Source of the DNA: a virus
Taxonomy: Duplodnaviria > Caudoviricetes
Strand: one strand, 5' to 3'
DNA: 53,009 nt
IMG/VR virus record: IMGVR_UViG_3300029258_001781
Span: 1 to 53,009 of that record
Part shown: piece after piece, positions 1 to 53,009 of the stretch
Numbering within the stretch: position 1 is the first letter of the stretch
Layout: each line of letters opens with the position of its first letter
Notes under the pieces: generated by a model
Databases searched by the model: none
What the model saw: the letters and a program-made list of their open reading frames with translations, nothing else
What the model was told of the DNA's origin: nothing
Made by a program: the position numbers and the translations under genes

Positions 1-144
1 CCGGCGCATCCGAATCGCCCTCGTCCGCCGCGGCGTTTGCCGGCTCCGCGGGTTCGGTGGGCTCTTCCGCCGGGTTCATGTCTTCGGGGGCACTCGTATT
101 CTCCACCGGCGCAATCTCTTCGGCGCCGGGTTCGATATCGTCTT
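1..144. repeat. Terminal direct repeat (assembly circularisation overlap), copy 1
   Basis: 1-144 is identical to 52866-53009 and lies inside a continuous ORF, so it is an assembly overlap rather than a physical DTR. Confidence 0.95.
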
Positions 145-277
145 GTGCGTCATCATTCGGACGCATGCTCGACAACACGCCCGCAAAGCCCTGTCGATCC
201 TCGAAAGGGCCACCCTCGATAGACGGGCTGGCGGACTGCGGAGCAGTTTCGGGCTGGGTTTCTTGTTCAGGTGGCAT
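1..277 (-). CDS. 5' part of putative scaffold protein (ATG at 277, continues across the origin to 52141; ~333 aa)
   Basis: GAGGAAG RBS then ATG CCA CCT GAA..., in frame with 52141..52971; acidic, Pro-rich; lies between portal and capsid genes. Confidence 0.7.
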   Translation of the reverse strand, partial: MPPEQETQPETAPQSASPSIEGGPFEDRQGFAGVLSSMRPNDDAQDDIEPGAEEIAPVENTSAPEDMNPAEEPTEPAEPANAAADEGDSDAP

Positions 278-530
278 TGTCGTCTTCCTCGTGTTCAGGC
301 ATTTCATCCATGTGAGCCAGGTGCTCGGGGAACTTGAGATCCCATTCGCACTGTTTCATCTTCCCCAGCAAAAATCGTTCGGTATCGCGCGGGCAGGATT
401 CGTCGTCGCGCTTACCCTGGCACGAGACCGCTTGCATGTACGTCTGGAACTCAAACCACCGCCAGCACAGGCCATTCTTGAACTCAGCGATTTCGGCAAT
501 GGTCGGTGTGCGCTCGGGTTGCTGATACAT
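267..530 (-). CDS. Small hypothetical protein downstream of portal
   Basis: 87 aa, translationally coupled to the portal stop and the scaffold start. Confidence 0.7.
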   Translation of the reverse strand: MYQQPERTPTIAEIAEFKNGLCWRWFEFQTYMQAVSCQGKRDDESCPRDTERFLLGKMKQCEWDLKFPEHLAHMDEMPEHEEDDNAT

Positions 531-2575
531 CAGATCACCTGCTGCTGGCCAATAGGCACAAGGTTGCCGGCCGCCGCCTGTTCTTCAACCATTTCGTCGG
601 GCATCGGAGTACGAGTCACCTGCTCGACCTCGGGGTAATCGTCCAGATTGTCGACGCCGTTCCTTCGAAGAAAGGTCTTCATCACGCCGGCCCACGGAAT
701 GCCCTCGGTCATCTCCATCGCTACTTCGGGGATGGACATGCCCACTTTCAAAAGTTCCGACAGCGCCGACATATCGTCCGTCTGCGGCATCGCGCCGGAG
801 TAGGGCTCCATCTCAAACTTGATCTCGATGTTCCGCGGGTCGGCCAGGAACGACATGCCCGTGGGGTTGTCGCCGATCTGCTTGCGAATGCGGTCGGCGA
901 AGCGGCCCGCGAGGTCGACATGCTGCGGCGTCTGCCCGAACTGGATCATGTTGTGCAGCATCTTCCATCCGAGGTTCTTCATGTACTGGGCGCCGATCTT
1001 GAATGCAAGGCGCCGGAACCGCGTTGACGTCGACTGCACCTGAGCCTGCATCCCGAACTTCGTCGGGCGCTCGCTGCCAGCCAGTTCGCCGGGGCCGCCG
1101 ATTTGCTGCGAGCCGTTGCCACTGCGCGCAATCTCCTCGAACATCGCGATGAGCTGCATGTTCTGGGCGGAGTTGTCCATGTGCGGGAACTGCATGATTC
1201 CCGCCTCCATCATCTCCTTCGTCAGCGCCGGCACGATTGGACGCACCGTCTTACCGGGAAGATCGCTTGCGACATAGTCGCCCCAGTTCAGGATATTGTG
1301 GTTGAAAATCGTCAGGCCGCCGTTGACGTTCTTGGTCATGCTGGCCTGCGTCGTGCGGAAAATGTGGTCGACGTGATCGTGGATGCCGATGGTGCTCATC
1401 ACGTGTCCCATCGGGAAGAACGATTGACCGTCCGCGTTGGGTGCCATCATCAGACCGTTATCGCCGTAGTGCTCCAGGTCGAGCCGGTAGAAGCAGTTCA
1501 CCACCTCGTCGGCGCCGACCCCCAGCGCATAGCGCACGGGATACGTCTCGTCGCCAATGCCCCACTCCGCGGGGACAATGCGAATCTCGTTGTAATTGAT
1601 ATCGACGTTGTGGAAGTGCTCGCTGGCGTTTGGGCGTGAATCCGCGTAGGTCGTGCCCTGCTTGTCCTCTCGGCCCGATTGCCGCTTGTAATTGTTGCGA
1701 CTGATGCCGACGCCGTTCTGGGCAAGCAGCTTCGCGTACCAGCCGTTGAACCACTGCCCCGGGAACTCGCGCTCCAGGTCAAGCAGTTCATTGGCCTCAC
1801 ACGACCACGTTGTCCCCCGAAACGCGGCGCGGTCGATCTTGTTGGGCGTGCAGGCCGGATCGTGGTAGGAGTTATACATGTCCCACGGCTCGATCTCAGA
1901 GCCCTCCGCCTCGACTTCTTCCTCCATGTCGCGGATGATTTTGCCGACAAGGTGGCGAGGAAGTTTCTGGCCCATGGCCTCCGACGCAAACTTAAGGGCT
2001 TCCTCTGTAATCTCGCGCTGAACGGAGCGCTGCTTGCGGCGCCGGCGATAGCACAGGTTACCCATGCCCTTGCCATAGCGGAATGACACACGGGCAATAT
2101 CATCCGAGTGCAGCATGGCATCGAACGAGATGCACTGTCTCTGCACCATGTATTCCGCGGTTGCCGCCATCACCAGCGAGTCCGTACCGGGGAAGGGCTT
2201 CCAGCGAAAGACCGGGTCTTGATTGAACACCGCCTGAAACGCTGAACAAAACTCCTCTTCGGCCGCAAACGACATAGTGTGGACGACGTTGCGCGGGCGA
2301 TCCTTGGAGTTGTTTCGCGGGTTGGCATCCTCGGGAGACACGAAGCCGTTGCACTTCCAATCCATCTTTCGCATCAGGGAGTGCATCGGGCGAACCGCAG
2401 ACATGCCACGATCGGCAATATCCAAGGAGTATCGGACCAGCTTTTCGTGAAACTCGTGCCCCGGGCGCAATTTCTCCCCAAGCTCGCCGTAGTCGTACTC
2501 GAAGACCTTGTCCTTGAGGAGCTTCTTGCGGATTTCTGATGCCGCGTTGATTTCTTGCCAGTCTTCTTTCCTCAT
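530..2575 (-). CDS. Portal protein (podovirus/P22-like)
   Basis: ~680 aa, ATGA overlap with the terminase stop, position between terminase and scaffold. Confidence 0.8.
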   Translation of the reverse strand: MRKEDWQEINAASEIRKKLLKDKVFEYDYGELGEKLRPGHEFHEKLVRYSLDIADRGMSAVRPMHSLMRKMDWKCNGFVSPEDANPRNNSKDRPRNVVHTMSFAAEEEFCSAFQAVFNQDPVFRWKPFPGTDSLVMAATAEYMVQRQCISFDAMLHSDDIARVSFRYGKGMGNLCYRRRRKQRSVQREITEEALKFASEAMGQKLPRHLVGKIIRDMEEEVEAEGSEIEPWDMYNSYHDPACTPNKIDRAAFRGTTWSCEANELLDLEREFPGQWFNGWYAKLLAQNGVGISRNNYKRQSGREDKQGTTYADSRPNASEHFHNVDINYNEIRIVPAEWGIGDETYPVRYALGVGADEVVNCFYRLDLEHYGDNGLMMAPNADGQSFFPMGHVMSTIGIHDHVDHIFRTTQASMTKNVNGGLTIFNHNILNWGDYVASDLPGKTVRPIVPALTKEMMEAGIMQFPHMDNSAQNMQLIAMFEEIARSGNGSQQIGGPGELAGSERPTKFGMQAQVQSTSTRFRRLAFKIGAQYMKNLGWKMLHNMIQFGQTPQHVDLAGRFADRIRKQIGDNPTGMSFLADPRNIEIKFEMEPYSGAMPQTDDMSALSELLKVGMSIPEVAMEMTEGIPWAGVMKTFLRRNGVDNLDDYPEVEQVTRTPMPDEMVEEQAAAGNLVPIGQQQVI

Positions 2576-4377
2576 TGCACCGCCATCCATGTGCCGTCTT
2601 CGATATCTTGGGTCATTTGCTCATACGCCTGCATAACCGGGAACTGCTCAATGTTTTTGTACCGCTCGATCTTGTCGAACACGACACCGAGCTCGGCCAG
2701 GCACGCCGGGATGTACCCGAGGCAATCGGGGAAACACCAGTCCTCGGGCTCTGGGAAGTCTAGGAGCGTGCGTTCGAGGGTAGACTGGGAGTCAACCACG
2801 CCAGACGTGAACTCGTCGCCTCCCATGGCCTGTAGATCGGGGTGGTGGTAAACGTCGCCGTCCTGGTAGTAGGGGAGAATCTGCTGGGCACGCCACGCCT
2901 TGATCGCGTCACGGCCGACACCGTACTCACCTTGCGGCGTGTGCCCGCGGTCAAGCAAGAAGAGCTGCACCGGCATGCCCCGCTTGGTGATCGAATTGGT
3001 GAAGTTGATATCCGTCACGCCGCGCTGGCCGATGATTTCCACGAACACCATCTGGGAGTTGGTCTCGACGCACATCTCAAGAGCGGCATGGGGCACCTGA
3101 TTCGAGTTCAGGTGAAGCGCCCGTGCCCGGCGCACGTACACGCGACCCTCACGCGGGCGAACTGCCACGGCGATCATGCCGGTCAGGTCTGCCTGCTGGC
3201 TCGCGCTTTTCGACGGGTCCACTACGACAAACCGGATCGTTTCCGGGTCGCTTTGGAGTTCGGCGTCCATCTCCCGCGTGTAGTACCGGAACATGTCGCG
3301 GGTCCAGCACACGAACTCCTTGGCGCTGGGCTCGCACAGAACTTCGCGGTAGAACGTGTCCAGATACCGATTCTTGCGAGCAACGTCCGCCTCCGCCTGC
3401 AACTGCGCGTCGGTGCGGATATGCGGCCGAAGCGACTTGTAGACCACTTTCGTGGTCCCATCGGACTGCGGAATCTCCACCGCCTTGCCCATCGGCGTGC
3501 GAACGTGTTTCCACGCATCGGAATTGAGCAGGGTTACGATCAGCGCGTCGTTATGAATGTAGGTGCCGTTGAAGCGCCGGATGAACGGTGGACGCCAGTT
3601 GTAGAGCGCGTCGGCCGGCTTCTTCCAGCGCCAGGTCTTAGCGTCGGGTGCTACGTGCTGCGGCGCTGCTTTCTCGACCGCACCGAACCACCACGACTTG
3701 AGCTTACGCCGGTTGTCCGGGTTCAAGACTTCCTCATCGTCCTCAATGTCATCCGCGAACGTAGCGTCCGGACGAATGCGCTTTCCTCGAAGTAAGATGT
3801 TGCGGCCGCGCACACGCTGGTTGGCACCGCGCGGCAACACAAAGGCAAAGGGCTCGCCGCGCTCCGCCTTGGGAATCTTCGGGTGATGGGGATTGCACAG
3901 GAACCATGCTCGCCGACCGAAGGTCTTTTGCAGATCCGTGTCGATCTGCTTCGGCTTCATCAGGCCGAATACCTCCACAATAAAATCGTTCGTCAGCAAC
4001 TCCTGCTTGACGTTGTCCATCTCCGTGGCGGCGTCTTCGTAGGTCGATTGCAGGTACAGCACGAACTCCAGCAGGCGGAAGCACAGTCCACGGGAAACGA
4101 ACGCGGCCGAGCGCGAGGTCTTGCCGTCGCCGCGGTGGTTGCATTGCACCGCGTTGGTCTGCTCCATGTCGTCAATCGTGCGCCACGACTCACACGCATA
4201 CTTGTCGTCGGGGCGGTCGAAGGTCTCGTGCAGAACGGTATGAGCCCAATACTGACTCGGCGTCAGCTTCTCCGTCCCGTAGGCGGAGTACACCATGATC
4301 TCTTGAATCGCTGCGTCCTTCGTGTCGCAGATCGAGTCCAGTCCGGAGTCGGCGTATGTGTAGAAATTGGCGCTCAT
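2572..4377 (-). CDS. terL: Terminase large subunit
   Basis: Walker A HRGDGKTS, Walker B FADDIED, RNase H-like nuclease motif VVVDPS and C-terminal PDC motif. Confidence 0.9.
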   Translation of the reverse strand: MSANFYTYADSGLDSICDTKDAAIQEIMVYSAYGTEKLTPSQYWAHTVLHETFDRPDDKYACESWRTIDDMEQTNAVQCNHRGDGKTSRSAAFVSRGLCFRLLEFVLYLQSTYEDAATEMDNVKQELLTNDFIVEVFGLMKPKQIDTDLQKTFGRRAWFLCNPHHPKIPKAERGEPFAFVLPRGANQRVRGRNILLRGKRIRPDATFADDIEDDEEVLNPDNRRKLKSWWFGAVEKAAPQHVAPDAKTWRWKKPADALYNWRPPFIRRFNGTYIHNDALIVTLLNSDAWKHVRTPMGKAVEIPQSDGTTKVVYKSLRPHIRTDAQLQAEADVARKNRYLDTFYREVLCEPSAKEFVCWTRDMFRYYTREMDAELQSDPETIRFVVVDPSKSASQQADLTGMIAVAVRPREGRVYVRRARALHLNSNQVPHAALEMCVETNSQMVFVEIIGQRGVTDINFTNSITKRGMPVQLFLLDRGHTPQGEYGVGRDAIKAWRAQQILPYYQDGDVYHHPDLQAMGGDEFTSGVVDSQSTLERTLLDFPEPEDWCFPDCLGYIPACLAELGVVFDKIERYKNIEQFPVMQAYEQMTQDIEDGTWMAVQ

Positions 4378-4380
4378 AAT

Positions 4381-4414
4381 AAAAAAGCCCACCGGTCCTG
4401 TTGGACAAGTGGGC
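4381..4414 (-). terminator. Intrinsic terminator directly upstream of terL
   Basis: Minus-strand hairpin GCCCAC...GTGGGC followed by TTTTTT. Confidence 0.65.
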
Positions 4415-4441
4415 CGCGACGGTTTCCCGTGGGGGCGTCTT

Positions 4442-4543
4442 TTATTCCTCTCTGGTCAGTTTGAAGCCATAACGTCGTGCAATCGCGTTGGCCATCAGCA
4501 GGAGCCCCCGCATCATATCACGCCAAAACTCTTTCTCGGACAC
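4442..4543 (-). CDS. 33-aa hypothetical peptide
   Basis: GTG start after a GAGGGAG RBS; amphipathic helix (SEKEFWRDMMRGLLLMANAIARRYG). Confidence 0.45.
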   Translation of the reverse strand: MSEKEFWRDMMRGLLLMANAIARRYGFKLTREE

Positions 4544-4545
4544 TG

Positions 4546-4920
4546 CTACTCCCTCATGCGATGAACAACGGTCGTCTCCGCGGCCGACCCTGCGGTCGCC
4601 TGGAACCGGATTTCGTGAAACGGGAACAAGTCGATCTGCGCCATGCCGTTGGCCCCGCCGGCCAGGGTGTTCAGCCCGCCCTGAACGCCGCGAAGAATGC
4701 CGGCGATGGTGCCCCAGTCGGAACCAGTGAGCACGGTGTACCACGTCCCGTTGGGCGTGAACCGCGCCTCCATGATCAGATTCGTCAACGCATTGGCGCT
4801 GGTGTTGCTGATGTGGATGACGAGTTGCGAATAGCTTTTGACCAAGATATTGGGGGTGATACTCTTGGCGGTCGTGATCGCGGCAGTGCTGGTCTCCGCA
4901 CCTTCTTGCTGTCGAAGCAT
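4546..4920 (-). CDS. Putative beta-sandwich virion/decoration protein
   Basis: AGGAG RBS; beta-rich, Thr/Ala/Gly-rich. Confidence 0.55.
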   Translation of the reverse strand: MLRQQEGAETSTAAITTAKSITPNILVKSYSQLVIHISNTSANALTNLIMEARFTPNGTWYTVLTGSDWGTIAGILRGVQGGLNTLAGGANGMAQIDLFPFHEIRFQATAGSAAETTVVHRMRE

Positions 4921-4930
4921 GATGATTCTC

Positions 4931-5950
4931 CTACGGAATGCGCTCAAGCGCGACGACTGCCATGTCGTCTTTGAAGTTGCGCGAAAACTCTTCTTCTACC
5001 ATGACCCCAGGGACACCGTAAACATTCACGTGATCAATCGAGATCTGAAACGTTCCATCGGTAACCGTGGGGGTAAACGAAAGCGTCGGCGTTGCGCTGG
5101 GGGCGTTGGTGTAGAGCACGTACCGGCCGTTGAAACTGGTCGACGAAATGCCGGTGCGCTCCCAGTAGAAGTCGCCACCGATATCGACCTTTAGGTCGCC
5201 CGTCCCTGAGTTGTCATAGGTCAGCCCGAACTCGATCATGTAGAAGGAGTCCGCGGTCATGCCCGCCAGCGCGTGGGTCAGCGCAGCGTTACTCGAAGCA
5301 TGGTTGTACGACGCCTTGTTGCTGCCCTGCGACCAGCCCGTGCCCTCGGTCCACGCCTCACCGGTGTCATTGCGAAAGTCGCCTTCCCAAAAACCGTCCG
5401 TGCCGTTGTTGGGGCCGTAGGTCGCTGCGGCTGCCGGATTGCCACTCGACCCCTTGGCATCAACGGCGTATCTGAGCGTGTAGTTGCCGTTGAGCTCTTG
5501 CTTCCGACTGCCGCGCACGCTCAACACAGATCCGGCGGCGAAGTCATCCCAAATATCCGCAATCGAAGCGGCGTCATTGTAGAGCATCACGCTCCGTGGC
5601 ATCAGCGTTTCGTAGCGGTTGTCATAGTGGTAGTCGGGCTTGACTCCCAGATCGAAATGCTTGAGACCTGACGGGGAATTGCGGCGATACTCTTTGGCCC
5701 ATGCCGACGCAATCAAGGGTGCCGTGCTCTCATCCCCAAGCTCGGCTCCGATACGCCGCATCAGCGCATCGGACGCTTCCAGGAGGTTGTTCACACGGGT
5801 TTCGATGGTGTCCGGTGTCTCTCCCTGCGCCTGCAACTGCTCGACCAGCCGCCCGATCGCAAGCGTCGCATCGCCACCCTCAATCAAAGCCTGGCCACAC
5901 TCACGCATTTGGTGGCCAAGCTGCTCAGGCCGGGAGTAGACGGTCGGCAT
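4931..5950 (-). CDS. Putative virion protein with an inserted carbohydrate-binding-like jelly-roll domain
   Basis: WTEGTGWSQG...YMIEFGL...ISIDHVNV pattern, similar to an insert in 44324..46264. Confidence 0.6.
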   Translation of the reverse strand: MPTVYSRPEQLGHQMRECGQALIEGGDATLAIGRLVEQLQAQGETPDTIETRVNNLLEASDALMRRIGAELGDESTAPLIASAWAKEYRRNSPSGLKHFDLGVKPDYHYDNRYETLMPRSVMLYNDAASIADIWDDFAAGSVLSVRGSRKQELNGNYTLRYAVDAKGSSGNPAAAATYGPNNGTDGFWEGDFRNDTGEAWTEGTGWSQGSNKASYNHASSNAALTHALAGMTADSFYMIEFGLTYDNSGTGDLKVDIGGDFYWERTGISSTSFNGRYVLYTNAPSATPTLSFTPTVTDGTFQISIDHVNVYGVPGVMVEEEFSRNFKDDMAVVALERIP

Positions 5951-5953
5951 CGG

Positions 5954-6334
5954 TTACCCCTTCGGCTTCGGGCCGGGTTTCTTCGGCGGCGGCGGAGTGT
6001 CGGACTTCTCTTCCTTCGGCTCCGACGTTTTCTTGCCGGTGAGTTCGGCCAGCGCTTCACGCATTTCGCCAATCTGCTCGACCAAATCCTTGGTGATCTC
6101 GGCGATCTCCGACTTCAACGCTTCTTCCGGCGGCGCGGGCGGCTCAGCGTTCACCTGAACCTCGTCGCGCGCCTCGGGCTCGGCGAAAATCACGATGTTG
6201 GGCTTGCCGGCCTGGACGCCGTCAACGGTGCAAGAGCCCGTAACGCGGTGGCACTGGCCGTTGATCTTGGCGACGATCTCACCCCCCTCAGGGGTCTGGC
6301 GGAGATGGGTCAGAAGCTGGGATGCTGGTGTCAT
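5954..6334 (-). CDS. Hypothetical protein with Pro/Lys-rich tail
   Basis: GAGGA RBS; tiles the operon. Confidence 0.65.
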   Translation of the reverse strand: MTPASQLLTHLRQTPEGGEIVAKINGQCHRVTGSCTVDGVQAGKPNIVIFAEPEARDEVQVNAEPPAPPEEALKSEIAEITKDLVEQIGEMREALAELTGKKTSEPKEEKSDTPPPPKKPGPKPKG

Positions 6335-6884
6335 GGTCGGAGTCCTCTATTATGACCTCGTTCGATGTAAGCATTCTCCTGCTCTTCTCCACGAAGTCGG
6401 TTAAGCTGTCGGTGGTCTGCGGCGTGGATGTTCCTTCATTCCCTGTGGGTTTTGCAAATCGCCGCTTGGGGTCGCGATCTTGGGCGTCCATACTGGCGTC
6501 GAGTCGGACACGACTGGCACGCCGGCTCCCCTTTACTACGCCCTCTTGATATTCGAAGCCCTGAACCGCCATTTTCTCCCTGCGCGCATTCAGCGCCTTC
6601 ATCTCCTGCTGCACCTGGAACTTGATGTAGGCGATGTACTGGCGCACGGGCTCGAACGCCAACACCTTCATCACCGCCGGCTTGCCGATCTTGGTCAGAT
6701 CGCAGATATCGTCGACGGTGACGCCCTCGACTCGAAGCTGGGCAATTATACGGTGATCGGGCGGCGCCTGCTCCCAGAAGTTGTCGTATTTGTAGTTGCC
6801 ACTGGCGCGAATCCCCCCCTTGGGGATCTGGGTGACGAGCTGGGAAAAGTCTTTCGCGATCGCAGTTTCGGTGTCCGGGTTCAA
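6288..6884 (-). CDS. Putative terminase small subunit / HTH DNA-binding protein (TTG start)
   Basis: HTH-like IIAQLRVEGVTVDDICDLTKIGKPAVMKVL and VRLDAS...DR motif; TTGA overlap with the holin stop; upstream of terL. Confidence 0.5.
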   Translation of the reverse strand: MNPDTETAIAKDFSQLVTQIPKGGIRASGNYKYDNFWEQAPPDHRIIAQLRVEGVTVDDICDLTKIGKPAVMKVLAFEPVRQYIAYIKFQVQQEMKALNARREKMAVQGFEYQEGVVKGSRRASRVRLDASMDAQDRDPKRRFAKPTGNEGTSTPQTTDSLTDFVEKSRRMLTSNEVIIEDSDHDTSIPASDPSPPDP

Positions 6885-7108
6885 AGCACGCGATCCAAGA
6901 AAGACCCATCCACCGCAACGTTGTTGCGATACCACTGCATACCAACGCGGGCGGCAACCCAAAGCGCGCCGCCCCCGGCGGCCAGCGCTTCGTTGTCGGT
7001 GGTGAGGACGGCGGCAGCGCCAACACACATGGCCGCAGCAATCCACAATATCTGATTGAGCCAACCAGGTACGGTTGGGCTGACTTTCTTGGGGGCAGGA
7101 AGATTCAT
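6881..7108 (-). CDS. Putative holin (2 TM)
   Basis: 75 aa with two hydrophobic segments, directly after the endolysin; AGGAG RBS. Confidence 0.6.
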   Translation of the reverse strand: MNLPAPKKVSPTVPGWLNQILWIAAAMCVGAAAVLTTDNEALAAGGGALWVAARVGMQWYRNNVAVDGSFLDRVL

Positions 7109-7118
7109 GGTGTAACTC

Positions 7119-7574
7119 CTAGTTGAAAACGTGCCAGACCGGCCCCGGTCGAACATCGAGATGAACAAACGAGCGGTATACCTTGATGCCCCCGCGGGCA
7201 AAACAATTCACCTGCACGGCAACTTCCGCCAGCTCACGGGGGGTCAAGGCGCCGCGAGCGTCTACATCACAGGCGCGGCCGCTCATGTGCTGTGAGAACG
7301 CTGCGGAGCCTGGGATGCTGGCATTGGCCTCCCGTGTGCGAAACCCGCGGAGTAGCAGGCCGTTTTCGGGCTGATTGACGTACAGGCCCGTGTCGACAAG
7401 ATTCCGGACAAACTGCAACCCATCAAGCAGGCGAGTCGAAATCAGGAAGTAATCGTCGTCACGACTGCGGAACTCCCACGGCGAAAAATTGGGCCAGCGC
7501 GAATCCAGTCCGTAGGGCCATGATTCCCAATCACCACGAAGATCCAGATCTGTCAAAACGCCAGGTTCTTGCAT
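7119..7574 (-). CDS. Endolysin, peptidase M15A (Zn metallopeptidase) family
   Basis: FSPWEF, SQHMSGRACD and FVHLDVR motifs. Confidence 0.88.
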   Translation of the reverse strand: MQEPGVLTDLDLRGDWESWPYGLDSRWPNFSPWEFRSRDDDYFLISTRLLDGLQFVRNLVDTGLYVNQPENGLLLRGFRTREANASIPGSAAFSQHMSGRACDVDARGALTPRELAEVAVQVNCFARGGIKVYRSFVHLDVRPGPVWHVFN

Positions 7575-7625
7575 GACTCGCTCCTATCCGGAGCACACGA
7601 TACCGCAAACACCCGTTGGCGTCAA

Positions 7626-9002
7626 CTAGAACAAGACCTCATCCTCACTATAAGGAAGCTCTGGTTCCTGCTCTACTTCGCTGAGTTCCATGACCTGTTG
7701 GGTGGACTTCTCAAAGTAGAGTTTACCCATCCCCACTGGTCCGCCCCTGTGTTTCGCGACACACCAGCCGAGAACGTTGTTCGGGTCTATCTCGCCGCCA
7801 TCGCCCTTCGGGGCCTTGGTCGGATACAGCACGATCACTTTATCGGCATCCTCTTCGATGGAGCCGCCGCCCTTCATGTGACTCAGCAGGTTGTAGGGAT
7901 TCTTTTCTTGGTCGGCCATGCGGTTAAGCTGGGCCAACGCCAATATGGGGACATGCAACTCCTTCGCCAGCGCCTTGAGGCCGCGCGACGTCTCTTCGAT
8001 TTCCTCTACGCGCTTACGATTGGATTGTCCGCGCATTAACTGCAAGTAGTCGATTCCGATAAATCCCAACTGCTCATTCTCTCGGGCCCAGCGTCGAGCG
8101 TGCTTCCGCATTTCGGTGATATCCATGGTCGAAGCGTCCACGATTGAGACCTTGGTGTCGGTGAAGTCGCCCGCTGTGGAGGCAAGTGTGCCGAGTCGCT
8201 GTTGAGCAAGAAACCCGTTGTGCTTGATATCGGCAATGCAGATCTTGTTGTGGATGGACAGAATGCGCTCGACCAACTGATTTCGCGGCATTTCGAGGGA
8301 AAAGATCAATACTGGTAGCTTGCGCTCGACGCCTATGTGATGCACAGCGTTCATCAGCATGGCTGTCTTGCCGACACCCGGGCGCGCTGCGCAGACCACC
8401 AGATCGCCCTTATTGATTCCCTGCGTGACCTCGTCCACTGATCGAACGCCCATCAAAAGCCCAGGCTCCACCTTGCCCTCGACAATACGGCAACGATTTT
8501 CGATAACCTCTGGAACGATCGCGTCAAGGGTGAACTGCTCTCCTTGGAGGTCGTTGTGCTGCAAGGCCGTCAGGCTCGCTTCCAACTCTTCCATGATTTC
8601 GGCCGAGTCGGTATCCGAATGGAAAGCAAGTGAAGCGGCTTTGGTCGCCGACTCGATTATCCCGCGAAGCCGATGACACTCCAGCACGATTCGCGCATAG
8701 TGTTCGATGTTGGCCGAGGTAGGTACGGCACTGGTCAGGTCCGCAACGTAGGAGGCGCCACCAACATCCTCCAGTTTGCCCTTCTTGCCAAGTCGCGTTA
8801 TGAGCGTGAGCACGTCGATGGGAACATCGGCTGCGTGCATGCCCACCATCGTCTTGTAGATAGTGCCATGGGGATTGGAGTAAAAAACATCGGAGCGCGG
8901 CCCAAGAGTCTCTACAGCAACTTCGGCTGCATCGCCATTCAAAAGTATAGCGCCCAATACAGAGCGCTCGGCCTCGATGTTTTGCGGTGGATCAGGCTGC
9001 AC
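7626..9002 (-). CDS. dnaB: Replicative DNA helicase DnaB
   Basis: PPQNIEAERSVLG, ARPGVGKT, FSLEM, IDYLQL, LAQLNR, SIEEDAD, AKHRGGP. Confidence 0.97.
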   Translation of the reverse strand: MQPDPPQNIEAERSVLGAILLNGDAAEVAVETLGPRSDVFYSNPHGTIYKTMVGMHAADVPIDVLTLITRLGKKGKLEDVGGASYVADLTSAVPTSANIEHYARIVLECHRLRGIIESATKAASLAFHSDTDSAEIMEELEASLTALQHNDLQGEQFTLDAIVPEVIENRCRIVEGKVEPGLLMGVRSVDEVTQGINKGDLVVCAARPGVGKTAMLMNAVHHIGVERKLPVLIFSLEMPRNQLVERILSIHNKICIADIKHNGFLAQQRLGTLASTAGDFTDTKVSIVDASTMDITEMRKHARRWARENEQLGFIGIDYLQLMRGQSNRKRVEEIEETSRGLKALAKELHVPILALAQLNRMADQEKNPYNLLSHMKGGGSIEEDADKVIVLYPTKAPKGDGGEIDPNNVLGWCVAKHRGGPVGMGKLYFEKSTQQVMELSEVEQEPELPYSEDEVLF

Positions 9003-9297
9003 AGATCCGCTCCACCTGCTGCACGAGATTGTCCGAGATGCGTTCGAGATTCAGCATGTACTCCACGACCGTTGTGTTATTGGTGTTCTCGTCGGCGATT
9101 CGAAGCGATACCGACTTGAGTGCTTGGGACATGCGAGCGTGGTGAGACACGTTCTGCCAGTCGTCATACTTCTTCGTCGAGTTCTTCTTCTTCCGTGTCT
9201 TCCTCTCCTGCACCGTCCAGTTCAGTGGGTCCGTCTTCTTCAAGCGGAACCTCGTCCCCTTCAACTCGATGGTCGTTGCTGAATCCTGATCGCTCAT
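8992..9297 (-). CDS. Hypothetical protein
   Basis: 101 aa ORF overlapping both neighbours. Confidence 0.55.
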   Translation of the reverse strand: MSDQDSATTIELKGTRFRLKKTDPLNWTVQERKTRKKKNSTKKYDDWQNVSHHARMSQALKSVSLRIADENTNNTTVVEYMLNLERISDNLVQQVERICAA

Positions 9298-9862
9298 GGC
9301 TCTTTCCTTTTTGCTTCGCGAAGTTCTTCCACGCCAGCACGTGGAACCGCGGAGATGGCATTGCTCGGTACTCGGGTAAAAAATTCAACAGCACGTATTG
9401 CCGATACTGGGTCACTGGCATTGCGCCGGGGGCGACCTCGGGCCGGATACGCGGACGAAGCATGATGAGGTCGACGTAATCGAGCGCATCATTCATGGCC
9501 AGGGTCAAAGCACGGAATTCGACCAGCATCAGCGTGGCGCAGTTCTTGTCCTGCTGCTCACGCGCCTTATCAAGCCATAGTTCGAGCTCGACAGGGGGCG
9601 GGTAGCAGTAGGCGTAGTAACGGTTGTGCCCGTAGGCTGAATCCTCGTACCAATCCATTTCCAGGCCATTCATGAACACGTTGATGTGCTTGCCCTCGGC
9701 CGCGAAGCAATTGTGATCATCCGCGCAAACATCGACGCTCGGCCAGCCCCATATCTTGGTAATCGCATGACGGAGCTTTCTCGGCGTTCGATATTCCGTG
9801 CTCTCCGCGGCATGCGCAAACCGCCGGCGAGGGTGCCGGATGACAGACTTCTTTCGCGCCAT
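9164..9862 (-). CDS. Phage N6-adenine methyltransferase (phage Dam family) paralogue, probably inactive
   Basis: YRTP, DVCADDHN, NGLEMDW and WLDKA motifs; catalytic NPPY replaced by YPPP. Confidence 0.7.
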   Translation of the reverse strand: MARKKSVIRHPRRRFAHAAESTEYRTPRKLRHAITKIWGWPSVDVCADDHNCFAAEGKHINVFMNGLEMDWYEDSAYGHNRYYAYCYPPPVELELWLDKAREQQDKNCATLMLVEFRALTLAMNDALDYVDLIMLRPRIRPEVAPGAMPVTQYRQYVLLNFLPEYRAMPSPRFHVLAWKNFAKQKGKSHERSGFSNDHRVEGDEVPLEEDGPTELDGAGEEDTEEEELDEEV

Positions 9863-10452
9863 TACCGGTGGCTCGGCCCGGTCAATTCGACCTTGACGTT
9901 CTTCACCAGCCGATCGAGGATCGCTGTAACCATGGCGGGGTTTGTGGTCCCTTCCAGGAGGATTGTTCGAAACCCCTCGGGATTGATGTTGCCCGTGAGG
10001 ATCGTGGGCTCCTGCCAGTCGTAGCGATAACCCAGAATGTGTTTCAGTAGCGACAGGCTCTTATGGTTCCACTCGACCTTATCCACGTCGTCGAGCAAGA
10101 GCAGTCCAGCGTCACGATACGGTGCCACCTTCCTGACGACGTCGAAGTCGTGCGCGAGGTTGTGAAACATGAACTCATCCAGCGCCGCGATCATCCGGCC
10201 AGAGCCGACCCCTGGCGGATCGATGTAATCACGCAGCAGGCAACGCGCGAGAAACGTCTTGCCCGTTCCGGGGTCGCCCTGAATCCATAGATTGTGTTGC
10301 GGCTGCTTGTAGGCGCGCAACTTCCACGCATCGGCGTTCAATGCATTGATCTCGGGATCGGTTTTTGCCCTACAGTGGCTCAGAGTCATCCCGCACAAGT
10401 ACGGCTCCGATTGCTCCCACGCACTTAGGGAATTCTGGTTTATGATATTCAA
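9862..10452 (-). CDS. DnaC/IstB-like AAA+ helicase loader
   Basis: GDPGTGKT, LLLLDD, TILTGN, AILDRL. Confidence 0.88.
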   Translation of the reverse strand: MNIINQNSLSAWEQSEPYLCGMTLSHCRAKTDPEINALNADAWKLRAYKQPQHNLWIQGDPGTGKTFLARCLLRDYIDPPGVGSGRMIAALDEFMFHNLAHDFDVVRKVAPYRDAGLLLLDDVDKVEWNHKSLSLLKHILGYRYDWQEPTILTGNINPEGFRTILLEGTTNPAMVTAILDRLVKNVKVELTGPSHR

Positions 10453-10823
10453 AACGCATCTCCTTTGAGCCGATTACCCACAAAACGATTGGGGTTCTCT
10501 TCTTGATAAAAGCCCTCCAGCAAACGAAACACCGTCTCATCATTCAGGAACCAGCGAAGGTGCGCCTTGAACGGTCGCCCGCCTTTCAGCCACCGGTTGT
10601 GCCCCAGTAGCTCTGGGCACTTTGGAATCTTGGCCAAAGCAACCCGCCAGTTCGCCGCCCAGACTGGATCGGCCACCAGCTTGTCGAACCGGGTCCGCAT
10701 TTCGTTGTTGATCCGAAAGCACCCGCGCACGCCACACTGCTGCGCCATCTTGTTCCACTCTTCGCGAAGATCCTCTATCGAGGGCTCGAAAAGGTTGGAC
10801 TGATAATCACTTGTAGTCCTCAT
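10449..10823 (-). CDS. Putative replication initiator-like protein (124 aa)
   Basis: FKAHLRWFLN...RLLEGFY tail typical of small phage replication proteins upstream of DnaC-like genes. Confidence 0.55.
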   Translation of the reverse strand: MRTTSDYQSNLFEPSIEDLREEWNKMAQQCGVRGCFRINNEMRTRFDKLVADPVWAANWRVALAKIPKCPELLGHNRWLKGGRPFKAHLRWFLNDETVFRLLEGFYQEENPNRFVGNRLKGDAF

Positions 10824-11406
10824 GTAGCTCCGCCCTCCAGTCCCACCACGAGATCTTTGCCGGTCTGTCTCTGACGAGCTTGTGACGGTAGACGAACAGC
10901 ATTGACTCTCTGGTGTTGTCACTCTGTTGCAGCGGCCACGGCGCCAAATACTGGACGCGGTCGGCCAGGTGGACAATCTCATCGGCATACCGATACGCGA
11001 AGCTAAACCAGTCCTGCGACGCCCCCGGGATGCCAACAATGACGATGCATGCCCCCTCGCTCATCGTGTCGACAGTCTGCTCCGCCTTCTCGTGCCACGG
11101 CTGTACCTTGGCGAAGCCGGGATTACAAAACCCGCGGGTAACGCCGCCATGAAGCCAGTAGGTTTCGGCCAAGAGCGAGTTTTGAGCCTCACTGATGTAC
11201 CGTGGACATTTCTTGTTGTGCTTGCTTGCGCACAGGTCGATTTCGAAATCAAAGCGATTGTTCAGCACCGACCAGAAGTCGGGCGGGGTTTCCCAGCACT
11301 GCGCAAGGGATCGCTTCTCTTCCTTGGATAAAGCCGCCAATGCAGCCTCGCGCTCGGACTCTGTCCACCCCTCTGGGTAGGTGTTCGAATAGAACTTCCT
11401 ACGCAT
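10807..11406 (-). CDS. Phage N6-adenine DNA methyltransferase (phage Dam family)
   Basis: WETPPDF, IDLCASKHNKKC, FCNPGF (variant motif IV), WHEKA. Confidence 0.82.
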   Translation of the reverse strand: MRRKFYSNTYPEGWTESEREAALAALSKEEKRSLAQCWETPPDFWSVLNNRFDFEIDLCASKHNKKCPRYISEAQNSLLAETYWLHGGVTRGFCNPGFAKVQPWHEKAEQTVDTMSEGACIVIVGIPGASQDWFSFAYRYADEIVHLADRVQYLAPWPLQQSDNTRESMLFVYRHKLVRDRPAKISWWDWRAELHEDYK

Positions 11407-11686
11407 CCGTGGCTCCCTCCAGATACTCGTCGATCGACTTGAGCCGCAGCAGCAGCTTTGCACGAAGCTCGCGTAGCATACTCTCCCTCGCGTCCTGGAC
11501 AGTTGCCTTGCGGTTAATCTTCATCGCATGATCAGGCAACAATACCGAAGCGCTGACGGTCAGATCGTAATGTACCCGATGCAACTGATTCCGCGAATGG
11601 GGCTCCACGCGAACCTCAATCGGCAGATCGAAGTCACGAAAAGGCTCGGGGTTGAACGCCTCGATGTAGTCTTCTTCGTTAAGCAT
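11399..11686 (-). CDS. Hypothetical protein
   Basis: Tiles the operon (MLNEEDY...). Confidence 0.55.
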   Translation of the reverse strand: MLNEEDYIEAFNPEPFRDFDLPIEVRVEPHSRNQLHRVHYDLTVSASVLLPDHAMKINRKATVQDARESMLRELRAKLLLRLKSIDEYLEGATDA

Positions 11687-11954
11687 AGCGACCACAGTCC
11701 GCATCGGGGTCGAGATCGAGGCGCTTACAGGTTTCGTCCGCCAGCGCAGACGCCGAATCGAAACCCGCTTGCATGAAGTCATCGTACTCGGCCGCGGCTT
11801 TCTGGTACTGCTCGCGAGCCTCCTGAGCGCGCTCATCGGGAGCCCCCATCATTTGCTCATAGGCACGACGCTTGTTGTGCAGCAGCACGTGCATGTTCTG
11901 CCCCATGTGGGCGTCCCGTATGAAGATTTCCATGTAGAATTGCTTGTTCGTCAT
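11679..11954 (-). CDS. Hypothetical protein
   Basis: AAGGA RBS, coupled to neighbours. Confidence 0.6.
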   Translation of the reverse strand: MTNKQFYMEIFIRDAHMGQNMHVLLHNKRRAYEQMMGAPDERAQEAREQYQKAAAEYDDFMQAGFDSASALADETCKRLDLDPDADCGRYA

Positions 11955-12241
11955 TTCCTTGCTCCAATGTTTTCCAGTTCAATTACAAAAACCGTTCCGC
12001 TCTCGCCGACCGCATAGACCTTGTCGGCATCAGGGACCAGATCCACAATCTTTTCCGGAAGTGGGATCATGCTCCACCCAGCAAAACTGCGACGGTACAT
12101 ATTCAGCACTTCCCGAACTCGCCGACGCTGCTCAAGACGCGCTCGACGGGTAGGATCAAGGTGCCGCCAAATTCGACGGCAAGCCCTGCCGATTGGCGCC
12201 GCGAGCGCCGCGCGGGACTCGGGCGTGTCGTTAATCTGCAT
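11951..12241 (-). CDS. Hypothetical protein
   Basis: GGAG RBS, coupled to neighbours. Confidence 0.55.
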   Translation of the reverse strand: MQINDTPESRAALAAPIGRACRRIWRHLDPTRRARLEQRRRVREVLNMYRRSFAGWSMIPLPEKIVDLVPDADKVYAVGESGTVFVIELENIGARK

Positions 12242-12539
12242 CTGTCTCTCCTTCCGCACGCGGAGGGTGCGGGCCGCGCGCCGGTGCGGGTTGTACCGCT
12301 AGTTCGTCCTCCAACTCCGCGATCCGGTTCCCTGCCTCGTCGCACGCTTGCTGTAGTCCCTCGCAGCGGGATTGTACGCTGGCATTGTGGATTTTGAGTC
12401 CAAGGATGGTCGCATCCCGCTCGCGTACAGCGGCGATGAGTTCAAAGCCAAATTTACATGCCGCTGATGCGTTATCAAGTTTCGGGTCGTTCAGAATTTC
12501 CTCTATCTCGTCCAGCCGCTTGGGGGTTAGGTTATCCAT
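12231..12539 (-). CDS. Coiled-coil hypothetical protein
   Basis: LTPKRLDEIEE...LIAAVRE heptad pattern. Confidence 0.6.
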   Translation of the reverse strand: MDNLTPKRLDEIEEILNDPKLDNASAACKFGFELIAAVRERDATILGLKIHNASVQSRCEGLQQACDEAGNRIAELEDELAVQPAPARGPHPPRAEGETDAD

Positions 12540-12912
12540 CCGTCTGTTCCTCCGCTTCCTTGGCCGCGCACAGAATATTCAAAAATTCTCTTGGTAGTTC
12601 GGTCGGTATGCTGATCTTTCTGACCGCTCTTTCTATCAGTAACAACGATTCGAGCCGACAAAACCACCGCTCGGCCAGCGCGAGGGTGGCGTCGGCTGAG
12701 GTGGCGTACTTCGATAACCCTGCGATAGTTTTCCAAGCATCTTCTTCTGTGAAGTGGCCGCATTTGTACAACGCAACTCCCATCCTTTCAGGCTGCCTGA
12801 CAAGCCATCGATATGGAGTCCTATCACCCTTCAGGCACTCAACCATCCACCCGTCCCGCTCCGCCGCCCAGCGGGTGATCTCCGCGTCGGGCATTTGCTC
12901 GAAGTTGGTCAT
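12532..12912 (-). CDS. Phage ABA-sandwich-like protein
   Basis: EITRWAAERDGW...YATSADATLALAE...PREFL pattern. Confidence 0.55.
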   Translation of the reverse strand: MTNFEQMPDAEITRWAAERDGWMVECLKGDRTPYRWLVRQPERMGVALYKCGHFTEEDAWKTIAGLSKYATSADATLALAERWFCRLESLLLIERAVRKISIPTELPREFLNILCAAKEAEEQTDG

Positions 12913-13124
12913 GGTTTATAGCTTCCGTCATAGTTTCCGTGCACAGTAGATATAATCGACATGGGTCCAGCTTGATCACGAGGTGGCATATCGGAAAAAC
13001 ACCTACACTTAGAACATTTACCCCCGACAAGCGTGCTTGTTCCTTCGATCCAAGTAGGCGGCCCCCAATGAATGCCACAGGCAAGCCTCACGAAACGTAC
13101 TGGACCATCATTTTTCCCCATCAT
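12909..13124 (-). CDS. Small Cys-rich hypothetical protein
   Basis: LACGIHW...CSKC; coupled to neighbours. Confidence 0.5.
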   Translation of the reverse strand: MMGKNDGPVRFVRLACGIHWGPPTWIEGTSTLVGGKCSKCRCFSDMPPRDQAGPMSIISTVHGNYDGSYKP

Positions 13125-13477
13125 TCCACCTCCCCGAACAGCGCGACGATCTCCGGCACGCCTGCGGCATAGGCGGCTGACAGGGTGGCGGATGTGATGG
13201 TGTCGTGTGATATGCCCCGAACAAGCCAGCGCTTTCCGACGGGTTCAAGTGTAAATATCATTCGACCAGACAGCCACCGCATCAACGGCACCGCGAACAC
13301 CTCATCGGCCTCGGGCGTGTTGAGCGCGGGCAGATGGTTTTCGTATCGCCCTGTTTCGTAGCGCTTCTCTGCCAGTGGACTCCACGCCGTCTCAGCCACA
13401 AAGCACTGCGGATGCGTCTCCGGCGTAATCCCCAGCAGCTTCGCCAGCGCGGCGGGGGTGATGTTGTCAATCTTCAT
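13121..13477 (-). CDS. Hypothetical protein (possibly ABA-sandwich-like)
   Basis: LAKLLGI...LPALNT...SATLSAAY. Confidence 0.55.
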   Translation of the reverse strand: MKIDNITPAALAKLLGITPETHPQCFVAETAWSPLAEKRYETGRYENHLPALNTPEADEVFAVPLMRWLSGRMIFTLEPVGKRWLVRGISHDTITSATLSAAYAAGVPEIVALFGEVE

Positions 13478-13634
13478 TTTCTAACACCCACTTGAGCGCT
13501 TGCACGCGCGATTCCATAACTGTCTGAATCAAAGCCAGTGGCGCATTGATTTGAATGTTGGCGGGCGGGTAGTTGTACCGCTCATCCGCCTCAATGATTG
13601 CGATCTCACCTTCGATTTGTTGTTTCGTCTTCAT
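13467..13634 (-). CDS. Hypothetical protein (MKTKQQI...)
   Basis: GGAG RBS; NAPLALIQ motif. Confidence 0.6.
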   Translation of the reverse strand: MKTKQQIEGEIAIIEADERYNYPPANIQINAPLALIQTVMESRVQALKWVLENED

Positions 13635-13744
13635 CCGTCCTCTCCTTCCGCGAGCGGCGGGGTTTCTACTTTCACAACTAGCGGTTGACACCTCCAGCAA
13701 TTACCAAAGAAGTCGAGCGGGTAGTCGCACATTTGGCATTGCAT
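13631..13744 (-). CDS. 37-aa zinc-ribbon peptide (MQCQMCDYPLDFFGNCWRC...)
   Basis: Two CxxC pairs; start/stop overlaps on both sides; below the ORF-track cutoff. Confidence 0.55.
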   Translation of the reverse strand: MQCQMCDYPLDFFGNCWRCQPLVVKVETPPLAEGEDG

Positions 13745-14133
13745 CATTCTTCTACCTCCGCGAGCGCCAGAATCAGCGCGGTGTTGTGGTCGGGGTGTTG
13801 CACAGTGAACTGGACATCCGTTTCGTTTATCAACGGGCCTTCGATTGTGGTCATACCTCCACCACTAAGAATCATGCAGCCCTCTGATTCAAGCCACACC
13901 TCCAGCCAATGCGCGTTTTCACGAAAGGTGAAGTCTGAGCCGATGTAGTCGCGCACGCCTTCTCTCGGCGCGCCATTCCCGTAGCGGACGGGCGTGAACC
14001 ACTTGCGCTCGTTCTTCGGGTCCAGCCTCCGCGCCAGCCACTCGTTGAGAGTCCGCTTGTCGGCCTTAGGTAGGTCGCACGTGGCCTTGCCGTCCTTGAG
14101 CGTGGCGAGGATGCGGGTTAGTTGGTCGGTCAT
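13744..14133 (-). CDS. Phage ABA-sandwich-like protein
   Basis: LNEWLARRL...DFT...HNTALILAL. Confidence 0.55.
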   Translation of the reverse strand: MTDQLTRILATLKDGKATCDLPKADKRTLNEWLARRLDPKNERKWFTPVRYGNGAPREGVRDYIGSDFTFRENAHWLEVWLESEGCMILSGGGMTTIEGPLINETDVQFTVQHPDHNTALILALAEVEE

Positions 14134-14154
14134 CGGCTACTCATCGCCCGATCC

Positions 14155-14325
14155 TCACGCCGGCTCGAACTGCTTCGGCAAGCAGGACGACAGGAAGCAG
14201 CACGTCATTGCGACCCTGCACAGATCTTCGACGTCTTGGTTGTACTCAAGGACGGCTCGGGAATACGGGTTCTTACCATACCCGGGGTGGGAGCTAACGC
14301 GCTTCATGCCGTAGTCGAATCTCAT
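14155..14325 (-). CDS. Small hypothetical protein
   Basis: GGAG RBS, ATGA overlap. Confidence 0.45.
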   Translation of the reverse strand: MRFDYGMKRVSSHPGYGKNPYSRAVLEYNQDVEDLCRVAMTCCFLSSCLPKQFEPA

Positions 14326-14456
14326 GACTTCTCCCGTGTTTGCCACCACGCGAGGAGAAAGCACCCAAGCCCAATGAGCACCATGATCACGATGCCTATA
14401 ACCAGCTCCGCGAACCGCGCTCCAACCCAAAACCAGAATCCATCCAGAATGCCCAT
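14322..14456 (-). CDS. 44-aa single-pass membrane peptide
   Basis: LVIGIVIMVLIGLGCFLLAWW; TAATG coupling. Confidence 0.55.
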   Translation of the reverse strand: MGILDGFWFWVGARFAELVIGIVIMVLIGLGCFLLAWWQTREKS

Positions 14457-14947
14457 TAGTGGTTAATCCTCACTCGGTCGCTTTCCACGCACCCCTTGCA
14501 TCGGCACGGCGGCGCCGAGCCCTCTTCCTCCCCCCGCCAGCGCCACCGCTCTTCGGCGCCCATAAGGCTGATCGGGCCATCATGGTCGGTGTCGAGCCGA
14601 TTGTCCAGCACCCACGCCACGTACCGTTCGAAGTGCTGCATGATCTCCACGTCGCTTCGCCCCGCCGGCCGCGTCGAGTGACAGAACCACTCCATGTGAA
14701 ACGGCAGCACGCCCTTGCAGTAGACCACGGCCGAGTAGTCTGTGCCGCCCTCGTCGCACCGCTTCTCGTAAACCCTGGCGAGCGTCTGTAGCGCTTCTTC
14801 CAAGCTGAACGCGGTCATCTTGGGCTGGGCGCTGTTCCCCTTCCCGTCCGCCATCGTCCACCGAAGTTCGAACGTGTACTGCGGCCACGCGGGGATATCC
14901 TCGAAAGGCCAAATCAAAGGCTCGTGGTCACGCATTCTCGTCTCCAA
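14456..14947 (-). CDS. Hypothetical Cys/His-containing protein
   Basis: LMGAEERWRW...PCRCKGC...INH. Confidence 0.65.
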   Translation of the reverse strand: METRMRDHEPLIWPFEDIPAWPQYTFELRWTMADGKGNSAQPKMTAFSLEEALQTLARVYEKRCDEGGTDYSAVVYCKGVLPFHMEWFCHSTRPAGRSDVEIMQHFERYVAWVLDNRLDTDHDGPISLMGAEERWRWRGEEEGSAPPCRCKGCVESDRVRINH

Positions 14948-15242
14948 TCCCGAGCAGCGACGTCAGTTCGCTGTGATGACGCCGCAATCGCTGGAACCGC
15001 TCGACCTCGTCCAGTAACGCCTCTATGGGCGCACACGCATCTCCGAAGTCATGGCCGAACCACCACTTCACCGGCATCGGCCTATACTCTGGCCCCACGT
15101 CCATCTTGTTGGGCTGGTTGCGGTGCGGGTTTCCCATGATCTTCAAAAGAATCTGCCACTCATCTCGCGACAGATCGACCAGAAGCCTGTCCAGATCATG
15201 TGACTTTTTCCCCGGCTCAGGTAATTGTGCAACGACCTTCAA
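14928..15242 (-). CDS. Hypothetical protein
   Basis: Likely TTG start overlapping the HD-gene stop. Confidence 0.5.
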   Translation of the reverse strand: MKVVAQLPEPGKKSHDLDRLLVDLSRDEWQILLKIMGNPHRNQPNKMDVGPEYRPMPVKWWFGHDFGDACAPIEALLDEVERFQRLRRHHSELTSLLGIGDENA

Positions 15243-15925
15243 AGGAAATCCCTCCCCGTTCGAAACTCGTACTTGCGCAGCCGGTCCAGAAACTCGGCGG
15301 CAGCGTTTTCGAAGTCCCAATACTGGAGTTCCACGCCCTCGTACTTCCGGTGCCCCTCCCGCACCGCGGGCCAGTCTTTCGAATCCAGCTCGCCATAGAA
15401 AGCCGTCGCCTCCGTCACCAACATCCGCTGATCAACATCCTTGACCCAATATTCCCACGCGGCCAACTGGAACTTCGGCTGCGGCCAGAAACCAATCTTG
15501 GAAAGAACCGCATCCCGCACCCGGCGCTCCACCCGATGCAGGTCTCCCTTGAAATGCTGCTTGATCGGGGTCGGTATGTCCGTCACCCGATACTCGCCCG
15601 CATCATGCAGCAGGCCAAGAACCGCAAGGTCAGACCCCTCGTGCCACAAAACGTCGCACACGTGGCAGCAATGCTCTGCCACCGAATAGTGCTCGAAATC
15701 CCTCCCGATCCGACCACCGAAGCGAGGCATCCGCGCCAGCGTAAATGCCACTTCATCCAGGTCCACGTCGCTGGACGAAGTCTGCACCACGTCCGACACC
15801 ACCCCCTGCCAGTCCGCCAGCATTATCTCCGGCGCACCGTCCCACGGCTCACCATGAGTCCCCCCGATCATCTCCTTGCCATCGCTCCGCATCGCTTCGA
15901 TCCTTTCTGGTTTACCGCTTGACAT
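15239..15925 (-). CDS. HD-domain phosphohydrolase (YfdR/5'-deoxynucleotidase-like)
   Basis: RFGG...YSVAEH...LLHDAGE...DIPTPIK...D motifs. Confidence 0.85.
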   Translation of the reverse strand: MSSGKPERIEAMRSDGKEMIGGTHGEPWDGAPEIMLADWQGVVSDVVQTSSSDVDLDEVAFTLARMPRFGGRIGRDFEHYSVAEHCCHVCDVLWHEGSDLAVLGLLHDAGEYRVTDIPTPIKQHFKGDLHRVERRVRDAVLSKIGFWPQPKFQLAAWEYWVKDVDQRMLVTEATAFYGELDSKDWPAVREGHRKYEGVELQYWDFENAAAEFLDRLRKYEFRTGRDFL

Positions 15926-16493
15926 CGGTCTTCACGTCTACCGACAACCGCGCGCTGACCTGACGAAGATTCTCCTCGATCGTCTTCTGAATCCCGTCCA
16001 CCAGCACTTTGTTGCCGTCCGCGATCGTCTTTTTCAACGCCGACTGGATGCTGTAGTGCAGGTGCTCGTGTACCATGTGCGCGACGCGCGTCTGCTTGCC
16101 CTGCCAGTTGTAGGAATCCCGCCCCTTCGGCTTGCCCTGGAAATCCACCAACTCCGTCAGATACCGCTCGGCCGCGCTCACGAGGTACTCCTTGAACGTT
16201 ACCGGCTCCCCTTTCGGCTCGCCCCAGCGATTCGTCTCCCGGAGAACCGCGTTCTCCACCAGATCATCCACCCGCGGCAAGACCTCTCTCTCCAGCGCCG
16301 CCTTCACCAACTCGTCGATCCGGCCCTGAACCTGCTTGCTCACTTCGGAAGCGATGCCGCTTTCCGAAAACGGACCATCCTCCACCACCCCATGCAGCAA
16401 CGCATCGACCATCCGGCTCAACACCTGCTCCCGCATTTCTCCCTCTTCCATCCCAAGACTCTTGCAAAGACCCGCTACGTCCACTGTGCTCAT
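15912..16493 (-). CDS. Hypothetical helical protein
   Basis: TNRWGEPKGEPVTFKEY; tiles the operon. Confidence 0.65.
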   Translation of the reverse strand: MSTVDVAGLCKSLGMEEGEMREQVLSRMVDALLHGVVEDGPFSESGIASEVSKQVQGRIDELVKAALEREVLPRVDDLVENAVLRETNRWGEPKGEPVTFKEYLVSAAERYLTELVDFQGKPKGRDSYNWQGKQTRVAHMVHEHLHYSIQSALKKTIADGNKVLVDGIQKTIEENLRQVSARLSVDVKTDVKR

Positions 16494-16539
16494 CGAAATA
16501 CCCTTTCTGGTTTTCCTTGTGAAGACTTGCACTAGGGTA

Positions 16540-16965
16540 TCAGTCTTCACTCCTCCTGTCAACCCCCAGATCATACCCCACCGAATGGTCAATGTAGACA
16601 TGGTGGTAGCGATTCCGATCTACAATCCGACCAGCGCCGGCGTAGTCGTAATACACCGGATCCTTGACCCCGTCTTCCCCGAACCCGAAAAGAGTGAAAC
16701 GGCTCCGCCTCACCTGCTCCCATAGGTTGCGGCCATGAGCTTGCGTCCGACCCACGATCAGCACGCGCTCCCCCGCCAACGGCTCCGTCGCCGCTGCAAG
16801 GCACATCTGAGTCGTCAAGCCCCTGCCACGCAGCGCACCCCTCGCATACACCAAGTCGACCCCTGGGCTCTCCTCCTCTCGCCATGCCTGACAAAAAGCA
16901 CGCCACGCCCGAACAAAACGCCATTTCGAACTCGGACCAAGATCCTGACCACTATTCACTCGCAT
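16540..16965 (-). CDS. Hypothetical protein with a P-loop-like segment; first gene of the leftward arm
   Basis: GAGGAAGG RBS; RGRGLTT...RVLIVG. Confidence 0.55.
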   Translation of the reverse strand: MRVNSGQDLGPSSKWRFVRAWRAFCQAWREEESPGVDLVYARGALRGRGLTTQMCLAAATEPLAGERVLIVGRTQAHGRNLWEQVRRSRFTLFGFGEDGVKDPVYYDYAGAGRIVDRNRYHHVYIDHSVGYDLGVDRRSED

Positions 16966-16999
16966 ACATCCTTCCTCTCGCTGTTGATTTTTGAGACTT

Positions 17000-17028
17000 A
17001 CACTACTCTATCAGTCCTCGCCGGAAAA
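17000..17028 (-). promoter_or_regulatory. Putative leftward sigma70-type promoter
   Basis: Extended -10 TGnTAGAGT, or TTTTCC-17bp-TAGTGT, upstream of 16965. Confidence 0.4.
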
Positions 17029-17124
17029 TACAGCACATTTTTTAAGGGGGGGCGATCAACAATCCGCGAGCCCGCAGCTTCCCCCTCCCCCTGGGCCTTC
17101 GCATCGTGGCGTTTGGCTGGTGAT

Positions 17125-17170
17125 GGCTGGGGCTGGGCTCCGCCGGGGCTGGGGCTGGGGCTGCGTGGGG
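17125..17170 (+). repeat. GGGGCT-type tandem G-tracts (G-quadruplex-prone)
   Basis: Six G3-G4 runs within ~45 bp. Confidence 0.7.
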
Positions 17171-17385
17171 CTCGCCTTGCTTCCTCCTTCCTTGCTCCTT
17201 CGAAGCGGGCCGCGCGCCGGGCTCCGTTTCATAGCGTCCGATAATAGACAAACTGTTACTTTCCGGACGGGGGGCGCATCTCCTTACAGGCCAAGGGGAT
17301 ACGCTGCGCGATCGGGTGCTATGCCGAATTATTGCAGGGCGCGCAAGGGGCCAAACGGGGCCAGATCGCTATATGTTGGGGTGCA

Positions 17386-17844
17386 TCAGTCCACAGAGCG
17401 CGCAGCAATGGCGGCCACCATAGCGCGATCGTGCTGGCGCTGCGCTTCGGCTATGGCGGCGCGGCTGTCTGGGCGATAGCTGGAGTAGCGCACGCCAACC
17501 CACGTAAGGCCGGAGACGCGCGCCGCGTCCAAGGGCCCAATATGGCGCAGACTGTGCGCTAGTGTCCGCCGCTGCACCTTGGACAGGTGGAAGAAATGCG
17601 GGGGGTCGTGCTTGGAGAGCAATCGTCTGGGGTCACGGATGGCGGCTTGCAGGGCTCTGATAGCGTCGTCTCTGGAGCGTATCACGGGCATTCCTTCGGG
17701 TGTGCCGGGTGTTGGCATAGGATCATGAGCTTCGAAGACGTGACAGGGCCCAGAGATGGCCGCAAAGGGAGATCTCCGGAATCGGGAGGGGTGCGGAGTA
17801 GAGCATGCGGCAGTGTGGGGAATGGGGATCGGGGTGGTGTTCAT
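17386..17844 (-). CDS. Possible hypothetical protein
   Basis: ORF in the divergence region; start uncertain. Confidence 0.35.
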   Translation of the reverse strand: MNTTPIPIPHTAACSTPHPSRFRRSPFAAISGPCHVFEAHDPMPTPGTPEGMPVIRSRDDAIRALQAAIRDPRRLLSKHDPPHFFHLSKVQRRTLAHSLRHIGPLDAARVSGLTWVGVRYSSYRPDSRAAIAEAQRQHDRAMVAAIAARSVD

Positions 17845-17965
17845 GGTCTACGCGCCCGGGAAGAAGACTAGACGTTAACCCATAACCCTCTCTCCACTCT
17901 CTTAAGAGGGAGGATAGATCGGGGGGGTGTGTAGTGTCAAGGGGTGGGGGTGTGGTGTGTGGCAG

Positions 17966-18109
17966 GGCCGCAAAATGCGTCCCCAAGTGACAAAATTTGC
18001 CACAGGGCAAGAATCGTACCAATTGATCTCGTGTGTTAGGTGTGGGGTGTTAAGTGGTTTGTCTTCGGTGGTATGGCTTCATGTGGTGGTGATCTGGCAT
18101 GGTGCGTGC
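17966..18109 (+). promoter_or_regulatory. Putative sigma54 (-24/-12) promoter with tandem upstream palindromes
   Basis: TGGCAT-N5-GTGC at 18095-18109; palindromes GGCCGCA-AAA-TGCGTCC (17966-17982) and GTGACAAA-A-TTTGCCAC (17987-18003). Confidence 0.5.
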
Positions 18110-18199
18110 GTACCTATTGCGGCTTTGCTCTTTTCAAGTTGAATCGCTGCGAGGGTCATCACGACCGGGGGAAAGTCCCCGGCGAAAGGATGATCACCA

Positions 18200-19366
18200 A
18201 TGACAACTGATAGTCTTATGAATCAGGGCGTAGATATGACCGTTTCCCAGCAGTGGGCGAAGCGTCCCGACGATCAGCGGTTTCTTACGTTGGAAGCCTT
18301 ATATGAGGCTTGCGGCGAGAAGGCGCGCGGCAGTCGGGAGATTCGGGAATCGCTGCGGGATCTGTCTGTCACCCTGACCGAAGACGGCGACGATCTCCGT
18401 TTGGCATTGCCGACGGAGGATCAAGAATACGAATTCACAAACTACAGTTTCGGCAGTCTGTGCAGCCGGGTCAAGGCTCCTCGGGGATACTTCGCGGAGC
18501 AGCTCAGCGGAGCGCCTGAACTGGCGGCGGAGTGCTTGAACCATTCGATCCAGGTTGCGCCGGATGAGTCGATTATGCCCTACGTATACGAGAACGGACG
18601 CGCGGAGCTTCGCGCGGCCACGTCTCAGAAGTACGGCAGGATCTACGATGCCGACGTAGCGCGGGCCCTTGTTGAGATGAACAATCGGCAGGGGGGGATC
18701 TGGAAGGTTCCCGGCACGCTGGATTGGAGCACTGGCCAACACGACGCGGGGACGGCTGTCACGAAGGAAAGTACCACGCTATACGCGAGCGATCGCGATA
18801 TGTTCGCTTTTCTCTGTGACGACCAGCACCCGATCGAAGTGGGCAAGCTTCCCAACGGGGAACCCGATCTGATGTTCCGGGGCTTCTACGTCTGGAATTC
18901 GGAGACGGGGAATAGCTCTTTTGGCTTTTCTTCTATGTACATGCGCGCGGTGTGCGCTAACCGCATTCTCTGGGGTGTGGAAGGGAAGAAAGAGATCACG
19001 TTTCGGCACTCCAAAAACGCGCCGCATAAGTTTCTGCGCGAAGTCGCGCCGATGCTGCGCGATTTCACCCAGAACAATACGCACGCGGTAACGGCTGGCG
19101 TCATCGAAGCCAAGCGGGAAACGCTTCCCAAGGATCGGAAAGACGTCATCCACTGGATCGCCAAGAATGCCGGCGTCCCTCAGAACCGGGCGACGGCGGC
19201 GGTTAACGCGGTCTACCGCGAAGAGGGCCGCGCGTGCCGGTCGGTGTGGGACGTGGCGCAGGGCCTCACGGCTGTAGCGCGGCGCATCCCGCACCAGGAT
19301 CAGCGGATCACGCTGGAGCGTGCCGCTAAGAAACTGTTGGACAAGGCCGCGCCCGCGCTGGCGTAG
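18200..19366 (+). CDS. DUF932 (phage/plasmid TIGR03299-like) protein
   Basis: QWAKRPDDQRFLTL, LYASDRDMF, WNSETG, RAVCANRILWG, RHSK. Confidence 0.85.
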   Translation: MTTDSLMNQGVDMTVSQQWAKRPDDQRFLTLEALYEACGEKARGSREIRESLRDLSVTLTEDGDDLRLALPTEDQEYEFTNYSFGSLCSRVKAPRGYFAEQLSGAPELAAECLNHSIQVAPDESIMPYVYENGRAELRAATSQKYGRIYDADVARALVEMNNRQGGIWKVPGTLDWSTGQHDAGTAVTKESTTLYASDRDMFAFLCDDQHPIEVGKLPNGEPDLMFRGFYVWNSETGNSSFGFSSMYMRAVCANRILWGVEGKKEITFRHSKNAPHKFLREVAPMLRDFTQNNTHAVTAGVIEAKRETLPKDRKDVIHWIAKNAGVPQNRATAAVNAVYREEGRACRSVWDVAQGLTAVARRIPHQDQRITLERAAKKLLDKAAPALA

Positions 19367-19435
19367 CACACGACGACGAGAGCAAACCATAACCAGAAAC
19401 GACCCCCGCAGCGATTCAACCCCGTACCACGGGAC

Positions 19436-19465
19436 AAGCGCCCAGACACGAGTCCGGGCGTTTTT
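19436..19465 (+). terminator. Intrinsic terminator
   Basis: GCGCCC...GGGCG stem followed by TTTTT. Confidence 0.7.
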
Positions 19466-19509
19466 CTTGTGGCATAGGGCCGCAACCTTTACCCGATAAG
19501 GATCACCCC

Positions 19510-19815
19510 ATGAACCAGGAAACCACCACCAAGCGCGAACCCTTGGCCAGTTATTCGGCCATGGTGAACCGCGCCACCGAAGAAGCCGGGAAGGCGATCC
19601 GCGCTGCTATTCGGCGCGGCATGCGTCCCAAGGTGCATTTGTACTACGCCCCCGGCGATCTGCTTTGCACCGAAGACGAGCCCCCCGAAGGCTACAAGCT
19701 CGCCACCGCGCAGTGCGTGCCACACTGGCGCGGGCGCGAAACGTGGCGCGCTTGGATCACGATGGTGTCTCGCTCGCTTCCTTGCATGCTAACGGACGGA
19801 GGATCGGATCGATGA
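19510..19815 (+). CDS. Early hypothetical protein
   Basis: AAGGATC RBS. Confidence 0.65.
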   Translation: MNQETTTKREPLASYSAMVNRATEEAGKAIRAAIRRGMRPKVHLYYAPGDLLCTEDEPPEGYKLATAQCVPHWRGRETWRAWITMVSRSLPCMLTDGGSDR

Positions 19816-19997
19816 CAATGGCAGAGCATGATCTTTGGTATGAACGCGGGCGCGCTGCGTTCCGGGCCCGGCATGGGCACTACCCCGATCACCTGATACC
19901 GCCGGAGGATACGCCCGAGGCTGACGCATTCGGCGAAGGTTTCGCGGACGAACACAGCGACTACGCAAGCAGCCAGGCAATTACGACCGGCTTCTAG
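19812..19997 (+). CDS. Small Rmf/CrpP-like protein
   Basis: WYERGRAAF...P...AFGEGF; ATGA overlap. Confidence 0.5.
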   Translation: MTMAEHDLWYERGRAAFRARHGHYPDHLIPPEDTPEADAFGEGFADEHSDYASSQAITTGF

Positions 19998-20080
19998 TGC
20001 CGCGCGCATCGGGCACGCTTTCGGGCGTGCCCCTTGCGGGCCGCATTGGGCGAGCCCACAAACCAGACAAGGATCAGACG

Positions 20081-20524
20081 ATGAGAACCTATCCCCTGAG
20101 AATCACCCAGGAGCAAGGCGAACACGCCGATCGGATCTATTCGGTGGCGTGCGCATGGGTTGGCCCCCCGGCGCGCGAATTCGATCGGGCTGAGTTGATG
20201 CGCGACTACGCGATCCAGACGATCCACGATATCCGCGACGCTGGCCACGCTGCGACGGTCTACTTTGACCCGTGGATCGACCTGCCCAACCAGATCGGGC
20301 CGGAGCTTCACCGCGCATGCTCGGACGATTGGCCCAGCGTACAGGCGCGGCGCGCGGTTGCGGAGTTGAACCGGATCGGGATGTTGCCCGGGGACGTTGA
20401 CCGCATCGCCGCCGCGCTGGCGATCGATCGGGTGTCGGACTTGCCCGCGCTTGTCCAGGTAGCGAACCGCTGCACGGCGGCGCTCTGCGCGCTGACCGAT
20501 CACGGGGATCTCGGGAATGGGTAG
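20081..20524 (+). CDS. Early hypothetical protein
   Basis: ACAAGGATC RBS. Confidence 0.65.
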   Translation: MRTYPLRITQEQGEHADRIYSVACAWVGPPAREFDRAELMRDYAIQTIHDIRDAGHAATVYFDPWIDLPNQIGPELHRACSDDWPSVQARRAVAELNRIGMLPGDVDRIAAALAIDRVSDLPALVQVANRCTAALCALTDHGDLGNG

Positions 20525-20741
20525 CCCGCGCGAACTGCAACCGGGCGATCAGGTGCATTTGTACGACTGGCCTTTGGACAGGATCGGCTTCATTGGGATC
20601 GCAACCATCCGCGAGCTGTACCCGCGCGAACGTGCGCCGCACCCGCTGCGCTTGGCGAAGGTTCACATCGAGGGCGACGGCGACGCGGTTACCTATGATC
20701 GCTACGTGGTCGGGTTTAATCGGGTCACCGATGGCCGCTAA
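20517..20741 (+). CDS. Early hypothetical protein (SH3-like beta barrel?)
   Basis: LQPGDQVHLY...IGIATI. Confidence 0.6.
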   Translation: MGSPRELQPGDQVHLYDWPLDRIGFIGIATIRELYPRERAPHPLRLAKVHIEGDGDAVTYDRYVVGFNRVTDGR

Positions 20742-20955
20742 CGGAGCATACACGCGACTAGAAGATCTCGCGGCTCGCGTGCGGGCTGCGGGGTTTATTT
20801 TGGAGACTGACGGCGCGGGATCGAATTGGCGCGGGTGCATTTACCCCGCTGGCGACGACTTCGCCGACCCCGTGATCGAAGTGACAGGAACAACGCGGCT
20901 CCGGGCTCAGTTGCTCGCATGCCGTGAGTTTATCAACCAGAGGAACGAACCATGA
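20731..20955 (+). CDS. Early hypothetical protein
   Basis: Coupled to neighbours. Confidence 0.55.
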   Translation: MAANGAYTRLEDLAARVRAAGFILETDGAGSNWRGCIYPAGDDFADPVIEVTGTTRLRAQLLACREFINQRNEP

Positions 20956-21257
20956 TCGCAATTGAAACCAGATACCACGGAGCAACGAACACAAAGCCAT
21001 CAAGCGTAACGGCGCGGACCCACGACGGACACAAAATCCGCCTGACTTGGGATACCGACGTAGACGCCTACGATATGCACGCGCGCGCGGCGCTGGCGCT
21101 CTGTCACAAATTGGGCTGGACGCCCAAAGGCAAGCACGGCGGAAAGCACATGCACACGCTACAGGGTGCGGGCACGCGGGCCGGTTACGTGTTCGCGTTC
21201 ATTGACGAGGATTACCAGATCAAGATCACGGAGGCGGAAGCATGCAATACACAGTAA
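20952..21257 (+). CDS. Early hypothetical protein (MIAIETRYHGATNTK-type)
   Basis: GAGGA RBS; N-terminal motif common in phage early regions. Confidence 0.7.
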   Translation: MIAIETRYHGATNTKPSSVTARTHDGHKIRLTWDTDVDAYDMHARAALALCHKLGWTPKGKHGGKHMHTLQGAGTRAGYVFAFIDEDYQIKITEAEACNTQ

Positions 21258-21742
21258 CGGCAGACCACGCCCCCGCAACCGTGCCCACGCCCTACCGGGT
21301 GCGCTACCAGGACGGATCGACCGTAGCGCATTGCCAGCAACCGCAAGAAGCGCAACGGATCGCGGATTGCCTGAACGCTTGCGCGGGGATGGATGACCCG
21401 GCAGCGGAGATCGCGCGGATGCGAGACGTACTCGAAAGCGTAGCGGCAGGCAATACCGAGATCGCGGCGCTGGAAGAAGCAGCCCGCGCCGCGCTCAGGG
21501 AGTCCAGCACCGAGCCCGCCTCCACCGAATACCGCATCATCGGCTATTACGAGGACAACGGGCAGCGCTACGATCACACCCAGGCGGGCGAGAATTGGCA
21601 GGACGCGCTACAGATTCTCGCGGAAGGTGACATAGACGCGGACGCACTTTGGATCGTTTCGATCCTGCATGCGGGCACCGGGGACGCCGTAGATATTGGG
21701 ATCGGAGAAGCAACGATCGCGGATCTGTTGGGCGAAGTCTAG
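21242..21742 (+). CDS. Early hypothetical protein
   Basis: GGAGG RBS; AQRIADCLNACAG motif. Confidence 0.65.
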   Translation: MQYTVTADHAPATVPTPYRVRYQDGSTVAHCQQPQEAQRIADCLNACAGMDDPAAEIARMRDVLESVAAGNTEIAALEEAARAALRESSTEPASTEYRIIGYYEDNGQRYDHTQAGENWQDALQILAEGDIDADALWIVSILHAGTGDAVDIGIGEATIADLLGEV

Positions 21743-21834
21743 CCCGTGCCCCCACATTAGGCGCGGGGCTCCGGCTCCGCGCCCTTTGTGGCGGCATGAG
21801 TCGCCGAAACCAGAACCAACCAGGAGATCGGATA

Positions 21835-22350
21835 ATGGAATTAGTCGAAGTATGGGAGCCCGGCAACGGGCTGCGCTACGAGCTGATGCTACAGCACATC
21901 CAGAACGAAACCCCGAATGATATTTACGGCGATTGGAAAATGGAAAACCGTCATATCGGCGGGATCACCGTGGCACTGAGTGCAAGCGATCAGTTTGTGC
22001 AGAGCGCAGAAACTACGCACTGGCGGCACTGCGACACGACGCCGGCGCAGCTTGCGAGGGAATACGCCGCCCGAGGAATGGATCGCCCTGATTCAACCGC
22101 ATATCAACACCTGAGAGCACAGCTCCGTGACGCGATACTGGGCGACAGCTTGCACGTGGTGTTCCGCGTATCATGGGGGAATATCACGCTGGCGGAGGAT
22201 TCCATCGGCACGTGCACGGAGTATCTCGGCAATCACGAGGAAGCCGCGCGCGAAGTTATGGCGGATTATTTCGACGTGTTCGAGCTCACGGCGGAGGCTT
22301 TGCGCCATGCGCGGACATACGCCGATGAACTTGACCAGATCGCAGCCTAA
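21835..22350 (+). CDS. Early hypothetical protein
   Basis: AGGAGATCGG RBS. Confidence 0.6.
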   Translation: MELVEVWEPGNGLRYELMLQHIQNETPNDIYGDWKMENRHIGGITVALSASDQFVQSAETTHWRHCDTTPAQLAREYAARGMDRPDSTAYQHLRAQLRDAILGDSLHVVFRVSWGNITLAEDSIGTCTEYLGNHEEAAREVMADYFDVFELTAEALRHARTYADELDQIAA

Positions 22351-22492
22351 CGAGCCCGGGCCCGGGGTGCGTGCCCCGGGCCCATGGAGGAAACCATGCG
22401 CCGCTTTGCTCCTTGGGTGGCGGTCGGGCTCGCCCTTTACCAACTGAGCCGGATCGTTTACCTTGTCATCACCACCAAATGAGGATCAGACC

Positions 22493-22642
22493 ATGAACAA
22501 CGCTATTGCAACGCTTGCCGGGATACTCGCCCGCAATGCCAACCCGGACAGCCCGCTGTACTGCCAGCTCCGCCGCATCGAGATCGACGCCATCGCGGAC
22601 GCCATCGGACACTTGAGCCCATGCGCGGAGGATCGGTCATGA
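22493..22642 (+). CDS. 49-aa early peptide
   Basis: GAGGATCAG RBS; ATGA overlap with the next gene. Confidence 0.55.
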   Translation: MNNAIATLAGILARNANPDSPLYCQLRRIEIDAIADAIGHLSPCAEDRS

Positions 22643-22866
22643 GCTACACCCCGTCCTACCGCCACAAAAGCCGCCCGGTATCGGAGGCCGCCGTACTTGA
22701 ACACGCGCTAGACCTGCATCACCTAGACCAAATGATCCAAGTACGCGAAGCGCACCGCGATCAAGTTCCCCCGGAAATGCTAGAGAAATTCGACCGCGTA
22801 ACCGAAGCGCTTGAAATGGCACACGCGGCACTGGAACGCGAGCAGGTGGCCCCATGTTACAACTGA
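22639..22866 (+). CDS. Early hypothetical protein
   Basis: GAGGATCGG RBS. Confidence 0.55.
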   Translation: MSYTPSYRHKSRPVSEAAVLEHALDLHHLDQMIQVREAHRDQVPPEMLEKFDRVTEALEMAHAALEREQVAPCYN

Positions 22867-23384
22867 TTTTCGGCATGGACCCCGGGAAGTCGGGCGCGAT
22901 CGCTTGGGCAACCAACGACGGTCGGCACGGACACACCAAGATGCCGGCGGACAGCCGCGCACTGCTGGAGTATTTGCGCGCTATCCGCTTCGAGATTGCG
23001 CCGGATGAGTCATTTGCATTCATTGAGCACGTCGGTGGGCTGTTCATCGGCAATATCGCCAAGAAGCAGATACACCAACTCACCAAGGGCGACGCCAAAA
23101 CCCTGATGAACGCGCTGCAACGATCGAGCGCCAACTTGTCGCTGCGCGAAAATCTGGGCGAGCTGCGCATGGGCTGCACCGCATGTGGGATCACCGTAGC
23201 CAAGGAGCCGCGGCCGCAACACTGGATGAAGCGCTTGGATCTGGCGCAGACAGACTCCGCCAAGCGCAAGACGGAGATTTACGAGCGCATGCAACAACAG
23301 TTTCCGGACTGGAAGTTTCCCAAGTACGCCGCCGATGCTGTCGCTCTGGTCGACTACGGCCAGACGTGGTTGCGCGACAAATGA
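22854..23384 (+). CDS. RuvC-like Holliday junction resolvase
   Basis: IFGMDPGKSGAIA, AFIEHV, PQHWMK, ADAVAL. Confidence 0.85.
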   Translation: MLQLIFGMDPGKSGAIAWATNDGRHGHTKMPADSRALLEYLRAIRFEIAPDESFAFIEHVGGLFIGNIAKKQIHQLTKGDAKTLMNALQRSSANLSLRENLGELRMGCTACGITVAKEPRPQHWMKRLDLAQTDSAKRKTEIYERMQQQFPDWKFPKYAADAVALVDYGQTWLRDK

Positions 23385-23569
23385 AGCGGCGTAGTTGCCC
23401 GACGTGCGGAAGCCGTAGCGTTTCTACGATCCACGACGGCGCTGAGTGCGAGAATCCGCCAGCACCGGGCGAACCGGAATGGGAGCGCGAGTGGAGCCCG
23501 TTCTACGAACACATTTGTGCCCGGTGCGGTGCTGAGTGGTTCACCCTTATCGAACTGGAGCGCTGGTGA
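23381..23569 (+). CDS. Zinc-ribbon protein
   Basis: CPTCGS...CARCGAEW; ATGA overlap. Confidence 0.65.
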   Translation: MKRRSCPTCGSRSVSTIHDGAECENPPAPGEPEWEREWSPFYEHICARCGAEWFTLIELERW

Positions 23570-23581
23570 ATACGACACCAC

Positions 23582-23610
23582 TTGACACCAGGCGACAAGT
23601 CATGTAATCT
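23582..23610 (+). promoter_or_regulatory. Strong sigma70-type promoter P1
   Basis: TTGACA-17 bp-TAATCT. Confidence 0.8.
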
Positions 23611-23616
23611 CCGAGC

Positions 23617-23702
23617 TACTTGCAGCGCCGATCCTTGTCAGATCGAGCTTCTCATACTAGGCCGCGCCCCTTTTCTGGTTTGGGGGCGCGGTCGCTGCTT
23701 TT
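23617..23702 (+). ncRNA. Putative ~85-nt small RNA
   Basis: Lies between P1 and a GC hairpin (23660-23693) plus TTTT; closing stem GCAGCG/CGCTGC; CGATC/GATCG hairpin with CUUGUCA loop; no ATG-started ORF. Confidence 0.6.
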
Positions 23703-23711
23703 ACGGGGCAC

Positions 23712-23740
23712 TTGACGACGCAGTTGCCCGATGCTACGAT
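23712..23740 (+). promoter_or_regulatory. sigma70-type promoter P2
   Basis: TTGACG-17 bp-TACGAT with extended -10 TG. Confidence 0.75.
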
Positions 23741-23746
23741 ACGCGC

Positions 23747-24295
23747 CAGTATGAAAGCTTCCCACAGACAACAAGGATCGTCCCGCGCCCACGGCTTTCA
23801 GGCGCGTCGTTGCTCGATCCAAGCCCCGGGGCGGCCAGGGATAAGCTGGAACCAGACGTGTACCCGCCACGGCCAAGCACCTGCGATTTCGACACGGGGC
23901 TCTAAGCAGAGAATCGGGCAACGAGGACTTTCACCCGCAAATGGAGCCCGAGTGATCGGGCTGGAAGGTATCGCGCACCAGAGAAAGCGCGCGAAGGAAG
24001 CTCCCCTAGTCTGGTCGCTAAACACAGTCTGATCTAAACCGGATCGAGGGACTGTCTACTGGGTGGTGAATAACTGACCAGAAGGGAGCGGGTGCATCTT
24101 ACTGCGAACGCGGACCCCAGATCCACCCTGCACCACGGCAGGTAGTACATCGGCCGTCAGGGCCGTTCCGAGACTCGACCCAGCCCTCGCCGTGACAATT
24201 CTTGCATAGGAGTTTCGGTGCCGTGCCCTTTACGGCGCCCGGTCGAGCTGCTGGCTTGATGGGTGTCATCGGCTGCATGTCTCGTAACTCCAGTC
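23747..24295 (+). ncRNA. Putative large (~550 nt) structured non-coding RNA
   Basis: Downstream of P2; many nested helices; no credible ORF. Confidence 0.5.
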
Positions 24296-24303
24296 GTTTA
24301 GTG

Positions 24304-24321
24304 CTGATACCAGTGTATCAG
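24304..24321. promoter_or_regulatory. Palindromic operator candidate CTGATAC-CAGT-GTATCAG
   Basis: Perfect 7-bp inverted repeat ~35 bp upstream of the XRE gene promoter. Confidence 0.55.
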
Positions 24322-24354
24322 GACTCCATGCGTATCGCCACCTGAACACCAGGG

Positions 24355-24383
24355 TTGACTTTCTGATAGCAGAGTGCTAGTCT
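24355..24383 (+). promoter_or_regulatory. sigma70-type promoter P3
   Basis: TTGACT-17 bp-TAGTCT with extended -10 TG. Confidence 0.75.
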
Positions 24384-24409
24384 CGTGGTTACAGCAAAGG
24401 AGTCACGAT

Positions 24410-24628
24410 ATGGCATTGTTGCTCGATGGAGAGAAGATCCGGAAACGCCGAGCCGAATTGCAAATTCGGCAACGCGACCTTGCCACGCCGCTCAACACGT
24501 CGGAGTCTTATGTCAGCCGGCTCGAGCGAAGCAAGACAGCTTCGAAGCCCGAAACCATTCGCGCGCTGTCGAAGACGTTGAAGTGCAAGCCGTCGGACCT
24601 GATGACCGAGGTCGACGAGGACGAATAG
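24410..24628 (+). CDS. XRE-family HTH transcription regulator (Cro-like)
   Basis: IRKRRAELQIRQRDLA...SESYVSRLER...LKCKPSDL; AAGGAG RBS. Confidence 0.9.
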   Translation: MALLLDGEKIRKRRAELQIRQRDLATPLNTSESYVSRLERSKTASKPETIRALSKTLKCKPSDLMTEVDEDE

Positions 24629-24712
24629 TTTTCCTCCCCCGAAGCGGGGCCGGCCGTTGCCCAACCACCCTCCCAGCGGCCGGCCCCCAGCCTTAATTGA
24701 ATCAGTTTTTAT

Positions 24713-25188
24713 GCCCAACCAAGCGCCCCTGAACTACCAGTCAAGCGGAGTCGTCACACTGCGGCTTTGGAGTGTGCCTCAAGGTTGGGCATGCCTTTGG
24801 TGGTGTGGCGCGCAGTGCTGACGAGCACGGGAGAGTATGCCAGCCCGGTAGCGCGGACCACCGCCATTACCTTATCTGGGTTCGCCCAGCGTGCCGTCCA
24901 AACCGAGCACCTAGATCGGCTGGTACATGGATAGCGGGGTTGCTCCCGCGAAGCCCAGCGGCACGAAATACATTTGAATCTTTTGGCGGGCAGTAATCAT
25001 CCGGCCAGTAGTGATCGTTTTCTAAGCGCTCTCCTACCGGGCAGTGACGTTGGTGAGAAACCAACTCCCGCCACTCTTTTGCGGTGCTCGACGAGCGTGT
25101 GCCTCAGTGCGTAATGGGATCGCGGCACAAGTAAGAGCCCTCACTGCCTGCCACCCTAGAGGAGCACAAGGCAATGGGGGCCACCGCA
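24713..25188 (+). ncRNA. Array of five tRNA-sized closed-stem RNAs (tRNA-like)
   Basis: Units 24713-24791, 24799-24866, 24878-24957, 24985-25073 and 25081-25188; each has paired ends plus a 3' A; U-rich spacers. Confidence 0.5.
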
Positions 25189-25300
25189 TTCGATTTGGTT
25201 GTCAATCTTCCCCTGGCAACCGTTCATGGCGGCCTGTTGTCGCCATGCCCCGGGTCGCCTGTATGCGGCCTAGGGGCACTTTTTGAACAAGGAGCACGAC

Positions 25301-26338
25301 ATGAGCAAAGGCAGGAAGCTGCGCAAGTATCCAGGCCCCGAAGGCCCAGAGTTTCGAGAGTTCGCGACCGAGAACGAATGGCTGGCGGGGCGCCGCGCGC
25401 GCATGCAGGCCAGTGAGATCGCCACGCTGTTCATCGACGAGATCGAGGAGCAGGGGCAGACCACGTATCACACCCCGTACACGCTGGCGCTGGAGAAGAT
25501 CGGTGCGACACAGAAGATTTTCACCGACCGGGAGAAGCAACGTAACTGGATCTCCCACCGCACCGAGGAAGTGATCGGCCAGTTCTGGCGCGAGTACGAC
25601 CCCTGCAAGAGCACTTGGCGCGCCGACCAGCACACTATCCTAGAGCGCCCGGAAATGCCCCACGTAGGCGCCACACTCGACTTCATGACGGTGATTCCGG
25701 ACGAGGGCGGTGCGATGCCGCTCGAATGCAAAGCCGCAGGCGAGTGGGGGCGCCGGGAGTGGCGGGATGGTGACGTGCCGCTCAAGTTTCAGGTACAGGC
25801 CAGCCTACAGATGGCGGTGACGGGCACCGATCGCGCGGTTGTATTCTGTCTCATTGGCGGCTACACCCCGAAGTGGACGATTATCGATCGCGACGAAGAC
25901 TTGATCAAGATCGCCATTGATCGCGCAACGGAGTTCATGGAAATGATCCGCGCCGGCAAACTTCCGCCGGTGGACGGTCGGGCTCTGACGTCGACCGTAC
26001 TGAACATGCTGCATCCAGACGACAACGGCCATTCCATCAGCCTGCCCAGTGACGCGGACGCATGGTTCGAATCATTGGACTTCCTCAAGTACAAGCGCAA
26101 CGAGGTCGAGCGCGAGGAAGAACGGCTCAAGCAGTCCGTGAAGGAGTGCATGGGCGAGAACACTTACGGTGAGACGGAGGATATCGAGTTCTCTTGGAAG
26201 ACCGAGGGCGGGAAGCCGCAATACCTGAAAGTCCCGTTGAACAACGCGAACGACCTTGTGGCGGCGGGCATCGAGTTCAAAACACATCTGTCGGCAAAGA
26301 AGCGAGTTCTGCGTCGTAAGGAAAAACCGAAAGGATAG
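25301..26338 (+). CDS. YqaJ/lambda-exonuclease family recombination nuclease
   Basis: EWLAGRR...ASEIA, GATLD, LECKA, QVQAS; AAGGAG RBS. Confidence 0.88.
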   Translation: MSKGRKLRKYPGPEGPEFREFATENEWLAGRRARMQASEIATLFIDEIEEQGQTTYHTPYTLALEKIGATQKIFTDREKQRNWISHRTEEVIGQFWREYDPCKSTWRADQHTILERPEMPHVGATLDFMTVIPDEGGAMPLECKAAGEWGRREWRDGDVPLKFQVQASLQMAVTGTDRAVVFCLIGGYTPKWTIIDRDEDLIKIAIDRATEFMEMIRAGKLPPVDGRALTSTVLNMLHPDDNGHSISLPSDADAWFESLDFLKYKRNEVEREEERLKQSVKECMGENTYGETEDIEFSWKTEGGKPQYLKVPLNNANDLVAAGIEFKTHLSAKKRVLRRKEKPKG

Positions 26339-26341
26339 GCC

Positions 26342-27502
26342 ATGGAGAACGACGATCAGCAAGCCTTGGAGGTACAAGCGACCGTACACCCGATTCAGGC
26401 AATGGAGCGGTCGCAGCTTGAGACTCAGATTGAGCTGGCCCATAAGTACCCGCGCGACGTGGCGAAGTGTTTGGACAACGCCAAGTCTCTCATCGAGATG
26501 GACCAGACCACCGCGCGCGAGGCGTTCTACAGTCTGGATCACTACGGCGGCGCCCCCGTGGTCGGCCCGAGTATCCGCATGGCCGAAATGCTGGCGTCGT
26601 CGTGGGGCCACATCACCTACGGATCGCGTCCGCTCGATATTGAGGATAAGGTCGTGCGCGCCCAGGGTGTCTGCTACGACTTCCAGACGAATACGCGCGT
26701 GGTGGTGGAGAAAACCCGGCCGATCGTGGACAAGCGTGGCGTGCGCTTCACCAAGGCGCACCTGATCAACAACGCCATGCTGGCGGCACAGGCGATCGCC
26801 GAGCGTGATGCTATCTTGAAGGTAATCCCGCGGGCCTACGCCAACAAGCTGATGGACGAAGCCATGGAGATCGCCAGCGGCAAAGGGTTGACCATGGGCG
26901 AGAAGGTGAACGCCGCGATTGCAGCGTTCGCCGACCTCGACGAGTCGATCACCGACAAGATGCTGTTCCTCGTGCTGGGCGTGCAGGACAAACGCTCTAT
27001 GACGATCGCCCATGTCACGCGGCTGCGTACCATCTACAGCACGATTCGCGAGGGGCACGCGACCATTCACGACTACCTCATGCAAGACCCGGGCGAAGAA
27101 GATGGCGCGGCGAAGGAGTCGAAGAACAAGATGACCGAGGCGGCGAAGAAGGCGGAGGAAGCGAAGAAGGCGAAGAAGCCGCCGGCGGACAAGAAAAAGA
27201 AACCCGACCAGGAGCCCGAGCCGCCGGCCAAGGATCCGGAGCCCGAACCCGAGGAGAAGGAAGAGCCCCCCGAGCCGGAAGTCGAACCGGAGCCGGAGCA
27301 GGAGCCCGATGAAGACGGCGTCGTTGAAGAAGAGGCGCCGGATCGGGAGGCTTTGCTGATTGAGTGGGAAGAAGAGTCCGCGCCCCTGAGCAAGAAGGCG
27401 CGCATGCAAATCCTCGAAGACGTCGGCAGTCTCGACGGCGTTGCGGCCAACCTCGATGCTGACCAGCTTGCACAGGCGGTCAGTCTCGCAAAAGGAGATT
27501 AG
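26342..27502 (+). CDS. Putative single-strand annealing recombinase partner
   Basis: Follows the exonuclease; AHKYPRD, GPSIRMAE motifs; acidic Pro-rich C-terminus. Confidence 0.6.
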   Translation: MENDDQQALEVQATVHPIQAMERSQLETQIELAHKYPRDVAKCLDNAKSLIEMDQTTAREAFYSLDHYGGAPVVGPSIRMAEMLASSWGHITYGSRPLDIEDKVVRAQGVCYDFQTNTRVVVEKTRPIVDKRGVRFTKAHLINNAMLAAQAIAERDAILKVIPRAYANKLMDEAMEIASGKGLTMGEKVNAAIAAFADLDESITDKMLFLVLGVQDKRSMTIAHVTRLRTIYSTIREGHATIHDYLMQDPGEEDGAAKESKNKMTEAAKKAEEAKKAKKPPADKKKKPDQEPEPPAKDPEPEPEEKEEPPEPEVEPEPEQEPDEDGVVEEEAPDREALLIEWEEESAPLSKKARMQILEDVGSLDGVAANLDADQLAQAVSLAKGD

Positions 27503-27504
27503 CG

Positions 27505-28047
27505 TTGAAGTTTCGTAAGAAGCCGGTCGTAATTCATGCCGTTCAGTTCGACGGCAACAACCACGCCGAGGTCGTTGAGTTCTCGATGGCGAACGTATCG
27601 CACTCGGAACAAGACGGCAGCCTCACAATCGAAACGCTGGAAGGCACCCTCACGGTGTCGCCGGGTGACTGGGTCATTAAGGGGGTGAAGGGCGAGCACT
27701 ACCCCTGCAAGCCTGATATTTTCGAGCAAACCTACCAGCCCGCAGACTTGAGCATGAATTTCGGACAGGCCATTGAGGCACTCAAGAACGGCAACAAAGT
27801 CTGTCGTGCTGGCTGGAACGGCAAGGGCATGTGGATCGTGCTCATGCCTGCGTTGAGCCTGCCGCCGCATTCGTCGCAGGAGCCCGGAGCCAAGGTCAAC
27901 GACCGCACTGCCAAGCACATCGGCGAGGATACGCCGCTCGACTCGCAGCCGTACATCGCCATGTGGACCGCGCAGGGGCAGTGGCAGCCGGGATGGTTGG
28001 CGTCCCAGGCCGACATGCTCGCCGAGGACTGGCAGATCGCCGATTAA
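27505..28047 (+). CDS. Fusion of KKPVV/PGDW domain and DUF2829 (Tad2-like nucleotide sponge)
   Basis: N-term FRKKPVVIHAVQ...PGDWVIKG...YPCKPDIFEQTY; C-term MNFGQAIEALKNG.KV.RAGWNGKGM...WLASQADMLAEDW. Confidence 0.8.
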   Translation: MKFRKKPVVIHAVQFDGNNHAEVVEFSMANVSHSEQDGSLTIETLEGTLTVSPGDWVIKGVKGEHYPCKPDIFEQTYQPADLSMNFGQAIEALKNGNKVCRAGWNGKGMWIVLMPALSLPPHSSQEPGAKVNDRTAKHIGEDTPLDSQPYIAMWTAQGQWQPGWLASQADMLAEDWQIAD

Positions 28048-28075
28048 CGACACCACCAAACCGTAAGGACACAAC

Positions 28076-28534
28076 ATGCTCACCGAGATTTACGCAACCC
28101 TGGACAAACACGTGGCGTCGGCCAAGTCCGACAACATCGAAATCACCTGCACGATCCCGCATGAACTGGCAGTCGAAGAATTTCTGCTGCACATGCGGCA
28201 CAACAAGCACTACCTGCGCATGACCGACTTCGACCGCGGCAATGGCAAGACCAAGGAGTGGCCGGAGATTCTGGGCTCGATCAAGGGTCCGAAGTTTCCC
28301 GACAAGAACGACTCGCCGGGCTCGTTTGTCTTCGTCACCGAGTACAACATGGCCGTGCTCAAGGCTCTCGACTGGATTCGCAAGTGCGACCCGCGGCAGA
28401 TCCGTTTTGTCGATTCGCAGATGATGATTCCCAGCGACGACGATGACGAGCAGGAAGACGATCCGCAGACGGAGATCAGCACCGAGCCTGACGAGGGGTC
28501 GGAGCCCGAAGAAGAAGAAGAAGAAACCGAGTAG
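28076..28534 (+). CDS. Hypothetical protein with acidic tail
   Basis: AAGGA RBS. Confidence 0.7.
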   Translation: MLTEIYATLDKHVASAKSDNIEITCTIPHELAVEEFLLHMRHNKHYLRMTDFDRGNGKTKEWPEILGSIKGPKFPDKNDSPGSFVFVTEYNMAVLKALDWIRKCDPRQIRFVDSQMMIPSDDDDEQEDDPQTEISTEPDEGSEPEEEEEETE

Positions 28535-28553
28535 CCGGCGGCAATGGAAACCC

Positions 28554-28588
28554 AGCCCGCCCATGCTTCGGTGTGGGCGGGTTTTTTA
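28554..28588 (+). terminator. Intrinsic terminator
   Basis: GCCCGCCCATGC-TTCG-GTGTGGGCGGG followed by T7. Confidence 0.9.
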
Positions 28589-28603
28589 TGAAAGGACGGC
28601 GCT

Positions 28604-28843
28604 ATGAACGTCGACTTGTTGAAAATGACTGCGCTTGCCGACAGCATCTACTCGACGAAACTTTCGGGCCTACATTCGAGCGAGCAGTTCTTGGTGATCG
28701 AAATGCTGAAAGCGAAGTGGGCCGAAACTCAAATTCGCCAGCACTGTATAGCGGCGGTGGCGCGAGTAGAGCCCGCATTGATAGATGAGATCACGGAAAA
28801 AGTAACTGAAAAGCTGGGTGACAAGAGGGAGCCGAGGTTTTGA
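28604..28843 (+). CDS. Hypothetical protein
   Basis: AAGGA RBS. Confidence 0.6.
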   Translation: MNVDLLKMTALADSIYSTKLSGLHSSEQFLVIEMLKAKWAETQIRQHCIAAVARVEPALIDEITEKVTEKLGDKREPRF

Positions 28844-29721
28844 GTAAGGACACGGCGATCGAGTGGTGCGATAGTTCCTGCAATCCACTGATGGGCTGCG
28901 AGGGCTGCGAGTTGTGGCATCCCGAGCGTGGCGGCACATGCTACGCGGCCGCATGGGTCGATCGGTACAAGGGCAGCAAGGGCTATCCCGACAACTTCGG
29001 CCAACCCCAGTGGTTCCCTGGCCGGGCGGAGCAGGCGGCGGACTGGAGCGACCTGACTGGCGAGAAGAGACCCGATAAGCCGTGGCTCAACGGCCGGCCG
29101 CGGCACATCTTCAACGTCGACATGGGGGATCTGTTCTCCAAGCAGATCGCTTTCGAGGACATACTGACCCACGCATGGGAACCCATGATGAGCATTCCGG
29201 GGCGCCGGCACGTGTGGCTGGTGCTGACGAAGCGCCCCCGTCGCGCGGTCGAGTACGAGGAGTGGCAGCGCTGGACGAGGGCGATCGTGCGGCCGCGCAA
29301 CGTCATGCTGATGGTAAGCATCACCGACCAGAACAGCGTCAAGCGGCTCGACCCGTTGGCGAAACTGGACCCGGCCATCCCGATCGGCGCCAGCATCGAG
29401 CCCTTGCTTGGCCCGGTAAACCTGTTTCCTGCCCTCTCACAGTTCGATCGCGACCCACCGCTGGACTGGGTAATCGTTGGGGGCGAGTCTGGCCCTGACA
29501 GGCGCCCCATGCAACCCGACTGGGTCCGCCTGATTCGGGACCAGTGCCAACAGTGGGGCATCCCGTTCTTCTACAAGCAGCGCGTGACTTCGAAGGGAAA
29601 GGATCACGTGCCGGAAATCGACGGGCGGCAGTGGGTCGAGATGCCAAACATCGGGGCATCACCGCTTGGCCCGCGGCCGTACATGGGTAAACATGGCTGG
29701 TGCCAGGAGGTAGCGACGTGA
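28840..29721 (+). CDS. DUF5131 / phage Gp37Gp68 family protein (radical-SAM-like)
   Basis: TAIEWCD...GC..C...CYA, DMGDLF, LTKRP, SIEPLLG, WVIVGGESG, PFFYKQ. Confidence 0.9.
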   Translation: MSKDTAIEWCDSSCNPLMGCEGCELWHPERGGTCYAAAWVDRYKGSKGYPDNFGQPQWFPGRAEQAADWSDLTGEKRPDKPWLNGRPRHIFNVDMGDLFSKQIAFEDILTHAWEPMMSIPGRRHVWLVLTKRPRRAVEYEEWQRWTRAIVRPRNVMLMVSITDQNSVKRLDPLAKLDPAIPIGASIEPLLGPVNLFPALSQFDRDPPLDWVIVGGESGPDRRPMQPDWVRLIRDQCQQWGIPFFYKQRVTSKGKDHVPEIDGRQWVEMPNIGASPLGPRPYMGKHGWCQEVAT

Positions 29722-29876
29722 ACCTTGAGCCCCAAGTCGACAATCGCGTCCCGGAAAACTGTGTCCTGATCATCGGCGCCAACGAAACCGCGGTGCTCCT
29801 GCACATGCCTTCTGGCACCATATTCACTTACGATCACGGTGCTGTTTCCGTGACAGTATCACAGGACTCTTGCTGA
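29718..29876 (+). CDS. 52-aa hypothetical protein
   Basis: AGGAGG RBS, GTGA overlap. Confidence 0.45.
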   Translation: MNLEPQVDNRVPENCVLIIGANETAVLLHMPSGTIFTYDHGAVSVTVSQDSC

Positions 29877-29898
29877 CTGATTCGGGATCGTGTACGCT
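29870..29898 (+). promoter_or_regulatory. Possible sigma70-type promoter P4
   Basis: TTGCTG-17 bp-TACGCT upstream of the lipoprotein gene. Confidence 0.5.
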
Positions 29899-29926
29899 GT
29901 GGGGCATCACCAACAGGAGACGACCC

Positions 29927-30442
29927 ATGCGAATGATGATTGCTTTTACCGCCCTCACCCTTCTCGCCGGCTGCGCGTCCATCCCAGGCGGCATGCTGGC
30001 CCAGTCCCGCATCAGCATCTCCACCGACGTCGTCAAGGTCGACGGCACGAAGGAAAAGACCAAGGTCAAAGCCCAAGGCGAGGCCGCGCAAACGGTCAAC
30101 ATTGAGCGCCAGGGCGAAGCGTATAGCCCGGACGCGGTGCAGGATGGGCACGGCAACGTCTGGCCAGACAGCCCGTCCATGCTTTCCGTGAACAGCGACC
30201 ACAGCGTTCAGACCCCATGGGCGATGGAGGTTGCTAGTGGCTTGCGTGTCGCTCTTGAACAGACCCCCGAAACGGTTGGCCAACTCATGCAGGGCATCAC
30301 GGCTATCAATTCGCTGCCCGACAGCGCTGTGCCGGTGCCCAACTTCCGCGAGATGTTGATACGCGGTCTGGTCGAGCGCTTTCTTGGACGCTTCGCCGGT
30401 GACGATGCGCCCGACCTTGATTTGTCCTCACTCCTCCCGTAA
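29927..30442 (+). CDS. Lipoprotein
   Basis: Signal peptide with lipobox LAGC; AGGAG RBS. Confidence 0.8.
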   Translation: MRMMIAFTALTLLAGCASIPGGMLAQSRISISTDVVKVDGTKEKTKVKAQGEAAQTVNIERQGEAYSPDAVQDGHGNVWPDSPSMLSVNSDHSVQTPWAMEVASGLRVALEQTPETVGQLMQGITAINSLPDSAVPVPNFREMLIRGLVERFLGRFAGDDAPDLDLSSLLP

Positions 30443-30449
30443 CGCAATC

Positions 30450-30896
30450 ATGGATTGGTTTACCAACTACGGGGCGTATCAAACCCTGCTCCACTGCTTG
30501 GGCGGCGATGTTGGGTGGATTGCCGCTCTGGTCGTGTTCAGCTTTACCAACTGCATCGGCTACCTGATGATCGCGGCCCATTGGCGCGGTCTGGCGGCGA
30601 CGATCTCAGACCATGATTTGAAGAAAGACGTGAGCAGGCTGATGTTTATTTTCGCGTTCTGTGGTCTGACGTACCTCTGGGTCATTGTCGATCTGGTGTG
30701 GCCAGGCTGGAGAGCCTACATCCTGTTCGTGCTGCTTCCCCTCAACTTCTTCACCTGGCGGTTTTATGGGGGCGCCAGCGCGTTCCAAGGCTTACGGGAT
30801 TCATCGAATCGACATGAAGCACGGAGCAAACAACTGGCGGAGTTGGAGTCGCAACTAGCGGAGCTACAGAGCATGCGCAACAGGAGGGGGCATTGA
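30450..30896 (+). CDS. 3-TM membrane protein (ethylene-receptor-like TM domain plus coiled coil)
   Basis: IGYLMI and FIFAFCGLTY helices. Confidence 0.65.
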   Translation: MDWFTNYGAYQTLLHCLGGDVGWIAALVVFSFTNCIGYLMIAAHWRGLAATISDHDLKKDVSRLMFIFAFCGLTYLWVIVDLVWPGWRAYILFVLLPLNFFTWRFYGGASAFQGLRDSSNRHEARSKQLAELESQLAELQSMRNRRGH

Positions 30897-31228
30897 TGGA
30901 TGAGCATGGCGGCTATGACGCGCTTTGGCGAATACTAGGAATCGTTCAGTGGGTTTTGGTCGTCGCCATTGTCCCGTCCGGTCTGTTCATCGTTCGCCTA
31001 TGGTCGGACCTTCGCCAGCTACAGGGAAAGGTCGGAGCAATGGAGCATGATCACACGTCAGCATTAGCACTTGCCAAGAACATATCGAGCTTGACCGTAG
31101 AGTTGAAGCACGATCGCGAACAGCTCAAGCGCCAAGAACTCGCTCTCGATAAAATGTACGACGAGGTCAAGACCATAAAAGAAAGGGTCATCAGGCTCGA
31201 CGAGCGCGATCAGTTGCGCAAGGACTAG
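30896..31228 (+). CDS. Single-TM coiled-coil protein (holin/spanin-like)
   Basis: N-terminal TM plus heptads; GGAGG RBS. Confidence 0.6.
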   Translation: MDEHGGYDALWRILGIVQWVLVVAIVPSGLFIVRLWSDLRQLQGKVGAMEHDHTSALALAKNISSLTVELKHDREQLKRQELALDKMYDEVKTIKERVIRLDERDQLRKD

Positions 31229-34200
31229 AACGACCCAGGCAATGACGGCATGCGCGGCGGCTTAGGCAATTCCGGAATCCCGACACCCCGCTGCTGCTGG
31301 GTCGGCGGCATGTAGGGTCGAGGGCGCCCAGTCATCGCCGCCACAGCGTCGGCCGTAGGCATCCCAGCCTCTTGAATCAGCACCCGTCGAATCTGCCCCG
31401 CATTCATGCCAAGCGAGCGCGCGTTGTCCACGTACTCGGACAGCCGGCGGAAGTGGGCAGCACGAGCGGCATCGGCCTTGGCACGCGCTTCTTCCTCGGG
31501 CATGAACTGGCGAATGTCGTTCTGGTACTGGGAACCGATCTCACGGAAACGGCGATTGACGTCCGCCCCCTTGAACTTGAGCGCGTCTTCGAGCTTGAAA
31601 CCACCGAAGCGGAGCCCGAAGAGCGCCACGAGTTCGTCCTGGAGATCATAGGTGCGTTCGCTTCCCTCGGCCGGCCGCCCCTGCTGGGCGCGGACAATTC
31701 GCTCGAGCGCATTCAGGAAGCCCGGGGCGAGATTCCGGAGCGCCACACCGCGGCCCTGGGGTCCACCCAACGCCGGTAGAACTGAGCCCTCTCGGTCAAT
31801 GAGACGTCGCCCTGTGATGAACTCCACCATGAAGTTGGGCGCGATGCCCATGCTGCTGAAATTGCCGATCACGTCGGCCGCGCCATCAGCCATGGCATCC
31901 ACCCAGTTGTCACCGCGCATCATGGCCACGATCGGACGGCGAAGGACCGCATACGGGTCGGTGAATCCAATATCCACGTACCGCTTGTTCCCGTTCTTGT
32001 CGGGCAGGAAGTAAATCGGGTTGTTCGCAGACCATGGCGGCAGCCCGAGGTTCCGCATCGCCTCTTCCTTCTCGCCGTCGATCTCCTCCGCGGCCGCACT
32101 CATCATCTGCAATGCCATCGGAATGGCGCCGGCGGCTAGGATACCCACGACACGCTCGGCCCCAATGCGACGGAGCTCGGGGTTTTCCGATCGCAACTCC
32201 TGCTGCGTCAGGTCGACGATGTTGATCGAGGTACGGAAAATCTCCGCCGGCCACGAGATGAAGTCTGCACGTACTAGGTTGAGAAGGGGCTGATCCTTGA
32301 GACTGTTCACGAGTCGGCTGATTCGGCCGTAGGTGGGGTACGTGTTTCGGATCATGTCCGCTACGTACTCCTCCAGCTCTTGCTCACTCCATCCTTCGGA
32401 GCGCGCGTAGTTGGCGTACCGCTTCTTCTTGGTTTCGAACGCGGCGATCTTCCAGAACGTGTCGCCGGCCTGATACAGATCCTCCGCCGCGCGATTGATC
32501 TTGGAAAGCGTTGCGACCACGTCGTTGCCCCGGTTCTGAATCTCCGAACGCGAATAGGCGCTCAGTTCTCTGCGCAGCGACCGCAACTCCTGCACAGTGG
32601 CGTCCTGCTCGAACAGGTTCAATTCAATCAGCCGCTCGGTGTACTGCCAGAGCGCTTCGGTGTCCGCCTCGACTCCAGTGATAGCCCCAATGGCTTCCTG
32701 TGGGCTCCGTGACAGCACTTTCATGGCCGAGTACATGGATTCGGGCGCGTGGCGAGAAAGCAGGTCACCATTGGCCGTGGCGATGAGCGTATTGCCCACG
32801 AAGTTGCGCACCTGGGACGCCGGGTTGTAGACCGTCTTGCCCTCGCGGATGATCGACAGGGTGGTGTTCACTGCCGCTGTGAGCTGGTCTTGCGTCTTGG
32901 CTTGGTAAACGTCCTTGAATGCGTCGGCGATTTCCTTGGTGGTGTAGAGCCCATCGATCGGCTTCATACGCTGGTTGCCGTCGGATGCAATGCGAGTGTC
33001 GAACTGCGGATTCGGGGGCTTTTCGAACAGGAACACGCCCATGCCCTCGGCCACGATGGTATCCAGCATCATCTTGTTCGAAATGAGGTTCGCGACCGTC
33101 TTCACCGAGTTGGCCGCGTTGACCCGTGGGTCGTTGTACTCACCCATCAAGCGGCGAATCGGCTTCGCAATGAACTTGCGCTTGATGAGACTGGTAATGT
33201 CCTGACTGCCCAGCGTCGGGCCCTGCATGGCGAGGAACCCGTCCTTCGAAGCTGCTTCCTGGCCGCGGCGGAGTAGCGCAGAGATATGTCCGTCGACCTC
33301 GTCCATGGTCATGTCCGGGAACTGGGAATGCACGTACTCCCGCGCGTCCTGCATGATCTGCTGGTCCTGCTGCACCTCGTCAAACCACCGTGGATTGTCG
33401 AACATCTGGTACGAGCGGCGGGTCCAGTACCCCATGTTGCTCTCCACGATAAACGCCATGTCGCCGGCAAACACGCCGTTGTCCAGACCGTACTGCACGA
33501 GATCGTCGATGCTCTCACGCTGGCGCTGCACCGCCCGTAGCGTGTCGGGTTTCAGGTTGGGTGGCCGGTCGATCAGCATGTCGCGATCGTTTTCGAGGGA
33601 CGCGATGTACTCCATGCCGGAGGCGATGCCCTGCTCGTCGATCTCACCCTTGGCCATAAGGTTTTGAAGCTGCATGCGGGTGCGCGTCAGCTCCATCTGA
33701 ATGTCCTGAAGTTCGCCGTTGGTCAGCACCCGGTTGGCCTCTTTCCATGCGGCCGCACGTTCAGCCTTCGAACTGTACTCCCGGTGGATTGCCCGCGCGA
33801 GGATCTGATTGTTCCGCTCTGTGCGCCTGGCCATCTTGTTGCGGAAGCCCTCGGCGCGCTCCTTCTCCTGAAACGCAATCTCTGGAAGATCGCCGCCGGT
33901 CTTGAGCCACTTGCGCGCCGGCTTCTTGATGGCGTTGCCAACTTCCTCGATCCCTGGCACACGCACAAAGCCGCGCCGGCCAGCCTTGGGGTCGAATCCA
34001 AATAGATCGTCTTGGTCGTCGTCCTCGAACTCCGCGGGGTCGAACAGGGGGCCCTCGTCTTCGAACATGGACAACTGCTGCTCGCTGCTACGGCTCTCGA
34101 TTTCGTCGATAACCTTGGTAACTTCGGTCGTTGATTCTCCCGACTCTTCGAGCACAAGCCTCTGCATCTTGAGATGTTCGATCGCCTCGACCTCGCCACC

Positions 34201-37200
34201 GTACAAACCGATCGCGGTCAACGCATCCTGGCTGTAGTTCGGGTCGAATCGCGGAAACACCGTGCGCGACACAGCAGGCCCGGAAAGCAGTTCGGCCAAA
34301 CGCGACGGGTCGGGGTTGTACTCCCCAAGGATGCCCAGCAGTTCTGCTTCCTGCAAAGCCTGATCCCACGTGTACGCACCATCGCGACGAAAGTATCCTG
34401 GCTGCGGACGCCCACTGGTGAAGCCCAGATCCTCGTAGCCGATTGCGCCGTTCGGGTCGGGCGGCTTGATGCCGGCACGCTTCATGTGGCTTCGAAACTC
34501 TTGCAGTGCTTCGTTGGCATCCTCGACGACCTCCTCCACAGGCACCGGCTCGATCGGCTTGCGAATCCAGTTGTTCTCGCCATCACCCTCGGGCCGGAAG
34601 CCACGACGTTGCAGCCCTTCGGCGAACTGCTCCGTCTGCACCTGCTCCACGTAGATCGGCACGTCGGGGTATCGCGCGGCCAGCATGCCCAGCAGCTCAT
34701 CGAAGCTACCCTGTCCCGCATCACGCGCTTGGACGTTGATGATGCCCAGCGCTTTCTTGGCCTTGCCGCGGGCTCCCCATCGGAAGGTCAGATTGGAGAA
34801 CTTGTCCGTCTCGAAGACGAGCGTTTTGCGCTTGCCTTCGAACTCATCGAGTTCCTGCAACACCTTGCCGATCGTCGGCTTGGCCATGCTGGGCGGGTCA
34901 TCCGCGAGTCGCTGAATCAGTTCTTTCCTTGTCGACGCAGTGTGAACCGGGCCGCCGTATTCGGGAGTGCCGCCCGGACCCATGCGCTGGTCTTCACCCA
35001 GAAGGTGCCACACCTTGCCTACGTCGTTGAACTGCGTCCACGTCACATCGTAGACCCGGTCGCCGATCGTCACGGGGTAGATGGGCGATTGCGAGGTATC
35101 GGGTTCGCCGTTCGCTGACTCGGGGTAAAAGCGCTTGCCGATTACGGGCTCTGGGCTGTCTTGGGACGCGCTCGATTGCCGTGCATTTTCTGCTGCAAGC
35201 GCATCCGTGTTTTTTGCAGGGTCGTACACCATCAGCGTCTTGCCGCCCTCGTGCGGCACAAAGCCGAGTGAGCGATAAAACTCGCGGAGTTGCGCAGCGC
35301 TCGCCTTATCCCCTGCGGCTGATCCTATTGGGCCAGGCTCGATTACAAGGGGCAGACCGACCTCATGCGTTGCATGCAGAACGTCCAGCATGGCTTGTCG
35401 CGCAAGCCCTTGACGACGCGACTGGGGGTCTACCTCGATTGCCTCCAGCACCAAATACTCGTCCTGATGATTGGCGCCGATCCAGACCTCACCGGGCGTC
35501 CTCTCGTACAATTCCCTTGTGGAAACCGCAGCCTTCACCTTGCCGTCGCGCATAACGACGGTAGTCCATTGGGTGCCTCCAGACGTCACCGCGTCCTTGT
35601 CACCCGGCGGAACCACCTTGTTGCCACCACCAGCCATCGCATTAAACCACTGGGCCCATGGCTCGTTGGGCGGGAACTGCTCGGGATTCAGCTTATCGAA
35701 ATCCGGTTCGAGGGCTGGGGCGGTTTTGCGGGAAGGTTGCCCCCCACTCAGAATATCCTCGCTGGTCGTTTGTCCGGTGGGCTGTTGGGACTCCATCGCC
35801 GTCAGCGTTTCGGCTGATCGGGCCAAGGCGTCGTCGCGCTGATTGGGTTGCTGCTCCTGCTGAAACCCTCGGCCGGCGGCGTAGTTCTCGTATGCCACTT
35901 CACGGGCGTCAGGCGACAACGGCAATAACTGATACTGCGACAGCGTGTCATCGTCCAGCGAGGTCTCACTGAAGATGACGCCCCGGTTCCCATCCAGATC
36001 GATCCAGTTTCCAAGGTCCGCCAAGCCCGTGCCGCCTGCACTGATGGGGCGATTGGGGCTCAGGTAGGCAAACTCACCCTCGGGATATTCACCATCCCGT
36101 TCCATAATCGAGTGCTTCGCGATGATGAAGTCGTTCACCTGTTCGCCGGCCAGGGGATATGGATCATCCATCGGGGGATGGTCTTGTAGCGCATCACCGA
36201 TCGTGTTGTACGTGGTGTGTCCGGTTGGCTCGCCGTTCGGGTCCATATACGTGACTTGAATCATCCCGGGCTCTGCGGTCGAGCGATGGATGATGTGCCC
36301 TCGTGCGGACATGATCGCGCCCTGTGGCATCTCGTCAACGTTCGGCTCGGTGGCTCGCGCTGGCGCCGGCTCGATGTAGTTCGGATTGCGGACAAAGCGC
36401 TTGCCAGGGAGCACGTTCAGTCGCGGGTTGGTCCCCTCGCTTGCCGCTTGCAGCGCATCCAGCGCATTCGATAGGGAAATCTTCGCCGCCCGTGCGACTT
36501 CATCCGCAAACATCGGCTCATCGCCCACCTGCTCCACGGCTGGATTGGGCTGGGGTTCACCGGCTTTCGCCCGCTCCAGCGCTTCTGCGGCCCAGCCGCC
36601 GTTCTTGTAGGCTTCCAGCACTTCGGCCGGAACATCCTCGCCACGCTGCACCGCGTTCTTGACGTGATTCGCGTGTGCTGCTTTCCGAACGGCCACAGTA
36701 TCCGCATCACGAGAATCGCCAACGAACTGGGCCTTGGTCATCTGCCACGGCTGCTTGCCTTCGGCCTCAAGTTGTTCGCGCGTGGGGCTTGTTTTTTTCG
36801 TGGCTGCGCTTTGCTTGGGAGGCTTAAGCTTGATCTGTCTTTTCGCGCCGTTCTTGTCAACTCGCGTCACAGACTCTAGGCCAATCTCCGCGAAGTGTTT
36901 GCGGCTCGAAGCGGAGTCCATCATGGACTGGCGACCATGGTAAATGTATGCGCTTCCAGTCTCGCTGGCCCGCCTCATCGCGTAGCGCTCGGCCTGTTCT
37001 TGCGTCGTCCATGGTAGCGCTTCATCTACCTGCTGGGTGGGCTCGGGCTCAGGGGCTGCTGCTGGCTCGCTTGCCACGTTTGCCGTAGTCTCTTGCGCCG
37101 CCCGGAACTGCTTGCGGTTGTTCTCGATCGTCTCCGTGGCATCTTCCATCTTCTCGACGTAGACGGTGCTGCCAAACTCCTTGTCCGTGAATACGAGGTA

Positions 37201-39507
37201 GTCGTCGTATCCCTCGGGCATCTCCTGCACACCATTGAATTCGGCGTTGTTCTCGGACGCCCATGCCCGCGCTTCCTCATCCCGCTTGGCGGCTTCATTA
37301 ACCTCATCGCGGATCGGGCGCAACGTCTCCCGCGTGCCTTCGCCCACGATCTCCTTGACCTCGCGGAGCGTCAGGTCTTCGCCTTTGTCGACGCGAGCAT
37401 CCCATAAGGGACGAGGAATGCGGGGATCGTAGACCGGCCCAGCTCCGGACGTATCACCAGACTCCGGACGGGGCGCCAACGGCTCGGGTCCAGACAGACC
37501 TCGGAGTCCAACAGGACGAGGGCCCTGGCCGATCGATACAGCGCCGTTGGGCGCTTCGATATCACGCGGCGCGTTGCGAAGGTCGTTGAGCGTGCCCAGT
37601 CCCGGGCCGGTCGACATGGGGCCAGCACCTGACACATCACCGGAAGGGTATGCCGGGGGCAAGGGATTGGCGCCGGGAGTGACGCCACGCCCCGAAGCAT
37701 CGGCCTGCGGCGTGGGCGGGCTGGTCAATGGACGCTCGGCCAAAGGCGTGAGCGGAGCATCGGGTCCGTACTGGGGAATCGGCGGCGGCATCTCGCCCGG
37801 CGGAAGCGGACGGAACTGACCCTGTGCTGTGCGAGGCGGAATACCCGGGACTGTCGGCGGGACGCGCACCCCTGCCTGCGGCTCAATCCGCATCTGCGGC
37901 TGCTCACCAGAGCGCACCGGCACACGCGGCATGTTCGCCGGCGCTTGGTTCCAGCGATTGGGGAGCTCGTCGTCGCGTGTATCTGGGTCGCTGTACACGT
38001 TCGGATCGAGGGCGCCGAGGTTGGAAGGCTGCCCCATGAGGTCGACACCCTCGGGGTACACCACATCATCTGGCCGGCGTTCCCGTGCTTGCGGGGTCCG
38101 GTGGTATTCCAGGCGGCGGCGGACCTTCTTCACGTAATCCTGCGTCTCGGGAATGTCCGGGATGCCGTCAGCCTCGTCGACGCGGCCCATGCCTGCGTTG
38201 TAGGCCGCGAGCGCCTTGTCCAAGTCGCCCTCGTAGCGGTCGATCATCTGGCGCAGGTAGCGGGCACCACCCATGATGTTCTGTGCTGGGTCGAACGGGT
38301 CGGTCACACCGAGGTCACCCGCCGTGCCATCCATCAACTGCATCAGGCCCTTCGCCCCGGCATGCGATACCGCATTGGGGTCGCCCTCGGACTCCTGGTG
38401 AATCACTGCCTTGATCAGTCGGCTCGGAATGCCGTACTCGGAAGCGGCGCGGCTCACGATATCGTCATACCGATCGACCTGCCGGCGCGCGTTCTCTTCG
38501 GCTGGGCTCATAGGCTTGTCACTGAACCGGCGCGCACCACGACGGATTGCCCCGGCGCCCCCGGTCATCAAGCCCACCGTGCCGGCAATTACAAGCGAAT
38601 CGCGATACACCTTTTCCGGCGTCAGCGTCGTCGGATCACCGTGTCCGCTCAGGTACGTGTCAAGCTCTTGCAGCAGGTAGATGGTTTCTTCTTCGGCAAG
38701 CTCCGCTCCGTACACCCGTGCGGCGTCCCTCACGCCCTGTACCATGCTGTTCGCGAGCGGCTTGGTCATCAGGTCTTCGACACCGCCCAAGCGTCCTGGC
38801 AGGGCTGAGAACAGCAGTGTGACGCCTGACTCGATGGCACCCTGGCGCGCGGCACTGCCGATATCCCCGGTCTCAAGGTACGTTTCGTTGCCCTGCACCA
38901 AGCCCGCACCGCCAGCCATAACGCCGACGCCGAGTGCAGGGTTGCCGGTAGTCGCGGTCACGCCCAAGCCCCCGAGCATCAGCGGCAGGCTGGCAGACGC
39001 GCCTCGAACCATTTCAGAAGCGAGCCCCGCGCGGCCTTCCGCCATGATCCGGCCGGCTTCTTGGCTCAGGCTCTCGGCGGCGTCCTGCGTGGGTAGCCGT
39101 TCATCGCGCAAGCTGGTGGCAGCCGCATCAAGCGCCTCGTCGTTGGAGTAGGGCGACATACGCCCGGCTGCGACCTGCCCTTGAGCATACGAGCGCCCCG
39201 CCTCGCCCATGAAGTTGGTAATGGCCGAGCCAAGCTGGAGCACCCCGCTCGTAAAGCCGCGCAAGGGTTCATCAATACCCAACGGGCCGCGGCCACTGGG
39301 CTCAGGCGGTGGGGCAAGTGGGATCTTCGCATCGCCGGCCGCAGCCGCACGGCTTCGGTCAAACTCCTCCGGCGTCAGCCCCGCCTTCTCGGCCTCGCCA
39401 CGACGAATGGTGTCGAAGTTTTCGCGAAGGATGGAGTCGATTTGCTCGGGTGGTGTGCCGTCAGGGAACTCAACATGGGTGCCAAGGTCAGGGATTTCGA
39501 CGCGCAT
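31225..39507 (-). CDS. Giant internal virion / DNA ejection polyvalent protein with SLT lytic transglycosylase and GNAT domains
   Basis: SLT motifs QES, GLMQL, AAYNAG, ETQDYV; GNAT VDPQSRRQGLA...FYRSLGF; helical C-terminus. Confidence 0.85.
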   Translation of the reverse strand: MRVEIPDLGTHVEFPDGTPPEQIDSILRENFDTIRRGEAEKAGLTPEEFDRSRAAAAGDAKIPLAPPPEPSGRGPLGIDEPLRGFTSGVLQLGSAITNFMGEAGRSYAQGQVAAGRMSPYSNDEALDAAATSLRDERLPTQDAAESLSQEAGRIMAEGRAGLASEMVRGASASLPLMLGGLGVTATTGNPALGVGVMAGGAGLVQGNETYLETGDIGSAARQGAIESGVTLLFSALPGRLGGVEDLMTKPLANSMVQGVRDAARVYGAELAEEETIYLLQELDTYLSGHGDPTTLTPEKVYRDSLVIAGTVGLMTGGAGAIRRGARRFSDKPMSPAEENARRQVDRYDDIVSRAASEYGIPSRLIKAVIHQESEGDPNAVSHAGAKGLMQLMDGTAGDLGVTDPFDPAQNIMGGARYLRQMIDRYEGDLDKALAAYNAGMGRVDEADGIPDIPETQDYVKKVRRRLEYHRTPQARERRPDDVVYPEGVDLMGQPSNLGALDPNVYSDPDTRDDELPNRWNQAPANMPRVPVRSGEQPQMRIEPQAGVRVPPTVPGIPPRTAQGQFRPLPPGEMPPPIPQYGPDAPLTPLAERPLTSPPTPQADASGRGVTPGANPLPPAYPSGDVSGAGPMSTGPGLGTLNDLRNAPRDIEAPNGAVSIGQGPRPVGLRGLSGPEPLAPRPESGDTSGAGPVYDPRIPRPLWDARVDKGEDLTLREVKEIVGEGTRETLRPIRDEVNEAAKRDEEARAWASENNAEFNGVQEMPEGYDDYLVFTDKEFGSTVYVEKMEDATETIENNRKQFRAAQETTANVASEPAAAPEPEPTQQVDEALPWTTQEQAERYAMRRASETGSAYIYHGRQSMMDSASSRKHFAEIGLESVTRVDKNGAKRQIKLKPPKQSAATKKTSPTREQLEAEGKQPWQMTKAQFVGDSRDADTVAVRKAAHANHVKNAVQRGEDVPAEVLEAYKNGGWAAEALERAKAGEPQPNPAVEQVGDEPMFADEVARAAKISLSNALDALQAASEGTNPRLNVLPGKRFVRNPNYIEPAPARATEPNVDEMPQGAIMSARGHIIHRSTAEPGMIQVTYMDPNGEPTGHTTYNTIGDALQDHPPMDDPYPLAGEQVNDFIIAKHSIMERDGEYPEGEFAYLSPNRPISAGGTGLADLGNWIDLDGNRGVIFSETSLDDDTLSQYQLLPLSPDAREVAYENYAAGRGFQQEQQPNQRDDALARSAETLTAMESQQPTGQTTSEDILSGGQPSRKTAPALEPDFDKLNPEQFPPNEPWAQWFNAMAGGGNKVVPPGDKDAVTSGGTQWTTVVMRDGKVKAAVSTRELYERTPGEVWIGANHQDEYLVLEAIEVDPQSRRQGLARQAMLDVLHATHEVGLPLVIEPGPIGSAAGDKASAAQLREFYRSLGFVPHEGGKTLMVYDPAKNTDALAAENARQSSASQDSPEPVIGKRFYPESANGEPDTSQSPIYPVTIGDRVYDVTWTQFNDVGKVWHLLGEDQRMGPGGTPEYGGPVHTASTRKELIQRLADDPPSMAKPTIGKVLQELDEFEGKRKTLVFETDKFSNLTFRWGARGKAKKALGIINVQARDAGQGSFDELLGMLAARYPDVPIYVEQVQTEQFAEGLQRRGFRPEGDGENNWIRKPIEPVPVEEVVEDANEALQEFRSHMKRAGIKPPDPNGAIGYEDLGFTSGRPQPGYFRRDGAYTWDQALQEAELLGILGEYNPDPSRLAELLSGPAVSRTVFPRFDPNYSQDALTAIGLYGGEVEAIEHLKMQRLVLEESGESTTEVTKVIDEIESRSSEQQLSMFEDEGPLFDPAEFEDDDQDDLFGFDPKAGRRGFVRVPGIEEVGNAIKKPARKWLKTGGDLPEIAFQEKERAEGFRNKMARRTERNNQILARAIHREYSSKAERAAAWKEANRVLTNGELQDIQMELTRTRMQLQNLMAKGEIDEQGIASGMEYIASLENDRDMLIDRPPNLKPDTLRAVQRQRESIDDLVQYGLDNGVFAGDMAFIVESNMGYWTRRSYQMFDNPRWFDEVQQDQQIMQDAREYVHSQFPDMTMDEVDGHISALLRRGQEAASKDGFLAMQGPTLGSQDITSLIKRKFIAKPIRRLMGEYNDPRVNAANSVKTVANLISNKMMLDTIVAEGMGVFLFEKPPNPQFDTRIASDGNQRMKPIDGLYTTKEIADAFKDVYQAKTQDQLTAAVNTTLSIIREGKTVYNPASQVRNFVGNTLIATANGDLLSRHAPESMYSAMKVLSRSPQEAIGAITGVEADTEALWQYTERLIELNLFEQDATVQELRSLRRELSAYSRSEIQNRGNDVVATLSKINRAAEDLYQAGDTFWKIAAFETKKKRYANYARSEGWSEQELEEYVADMIRNTYPTYGRISRLVNSLKDQPLLNLVRADFISWPAEIFRTSINIVDLTQQELRSENPELRRIGAERVVGILAAGAIPMALQMMSAAAEEIDGEKEEAMRNLGLPPWSANNPIYFLPDKNGNKRYVDIGFTDPYAVLRRPIVAMMRGDNWVDAMADGAADVIGNFSSMGIAPNFMVEFITGRRLIDREGSVLPALGGPQGRGVALRNLAPGFLNALERIVRAQQGRPAEGSERTYDLQDELVALFGLRFGGFKLEDALKFKGADVNRRFREIGSQYQNDIRQFMPEEEARAKADAARAAHFRRLSEYVDNARSLGMNAGQIRRVLIQEAGMPTADAVAAMTGRPRPYMPPTQQQRGVGIPELPKPPRMPSLPGSF

Positions 39508-39519
39508 TGAGTTCTCCTG

Positions 39520-40536
39520 TTAGGGCATTCCCCATGTCCAGTTGCCGTTGCTGTCTTGCCGCAAGCCGCTTCCGCCGCCGGTGTCCAGGTGCGTCGTGCC
39601 GCCGGTGCGACGATTTAATTCCTGGTCGACCAGTTGCCAAAACTGCGGCGTGAAGTTGGGGACGCTTTGTCCGGTCTGCGAGTCCGCCGTGATCGTCACG
39701 TAGTTTGGGTCGTTGAGGTAGCGCTGATAAAGCTCGCTTATCACGCTCTGCCGCAAACGCTGCTTGCGCTCGGCATCGGCCAAGCTGTTCCCCGATGAAT
39801 CCAATTCCCGGGTCTGTCGAGCCCACAGGGAATCGAGTTCGGCGCGCAACTGCTCCATGCGCTGCGAGCCCTCGGCATCAAGGCGATTCATGTAATACTT
39901 CTGCTCGAGCGTTCGAAGTTCTCGGTTGATCTGGTTCTCGCGCTCCATGATGGCCAGGCCACGGGCGAGGTCCGCGTCGGACTGCCGCTCATACAGGTCG
40001 CCGCGGAGCCCGTATTCCTGGCGCTGCTGCTCAAGGCTCTGCCGAAATAGCTGGGAGTTCTCGTCTTGGCGCCCGCCCTGTTTCTGCTTCTCCAATTCCA
40101 TCTGCGCCGTATCCCGCATCTTCTGCATCTGCATCTCGTTCTTTTGGCGCTGCTGCTCCAGTTTTAGTTGCTGGGCACGATCCTTCTCCGCCTCCATCGC
40201 GCTCTCACGCTGTGCGCGCAGACGAATGCGTTCGCTTGCGTTGGCCTGATTGGTGTTGTTGATCCTGTCCGTCACCTGCATCATCTGGTCGAAATTCATG
40301 CCGAAGCTGTGGCCGGGAACGGTTGGGTACTGTAGTTCTTCCTGAGACTGCTGGCGCATGCCGGCGATATCACCGAACACCTGCATGGCTCCGCGCGCCA
40401 TGGGGGTCATCTGCTGCATGGACTCCGCCTGCCGGCGCTCGCCGGTAATGCGGTTGAGCTCCGCGACAATTTGTTCCTCTGGGATGTTGTCGGGAAACTC
40501 GATTGTCTGTCCATCGGCCAGTGTCGTTACCTGCAT
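39520..40536 (-). CDS. Ejection (internal virion) protein
   Basis: Gln-rich coiled coil; position in the module. Confidence 0.7.
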   Translation of the reverse strand: MQVTTLADGQTIEFPDNIPEEQIVAELNRITGERRQAESMQQMTPMARGAMQVFGDIAGMRQQSQEELQYPTVPGHSFGMNFDQMMQVTDRINNTNQANASERIRLRAQRESAMEAEKDRAQQLKLEQQRQKNEMQMQKMRDTAQMELEKQKQGGRQDENSQLFRQSLEQQRQEYGLRGDLYERQSDADLARGLAIMERENQINRELRTLEQKYYMNRLDAEGSQRMEQLRAELDSLWARQTRELDSSGNSLADAERKQRLRQSVISELYQRYLNDPNYVTITADSQTGQSVPNFTPQFWQLVDQELNRRTGGTTHLDTGGGSGLRQDSNGNWTWGMP

Positions 40537-40538
40537 GC

Positions 40539-41267
40539 CTAGTACCCTCCGAGCGCGTTGTTGGGAGCGGGCTGGCCGATGTTGATGATGTTGCCTTGAT
40601 CGTCGGTCTCTGCCCATACACGCCGGCCGTTGATGGTGATGAGTTTCCCATACTGGGAGTTGCCCGGACGCGGCGAAAGTGCAGAGTTATACTGCATGCC
40701 GCCCAGCGCCGTCTTGAACATGCCTTGCATGGCCGGGGAAAACTTGCTCATGTTGTCGGCATTCGCGAGACCGCCCGTCTTGAAGAAACTGCGGCGGGCA
40801 TCCTTCGCCGCGGCCTGGCCATAGCTCTGGATCTGCTGCTCCGTCATCGCCGGCCCGACCTCGGGGTTATCGCCGAGATTGGCCAAGGCGTCCTGCTTCG
40901 CGGCTCGCCCCGTCGCCATGCCGGCAATCGCATTCGTGCCACCAGAAATTGCCGTGTTCATCAGCGCATCCCCGTAGTCGACTTGACCACCCGCGAGGTC
41001 GGTAACCCCCGCCTCGACCATCGGCGATACGAATGGACCCACGACCGGAATGAAGTTCGAAGCCATGCCGGCCAGCTTGCCGACGAACCCCGCCTTCTTC
41101 TGCTTCTTCCGCGCCTTCTCTGCTTCCTTCATCGCCTGCTCCGCCTGCTTGGCCTGGAACATCTTCTGGAAGCCCTGCGCACCGGTGTTGTACCGGGAGT
41201 TCGGATCGGTGAGAGACTGCGTAGTCTGCGTCAGTACACTGCCGAGTGCGTTGTAGTCGATGCCCAT
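40539..41267 (-). CDS. Ejection (internal virion) protein
   Basis: Gly/Ala-rich membrane-inserting segment ASNFIPVVGPFVS. Confidence 0.7.
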   Translation of the reverse strand: MGIDYNALGSVLTQTTQSLTDPNSRYNTGAQGFQKMFQAKQAEQAMKEAEKARKKQKKAGFVGKLAGMASNFIPVVGPFVSPMVEAGVTDLAGGQVDYGDALMNTAISGGTNAIAGMATGRAAKQDALANLGDNPEVGPAMTEQQIQSYGQAAAKDARRSFFKTGGLANADNMSKFSPAMQGMFKTALGGMQYNSALSPRPGNSQYGKLITINGRRVWAETDDQGNIINIGQPAPNNALGGY

Positions 41268-41269
41268 AA

Positions 41270-42298
41270 TCAGTTCCTTGCGTCGATGAGTCCGCCGAGA
41301 GCGGAAATTGCCAATACGCCAAGACCGCCAATCACACCGGCGGCTGGGTTGCCCAAAGCAGTGCCGATACCGATGCCCGCGCTGACCGCGGTGCCAGCCG
41401 ACCCGATAAGACGCGAGCCCAAACCCTCTTCCTTTGGTAGCGTCACTGGCCCGGCGCCCGCATAACTGGCGAGCACCTGAGATCCGTAGGGGAATTGGTC
41501 GAGACGCCACTGGGTTTCGCTCTGGTCAAGGCGAAGATCGGCGTTAAGCTGATCGTTGCGAGCGACAATTTCGAAGCGAGCGGCTTCCTGCACCACCTGC
41601 ACCGCCGTCTGCCTGGACTGCAAGCGAAGCTGCCACAGGTTGATAAACTGCCCGACGTAGTTCTGCACGATCTGCACTTTGCGCTCATACCCGCTCAGTG
41701 CGAGCTTGGCGCCAAAGTCATCGATCTGTCGGGCGCGATCGTGATTCATGGCCGATAGCGTGTGGTCAAATCCGGTGCTCATCACCGAGCGTCCCATTTC
41801 GTGAGAGATCAGAGCATCGCTGACGCGCCGCTGGAACGCATCCTCAGTAGAGCGTTCGAACGTTTCAATGGCACGCTGTACACGATCGTCGTTTTCCAGC
41901 TCGTCCTCAGTAAACTTGACCGCAGTTCGGACGGCGGCGTCGAGAATCGCGTTTGGGTCCAATTCGTCGATGACACTGGTGAAGCTATCCACGGTTCGGT
42001 CGAGCTTCTGGATCGCCATGCCCGGGTCGAATGACGCCACTCCTTCGAACGGGTTGAGTGCGGCCGCGATCTCCATTTCCTCGGCGACGTTTAGAGCGAG
42101 TAGCGCGGTGGTTGGCCCGCCGGACACAAGGTCGGTGTCTTCCAGCGCATACACCATTTCGTCCCAGTACGCCGTATACTCGGAGTGAGCAGGGGTGCCG
42201 GTCATATCGGGCGGCTCGACAGCGTTGAGCCACCGGGCGTGCTGCAATAGCTGGGGGATGGGAAGTACGACTTCCCCCGAGGCACCGCCACCAGGCAT
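41270..42298 (-). CDS. Ejection/pilot protein
   Basis: MPGGG start; helical; Gly-rich hydrophobic C-terminus. Confidence 0.7.
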   Translation of the reverse strand: MPGGGASGEVVLPIPQLLQHARWLNAVEPPDMTGTPAHSEYTAYWDEMVYALEDTDLVSGGPTTALLALNVAEEMEIAAALNPFEGVASFDPGMAIQKLDRTVDSFTSVIDELDPNAILDAAVRTAVKFTEDELENDDRVQRAIETFERSTEDAFQRRVSDALISHEMGRSVMSTGFDHTLSAMNHDRARQIDDFGAKLALSGYERKVQIVQNYVGQFINLWQLRLQSRQTAVQVVQEAARFEIVARNDQLNADLRLDQSETQWRLDQFPYGSQVLASYAGAGPVTLPKEEGLGSRLIGSAGTAVSAGIGIGTALGNPAAGVIGGLGVLAISALGGLIDARN

Positions 42299-42300
42299 GG

Positions 42301-42765
42301 CTACAACTCCTTCTTGTACGCTGAGGGTTGAAACCCGAAACCGGACAACAACCGCTGCACCCTTGGGTTCACACTGAAGATTTCAACGGCGGCGGCGTTC
42401 TTGCCACGGGCGTACCGAATCAGAGCTTTGTATACCTGCTGCCACTCCTTCGTGGTGACAACGGCTCCTTCGCGTATATTGCCATGAACCACGGAAAAAA
42501 TACACTCTTCCGTGTAAGGGGTCTTGTAGATCTGCGTCCCCATGAGCCCGATGAACTCGATATTGTCACCATCGAACCGGCGAATCACCCAGAACTCAAG
42601 ACGCCAGATCATGGCATCGAGAAGCATCTGGACAATCTTCAAGGGGTTGCGGTACAGCCCGGACGAGCGGAGGAAGTGGAACAGAAGATCCCACATCATC
42701 AGTATGTCCGCTGGCTCCAGTTTGGTCAGGTGCAGTTCGCCTTGCGGCTTCTCTTCCGGTTCCAT
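42301..42765 (-). CDS. GNAT-fold tail assembly protein (T7 gp13/P22 gp14-like position)
   Basis: Between nozzle and ejection genes; C-terminal RLLSGFGF. Confidence 0.55.
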   Translation of the reverse strand: MEPEEKPQGELHLTKLEPADILMMWDLLFHFLRSSGLYRNPLKIVQMLLDAMIWRLEFWVIRRFDGDNIEFIGLMGTQIYKTPYTEECIFSVVHGNIREGAVVTTKEWQQVYKALIRYARGKNAAAVEIFSVNPRVQRLLSGFGFQPSAYKKEL

Positions 42766-44324
42766 CAGTCACCCCTCGGAACCCCCCGAGTGCCTCGGGT
42801 GGTGGTGATATCATCCGCCTGATACTGGAACCGAAGCCGATCAATGACGCCGCGAGTACCATTGGCAACATCGCCCTGCACCTTGATCTTTGCGTCGTTG
42901 AACTGGACCTTGGGGTACAGCATCACGGACCCGTCTTTTCTCCCCTGGCAAAGCGCACCGCTGCGGAACGTGCTGGTCTCGTCGTTGTACCGATAGTCGA
43001 CGCCGGCCGACAGGTTGGTGACACCTTCGCGAGATACCTGAATCACCTGCGCCATCTTCCGCCCGCGCTCCCCAATATCCAATGGCAGGCTGCGGAACAG
43101 AACTGTGCGCTTCGTGTCGTCCGACCGTGTGTCGCGCGCAATGCCGTACAAGTTTCCGCCGTCCCGCACCAAGCTGGTTGGAACGATCTCCATTGGGCCG
43201 CCCAGCCGATCGTCGTCATCTAAGATGAACGCTTGCGCCTTGTCGGCAATCCACCATGTCCGCTCAAGTGAGTCGAACGAGATCGTGACGTCGGCCAGCG
43301 TCAAGGAGCCCAAGTGCTGGGAGAACTTGAGGCGCCGCGGACGTTGCTGCGGCGTGATCTTCCACAGTTCACGCTCGGGAGTCAGGTATACACAGGCGTC
43401 GAGGTCACCGCCAACCGCGGCAGGCGCGGCAATGCCGATTCCGGAAAGGCGCTGATCGCGGTAAATATCTCCGTCTGGCATCAAGCGGGCAACGCCATTG
43501 GTTCCGAAGACAATCGGCGCGTCGTCGAGTTCATGGAACGCCTGAATCGCACCGGGACTCCGCAGCAGGGCGAAGCCCCACTCGCGATCCTCCAGGCGGG
43601 ACATGACGTGCCCCTCCATATCTGTCTGGTTCTGAGACGTGTACATGTCGAGCAGCGAAAGCAGCGCATCGAAAGGGCGGTCGGAGGAGCCGCCACCACG
43701 CTCACCGAACATCATCCACCCGAGGCCCCACGACTGTGTGCTGTAGGCAATGCGATCGGAATCGTTCATATCCTTCCACTTCTGGAAGACTCGGCCGAAC
43801 ACGTCGGAAGAGAACACATCGCCGGCCATGCCGCCAAGCAGTAATCGCCCCTCGTGTTTGCCGACCCCGAGCACCGTCGGCGTGGTTACACGCGACAGTC
43901 CGGTGCCCCACAGGAAAACGTCGGAGTTGGTGAAGAAAGGGATCTCATCGAAGAATACGCCGCGCCATGGGTGTGTGCCGGCCGAGAAGGTCGCCCCCAC
44001 CGCTGACGCATCCCATGACTCATCGGCGCTGTACGCTTGCGTCTGCCCCATCACCCAGCGATTCGCTTCGCCGCGAAAAAGCTGCACCGTGCCATCGGTC
44101 GCCCAGTTGGGCGTCGGCCCATTGGTTACCGGATTGGTGATTTCATCGGGGGTCGCCGCAGCGTATCCAAGCGGCTGTAGGTTCTGCATGGTCTCCGCGT
44201 AGGGCGTGTTGCGCGGAGCCCGGGCGTCGGGGCTAAGACCATTGCCAAGAGCCTCACGGGCCATCAGGGAGTATTCGCGATACCCGCCCTCCATGCGCCC
44301 CGTCAGTGTCCGGTCACGCTCCAT
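42765..44324 (-). CDS. Tail nozzle / DNA-stabilisation-like protein, paralogue 3
   Basis: Beta-propeller-like; motifs shared with paralogues 1 and 2. Confidence 0.65.
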   Translation of the reverse strand: MERDRTLTGRMEGGYREYSLMAREALGNGLSPDARAPRNTPYAETMQNLQPLGYAAATPDEITNPVTNGPTPNWATDGTVQLFRGEANRWVMGQTQAYSADESWDASAVGATFSAGTHPWRGVFFDEIPFFTNSDVFLWGTGLSRVTTPTVLGVGKHEGRLLLGGMAGDVFSSDVFGRVFQKWKDMNDSDRIAYSTQSWGLGWMMFGERGGGSSDRPFDALLSLLDMYTSQNQTDMEGHVMSRLEDREWGFALLRSPGAIQAFHELDDAPIVFGTNGVARLMPDGDIYRDQRLSGIGIAAPAAVGGDLDACVYLTPERELWKITPQQRPRRLKFSQHLGSLTLADVTISFDSLERTWWIADKAQAFILDDDDRLGGPMEIVPTSLVRDGGNLYGIARDTRSDDTKRTVLFRSLPLDIGERGRKMAQVIQVSREGVTNLSAGVDYRYNDETSTFRSGALCQGRKDGSVMLYPKVQFNDAKIKVQGDVANGTRGVIDRLRFQYQADDITTTRGTRGVPRGD

Positions 44325-46264
44325 TACTTGTTCGTCTCACTCAGGATGGTGTCGGTGCCCGACATGATCGCATTCATCGACGGCTTGCCCAGCTTCGGGT
44401 TGACCATCAGACCTTGGCAATCCACTTCCTTGTAGTTGGGCGCCACCAGCCGCGGTTTGAAGTCCGCCCCCGTCCGCTTCACGAAGGCGCGACCACGGTC
44501 ATCAACATCAACCGCAGTCTGCCGGCGGAACTCATCGCTGGAGCGCAGCCGCCACTGGGCCTGGGCTGTCCATGAACTCGCGTCCGCCTCCTGGCATTGC
44601 ACGTCCATCGAACTGACCTCGAAGGTCTTGCGGTCGGGACGGCTGATCATCGTCCACTCCAGCACCGCCTGCTGCGGGTCGGAAGCGACCTCGGCGCAGC
44701 CAAGAAGCGTGTCGTCGCTATCCAGTCGAACCAGACTGGTCGGGCGAACTGCTGCGCTCTGTCCAAGGCCGTAGCCCGTGTAGGCAAAACAGTCCGACGA
44801 GTCGGCAAAAAATGACACCGAGCGGATCGGGTCGTAGGACGCAACAACCTGCGTAAGCGTCAGGGTTTCCAGATACTCGCTGTAATCGAGTCGTGTGGCC
44901 GAGTTGCCGTTGATCACGTACAAATCGCCACGGTTGGACACGAAATAGTGCATGGATTCGCTACCGCAAACCGATGTGTTGTTGGGAACGCCAACGTGAT
45001 TGAGAGTCTGCACCATGTTCGACTCGTCGACCACTTCGATGGCGACCTCCGTGTAGCCACTCTCCCCACGAACCAGGCGACAGATGCCGTCCTTGCCGTA
45101 GCAGATCAGGTCATTGCCAAGCTGCTTGAGATGGCGGATGGCACCGCACCACTGGGGCCGATAGAAGCCCAGCATGCCCTCTTCGAAGTTGCCATGCACG
45201 ATGCCCTTGAAGTTCTCCCCTTCGTAATCGGGGTCGGGGTATCCCAGCGCGGCCAAGAACACTTGGAACGGGAGGTCATTCGCAAGGCCACCCATCTCGG
45301 AGAAGAAGATATACGTGTCGTCGAGGGAGTCGTCCTGCGTTGTCACCTGGTTCTGCTGCTGGTTTTCGCGCCAGTGGTCGAACAGATCGGTGACGATTTG
45401 CTGATTCAGGCGCGTGCCACTCATGCCGCCAATCACCACAGCGTTATTGTGCTTGCCCACAGCCCCTACGTTGAGATCTTGAGCCTCAACGACCACCGTC
45501 GTATCGGCCGCAGACTTGGGGTTGGATGGCAGGCGCCACAGGAAGTTTTGCTGATTGTGGGCGAACCAGACCTGATCCTGAAATCCGCACACGTTGTAGC
45601 CAAGGCCGCCCGACGCAAGCGTCACCTGCGCCACAACCGAAACATTGTCGATGGTGCCGGTGAACCCACTGGTCGTAAAACTGAAATCCGTGCCACCCGA
45701 ACACGTGATGGTTTCGTAGTACGTGCCGGTCGAGCTGCGCGTCGTGCCGGCCTGCGTGCCACAGTTCGGCGTGACCGAGCCCGCCGACACCACAACGGAG
45801 AACTCCACCAGGTAGACCGTGCTGAGTACGAGCGGGCCACTCTGGGTAAGTGCCGCCGACGTGCTGGTGCCCACAGCCTTGCCGCCCGTGATCGTCCAGC
45901 CCGAACCTTTCGCCCAGTCGGCATCCTCATCGAAGAAGCGATTGGTGATTTCCTGTCGGGCATCGTACACAGTGAATTGCGTGGCCGGCCATGGGTAGGA
46001 CGATACGTCCAAGTCCCAGACCTCCTGATTTTGGAAGGCAAGGAACGTCTTCTCGCTGCGATGAACCTGCGGAAACGGGTGGGTCACCGAGTTGGCAATG
46101 TCGCCGGTATCGATCGGATAGGTGATCTGGCGCAGAGTGAGCGCGCCCCGATCTCCAAACGGCAACTGGTTCTGCATCGTCCGCAGCCAGTCGCCGCCCC
46201 GCGATTTGTCCCGCTTGGGTCGCAGTCCGCGGCCCGGTGCTTCGTTCAGGATAATTGGGTCCAT
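44324..46264 (-). CDS. Tail nozzle-like protein, paralogue 2, with inserted CBM-like domain
   Basis: Shared motifs plus insert WAKGSGWTI...TIDNVSV. Confidence 0.65.
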   Translation of the reverse strand: MDPIILNEAPGRGLRPKRDKSRGGDWLRTMQNQLPFGDRGALTLRQITYPIDTGDIANSVTHPFPQVHRSEKTFLAFQNQEVWDLDVSSYPWPATQFTVYDARQEITNRFFDEDADWAKGSGWTITGGKAVGTSTSAALTQSGPLVLSTVYLVEFSVVVSAGSVTPNCGTQAGTTRSSTGTYYETITCSGGTDFSFTTSGFTGTIDNVSVVAQVTLASGGLGYNVCGFQDQVWFAHNQQNFLWRLPSNPKSAADTTVVVEAQDLNVGAVGKHNNAVVIGGMSGTRLNQQIVTDLFDHWRENQQQNQVTTQDDSLDDTYIFFSEMGGLANDLPFQVFLAALGYPDPDYEGENFKGIVHGNFEEGMLGFYRPQWCGAIRHLKQLGNDLICYGKDGICRLVRGESGYTEVAIEVVDESNMVQTLNHVGVPNNTSVCGSESMHYFVSNRGDLYVINGNSATRLDYSEYLETLTLTQVVASYDPIRSVSFFADSSDCFAYTGYGLGQSAAVRPTSLVRLDSDDTLLGCAEVASDPQQAVLEWTMISRPDRKTFEVSSMDVQCQEADASSWTAQAQWRLRSSDEFRRQTAVDVDDRGRAFVKRTGADFKPRLVAPNYKEVDCQGLMVNPKLGKPSMNAIMSGTDTILSETNK

Positions 46265-47889
46265 GACGCAAGACTCCTACGTTTCCCGTCGTCGAACTCG
46301 ACGATGATATCTTTCAGGTATGCCTGTGCAGGCGTCGAGTGGGTGGCCTCCACGTAGAAGCCTCCCGATCCACTGAGTTTCAATTCGCACGCACCGCGCG
46401 CAGTCGGGGTCAGTGTACCCGAGTTCTGGTGCAAAGTATCTGTCACCTTTCGCCGGGCGTACACCGTCACCGACCAACCGCTCATGTCGTAGCCATCAGA
46501 CTCCAGCCACAAACGGATCGCTTGGGGAACCTTGATTCCCTCCATGTCGTCGAAATAATCGGAGCGATATGTCACCGTACCCGCGGCGGCGTCCGATTCG
46601 TAGATACCAATTGGCGCGCTCGTGTCGTTGCTGCGGCCAAAAAACACCGTCGTCGGGATCTGCGGCGCTTTGACGAACCCGCGCGCTTGAGACAGCCGGT
46701 AGCATCGGTCGCTCGCACTGAAATGAAACTCCTTCTCGGATGGGTCGTAGTGAACCAGCCAGTCGTCTCCCTCGGTGAACGCCCAACGATAGCCCAGGTA
46801 CTCGCCCTTGACGCCACCGTTGCCGGTCGGGGTCAGCACATACAGGTCGCCGTTCTCCATGATCGCCGCCTGCACCTGCTCATTGCCGCCCGCCGCGGCG
46901 CGCGTGTTTGTGCCCTGCTTTACCCCGAGCCGCGGTGCCTGCCCTTGGATCTCCGCATACCCGAAGCCTTTTGAGTGGTCCGAGTAATCCGGGACGGCCA
47001 GGTGACAGCCGTCGCTCATGTACACCACCATGGCCTTATCAAGCTGCATCATCTTGAGCACCTGCCCGCGCCCGGGCAGCGGCATGAAACCGCTTTGCCG
47101 GCGGGACTCGATAGACCTCCACCACGGATTGTCCTCGTCGAACCCTGTGTCTGGGTTGTTGGAAAGCGTGCCGTAGATCATGAACGGGATCGAGTAGAAC
47201 CGCAGCATGTCCACCGCGCCGATACTCGACCACCATATCCATGACTGCTTGTTGGTCGCGGAGTACAGACGATCGATATCGTCGGGCACCACATCACCGC
47301 GCAAGCCGCGCATGTAGGTTTCCCAGTCGGCGAGCGCATGCAGGTTGGTCTCGAAGCCGCCAAGAAACAAGCGAGAGTCCTGATAGGCTGCACCCGTGGC
47401 AAATGTCACCTGGTTCTGGTGAAACGTCTTATTCGCGAAGCCAGCGTAATGCAGGGTGTCCACTCCGTTGAACATCCATATGGTGTCCATGAGATCTGCG
47501 TAATGCCATTCTTTTCCGCCCGTCAGCGTGGCGCTGGAGCCAGAGTCACCGTCCCAGTTGTAGCTTTGCCAGTCGTATACCGTCACCGGAAACGGAGACC
47601 AGTCCGAGCTCGCGTTTTCGGAGACCACAAAGAAGTCATCTTGATCCAGCAGGGCGGTCAGCTTCTTCGCCCTTATCAGTTGCGGCCATGGGTGAGACTT
47701 CACGATTGACGCGGATGACAGGGCCGCGTTGGTGATTGGTTGGACGACGTTTCGAATGGGCACCAGACCGAACTCGGTCGCTGCGGCCATGTCAAACCTG
47801 CGCGCATAGTCCACATTGCTCGGCAACCGATCGTCAGGCTGGTAGCCGTTTTGCAGGGTCTTCGCGAGGCTGACCTTGATCACCGTCAC
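46246..47889 (-). CDS. Tail nozzle-like protein, paralogue 1
   Basis: HPWPQL, RLFLGG, WWSSIG motifs. Confidence 0.65.
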   Translation of the reverse strand: MTVIKVSLAKTLQNGYQPDDRLPSNVDYARRFDMAAATEFGLVPIRNVVQPITNAALSSASIVKSHPWPQLIRAKKLTALLDQDDFFVVSENASSDWSPFPVTVYDWQSYNWDGDSGSSATLTGGKEWHYADLMDTIWMFNGVDTLHYAGFANKTFHQNQVTFATGAAYQDSRLFLGGFETNLHALADWETYMRGLRGDVVPDDIDRLYSATNKQSWIWWSSIGAVDMLRFYSIPFMIYGTLSNNPDTGFDEDNPWWRSIESRRQSGFMPLPGRGQVLKMMQLDKAMVVYMSDGCHLAVPDYSDHSKGFGYAEIQGQAPRLGVKQGTNTRAAAGGNEQVQAAIMENGDLYVLTPTGNGGVKGEYLGYRWAFTEGDDWLVHYDPSEKEFHFSASDRCYRLSQARGFVKAPQIPTTVFFGRSNDTSAPIGIYESDAAAGTVTYRSDYFDDMEGIKVPQAIRLWLESDGYDMSGWSVTVYARRKVTDTLHQNSGTLTPTARGACELKLSGSGGFYVEATHSTPAQAYLKDIIVEFDDGKRRSLASWTQLS

Positions 47890-48323
47890 CCCTCCCGAAA
47901 CATGGCGAGGAAGGACGTCCGACGAAACGCCCCAGAATCGGAGCCCAGGGTCACAAGCAGCTTGTCACCAGCCGACACAGGAATGACCTCTTCGAAGATC
48001 TTAGTGCCGGGCTGGACCGTCTGGCTAAGTACGACCTCGCCGTTCCATTGTGCGTTCAACTGGACCTCGCCATCGACCTCGCCACACATGATGGTGGGCG
48101 CCACCAACTCCCCGGGGGTCTGGAACTCGTGCTCCATCACGATCACTTGTAGCGTGTCCCCACCGAACTGAACGTCATTGAGGGGCCCGCCCAAAGGTAC
48201 TGCCGGCTTGCGGCGGAGTTTGCCTCGCTTGTGACGTTCTTTCGCTACCTGGATTCGGCGGCGCTGAAACTCCTCACGAGCCGCGGCCGTGCGCTGCTGC
48301 CATGGTGTTGCCCGTTCAGCCAT
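47886..48323 (-). CDS. Small beta-sandwich virion protein
   Basis: GAGG RBS; basic N-terminus. Confidence 0.55.
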   Translation of the reverse strand: MAERATPWQQRTAAAREEFQRRRIQVAKERHKRGKLRRKPAVPLGGPLNDVQFGGDTLQVIVMEHEFQTPGELVAPTIMCGEVDGEVQLNAQWNGEVVLSQTVQPGTKIFEEVIPVSAGDKLLVTLGSDSGAFRRTSFLAMFREG

Positions 48324-49521
48324 TGCGCACCGCCTCTTCGGGGGTAAGCGCGGAGATCTCAGCGAAACGGTCCTCCGCAAGCATGCGCTCCAGCTCCTCC
48401 TCCAGTTGGCTTTGAAATGCCTTGACGCCACTGATGTTGCGGTGTCCATCGATCTCCAACTGGAGCCTGGCCGCACGAATCACGTACTCGGGGCGCTCTT
48501 GCAACCAAAAGTTTGAGTCCGTGTCATTGACTAGCGGCGGCACGCTAAAGTCCCCGAAAACCGTCAGTTTGTAGGTTTGATCCGCCGGCGGCATTACCGT
48601 GAACCACGGAACACGAAGCGAAGGCAGGTTGGTCGCGGGAAGGTCTGTGTAGACGCGGATAGATTCAACCGTGATATCCCCATCCTGATACGGAACAAGA
48701 ATGACGATCGTATTCCATGGCTCGCCGCGATCGACTACCACGCGGCCGTTTGTCGGGTAAACCAATTCTCCATTCACAGCGGAACTGCCATCCCAGTAGA
48801 ACAGGGAAACCGCCCATGAGTCGCTGCTGGTGGCGTCAATCTCAATGGTGATTTCACCCGCGGGCTGGTCATACACGTACTGACTGATCGTCCCGGTCTG
48901 ACCATCTGGCTCGAAAAGCAAACTGCCAGGTGCCCACGTCCACTCACTCTCATCCTCGATATGCGACTGGAAAGGCTTCGCGACCCTTTCGGGATTGGTG
49001 AGGTTTCCGGCGTAGAAGACTGGCTCGTTCTGGAAGTACGGGTCCGCCCAAATGTCAGCGGAGCTCGGAAAACCTTGTGCAAAATAGAGCGGCTGTCCGG
49101 CCGTGACGTTCTTGAACTCCTTGCTTGCATACTTGTCGCGCAACCAAGCCATATCCTTTTGCTGCAAGCGCGTTCGCGTGTTGACGTTGTCCCAAGTGTC
49201 GATCCGCGTCACAAAATCAACGTGGGGCACCGCAACGCGAAACTGTCCAGGGAGCAGGTTGGCCTGAAACCGCTTGTGAACGCCGCTATTACTCCAGCGC
49301 TGATCGAGCCACCGGAGCCCCGCGTTCAGGTAGTACGTGGCGTCCGACACCAAATTGGCGTTGTTCGAGTACGTGCCTGCATTGAAGTCGGTCACCAACT
49401 CGTGATACCCGGACTGCTCGCACAGAACGCGACGCGCCTGGACGTGGTTGAGGCTAGACATGGTGGAAATCTCCGCGACGTTCGCCAGCACCAGTGCCAG
49501 CGCGAGAATCGACGTGTGCAT
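48316..49521 (-). CDS. Head-tail adaptor (tail tubular A-like) with inserted beta domain
   Basis: YLNAGLRWL, GQPLYF, PPAD..Y.L, DSNFWL..RPE motifs; follows the capsid gene; alternative start at 49461. Confidence 0.7.
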   Translation of the reverse strand: MHTSILALALVLANVAEISTMSSLNHVQARRVLCEQSGYHELVTDFNAGTYSNNANLVSDATYYLNAGLRWLDQRWSNSGVHKRFQANLLPGQFRVAVPHVDFVTRIDTWDNVNTRTRLQQKDMAWLRDKYASKEFKNVTAGQPLYFAQGFPSSADIWADPYFQNEPVFYAGNLTNPERVAKPFQSHIEDESEWTWAPGSLLFEPDGQTGTISQYVYDQPAGEITIEIDATSSDSWAVSLFYWDGSSAVNGELVYPTNGRVVVDRGEPWNTIVILVPYQDGDITVESIRVYTDLPATNLPSLRVPWFTVMPPADQTYKLTVFGDFSVPPLVNDTDSNFWLQERPEYVIRAARLQLEIDGHRNISGVKAFQSQLEEELERMLAEDRFAEISALTPEEAVRNG

Positions 49522-49560
49522 CTTGCGACGTGCTCCTAAGCATTTGTCTTCCCCTTGAAT

Positions 49561-49590
49561 GCCCGGCCCCGGGCGAACCCGAGGCCGGGC
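49561..49590 (-). terminator. GC hairpin with TTCG loop after the capsid gene (weak U-tract)
   Basis: GCCCGGCCTCGGG-TTCG-CCCGGGGCCGGGC on the minus strand. Confidence 0.6.
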
Positions 49591-49612
49591 TACTATGAAC
49601 CCCTGGCATACG

Positions 49613-50992
49613 TTACGAGCGGGCCAGATCCCGGTGGATGTTGCGGATGATCACGTGATTCGAGATCCCGTTGAACTTCCAGCCACAGCACTCACGGAAG
49701 CCGCCTTTGGCGTTCGAGCTCCAGATCGTGCCATCGCGCTTGGCGCGCTTGGCGCGCTCACTGTTCATCACGTCGGCCGGAATCGACTCGAACGGCATGA
49801 ACGTGGCCTGCGTGATGAGCTCCATGTTGGGCATGATCAGCGTGCCACGGTATGCGGACGAGTTTTTCATCAGCGGGTGCTCGTAGAAACGGATGTTGCC
49901 GTTCTGGAGCTTGATCCGATTGAACCGGATACCGACTTCGTCCGTCTCGGTCGGCTGGTCGACGTTGAACGTCAACCGGTCCTGCATGTACTCCTCCAGC
50001 ACGAGCATCACTTCCGGCCCCGCCCAAGCGCGGAGATCCTCGGTGTTGTCGTGCCAGCGCGAGACGTACTCGACGACATTGGTCAAGAGCTGCTTGATCC
50101 ACGTGTACGCCGGGCCGGTGGTCGAGCCGAGGTAGATGGTGTCGGTCAGCGCGTCGATGTAGTTCTGCCCCGCCTGCTCCTCATACGTCGTGAGGTAGTA
50201 TTCGAGGCCGCCCGTCGACTGATACTCCTTGTCGGAGTCGTCCAGCACGGACTCAATGAACGCCATCTCCTTGTCGATCAGGAAGTCCTTGAGCGCGTCG
50301 GCTTCGGATTCCGCGAGAACATCGTAGTTCGGGCGGCTCTTTTCCTTGCGTTCGTAATCGTTGACCGTGTACGAGCCGAGGAACGTGGACATGGCGCCTT
50401 CACGCTTGACCAGATCCTCGAACCGACCCTCGGGCAACGTGTGGACGTCGCTGTGCTTCTGACCAGCCGGCGTCATGCGAATGTACGAGGCGGCGAGCGC
50501 CTGGTCGCTATCCGCGGCCAGCAGCTTTACCGTCACGTAGGAGTCGGAATCGCCGTTCAGGGACTTGCCCGTGACGAGCCCCTTGACCTTGCCCGACACC
50601 TGCTTGTACGCGGAGTCCGCGAACTCCCAGATGACGCACATCATGCCGGCGTCCCACTTCTTGGCGTTGTTCTCGGTCATCTGAACATTGACTTCCGTAT
50701 CGACCGCAGTCGTGCCGGAGGCGGCGTTCGTCAGGCCGGGGCCGTCGAACACGTCGACGACCGGGCAATCACGCTGATTCCAGCCCTTTTCCCACCACGT
50801 CAGCGAGCGGGATTCGGTCTGGATTTCCTGACCCTTCATGCTAATGAAGGACGTCATCTGCCCGACCCGCTTCAAGCCCATCGGCATGTACTTGAAGACC
50901 TCGGGAAACCAATGACGATCGTGTACGTCGGCAGTGCGCTCGGTCTGCAAGACCGGGTCTTGGCGCATCACCGGAGCGATTGGTGAACTCAT
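49613..50992 (-). CDS. Major capsid protein
   Basis: 459 aa; AGGAG RBS; EMAFI...TGGL and FYEHPLM pattern; downstream of scaffold and followed by a hairpin. Confidence 0.8.
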   Translation of the reverse strand: MSSPIAPVMRQDPVLQTERTADVHDRHWFPEVFKYMPMGLKRVGQMTSFISMKGQEIQTESRSLTWWEKGWNQRDCPVVDVFDGPGLTNAASGTTAVDTEVNVQMTENNAKKWDAGMMCVIWEFADSAYKQVSGKVKGLVTGKSLNGDSDSYVTVKLLAADSDQALAASYIRMTPAGQKHSDVHTLPEGRFEDLVKREGAMSTFLGSYTVNDYERKEKSRPNYDVLAESEADALKDFLIDKEMAFIESVLDDSDKEYQSTGGLEYYLTTYEEQAGQNYIDALTDTIYLGSTTGPAYTWIKQLLTNVVEYVSRWHDNTEDLRAWAGPEVMLVLEEYMQDRLTFNVDQPTETDEVGIRFNRIKLQNGNIRFYEHPLMKNSSAYRGTLIMPNMELITQATFMPFESIPADVMNSERAKRAKRDGTIWSSNAKGGFRECCGWKFNGISNHVIIRNIHRDLARS

Positions 50993-51034
50993 AGGATTTT
51001 CTCCTGTTGTTTCGGTTTGATCCCAGCGCGAGCG

Positions 51035-51748
51035 CTAGGCGTTGCGGTACACAGCAAGCTGCTTGAGCGTGCTGGTATTGGCTGCGTTTTCGGTTCCGTA
51101 CTGGACAGTCACCGTGACTGCCATGGTGCCGGTCGTATCAATGGATGAGAGTGAACTCGATGCCGACCCCAAAAGCGTTACCGCCTGACTGTCGCCAACG
51201 TCGTGCTTACCCTCTCCAGTGACGAGACCGGCCGTGGTGCTTCGAATGCCAACCGTCATGTCCCATGACACAAACTCGCTGGCATCCCCGGCGCCACCAA
51301 CCGCATCATCCATAGTCAAGGTGCCAGAACTGAAGATGATCTGACCATCCAGTTTGACCTTGACCGTAATGTTGCCAGCGGTTGTGTGGCTGCCCGTTAC
51401 CGTTATTGCGCCTTGCACTCGGACGGTATCACCGGCGGCCAACGTGTCCGCGGGAATGGTGTAGCTGACGTCGTAGGCTGTCTCATCGGTCGAGGCGTCA
51501 CCCGAGGCGGCCGTGACTGCTGTCGAGTCCGCCGTATTGACGTAGAGAAGCCCGCCGGCATCAGCGTTTTCAATCGTCGCACCGCGCGTAAAACTGGGCA
51601 CGCCCTCGTTATTGGAATCGAAGGTGCGCTGCACGCCATACGCGCGATTGCCGTCGTTGATGAAGTTCTGTTGTGCAAACGCCAATACCGGCGCGAACAC
51701 AAGAAGAGCCAACAACGACAAGATGGCAATGCTGTTGAATTGCTTCAT
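51035..51748 (-). CDS. Putative capsid decoration protein with Sec-type signal peptide
   Basis: MKQFNSIAILSLLALLVFAPVLAFA-QQ; TIPADTLAAGD beta-sandwich. Confidence 0.65.
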   Translation of the reverse strand: MKQFNSIAILSLLALLVFAPVLAFAQQNFINDGNRAYGVQRTFDSNNEGVPSFTRGATIENADAGGLLYVNTADSTAVTAASGDASTDETAYDVSYTIPADTLAAGDTVRVQGAITVTGSHTTAGNITVKVKLDGQIIFSSGTLTMDDAVGGAGDASEFVSWDMTVGIRSTTAGLVTGEGKHDVGDSQAVTLLGSASSSLSSIDTTGTMAVTVTVQYGTENAANTSTLKQLAVYRNA

Positions 51749-51759
51749 GCTGATGCTCC

Positions 51760-52128
51760 TTACGTGGTCACGTCTTTGATGACAGCCGTGTATCGGCCCC
51801 ACCAATTCCGAACGACCGCGTGGTCACCAGACGCCGTGAGGTTGTCGCCGATCAGGTCGGTGCCGTTCTGATCTTCGAGCGTGACGGAACCACCGGCGGC
51901 GCCGTTCGAATAGATGCTGAGATCGTCATTCTGCCACTCGCTGTACTTCGGAGCGATGATCGTGTGTACGCCGGAAGCCGGCGGAGTCACGATGACAAAA
52001 CGATCCTTGGGGTCGAGCTGGGTCGAGCCGCCTGCCGTACCCACGATGATCTTGGGCTGTGCGTGGCTTTTCTCGAAGCCGCTCGACAACGGCAGCGGAT
52101 GCTGCGGAGTCGATGACATTTTGTCCAT
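51760..52128 (-). CDS. Small beta-rich virion protein
   Basis: Between scaffold and capsid genes. Confidence 0.6.
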   Translation of the reverse strand: MDKMSSTPQHPLPLSSGFEKSHAQPKIIVGTAGGSTQLDPKDRFVIVTPPASGVHTIIAPKYSEWQNDDLSIYSNGAAGGSVTLEDQNGTDLIGDNLTASGDHAVVRNWWGRYTAVIKDVTT

Positions 52129-52140
52129 TACTCGTTGTCC

Positions 52141-52865
52141 TTATTGTTTGTTGTACGCCGCCTTGAGCCGTTCGATCGTATCGACGACTGGTGGCTGACG
52201 CTTCGTGTTGGGGTTGGTTGGGGCCTGGAGCGCAGAAGCGGAGTTAGCACTGGGCTGAGGAGTTCCGCCGCCACGAGCGTCGAAACCCTTGCCAGACTTG
52301 ATCAGCTTCTCCAGAGCGTTCCCGGTCTTGGTGTCCTTGCGGAGTTTTTCGACAACACCCCGAAAGAGTGCTGACGGCTCCATGTCGGGATTGTCGCGCC
52401 GCATTACACCTGCCGCGGCGACAAGGTCTTCCACCTTGCCCTCCAGTTCCGGGTACTGCTGTTCTGCGAGCATTCCGACCATCATGGACTCCATCATGGA
52501 GCCCACAATCGGAATCAGTGTCCGGGCCGTCTCCTGAACCTGTTGCCCGTGCTGCTTTGCCAACATGCCTTGGACGAAGTTTTTCACCTTACCGGCCGCG
52601 CCGGCGCCATCCAGCATGTCGTCTTCGGTCAGCTCGAGTTCGAAGTCGGAGCCGGCAGCTTCCATGAGTCGCTGCAATTCCGCTTCCTGTGCCTGCTGAA
52701 CCTGCTCCGGCGTCGGCGAAGCGGGGGCCTCCGGTTCCTCGGGGGTTTCCTCGCTTTTGCTCTCTGCTGGGGCAGATCCTTGCGTCCTGAGCCATTCCTG
52801 AAACGATTCGAGCACGGCTTCCTGCTCGTCCTGTTCCAGTTCTCCGAGTGCCGTGATGATATCCG
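52141..52865 (-). CDS. 3' part of putative scaffold protein (starts at 277)
   Basis: Continuous frame across the circular junction. Confidence 0.7.
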
Positions 52866-53009
52866 CCGGCGCATCCGAATCGCCCTCGTCCGCCGCGGCG
52901 TTTGCCGGCTCCGCGGGTTCGGTGGGCTCTTCCGCCGGGTTCATGTCTTCGGGGGCACTCGTATTCTCCACCGGCGCAATCTCTTCGGCGCCGGGTTCGA
53001 TATCGTCTT
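52866..53009. repeat. Terminal direct repeat, copy 2
   Basis: Identical to 1-144. Confidence 0.95.

What the first reader, a model, noticed from the sequence alone, without database searches (positions are those of the whole stretch)
23582..23702. Phage sRNA whose seed is antisense to a shared, atypical RBS motif of the early genes (candidate early-gene shut-off system)
Seen: a near-consensus promoter (TTGACA-17-TAATCT) and a terminator bracket an ~85-nt unit with no credible ORF, right at the end of the early operon. Its seed GCCGAUCCUUGUC (23627-23639, partly in a hairpin loop) is complementary to a motif 1-8 nt upstream of several early start codons: GACAAGGATC 20066-20075 (10/10 Watson-Crick), GATAAGGATC 19495-19504 (one G-U), GAGGATCGG 19799-19807, ACGGGGATC 20502-20510, ATGAGGATC 22479-22487, GAGGATCGGT 22628-22637, plus partial sites at 18186 and 21822. 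Middle and late genes use ordinary AGGAG RBSs instead (e.g. upstream of 24410, 25301, 39507, 50992, 51748, 4920, 7108). Inference: one trans-acting RNA could block translation of the early class through a co-evolved RBS motif, giving an RNA-based early-to-middle switch. Alternatives: the motif resembles CsrA/RsmA sites (ARGGA), or is partly a by-product of local GATC enrichment.
Basis: partly seen in the sequence, partly recalled or inferred. Interest (0 to 1): 0.85.

Follow-up and report, generated by a model that had tools for sequence, protein, structure and literature searches.

The report
Candidate phage antisense small RNA
A short promoter-to-terminator unit at the end of one operon of an uncultured phage probably makes a small folded RNA whose loops match the ribosome-landing sites of a few of the phage's own genes, but whether it controls them is unproven.

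Summary
The sequence facts hold. TTGACA-17-TAATCT (23582-23610) and a GC-rich hairpin with a U4 tail (23660-23702) bracket an ORF-free stretch of about 86 nt. RGGATC lies 4-6 nt before 6 of 12 start codons in the rightward operon 18200-23569, against 1 of 47 elsewhere.

Three qualifications apply:
- The -10 hexamer is only 3/6, and the terminator is non-canonical.
- GATC and GGATC are enriched throughout that operon's coding sequence, and the phage encodes two Dam-family methylases. The RBS motif is therefore only partly RBS-specific (p about 0.01 after conditioning).

New here: the terminator loop (UUUCUGGUUU) complements a second motif, AACCAGA, just 5' of several SDs. The linker complements AUGAGAA. 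Together, 24 of 38 nt of the translation-initiation region (TIR) of gene 20081-20524 are covered. That is matched by 24 of 32,214 natural windows and 5 of 3,000 loop permutations.

Accessibility-aware energies rank early TIRs first but are modest (-5 to -10 kcal/mol). By strength alone, 19 of 215 random genomic windows do as well.

No relatives, RNA data or covariation could be obtained. My verdict is a plausible c4/RNAIII-like anti-TIR RNA with one main target (about 0.3). A global early shut-off switch is not supported.

The parts
23582..23610 (+). Promoter-like site P1: -35 TTGACA, 17-nt spacer, -10 TAATCT (3/6 to TATAAT)
   Evidence: Member of a TTGAC-N17-19-TANNNT family found 7 times against 1.26 expected. 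Not listed by the stricter scan.
23617..23702 (+). Predicted RNA of about 86 nt, Y-shaped. Base stem 23622-23626 / 23694-23698. 5' hairpin 23627-23633 / 23641-23648 with loop 1 CUUGUCA (23634-23640). Linker 23649-23659. Terminator stem 23660-23671 / 23682-23693 with loop 2 UUUCUGGUUU (23672-23681). U4 tail 23699-23702.
   Evidence: MFE -41.4 kcal/mol, z -4.35, 0 of 200 shuffles as stable. No coding potential. No Rfam match.
23627..23639 (+).
   Evidence: Hybrid energies reach -19.1 kcal/mol, but net energies are only -6.4 and -4.8 because nt 11-17 are paired.
23649..23656 (+). Module 2, single-stranded linker UUCUCAUA, complementary to AUGAGAA at the start of gene 20081
   Evidence: sRNA nt 33-40 against target -1..+6, net -4.5 kcal/mol
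23672..23682 (+). Module 3, terminator loop UUUCUGGUUU(G), complementary to (C)AAACCAGA(AA)
   Evidence: I6; best net energies -10.1, -8.0 and -6.8
20059..20087 (+). TIR of gene 20081-20524, the best predicted target: CAAACCAGA + GACAAGGATC + ATGAGAA
   Evidence: 24 of 38 nt are covered by exact complements of 7 nt or more. This is matched by 24 of 32,214 natural windows and 5 of 3,000 loop permutations.
15898..15913 (-). TIR of leftward gene 15239-15892 (dNMP phosphatase-like): AAACCAGAAAGGATCG, carrying both motifs
   Evidence: coverage 16
16504..16513 (-). AAACCAGAAA just 5' of the SD of leftward gene 15912-16493
   Evidence: net -6.5; coverage 17
21807..21815 (+). AAACCAGAA upstream of gene 21835-22350 (a gene absent in a variant strain)
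   Evidence: (net -8.0)
20935..20941 (+). AACCAGA abutting the SD of gene 20952-21257
   Evidence: net -6.8
19495..19504 (+). GATAAGGATC before gene 19510-19815
   Evidence: net -4.8
19799..19807 (+). GAGGATCGG before gene 19812-19997. One base at 19806 is missing in contigs of all 4 runs laid.
   Evidence: (net -6.4)
22628..22637 (+). GAGGATCGGT before gene 22639-22866
   Evidence: hybrid -18.3 kcal/mol, but net positive
22479..22487 (+). ATGAGGATC before gene 22493-22642
23712..23740 (+). Second promoter-like site P2 (TTGACG-17-TACGAT, with TG), 10 nt after the terminator
23771..23780 (+). Orphan ACAAGGATCG in the non-coding P2 leader, a 10-nt complement of module 1 with no start codon behind it

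Best explanation
The unit is a real transcription unit. A host-type promoter (P1) sits 13 nt after the last stop codon of the rightward operon. It shares that operon's terminator, giving a Y-shaped RNA of about 85 nt.

Three exposed or semi-exposed parts of the RNA are antisense to the building blocks of a recurring translation-initiation region (AAACCAGA - RGGAUC - AUGAG). These parts are loop 1 with its stem flank, the linker, and the terminator loop.

The RNA most likely acts in trans as an anti-TIR antisense RNA, in the way phage P1 c4 RNA or S. aureus RNAIII do. It would start by loop contacts and occlude the 30S landing site. Its main target is gene 20081-20524. Weaker sites lie at 21835, 20952, 19812 and 19510, and at the leftward genes 15239 and 15912.

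Shown: the sequence anatomy, the fold, the promoter family, the complementarity and its statistics. Inferred: that the RNA is made, that it pairs, and that pairing represses.
For: - P1 is one of 7 matches to TTGAC-N17-19-TANNNT (1.26 expected; 0 of 100 shuffles reach 7). Five of the 7 lie between called genes and point at the gene or unit downstream of them.
- P1 lies upstream of the terminator, whereas P2 lies just after it. That placement makes sense only if a short RNA is the product.
- The fold is stable, z -4.35. There is no coding potential.
- Accessibility-aware energies put 20081 (-10.1), 21835 (-8.0) and 20952 (-6.8) as the top 3 of 59 TIRs. Early versus other TIRs gives Mann-Whitney p 0.001.
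- Shuffling bases within the unpaired segments gives a sum of the 4 best early energies of -14.3+-4.0, against -29.3 for the real RNA (0 of 147 as low).
- Early TIRs beat 150 internal windows of the same operon, p 2e-4.
- Only 2 of 215 natural windows are as early-selective.
- 24 of 38 nt of the 20081 TIR are covered by exact complements of 7 nt or more. On any TIR this is reached by 24 of 32,214 natural windows and 5 of 3,000 loop permutations.
- Modules 1 and 3 are colinear with adjacent target halves in 20081 and 15239.
- The three modules are not in the order an inverted duplication would give.
Against: - No transcript data. No RNA run is listed and none could be laid.
- No relatives, so no conservation or covariation.
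- The -10 hexamer is 3/6, the tail is only U4 and lies 5 nt from the main stem, and neither element passed the consensus scan.
- Net energies are modest (-5 to -10 kcal/mol).
- By strength, 19 of 215 natural 86-nt windows bind the early TIRs as well.
- By plain k-mer sharing the unit sits only in the top 0.6-2% of 21,170 windows.
- Forming 9 bp inside a 10-nt terminator loop is topologically strained.
- Module 1 is half buried in a stem.
- Complementary sites also lie inside genes: 19129-19138 and 20580-20588.
- Five of the 12 early TIRs score weaker than -2.5 kcal/mol.
- Contigs of all 4 runs laid lack one base at 19806, inside a claimed site.
- GATC enrichment of the whole operon explains part of the shared motif.
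- A constitutive promoter firing from time zero gives no obvious delay for a switch.
Confidence: 0.3

Rival explanations
1. The hairpin is simply the terminator of the operon 18200-23569. P1 is either a minor or fortuitous promoter, or one of three stacked promoters (P1, P2, P3) feeding the next module. The complementarity to RBS regions has no function. It would follow from the operon-wide GATC/GGATC enrichment, from A/C-rich unstructured leaders, and from a U-rich loop.
For: - GATC is 64 against 39.4+-4.1, and GGATC 27 against 14.8+-3.0, in the operon's coding sequence only.
- P(TC | GGA) is 0.22 there, so 6 of 10 SDs gives p 0.011.
- The RNA carries 2 GATC in 86 nt, as the local density predicts.
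- 19 of 215 natural windows bind the early TIRs as strongly.
- By k-mer sharing the unit is only in the top 0.6-2%.
- P2 and P3 exist downstream.
Against: - A chance promoter match inside the ~50 nt before a terminator is unlikely: 1.26 are expected in 106 kb of both strands.
- Loop permutations never reach the observed value (0 of 147).
- The three-module cover of one TIR is rare: 24 of 32,214 windows.
- The AACCAGA module has nothing to do with GATC.
Confidence: 0.3
2. The unit is a promoter-proximal terminated leader, like lambda PR'-tR' (6S RNA) or an attenuator. Transcripts from P1 stop at the hairpin unless a phage factor lets RNA polymerase read on into the HTH and recombination module. 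The short RNA would be a by-product.
For: - The architecture is a regulator-like small gene, then a promoter, then a terminator within 90 nt.
- The 62-aa zinc-ribbon protein encoded just upstream has a weak partial match to a Q-like antiterminator family (phrog_127, E 0.0027, residues 4-52 against profile positions 187-239 of 253).
- The review read lists lambda 6S as an Hfq-bound RNA of unknown function.
Against: - The protein is 62 aa and matches only about 50 of the 253 positions of the Q-like profile, the part that contains its cysteine pairs. Its Pfam hits are generic zinc ribbons below cut-off.
- Downstream genes are an HTH regulator, a RecE-like exonuclease and similar, not lysis or structural genes.
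- Two further promoters follow the terminator, so read-through is not needed.
- The single-sequence model of the protein is poor (pLDDT 66.7).
Confidence: 0.13
3. The element works in cis as the 3' UTR of the polycistronic early mRNA. Its anti-TIR modules would fold back on TIRs of the same molecule, or protect its 3' end, as described for the icaR 3'UTR-5'UTR pairing in S. aureus. No separate small RNA would be needed.
For: - Every transcript of 18200-23569 that stops at this terminator carries all three modules.
- The same complementarity statistics apply.
- The title and abstract start of PMC3868564 (listing) show that such 3'UTR anti-SD pairing exists.
Against: - The leftward genes 15239 and 15912 carry the best-matching motifs but lie on other transcripts.
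- P1 would be unexplained.
- The targets lie 1.2-4 kb away from the modules on the mRNA.
Confidence: 0.1
4. RGGATC at the start sites is read by something other than this RNA. It could be a DNA-level GATC signal linked to the phage's two Dam-family methyltransferases. It could also be an RNA-binding protein that recognises A(N)GGA, of the CsrA/RsmA type. The RNA's GAUCC would then be incidental.
For: - Two Dam-family genes are present: PF05869, E 9.4e-21 at 10807-11406 and E 2.7e-7 at 9164-9862.
- GATC is enriched with z about +6 in this operon alone.
- The preferred contexts are SGATC and GATCG.
- ACAAGGAUC resembles the CsrA consensus as I recall it; that resemblance comes from no call.
Against: - The enrichment is asymmetric: GGATC yes, GATCC no. 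A palindromic methylation site does not predict that.
- The position 4-6 nt before the start is much tighter than the operon background (Poisson p 4.5e-7).
- The host and its CsrA status are unknown.
- This reading does not address AACCAGA or the promoter-terminator unit.
Confidence: 0.15

Closest known systems
Phage P1/P7 c4 antisense RNA (immunity; represses ant through the RBS region)
   Same: Both are small, structured, phage-encoded RNAs. Short complementary sequences sit in loops and pair around a ribosome binding site of a phage gene encoded elsewhere, blocking translation (review PMC12197685, section 7 read). That c4 uses two separate loop sequences is my recollection.
   Different: c4 acts on one operon and, as I recall, is processed out of the transcript it controls. 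Here the RNA has its own promoter at the 3' end of an operon and several candidate targets on two divergent operons. There is no sequence or structure match to any Rfam family. Nothing has been tested experimentally.
S. aureus RNAIII (hairpin loops, including the 3' hairpins, pairing with SD regions of a class of mRNAs)
   Same: One RNA uses hairpin loops to bind several TIRs that share a motif, and can bind two separate regions of one mRNA. The two-region binding is from the title and abstract start of PMC2837412 in the listing. The role of the terminator hairpin loop is recalled.
   Different: RNAIII is a bacterial quorum-sensing effector of about 500 nt with C-rich loops against GGG in SDs. 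Here the RNA is an 86-nt phage RNA with U-rich and GAUCC modules. The predicted energies are weak.
Phage T4 RegB endoribonuclease and RegA translational repressor
   Same: Both are class-specific post-transcriptional shut-off of early genes through a short motif in their TIRs. RegB cuts GGAG in intergenic SDs of early mRNAs, while most middle and all late messages escape. RegA binds many TIRs (review PMC3014915, passages read).
   Different: The T4 agents are proteins, not RNA. The T4 motif is an ordinary SD. Here only 5 of the 12 early TIRs reach -5 kcal/mol, and timing control is not evident.
Lambda PR'-tR' 6S RNA
   Same: Both are short terminated transcripts from a promoter placed right after a small regulator-like gene. 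6S is listed as an Hfq-bound phage RNA of unknown function.
   Different: The lambda unit exists to be antiterminated by Q into the late genes (recalled). Here the downstream genes are not late genes, further promoters follow, and the upstream protein is a 62-aa zinc ribbon with only a weak partial Q-like match.
Bacterial 3'UTR-overlapping small RNAs with their own promoter that share the mRNA's terminator (for example MicL, DapZ; recalled, from no call)
   Same: The architecture is the same: a promoter at or just beyond the end of a coding region, with the operon's terminator reused as the small RNA's terminator.
   Different: Those are host RNAs that depend on Hfq and usually have longer U tails. 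Here the host and chaperone are unknown and the tail is U4.

Membership tests
Independently transcribed base-pairing small RNA | Own promoter | tested here: met
   TTGACA-17-TAATCT belongs to a family found 7 times against 1.26 expected. This is a motif match only. It was not listed by the stricter scan.
Independently transcribed base-pairing small RNA | Intrinsic terminator giving a defined 3' end | tested here: inconclusive
   There is a 12-bp GC-rich stem, a base stem extending to the U tract, and a U4 tail. The terminator scan did not list it.
Independently transcribed base-pairing small RNA | No protein-coding capacity | tested here: met
   The ORF overlapping the unit that was scored (23582-23905) has a negative codon score, -0.18 per codon. 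The ORFs of the flanking non-coding DNA (from 23652 on) have no family hits.
Independently transcribed base-pairing small RNA | Detectable transcript of the predicted size | not testable with these tools
   No RNA run holds the locus.
Independently transcribed base-pairing small RNA | Accessible seed complementary to target TIRs above background | tested here: inconclusive
For.
Independently transcribed base-pairing small RNA | Conservation or covariation of seed and targets in relatives | tested here: inconclusive
   No relatives were found in phage records, viral, metagenome or genome contigs. The SNP table for the variant strain was truncated.
Any curated RNA family (Rfam 15) | Covariance-model match | tested here: not met
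   There were 0 matches at gathering score in the window. In E-value mode on 23400-24500 the only match was a chance miRNA hit, E 5.3. I did not check which phage antisense RNA families the library holds.
Lambda-type Q antitermination unit | Q-family protein encoded immediately upstream | tested here: inconclusive
   The 62-aa zinc ribbon matches phrog_127 at E 0.0027 over about 50 of the 253 profile positions. Its Pfam hits are generic zinc-ribbon families below cut-off.
Lambda-type Q antitermination unit | Late (lysis, structural) genes downstream of the terminator | tested here: not met
   Downstream lie an HTH regulator, a RecE/YqaJ-like exonuclease, a MazG-like protein and DUF5131. The structural genes are on the other strand.
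CsrA/RsmA-titrating RNA | Multiple GGA motifs, typically in hairpin loops | tested here: not met
   The 86-nt RNA contains no GGA. It carries the complement.
DNA operator (inverted repeat CGATC-N7-GATCG) | Repeated copies at regulatory sites | tested here: not met
   There are 2 matches against 0.92 expected. The other copy (6686-6702) lies in coding sequence.

The most novel reading that the evidence does not exclude
A phage small RNA carries three separate anti-TIR modules in its two loops and its linker. Together they read a modular 'initiation-region code' (AAACCAGA / RGGAUC / AUGAG) shared by a set of early genes on both divergent operons. One RNA would then switch off a gene class after infection. 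This would be an RNA counterpart of T4 RegB/RegA. The orphan motif copies in the neighbouring non-coding P2 leader would act as a decoy that sets the timing.
Probability: 0.1. Interest if true: 0.8.

Novelty: new variant of a known kind. Interest (0 to 1): 0.45.

Why it matters
Known phage antisense RNAs (c4, sar, OOP, aQ) each control one gene or operon. Class-wide shut-off of early genes is known only through proteins (T4 RegB and RegA).

A trans-acting phage RNA that recognises a shared initiation-region motif would add an RNA layer to phage temporal control. It would also give a compact, portable repressor-operator pair for synthetic biology.

Even the narrower reading would be a new example from an uncultured, orphan phage lineage. 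That reading is a c4/RNAIII-like RNA with three modules converging on one TIR. The pairing is directly testable with reporters in a laboratory strain.

If the rival is right, the useful result is different. It would be an unexplained, strand-biased GATC/GGATC enrichment confined to one operon of a phage that carries two Dam-family methylases.

Tried and rejected
- **Relatives.** All of the following failed, so no covariation test was possible.
  - blastn of 23300-24500 against phage records gave no match.
  - tblastn of the resolvase-like protein found one 28.7% hit, and of the 459-aa protein none.
  - Viral-contig scans with three proteins and one DNA pattern returned only L001. It shares a single gene and no synteny.
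  - A search of 5.8 billion proteins returned one 33% homologue.
  - Metagenome scans were empty.
  - The genome-contig pattern scan gave one chance hit in an AT-rich contig labelled Acetivibrio, L002. It is unrelated: a local blastn of L002 against the window (E-value limit 1e-5) returned no alignment, and the matched stretch reads as AT-rich sequence unlike the window.
- **Expression.** No RNA holder was listed for 21000-26000.
- **Strain variation.** Contigs of 4 DNA runs were laid. The table of differences was cut after 18063, so the 56 differences in 22386-24774 could not be placed. One X10 contig covering 23505-23655 has no differences.
- **duplexfold on full-length sequences** gave unrealistic long-loop duplexes and was dropped in favour of windowed, accessibility-corrected energies.
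- **First synonymous-shuffle script** timed out and was rewritten.
- **A second anti-AACCAGA element at 14431** lies in a small membrane-protein ORF and was rejected.
- **DNA operator idea.** The only other CGATC-N7-GATCG copy is coding.
- **P2 leader as a structured RNA.** z is -0.45.
- **ORFs in 23570-25300.** No family hits and negative codon scores.
- **Function of the main target protein.** No PHROG or Pfam family and no Atlas look-alike.
- **Structure prediction.** Single-sequence models were too poor to search with (pLDDT 46.1 and 66.7), so no fold search was run.
- **Not available.** IntaRNA and RNAup are not installed. Supplements of papers were not consulted.
- **Gene-caller gaps.** My simple gene caller missed at least four small genes. 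They are not in the 59-TIR set.
Full report
**Context.** The window is a complete 53,009-bp contig. It is found only in sediment and seawater metagenome runs. It is a phage.
- It encodes a large terminase, a DnaB-like helicase, a loader, an M15 peptidase, a 2,760-aa SLT-domain protein, a RecE/YqaJ-like exonuclease, a resolvase-like protein and a Cro/CI-type HTH.
- It is an orphan. It has no DNA match among 50,697 phage records. The protein next to the finding has one 33% homologue among 5.8 billion proteins.
- Genes run leftward over 1-16806 and 31225-53009, and rightward over 18200-31228.
- The finding sits at the end of the first rightward operon, 18200-23569 (12 called genes).

**The observation.**
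- The -35 hexamer is perfect, but the -10 TAATCT matches the consensus at 3 of 6. The consensus scan therefore lists neither this promoter nor the terminator.
- The promoter is nevertheless credible. TTGAC-N17-19-TANNNT occurs 7 times against 1.26+-1.12 expected, and no shuffle of 100 reaches 7. Five of the 7 copies lie between called genes and point at the gene or unit downstream of them: 23582, 23712 and 24355 rightward, and 17940 and 7625 leftward. A sixth (16562, leftward) lies inside a weak gene call.
- The 86-nt RNA folds into a Y shape (-41.4 kcal/mol, z -4.35). It has a base stem that brings the U4 tail next to the structure. It has a 5' hairpin with loop CUUGUCA, an 11-nt linker, and a 12-bp terminator stem with loop UUUCUGGUUU. 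Seven of the 13 seed bases are paired.
- None of the overlapping ORFs that were scored looks coding. No Rfam family matches.

**The RBS motif.** GGATC lies 4-6 nt before the start codon in 6 of 12 genes of this operon, and in 1 of 47 other genes (Fisher p 1.3e-4). Three of these TIRs share a 25-nt similarity (family D1).

The motif is not confined to RBSs, however.
- Against synonymous-codon shuffles, the operon's coding sequence holds 64 GATC (39.4+-4.1 expected, 0 of 200 shuffles as high) and 27 GGATC (14.8+-3.0, 1 of 200).
- GATCC is not enriched (7 against 7.3). The other three gene groups show nothing.
- The preferred contexts are SGATC and GATCG.
- Given that 22% of GGA in the region are followed by TC, 6 of 10 GGA-containing SDs gives p 0.011.
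- The phage encodes two Dam-family methyltransferases.

It does not explain all of it. The contrast is 'this operon versus the rest': most leftward genes beside the same control region use GGAG.

**A second and a third module.** The repeat search showed that the terminator's 5' arm and loop are 19/22 complementary to the stretch just 5' of the SD of gene 20081 (I6).
- The core, AACCAGA, recurs just upstream of or abutting the SD of 20081, 20952 and 21835, and of the leftward genes 15239 and 15912.
- The single-stranded linker UUCUCAU is complementary to AUGAGAA, the start of 20081.
- For 20081 and 15239 the loop-2 site and the seed site are adjacent on the mRNA. They are colinear with the RNA's two modules. 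The linker module is out of order for a simple inverted duplication.
- Exact complements of 7 nt or more cover 24 of the 38 nt of the 20081 TIR. On any TIR this is reached by 24 of 32,214 natural 86-nt windows (windows antisense to a TIR were excluded) and by 5 of 3,000 loop permutations.

**Energetics and controls.** I combined windowed duplex energies with unfolding costs for both partners.
- The best TIRs of 59 are 20081 (-10.1), 21835 (-8.0) and 20952 (-6.8), all through loop 2. Operon versus other TIRs gives p 0.001.
- Shuffling bases within the unpaired segments gives -14.3+-4.0 for the four best early TIRs, against -29.3 observed (0 of 147 as low).
- Early TIRs also beat 150 internal windows of the same operon (p 2e-4).

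Three results count against the reading.
- 19 of 215 random natural windows bind the early TIRs at least as strongly. Only the selectivity is unusual (2 of 215).
- By simple 7- and 8-mer sharing, the unit is in the top 2% and 0.6% of 21,170 windows.
- Other intergenic stretches, such as 17800-17885 on the minus strand, score better in absolute terms.

The net energies are modest. Five of the 12 operon TIRs score weaker than -2.5 kcal/mol.

**Strain variation.** Contigs from three runs carry a variant about 2.3% divergent. It lacks 21813-22385, which is the SD, gene 21835-22350 and a hairpin. All four runs lack one base at 19806, inside the claimed site before gene 19812. That shortens its match by one pair. 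The table of substitutions was truncated, so the unit itself could not be assessed, apart from one identical X10 contig over 23505-23655.

**What it most likely is.** The promoter sits before the terminator, while P2 sits 10 nt after it. This placement argues that a short RNA is the product. I put the chance that a discrete RNA is made at about 0.6.

The best single mechanism is an anti-TIR antisense RNA acting by loop contacts. Its main target is 20081-20524, a 147-aa protein of unknown function. A few weaker sites exist. I give this 0.3. A class-wide early shut-off gets about 0.1.

The rivals are an ordinary terminator with incidental complementarity (0.3), a terminated leader awaiting read-through (0.13), a cis-acting 3' UTR (0.1), and a motif read by methylation or a protein (0.15).

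**Comparison with known systems.** The closest in mechanism are P1/P7 c4 RNA (review section read) and S. aureus RNAIII (listing only). In purpose, the closest is T4 RegB/RegA (passages read). In layout, the closest are lambda 6S and bacterial 3'UTR small RNAs (recalled).

The unit matches no curated RNA family. Two literature searches and the 2025 review of phage small RNAs (sections 2 and 7 read) showed no phage RNA described as repressing a class of its own early genes through a shared RBS motif. That holds only for those searches.

**Verdict.** The unit is real and the motif is real. The functional link is plausible but unproven. It is narrower than proposed and partly confounded by operon-wide GATC enrichment. 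Interest 0.45.

Noticed in passing
window 18200-23569 (coding sequence); 9164-9862(-) and 10807-11406(-): GATC (64 against 39.4+-4.1) and GGATC (27 against 14.8+-3.0) are enriched over synonymous-codon shuffles in this operon only, while GATCC is not. The phage encodes two Dam-family (PF05869) methyltransferases. The strand-biased enrichment is unexplained.
   Followed up: partly
window 23570-24409, 24629-25300 and about 16807-18199: About 2.9 kb of DNA has no coding potential. All ORFs tested there have negative codon scores and no confident family hit. It surrounds a 72-aa HTH gene and the divergent control region. No Rfam match was found, and the 663-nt P2 leader is not unusually structured (z -0.45).
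   Followed up: partly
window 23771-23780 and 23850-23856: The non-coding leader behind promoter P2 carries orphan copies of both TIR motifs (ACAAGGATCG and AACCAGA) with no start codon behind them. They could act as a decoy for whatever reads these motifs.
   Followed up: no
window 18138-18157 and 19401-19420: A 20-nt inverted repeat, 19/20 complementary, brackets the whole DUF932 gene 18200-19366. It could be a long-range RNA duplex or a cassette boundary (I4).
   Followed up: no
window 21813-22385: A variant strain in three runs lacks this 573-nt cassette (own SD, gene 21835-22350 and a GC hairpin), which is moron-like. The junction creates AAACCA|GGAGG in front of a small uncalled ORF at 22397-22482.
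   Followed up: partly
window 19806: Contigs of all four runs laid lack one base in the GGATCGGATC run. That run is both the RBS of gene 19812 and the end of gene 19510-19815. This is either a polymorphism or an assembly error in the window.
   Followed up: no
window 17911-18014: Two promoter-like sites stand back to back and point away from each other: leftward TTGACA-18-TATCCT at 17940 and rightward GTGACA-16-AAGAAT at 17987. The rightward spacer holds the palindrome TTGCC-N4-GGCAA, which looks like an operator, possibly for the HTH protein of 24410-24628.
   Followed up: no
window 7108-6881(-), about 6870-6338(-), 14455-14323(-), 22397-22482(+): My simple caller missed these genes: a holin-like membrane protein with an AGGAG RBS, a following coding sequence, and two small hydrophobic ORFs.
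   Followed up: partly
window 31225-39507(-): A 2,760-aa protein has an SLT lytic transglycosylase domain (E 6.3e-28) and a weak GNAT match. It is probably an injected or tail-associated giant protein.
   Followed up: no
window 22763-23255: Run X10 holds a 496-nt contig 7% divergent (35 differences) over the resolvase-like gene. A more distant relative therefore exists in that sample.
   Followed up: no
window 17100-17175: A G-rich simple repeat (GGGGCTGGGGCTGGG...) lies in the non-coding control region.
   Followed up: no

Follow-up and report, generated by a model that had tools for sequence, protein, structure and literature searches.

The spacer and its neighboring genes

The window that we analyzed is the complete genome of an uncultivated phage, 53,009 bp in length, with direct terminal repeats at its ends and a G+C content of 59.8%. 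Near-identical DNA is present in metagenome runs from sediment and seawater that belong to eight coded studies. A block of genes on the + strand spans ~18,200 to 31,228, and inside it lies a spacer of 840 nt (23570–24409) in which a simple gene call places no typical gene. The spacer is preceded by genes for a RuvC-like resolvase and a small Zn-ribbon protein, and is followed by a gene for a Cro/CI-type HTH regulator, whose product also matches PHROG transcriptional repressor families (best E-value of 2.7e-10), by a second gene-free stretch, and by the gene for a RecE-like exonuclease, which is annotated by Pfam as well as by PHROG (Table 1).

Table 1. Genes and sequence features in and around the spacer, with positions in the window
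Feature	Position	Strand	Remarks
RuvC-like resolvase gene	22854–23384	+	PHROG 1770, E 1.1e-9; upstream of spacer
Small Zn-ribbon gene	23384–23569	+	Directly upstream of spacer
P1, promoter-like TTGACA-17-TAATCT	23582–23610	+	Just past the stop of the Zn-ribbon gene; scores 6+3 of 12
Compact structured element	23622–23702	+	Closing stem around two hairpins, then UUUU
Seed CGAUCCUUGU	23629–23638	+	5′ arm of the small hairpin, with five bases of its loop
P2, promoter-like TTGACG-17-TACGAT	23712–23740	+	9/12, plus TG before the −10
Open frame, 93 codons	23751–24032	+	Probably not a gene; ATG 3–4 nt past the inferred P2 start
Seed complement ACAAGGAUCG	23771–23780	+	~24–33 nt into the inferred P2 transcript
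Long imperfect hairpin	24000–24089	either	z −1.91 on +, −1.97 on −
Gene for 59-aa protein, DnaJ-type zinc finger	24099–24278	−	Two CxxCxGxGW zinc knuckles
Palindrome AGTGCTGATAC-cagt-GTATCAGGACT	24300–24325		Between the back-to-back Zn-finger and HTH genes
P3, promoter-like TTGACT-17-TAGTCT	24355–24383	+	26 nt ahead of the HTH ATG, with AGGAG between
Cro/CI-type HTH regulator, 72 aa	24410–24628	+	Pfam HTH_3, E 3.2e-10
Second gene-free stretch	24629–25282		654 nt, after the HTH gene
G+C-rich hairpin, terminator-like	24644–24691	+	Past the HTH gene
Conserved non-coding element	24692–24866	+	In the next spacer, same gene-poor stretch
RecE-like exonuclease gene	25283–26338	+	PHROG 434, E 2.1e-47

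The phage is isolated, in that the closest relative of its RecE-like protein beyond its own cluster is 33% identical. A blastn search with 23570–24400 against 50,697 phage records returned no match, a related-locus search of viral contigs gave no relative of the RuvC-like protein, and no homologue of 23570–24409 was found in phage records, viral contigs, metagenome contigs, or the record of a distant phage, G001. A variant strain, represented in runs X5, X9, and X10, diverges by ~7% in 22763–23255 (35 differences in a contig of 493 nt), and its contigs of 151 nt each at 23505–23655 and 23889–24039 show no differences. A single variant contig (X5 record 17) extends across the region; it carries 55 differences in 22400–24774, and the 39 that are listed for it all fall within 22600–23219. 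Such a pattern looks like a recombination boundary, and is uninformative with respect to constraint.

Promoters and protein-coding content

The initial annotation of this DNA placed a large (~550 nt), highly structured non-coding RNA at 23712–24300, transcribed from a promoter of its own (P2). That promoter holds up under a genome-wide view. The pattern TTGAC-N18-TANNNT occurs at five sites in the genome where 0.34 are expected (~15-fold enrichment), and none of 100 shuffled genomes reached five. Three of the five sites (starting at 23582, 23712, and 24355) are on the + strand of the spacer, and we refer to them as P1, P2, and P3. A fourth, 7597–7625 on the minus strand, fills a gap of 51 nt, with AGGAG and then an ATG after it, so that four of the five are intergenic and clearly point at a downstream unit; at the fifth, 16534–16562 on the minus strand, the annotation is ambiguous. 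The pattern is also enriched in G001 (3 sites versus 0.24 expected). A promoter scan of 22500–25500 alone gave one site against an expectation of 0.8, and the case for P2 consequently rests on the genome-wide motif. Since P2 is a member of this enriched motif, with its hexamers at the 17-nt spacing of sigma-70-type promoters and a location ahead of transcription units, it is probably a real promoter of this type and, judging from the spacing, its transcript would start near 23747–23748. TTGAATC boxes are not enriched (10 versus 6.3 expected). Under the rule of our terminator scan, no terminator-like site was found on either strand of 22500–25500, and as no intrinsic terminator is seen between P2 and the HTH gene, read-through into 24410–24628 would be the simplest outcome.

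A codon log-odds model trained on 13–14 long genes of the phage gave no positive frame within 23570–24400, whereas the flanking genes scored positive; by the usual codon usage of the phage, the stretch is therefore real and non-coding. The earlier statement that it holds no credible protein is borne out on the + strand, but not on the minus strand, where ORF 24099–24278 is a credible gene. This ORF encodes 59 amino acids, and a ribosome site (GGAG, at 24288–24291 on the minus strand) is found 9 nt ahead of its ATG. When all six frames of the genome were searched for CxxCxGxG, two motifs were found, both within this ORF; simulated genomes contained a mean of 0.61 single motifs and a double motif in none of 400. 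A phmmer search of 1.84 billion representatives returned three matches at E ≤ 0.001. The best is a protein of 209 aa that is built of the same repeat (E 4.3e-7), the second is a protein of 56 aa with 46% identity, in which residues 8–53 align with residues 8–53 (E 1.7e-4), and the third has an E-value of 5.2e-4. From these sequence features, we take the ORF to be a real small gene.

With two knuckles ~12 residues apart, the encoded protein resembles small DnaJ-type zinc-finger proteins and has the repeated CxxCxGxG of the Pfam family DnaJ_CXXCXGXG (PF00684), but its match to that family (E 0.0022, 18.6 bits) is below the gathering score of 32.7, and it has no J domain. A homologous-protein search returned no candidate with enough common words, which is not proof that the protein stands alone; tblastn against phages gave only weak matches (E 0.1–0.6) to Cys-rich parts of helicases and Zn-finger proteins, and one viral-contig locus (L001), which matched over only 13 residues, was treated as chance. 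The AlphaFold model, made from a three-row alignment, is too poor to use (pLDDT 50.3). The codon score of the gene is negative (−0.145 bits/codon), and codon usage therefore does not firmly exclude other atypical small genes, including 23751–24032. No sigma-70-like promoter scoring at least 8/12 was found upstream of the gene on the minus strand. The hairpin at 24000–24089 comes after the stop codon of this gene and has UUCCUU behind it on the minus strand, so that it may terminate leftward transcription of the gene.

The palindrome between the Zn-finger and HTH genes has arms of 11 nt that are 91% complementary (z −3.29 when folded as RNA), and its half-sites show no clustering. Beyond the HTH gene, the fold of 24630–24700 has a z of −4.11, with none of 200 shuffles equally stable.

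Folding of the spacer and the hairpin element upstream of P2

A script check confirmed that every helix arm named in the initial annotation lies where it had been placed, and that the two arms of each pair are exactly complementary. The folding energy of the whole, on the other hand, does not agree with a highly structured RNA of ~550 nt. By a generic criterion, a structured RNA should fold with an energy clearly under that of its dinucleotide shuffles, and the 601 nt of 23745–24345 do not. On the + strand, the minimum free energy is −225.6 kcal/mol compared with −225.2 ± 6.4 for shuffles (z −0.07), and 11 of 20 shuffles fold as stably; on the minus strand, z is −0.56. Windows of 120 nt over 23680–23959 are at or above the shuffle mean on the + strand (z +0.17 to +1.62), and the only windows that stand out are 23600–23759 (z ~−3.2) and 24000–24119 (z −2.0 on the + strand and −2.5 on the minus strand). 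Inverted repeats are somewhat more frequent than expected. Perfect inverted 6-mers in 23570–24409 number 136 versus 97 ± 13 in shuffles, a value that was reached by 1 of 300, and in 23710–24409, which leaves out the upstream hairpin element, there are 89 versus 68.6 ± 11.3, which 5% of shuffles reach; 11 of 63 genome windows of equal size have at least 136. This mild enrichment (p ~0.003 with the hairpin element and ~0.05 without it) leaves room for some RNA structure.

Searches for known RNAs gave a similar picture. Over the whole window, no Rfam family reached its gathering score (Rfam 15, including GOLLD, ROOL, C4 antisense RNA, RNAI, and group I and II introns), and within 23400–24500 the sole match at E ≤ 10 was a miRNA model with an E-value of 5.3. 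ARAGORN found no tRNA or tmRNA in the window, so a tmRNA was set aside. Likewise rejected were a retron, a CRISPR-like array, and a toxin–antitoxin repeat RNA: there are no repeats, and no reverse transcriptase was recognized among the annotated neighbor genes. The collection of homologues that had been suggested for the proposed RNA yielded none in phage, viral, or metagenome contigs or in G001. About one third of it (24099–24291) is, moreover, the antisense of the small protein gene and its ribosome site. A discrete, highly structured RNA of ~550 nt is thus unsupported and fails the tests that we ran.

A fold that does stand out lies ahead of P2. The element at 23622–23698 comprises one hairpin with a 7-nt loop (CUUGUCA) and one G+C-rich hairpin of 12 bp; 23612–23705 folds at −41.4 kcal/mol (z −4.14), and none of 200 shuffles is equally stable. 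The element could be a short RNA of ~85 nt transcribed from P1, could terminate the operon upstream of it, or could do both.

The proposed RNA had also been described as complementary to a seed in this element, and a repeat search recovered that complement (23629–23638 with 23771–23780) as 10 nt at 100%. A 10-nt complement to the 20-nt seed region arose in 30 of 5000 shuffled targets of 710 nt, a frequency that has to be read with caution, as the definition of the seed came after the discovery of its complement. Across the 840 nt of the spacer, two perfect 10-mer complements were seen versus 0.36 expected, and when the hairpin seed was searched for RNA duplexes with the downstream sequence, shuffles scored equally well. 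We regard the complement as real and modestly unlikely by chance, and as suggestive, with no comparative support. G001 does have a promoter-proximal hairpin with a CUUGU loop at the 5′ end of its own non-coding region, yet there is no complement of at least 8 nt to this hairpin in ~1 kb downstream and no ACAAGG within 1200 nt, and neither blastn nor nhmmer finds the likeness between the P1 RNA and the 5′ end of the G001 non-coding region to be significant.

A proposed control region and its alternatives

The interpretation that we prefer, and hold with moderate confidence, is that 23570–24409 serves this uncultivated phage as a compound control region for early genes, rather than encoding one large folded RNA. 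Three sigma-70-type promoters, P1, P2, and P3, would fire rightward. The transcript from P1 would make, or end in, the ~85-nt two-hairpin element, which could serve as a small RNA and/or as the terminator of the RuvC-like and Zn-ribbon genes. The transcript from P2, with neither above-chance structure nor an evident intrinsic terminator, would most likely continue into the Cro-like HTH gene as a long leader, and P3 would be the proximal promoter of that gene. On the way, the P2 transcript would run antisense across the leftward 59-aa Zn-finger gene and its hairpin, and this convergent transcription would be expected to oppose expression of the Zn-finger gene. In addition, the short RNA may pair with nucleotides ~+24 to +33 of the P2 transcript and thereby tune it, and the palindrome that separates the Zn-finger gene from the HTH gene is probably an operator. 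If this interpretation is correct, the spacer is an ordinary phage region and its main value lies in better annotation: three candidate early promoters that conform to a clear consensus, a small zinc-finger gene of a kind that gene calling by codon usage overlooks, and a stable hairpin that is an RNA or a terminator. The 10-nt pairing also offers a cheap lead to RNA-based regulation in a lineage with almost no characterized relatives.

Such a region is somewhat like two known phage switches, and belongs to neither family. In the immI region of bacteriophage P1, c4, icd, and ant1/2 are in one operon, and the binding site of C4 RNA is located downstream, where C4 limits expression of the rest (PMC8198154). 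The spacer shares with C4 of phages P1 and P7 a small hairpin RNA that lies upstream of, and on the same strand as, the transcript with which it would pair, in a regulatory region of a phage. It differs in that the target belongs to a transcript with a promoter of its own, pairing would involve a single site of 10 nt, no anti-repressor gene was recognized downstream, and the pairing is deduced from the nucleotide sequence. C4 RNA has an Rfam model, whereas the short RNA here has no Rfam match. The second likeness is to the pR/pL face-to-face promoter switch of coliphage 186, in that transcription from a rightward promoter (P2) would run against a leftward gene, next to which lie a Cro/CI-type HTH gene and an operator-like palindrome. 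Here, however, the leftward promoter was not found, the overlap would be ~550 nt, and the gene on the left-facing strand encodes a zinc-finger protein of 59 aa and not a CI-type repressor.

A second possibility, which we consider rather unlikely, is that P2 is the promoter of a new, functional non-coding RNA, a few hundred nucleotides long, which the P1 hairpin RNA would target or which would act as its sponge, in a C4-like RNA–RNA switch, with the P2 RNA perhaps ending at the 24000–24089 hairpin. It would make use of a promoter that is probably real, of a + strand that has no coding signal and whose ORF has no homologue, of a mild excess of inverted 6-mers, and of a 10-nt complement that involves the element with a z of −4.14 and was matched by only 30 of 5000 shuffles. 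That last figure is weakened by the choice of the seed region after the complement had been seen, and G001, in spite of its CUUGU-loop hairpin, has neither a complement of at least 8 nt in ~1 kb downstream nor an ACAAGG. Furthermore, folding energy is at chance over 23680–23999, the right-hand third of the RNA would be antisense to a protein gene, and there is no Rfam match and no homologue, hence no covariation. GOLLD and ROOL are large phage and bacterial RNAs with Rfam families, and the RNA would share with them a length class of hundreds of nucleotides and a location in a phage genome; in contrast to them, there is no Rfam match to it (at E ≤ 10), no tRNA in the window, no excess folding energy, and no homologues.

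The two ideas can be combined into an RNA–RNA switch of a deep-branching phage, in which the P1 hairpin RNA pairs with the 5′ end of the P2 transcript, a long non-coding or antisense RNA, and the P2 RNA silences the convergent Zn-finger gene and feeds the Cro-like regulator. We judge this combination to be improbable. Were it true, it would represent an immunity logic like that of C4/CI RNA, assembled from unrelated parts.

A third explanation has P2 produce a near-leaderless mRNA for a basic protein of 93 aa (23751–24032), with the short RNA blocking translation over codons 7–10. Such an mRNA is conceivable because the ATG at 23751 sits 3–4 nt past the inferred start; the frame is open for 93 codons, and the neighboring gene at 24099–24278 is likewise atypical in its codon usage. 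The frame scores −0.25 bits/codon, however, and its GC3 is 0.60, compared with 0.75 for genes. ORFs of 75–107 codons occupy four of the six frames and overlap in 23798–23905 (23582–23905 and 23712–24032 on the + strand, 23652–23921 and 23798–24025 on the minus strand), so an ORF at this place is expected by chance. The longer form of the frame, 23712–24032, has no match in Pfam or PHROG and no relatives in viral or metagenome contigs in a related-locus search, and a homologous-protein search with 23751–24032 gave no candidate with enough common words, which again does not prove that it stands alone. Its Atlas recognition (1086, best score 0.76) is within the range of shuffled sequences, and its AlphaFold model, from a single sequence, has a pLDDT of 52 (52.2), which is too poor to use and counts as weak evidence. 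ORF 23751–24032 is therefore probably not a gene, and we find this explanation highly doubtful.

Least probable, and very improbable in our view, is a replication origin at which the P2 RNA acts as primer or activator and is controlled by the short RNA, as in ColE1, an idea that is invited by a long non-coding stretch with promoters in an early-gene block beside RuvC-like and RecE-like genes, and by a short hairpin RNA with a loop that could pair with a longer RNA near the 5′ end of the latter, but that is opposed by the lack of iterons and of direct-repeat families beyond two-copy chance matches, the lack of an A+T-rich tract (G+C is 0.53–0.63 in 200-nt windows), and the lack of an Rfam match, plasmid RNAs included. 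ColE1 RNAI is transcribed opposite RNAII and is fully complementary to it, whereas the short RNA here lies 130 nt upstream on the same strand and is complementary over 10 nt, which is not the arrangement of an antisense-controlled primer.

Within the surroundings of the control region that we favor, the best RNA candidate is the conserved element at 24692–24866 in the next spacer, although a comparison of two sequences does not suffice for a claim. The same metagenome runs contain other contigs in which a stretch of 34 nt (24745–24778), together with the sequence around it, is present at ~86% identity. A 25-mer pattern scan of viral contigs found only one locus (L003), which is the 17-kb viral record G001, and a helix-pattern scan of viral contigs again found only this locus; two helix-pattern matches in genome contigs, apparently inside coding sequence, were rejected as chance. 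A 20-mer scan of metagenome contigs returned the same record and two coding-like loci, which, judging from a motif, may be glycogen phosphorylase genes, and in which the likeness ends at the 20-mer. G001 and the window have only two recognizably related proteins (31% and 43% identity), and the element is 81% identical between them over ~125 nt (24697–24820) and 95% identical over 22 nt (24843–24864). The alignment contains indels of 1 and 2 nt, which implies that there is no common reading frame. In G001, the element has a tRNA-like gene of 148 nt after it. RNAalifold of the two sequences predicted 41 pairs, two of which have compensatory changes, and a helix of 11 bp (UAUGCCCAACC/GGUUGGGCAUG) has one compensatory change from C-G to U-A. 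The element is thus more promising for RNA discovery than the spacer at 23570–24409 and, if the RNA–RNA switch were true, the two together would make 23570–25282 an RNA-rich control module.

A second gene-free stretch and its conserved element

The 654 nt between the Cro/CI-type HTH gene and the RecE-like exonuclease gene (24629-25282) form a second stretch free of genes, in which a coding signal is absent in every frame. The stretch opens with a G+C-rich hairpin of very high stability (24644-24691; z of -4.11 for folding energy against shuffles), and this is followed by a non-coding element that recurs, at 81% identity and with indels of 1 and 2 nt, in L003, a 17-kb viral record from a distant phage. 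The two phages have just two recognisably related proteins, with identities of 31% and 43%. Within the element there is an 11-bp helix, in which the comparison of the window with L003 gives one compensatory pair. An Rfam search with the element returned no match. The element is a candidate for a new structured RNA or DNA site.

Features of the window and of L003
Feature	Record	Position	Strand	Length	Remark
Gap without codon-typical gene	window	12540-13120		581 nt	
Gap without codon-typical gene	window	16995-17385		391 nt	
Gap without codon-typical gene	window	17533-18217		685 nt	minus-strand genes give way to plus-strand genes
Non-coding conserved element	window	24692-24866			
Counterpart of the element	L003	3955-4182	minus		
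tRNA-like gene	L003	3795-3942	minus	148 nt	Rfam tRNA match

The tRNA-like gene of L003

After the conserved element, L003 carries a tRNA-like gene, which matches the Rfam tRNA model via its acceptor, D and T arms with a score of 33.7 bits (gathering threshold of 29). In the anticodon and variable region, 89 nt take the place of 18 in the model, and ARAGORN made no tRNA call for the gene.

Strain variation and other genes of the window

Within 22600-23255, strain variants from other runs diverge by ~7% across the RuvC-like resolvase gene, but are identical to the window further on, where their contigs aligned (23505-23655, 23889-24039, and 25360-25722). This change from divergence to identity points to a mosaic recombination boundary near 23220-23255.

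Elsewhere, a Tad2-like domain (Thoeris anti-defence 2; E = 3.4e-27) occurs in the 180-aa product of the plus-strand gene at 27505-28047. The N-terminal half of this protein has PHROG matches, among them a nucleotide pyrophosphohydrolase family. The phage's largest gene by far is a single minus-strand ORF of 2,760 aa (31225-39507).
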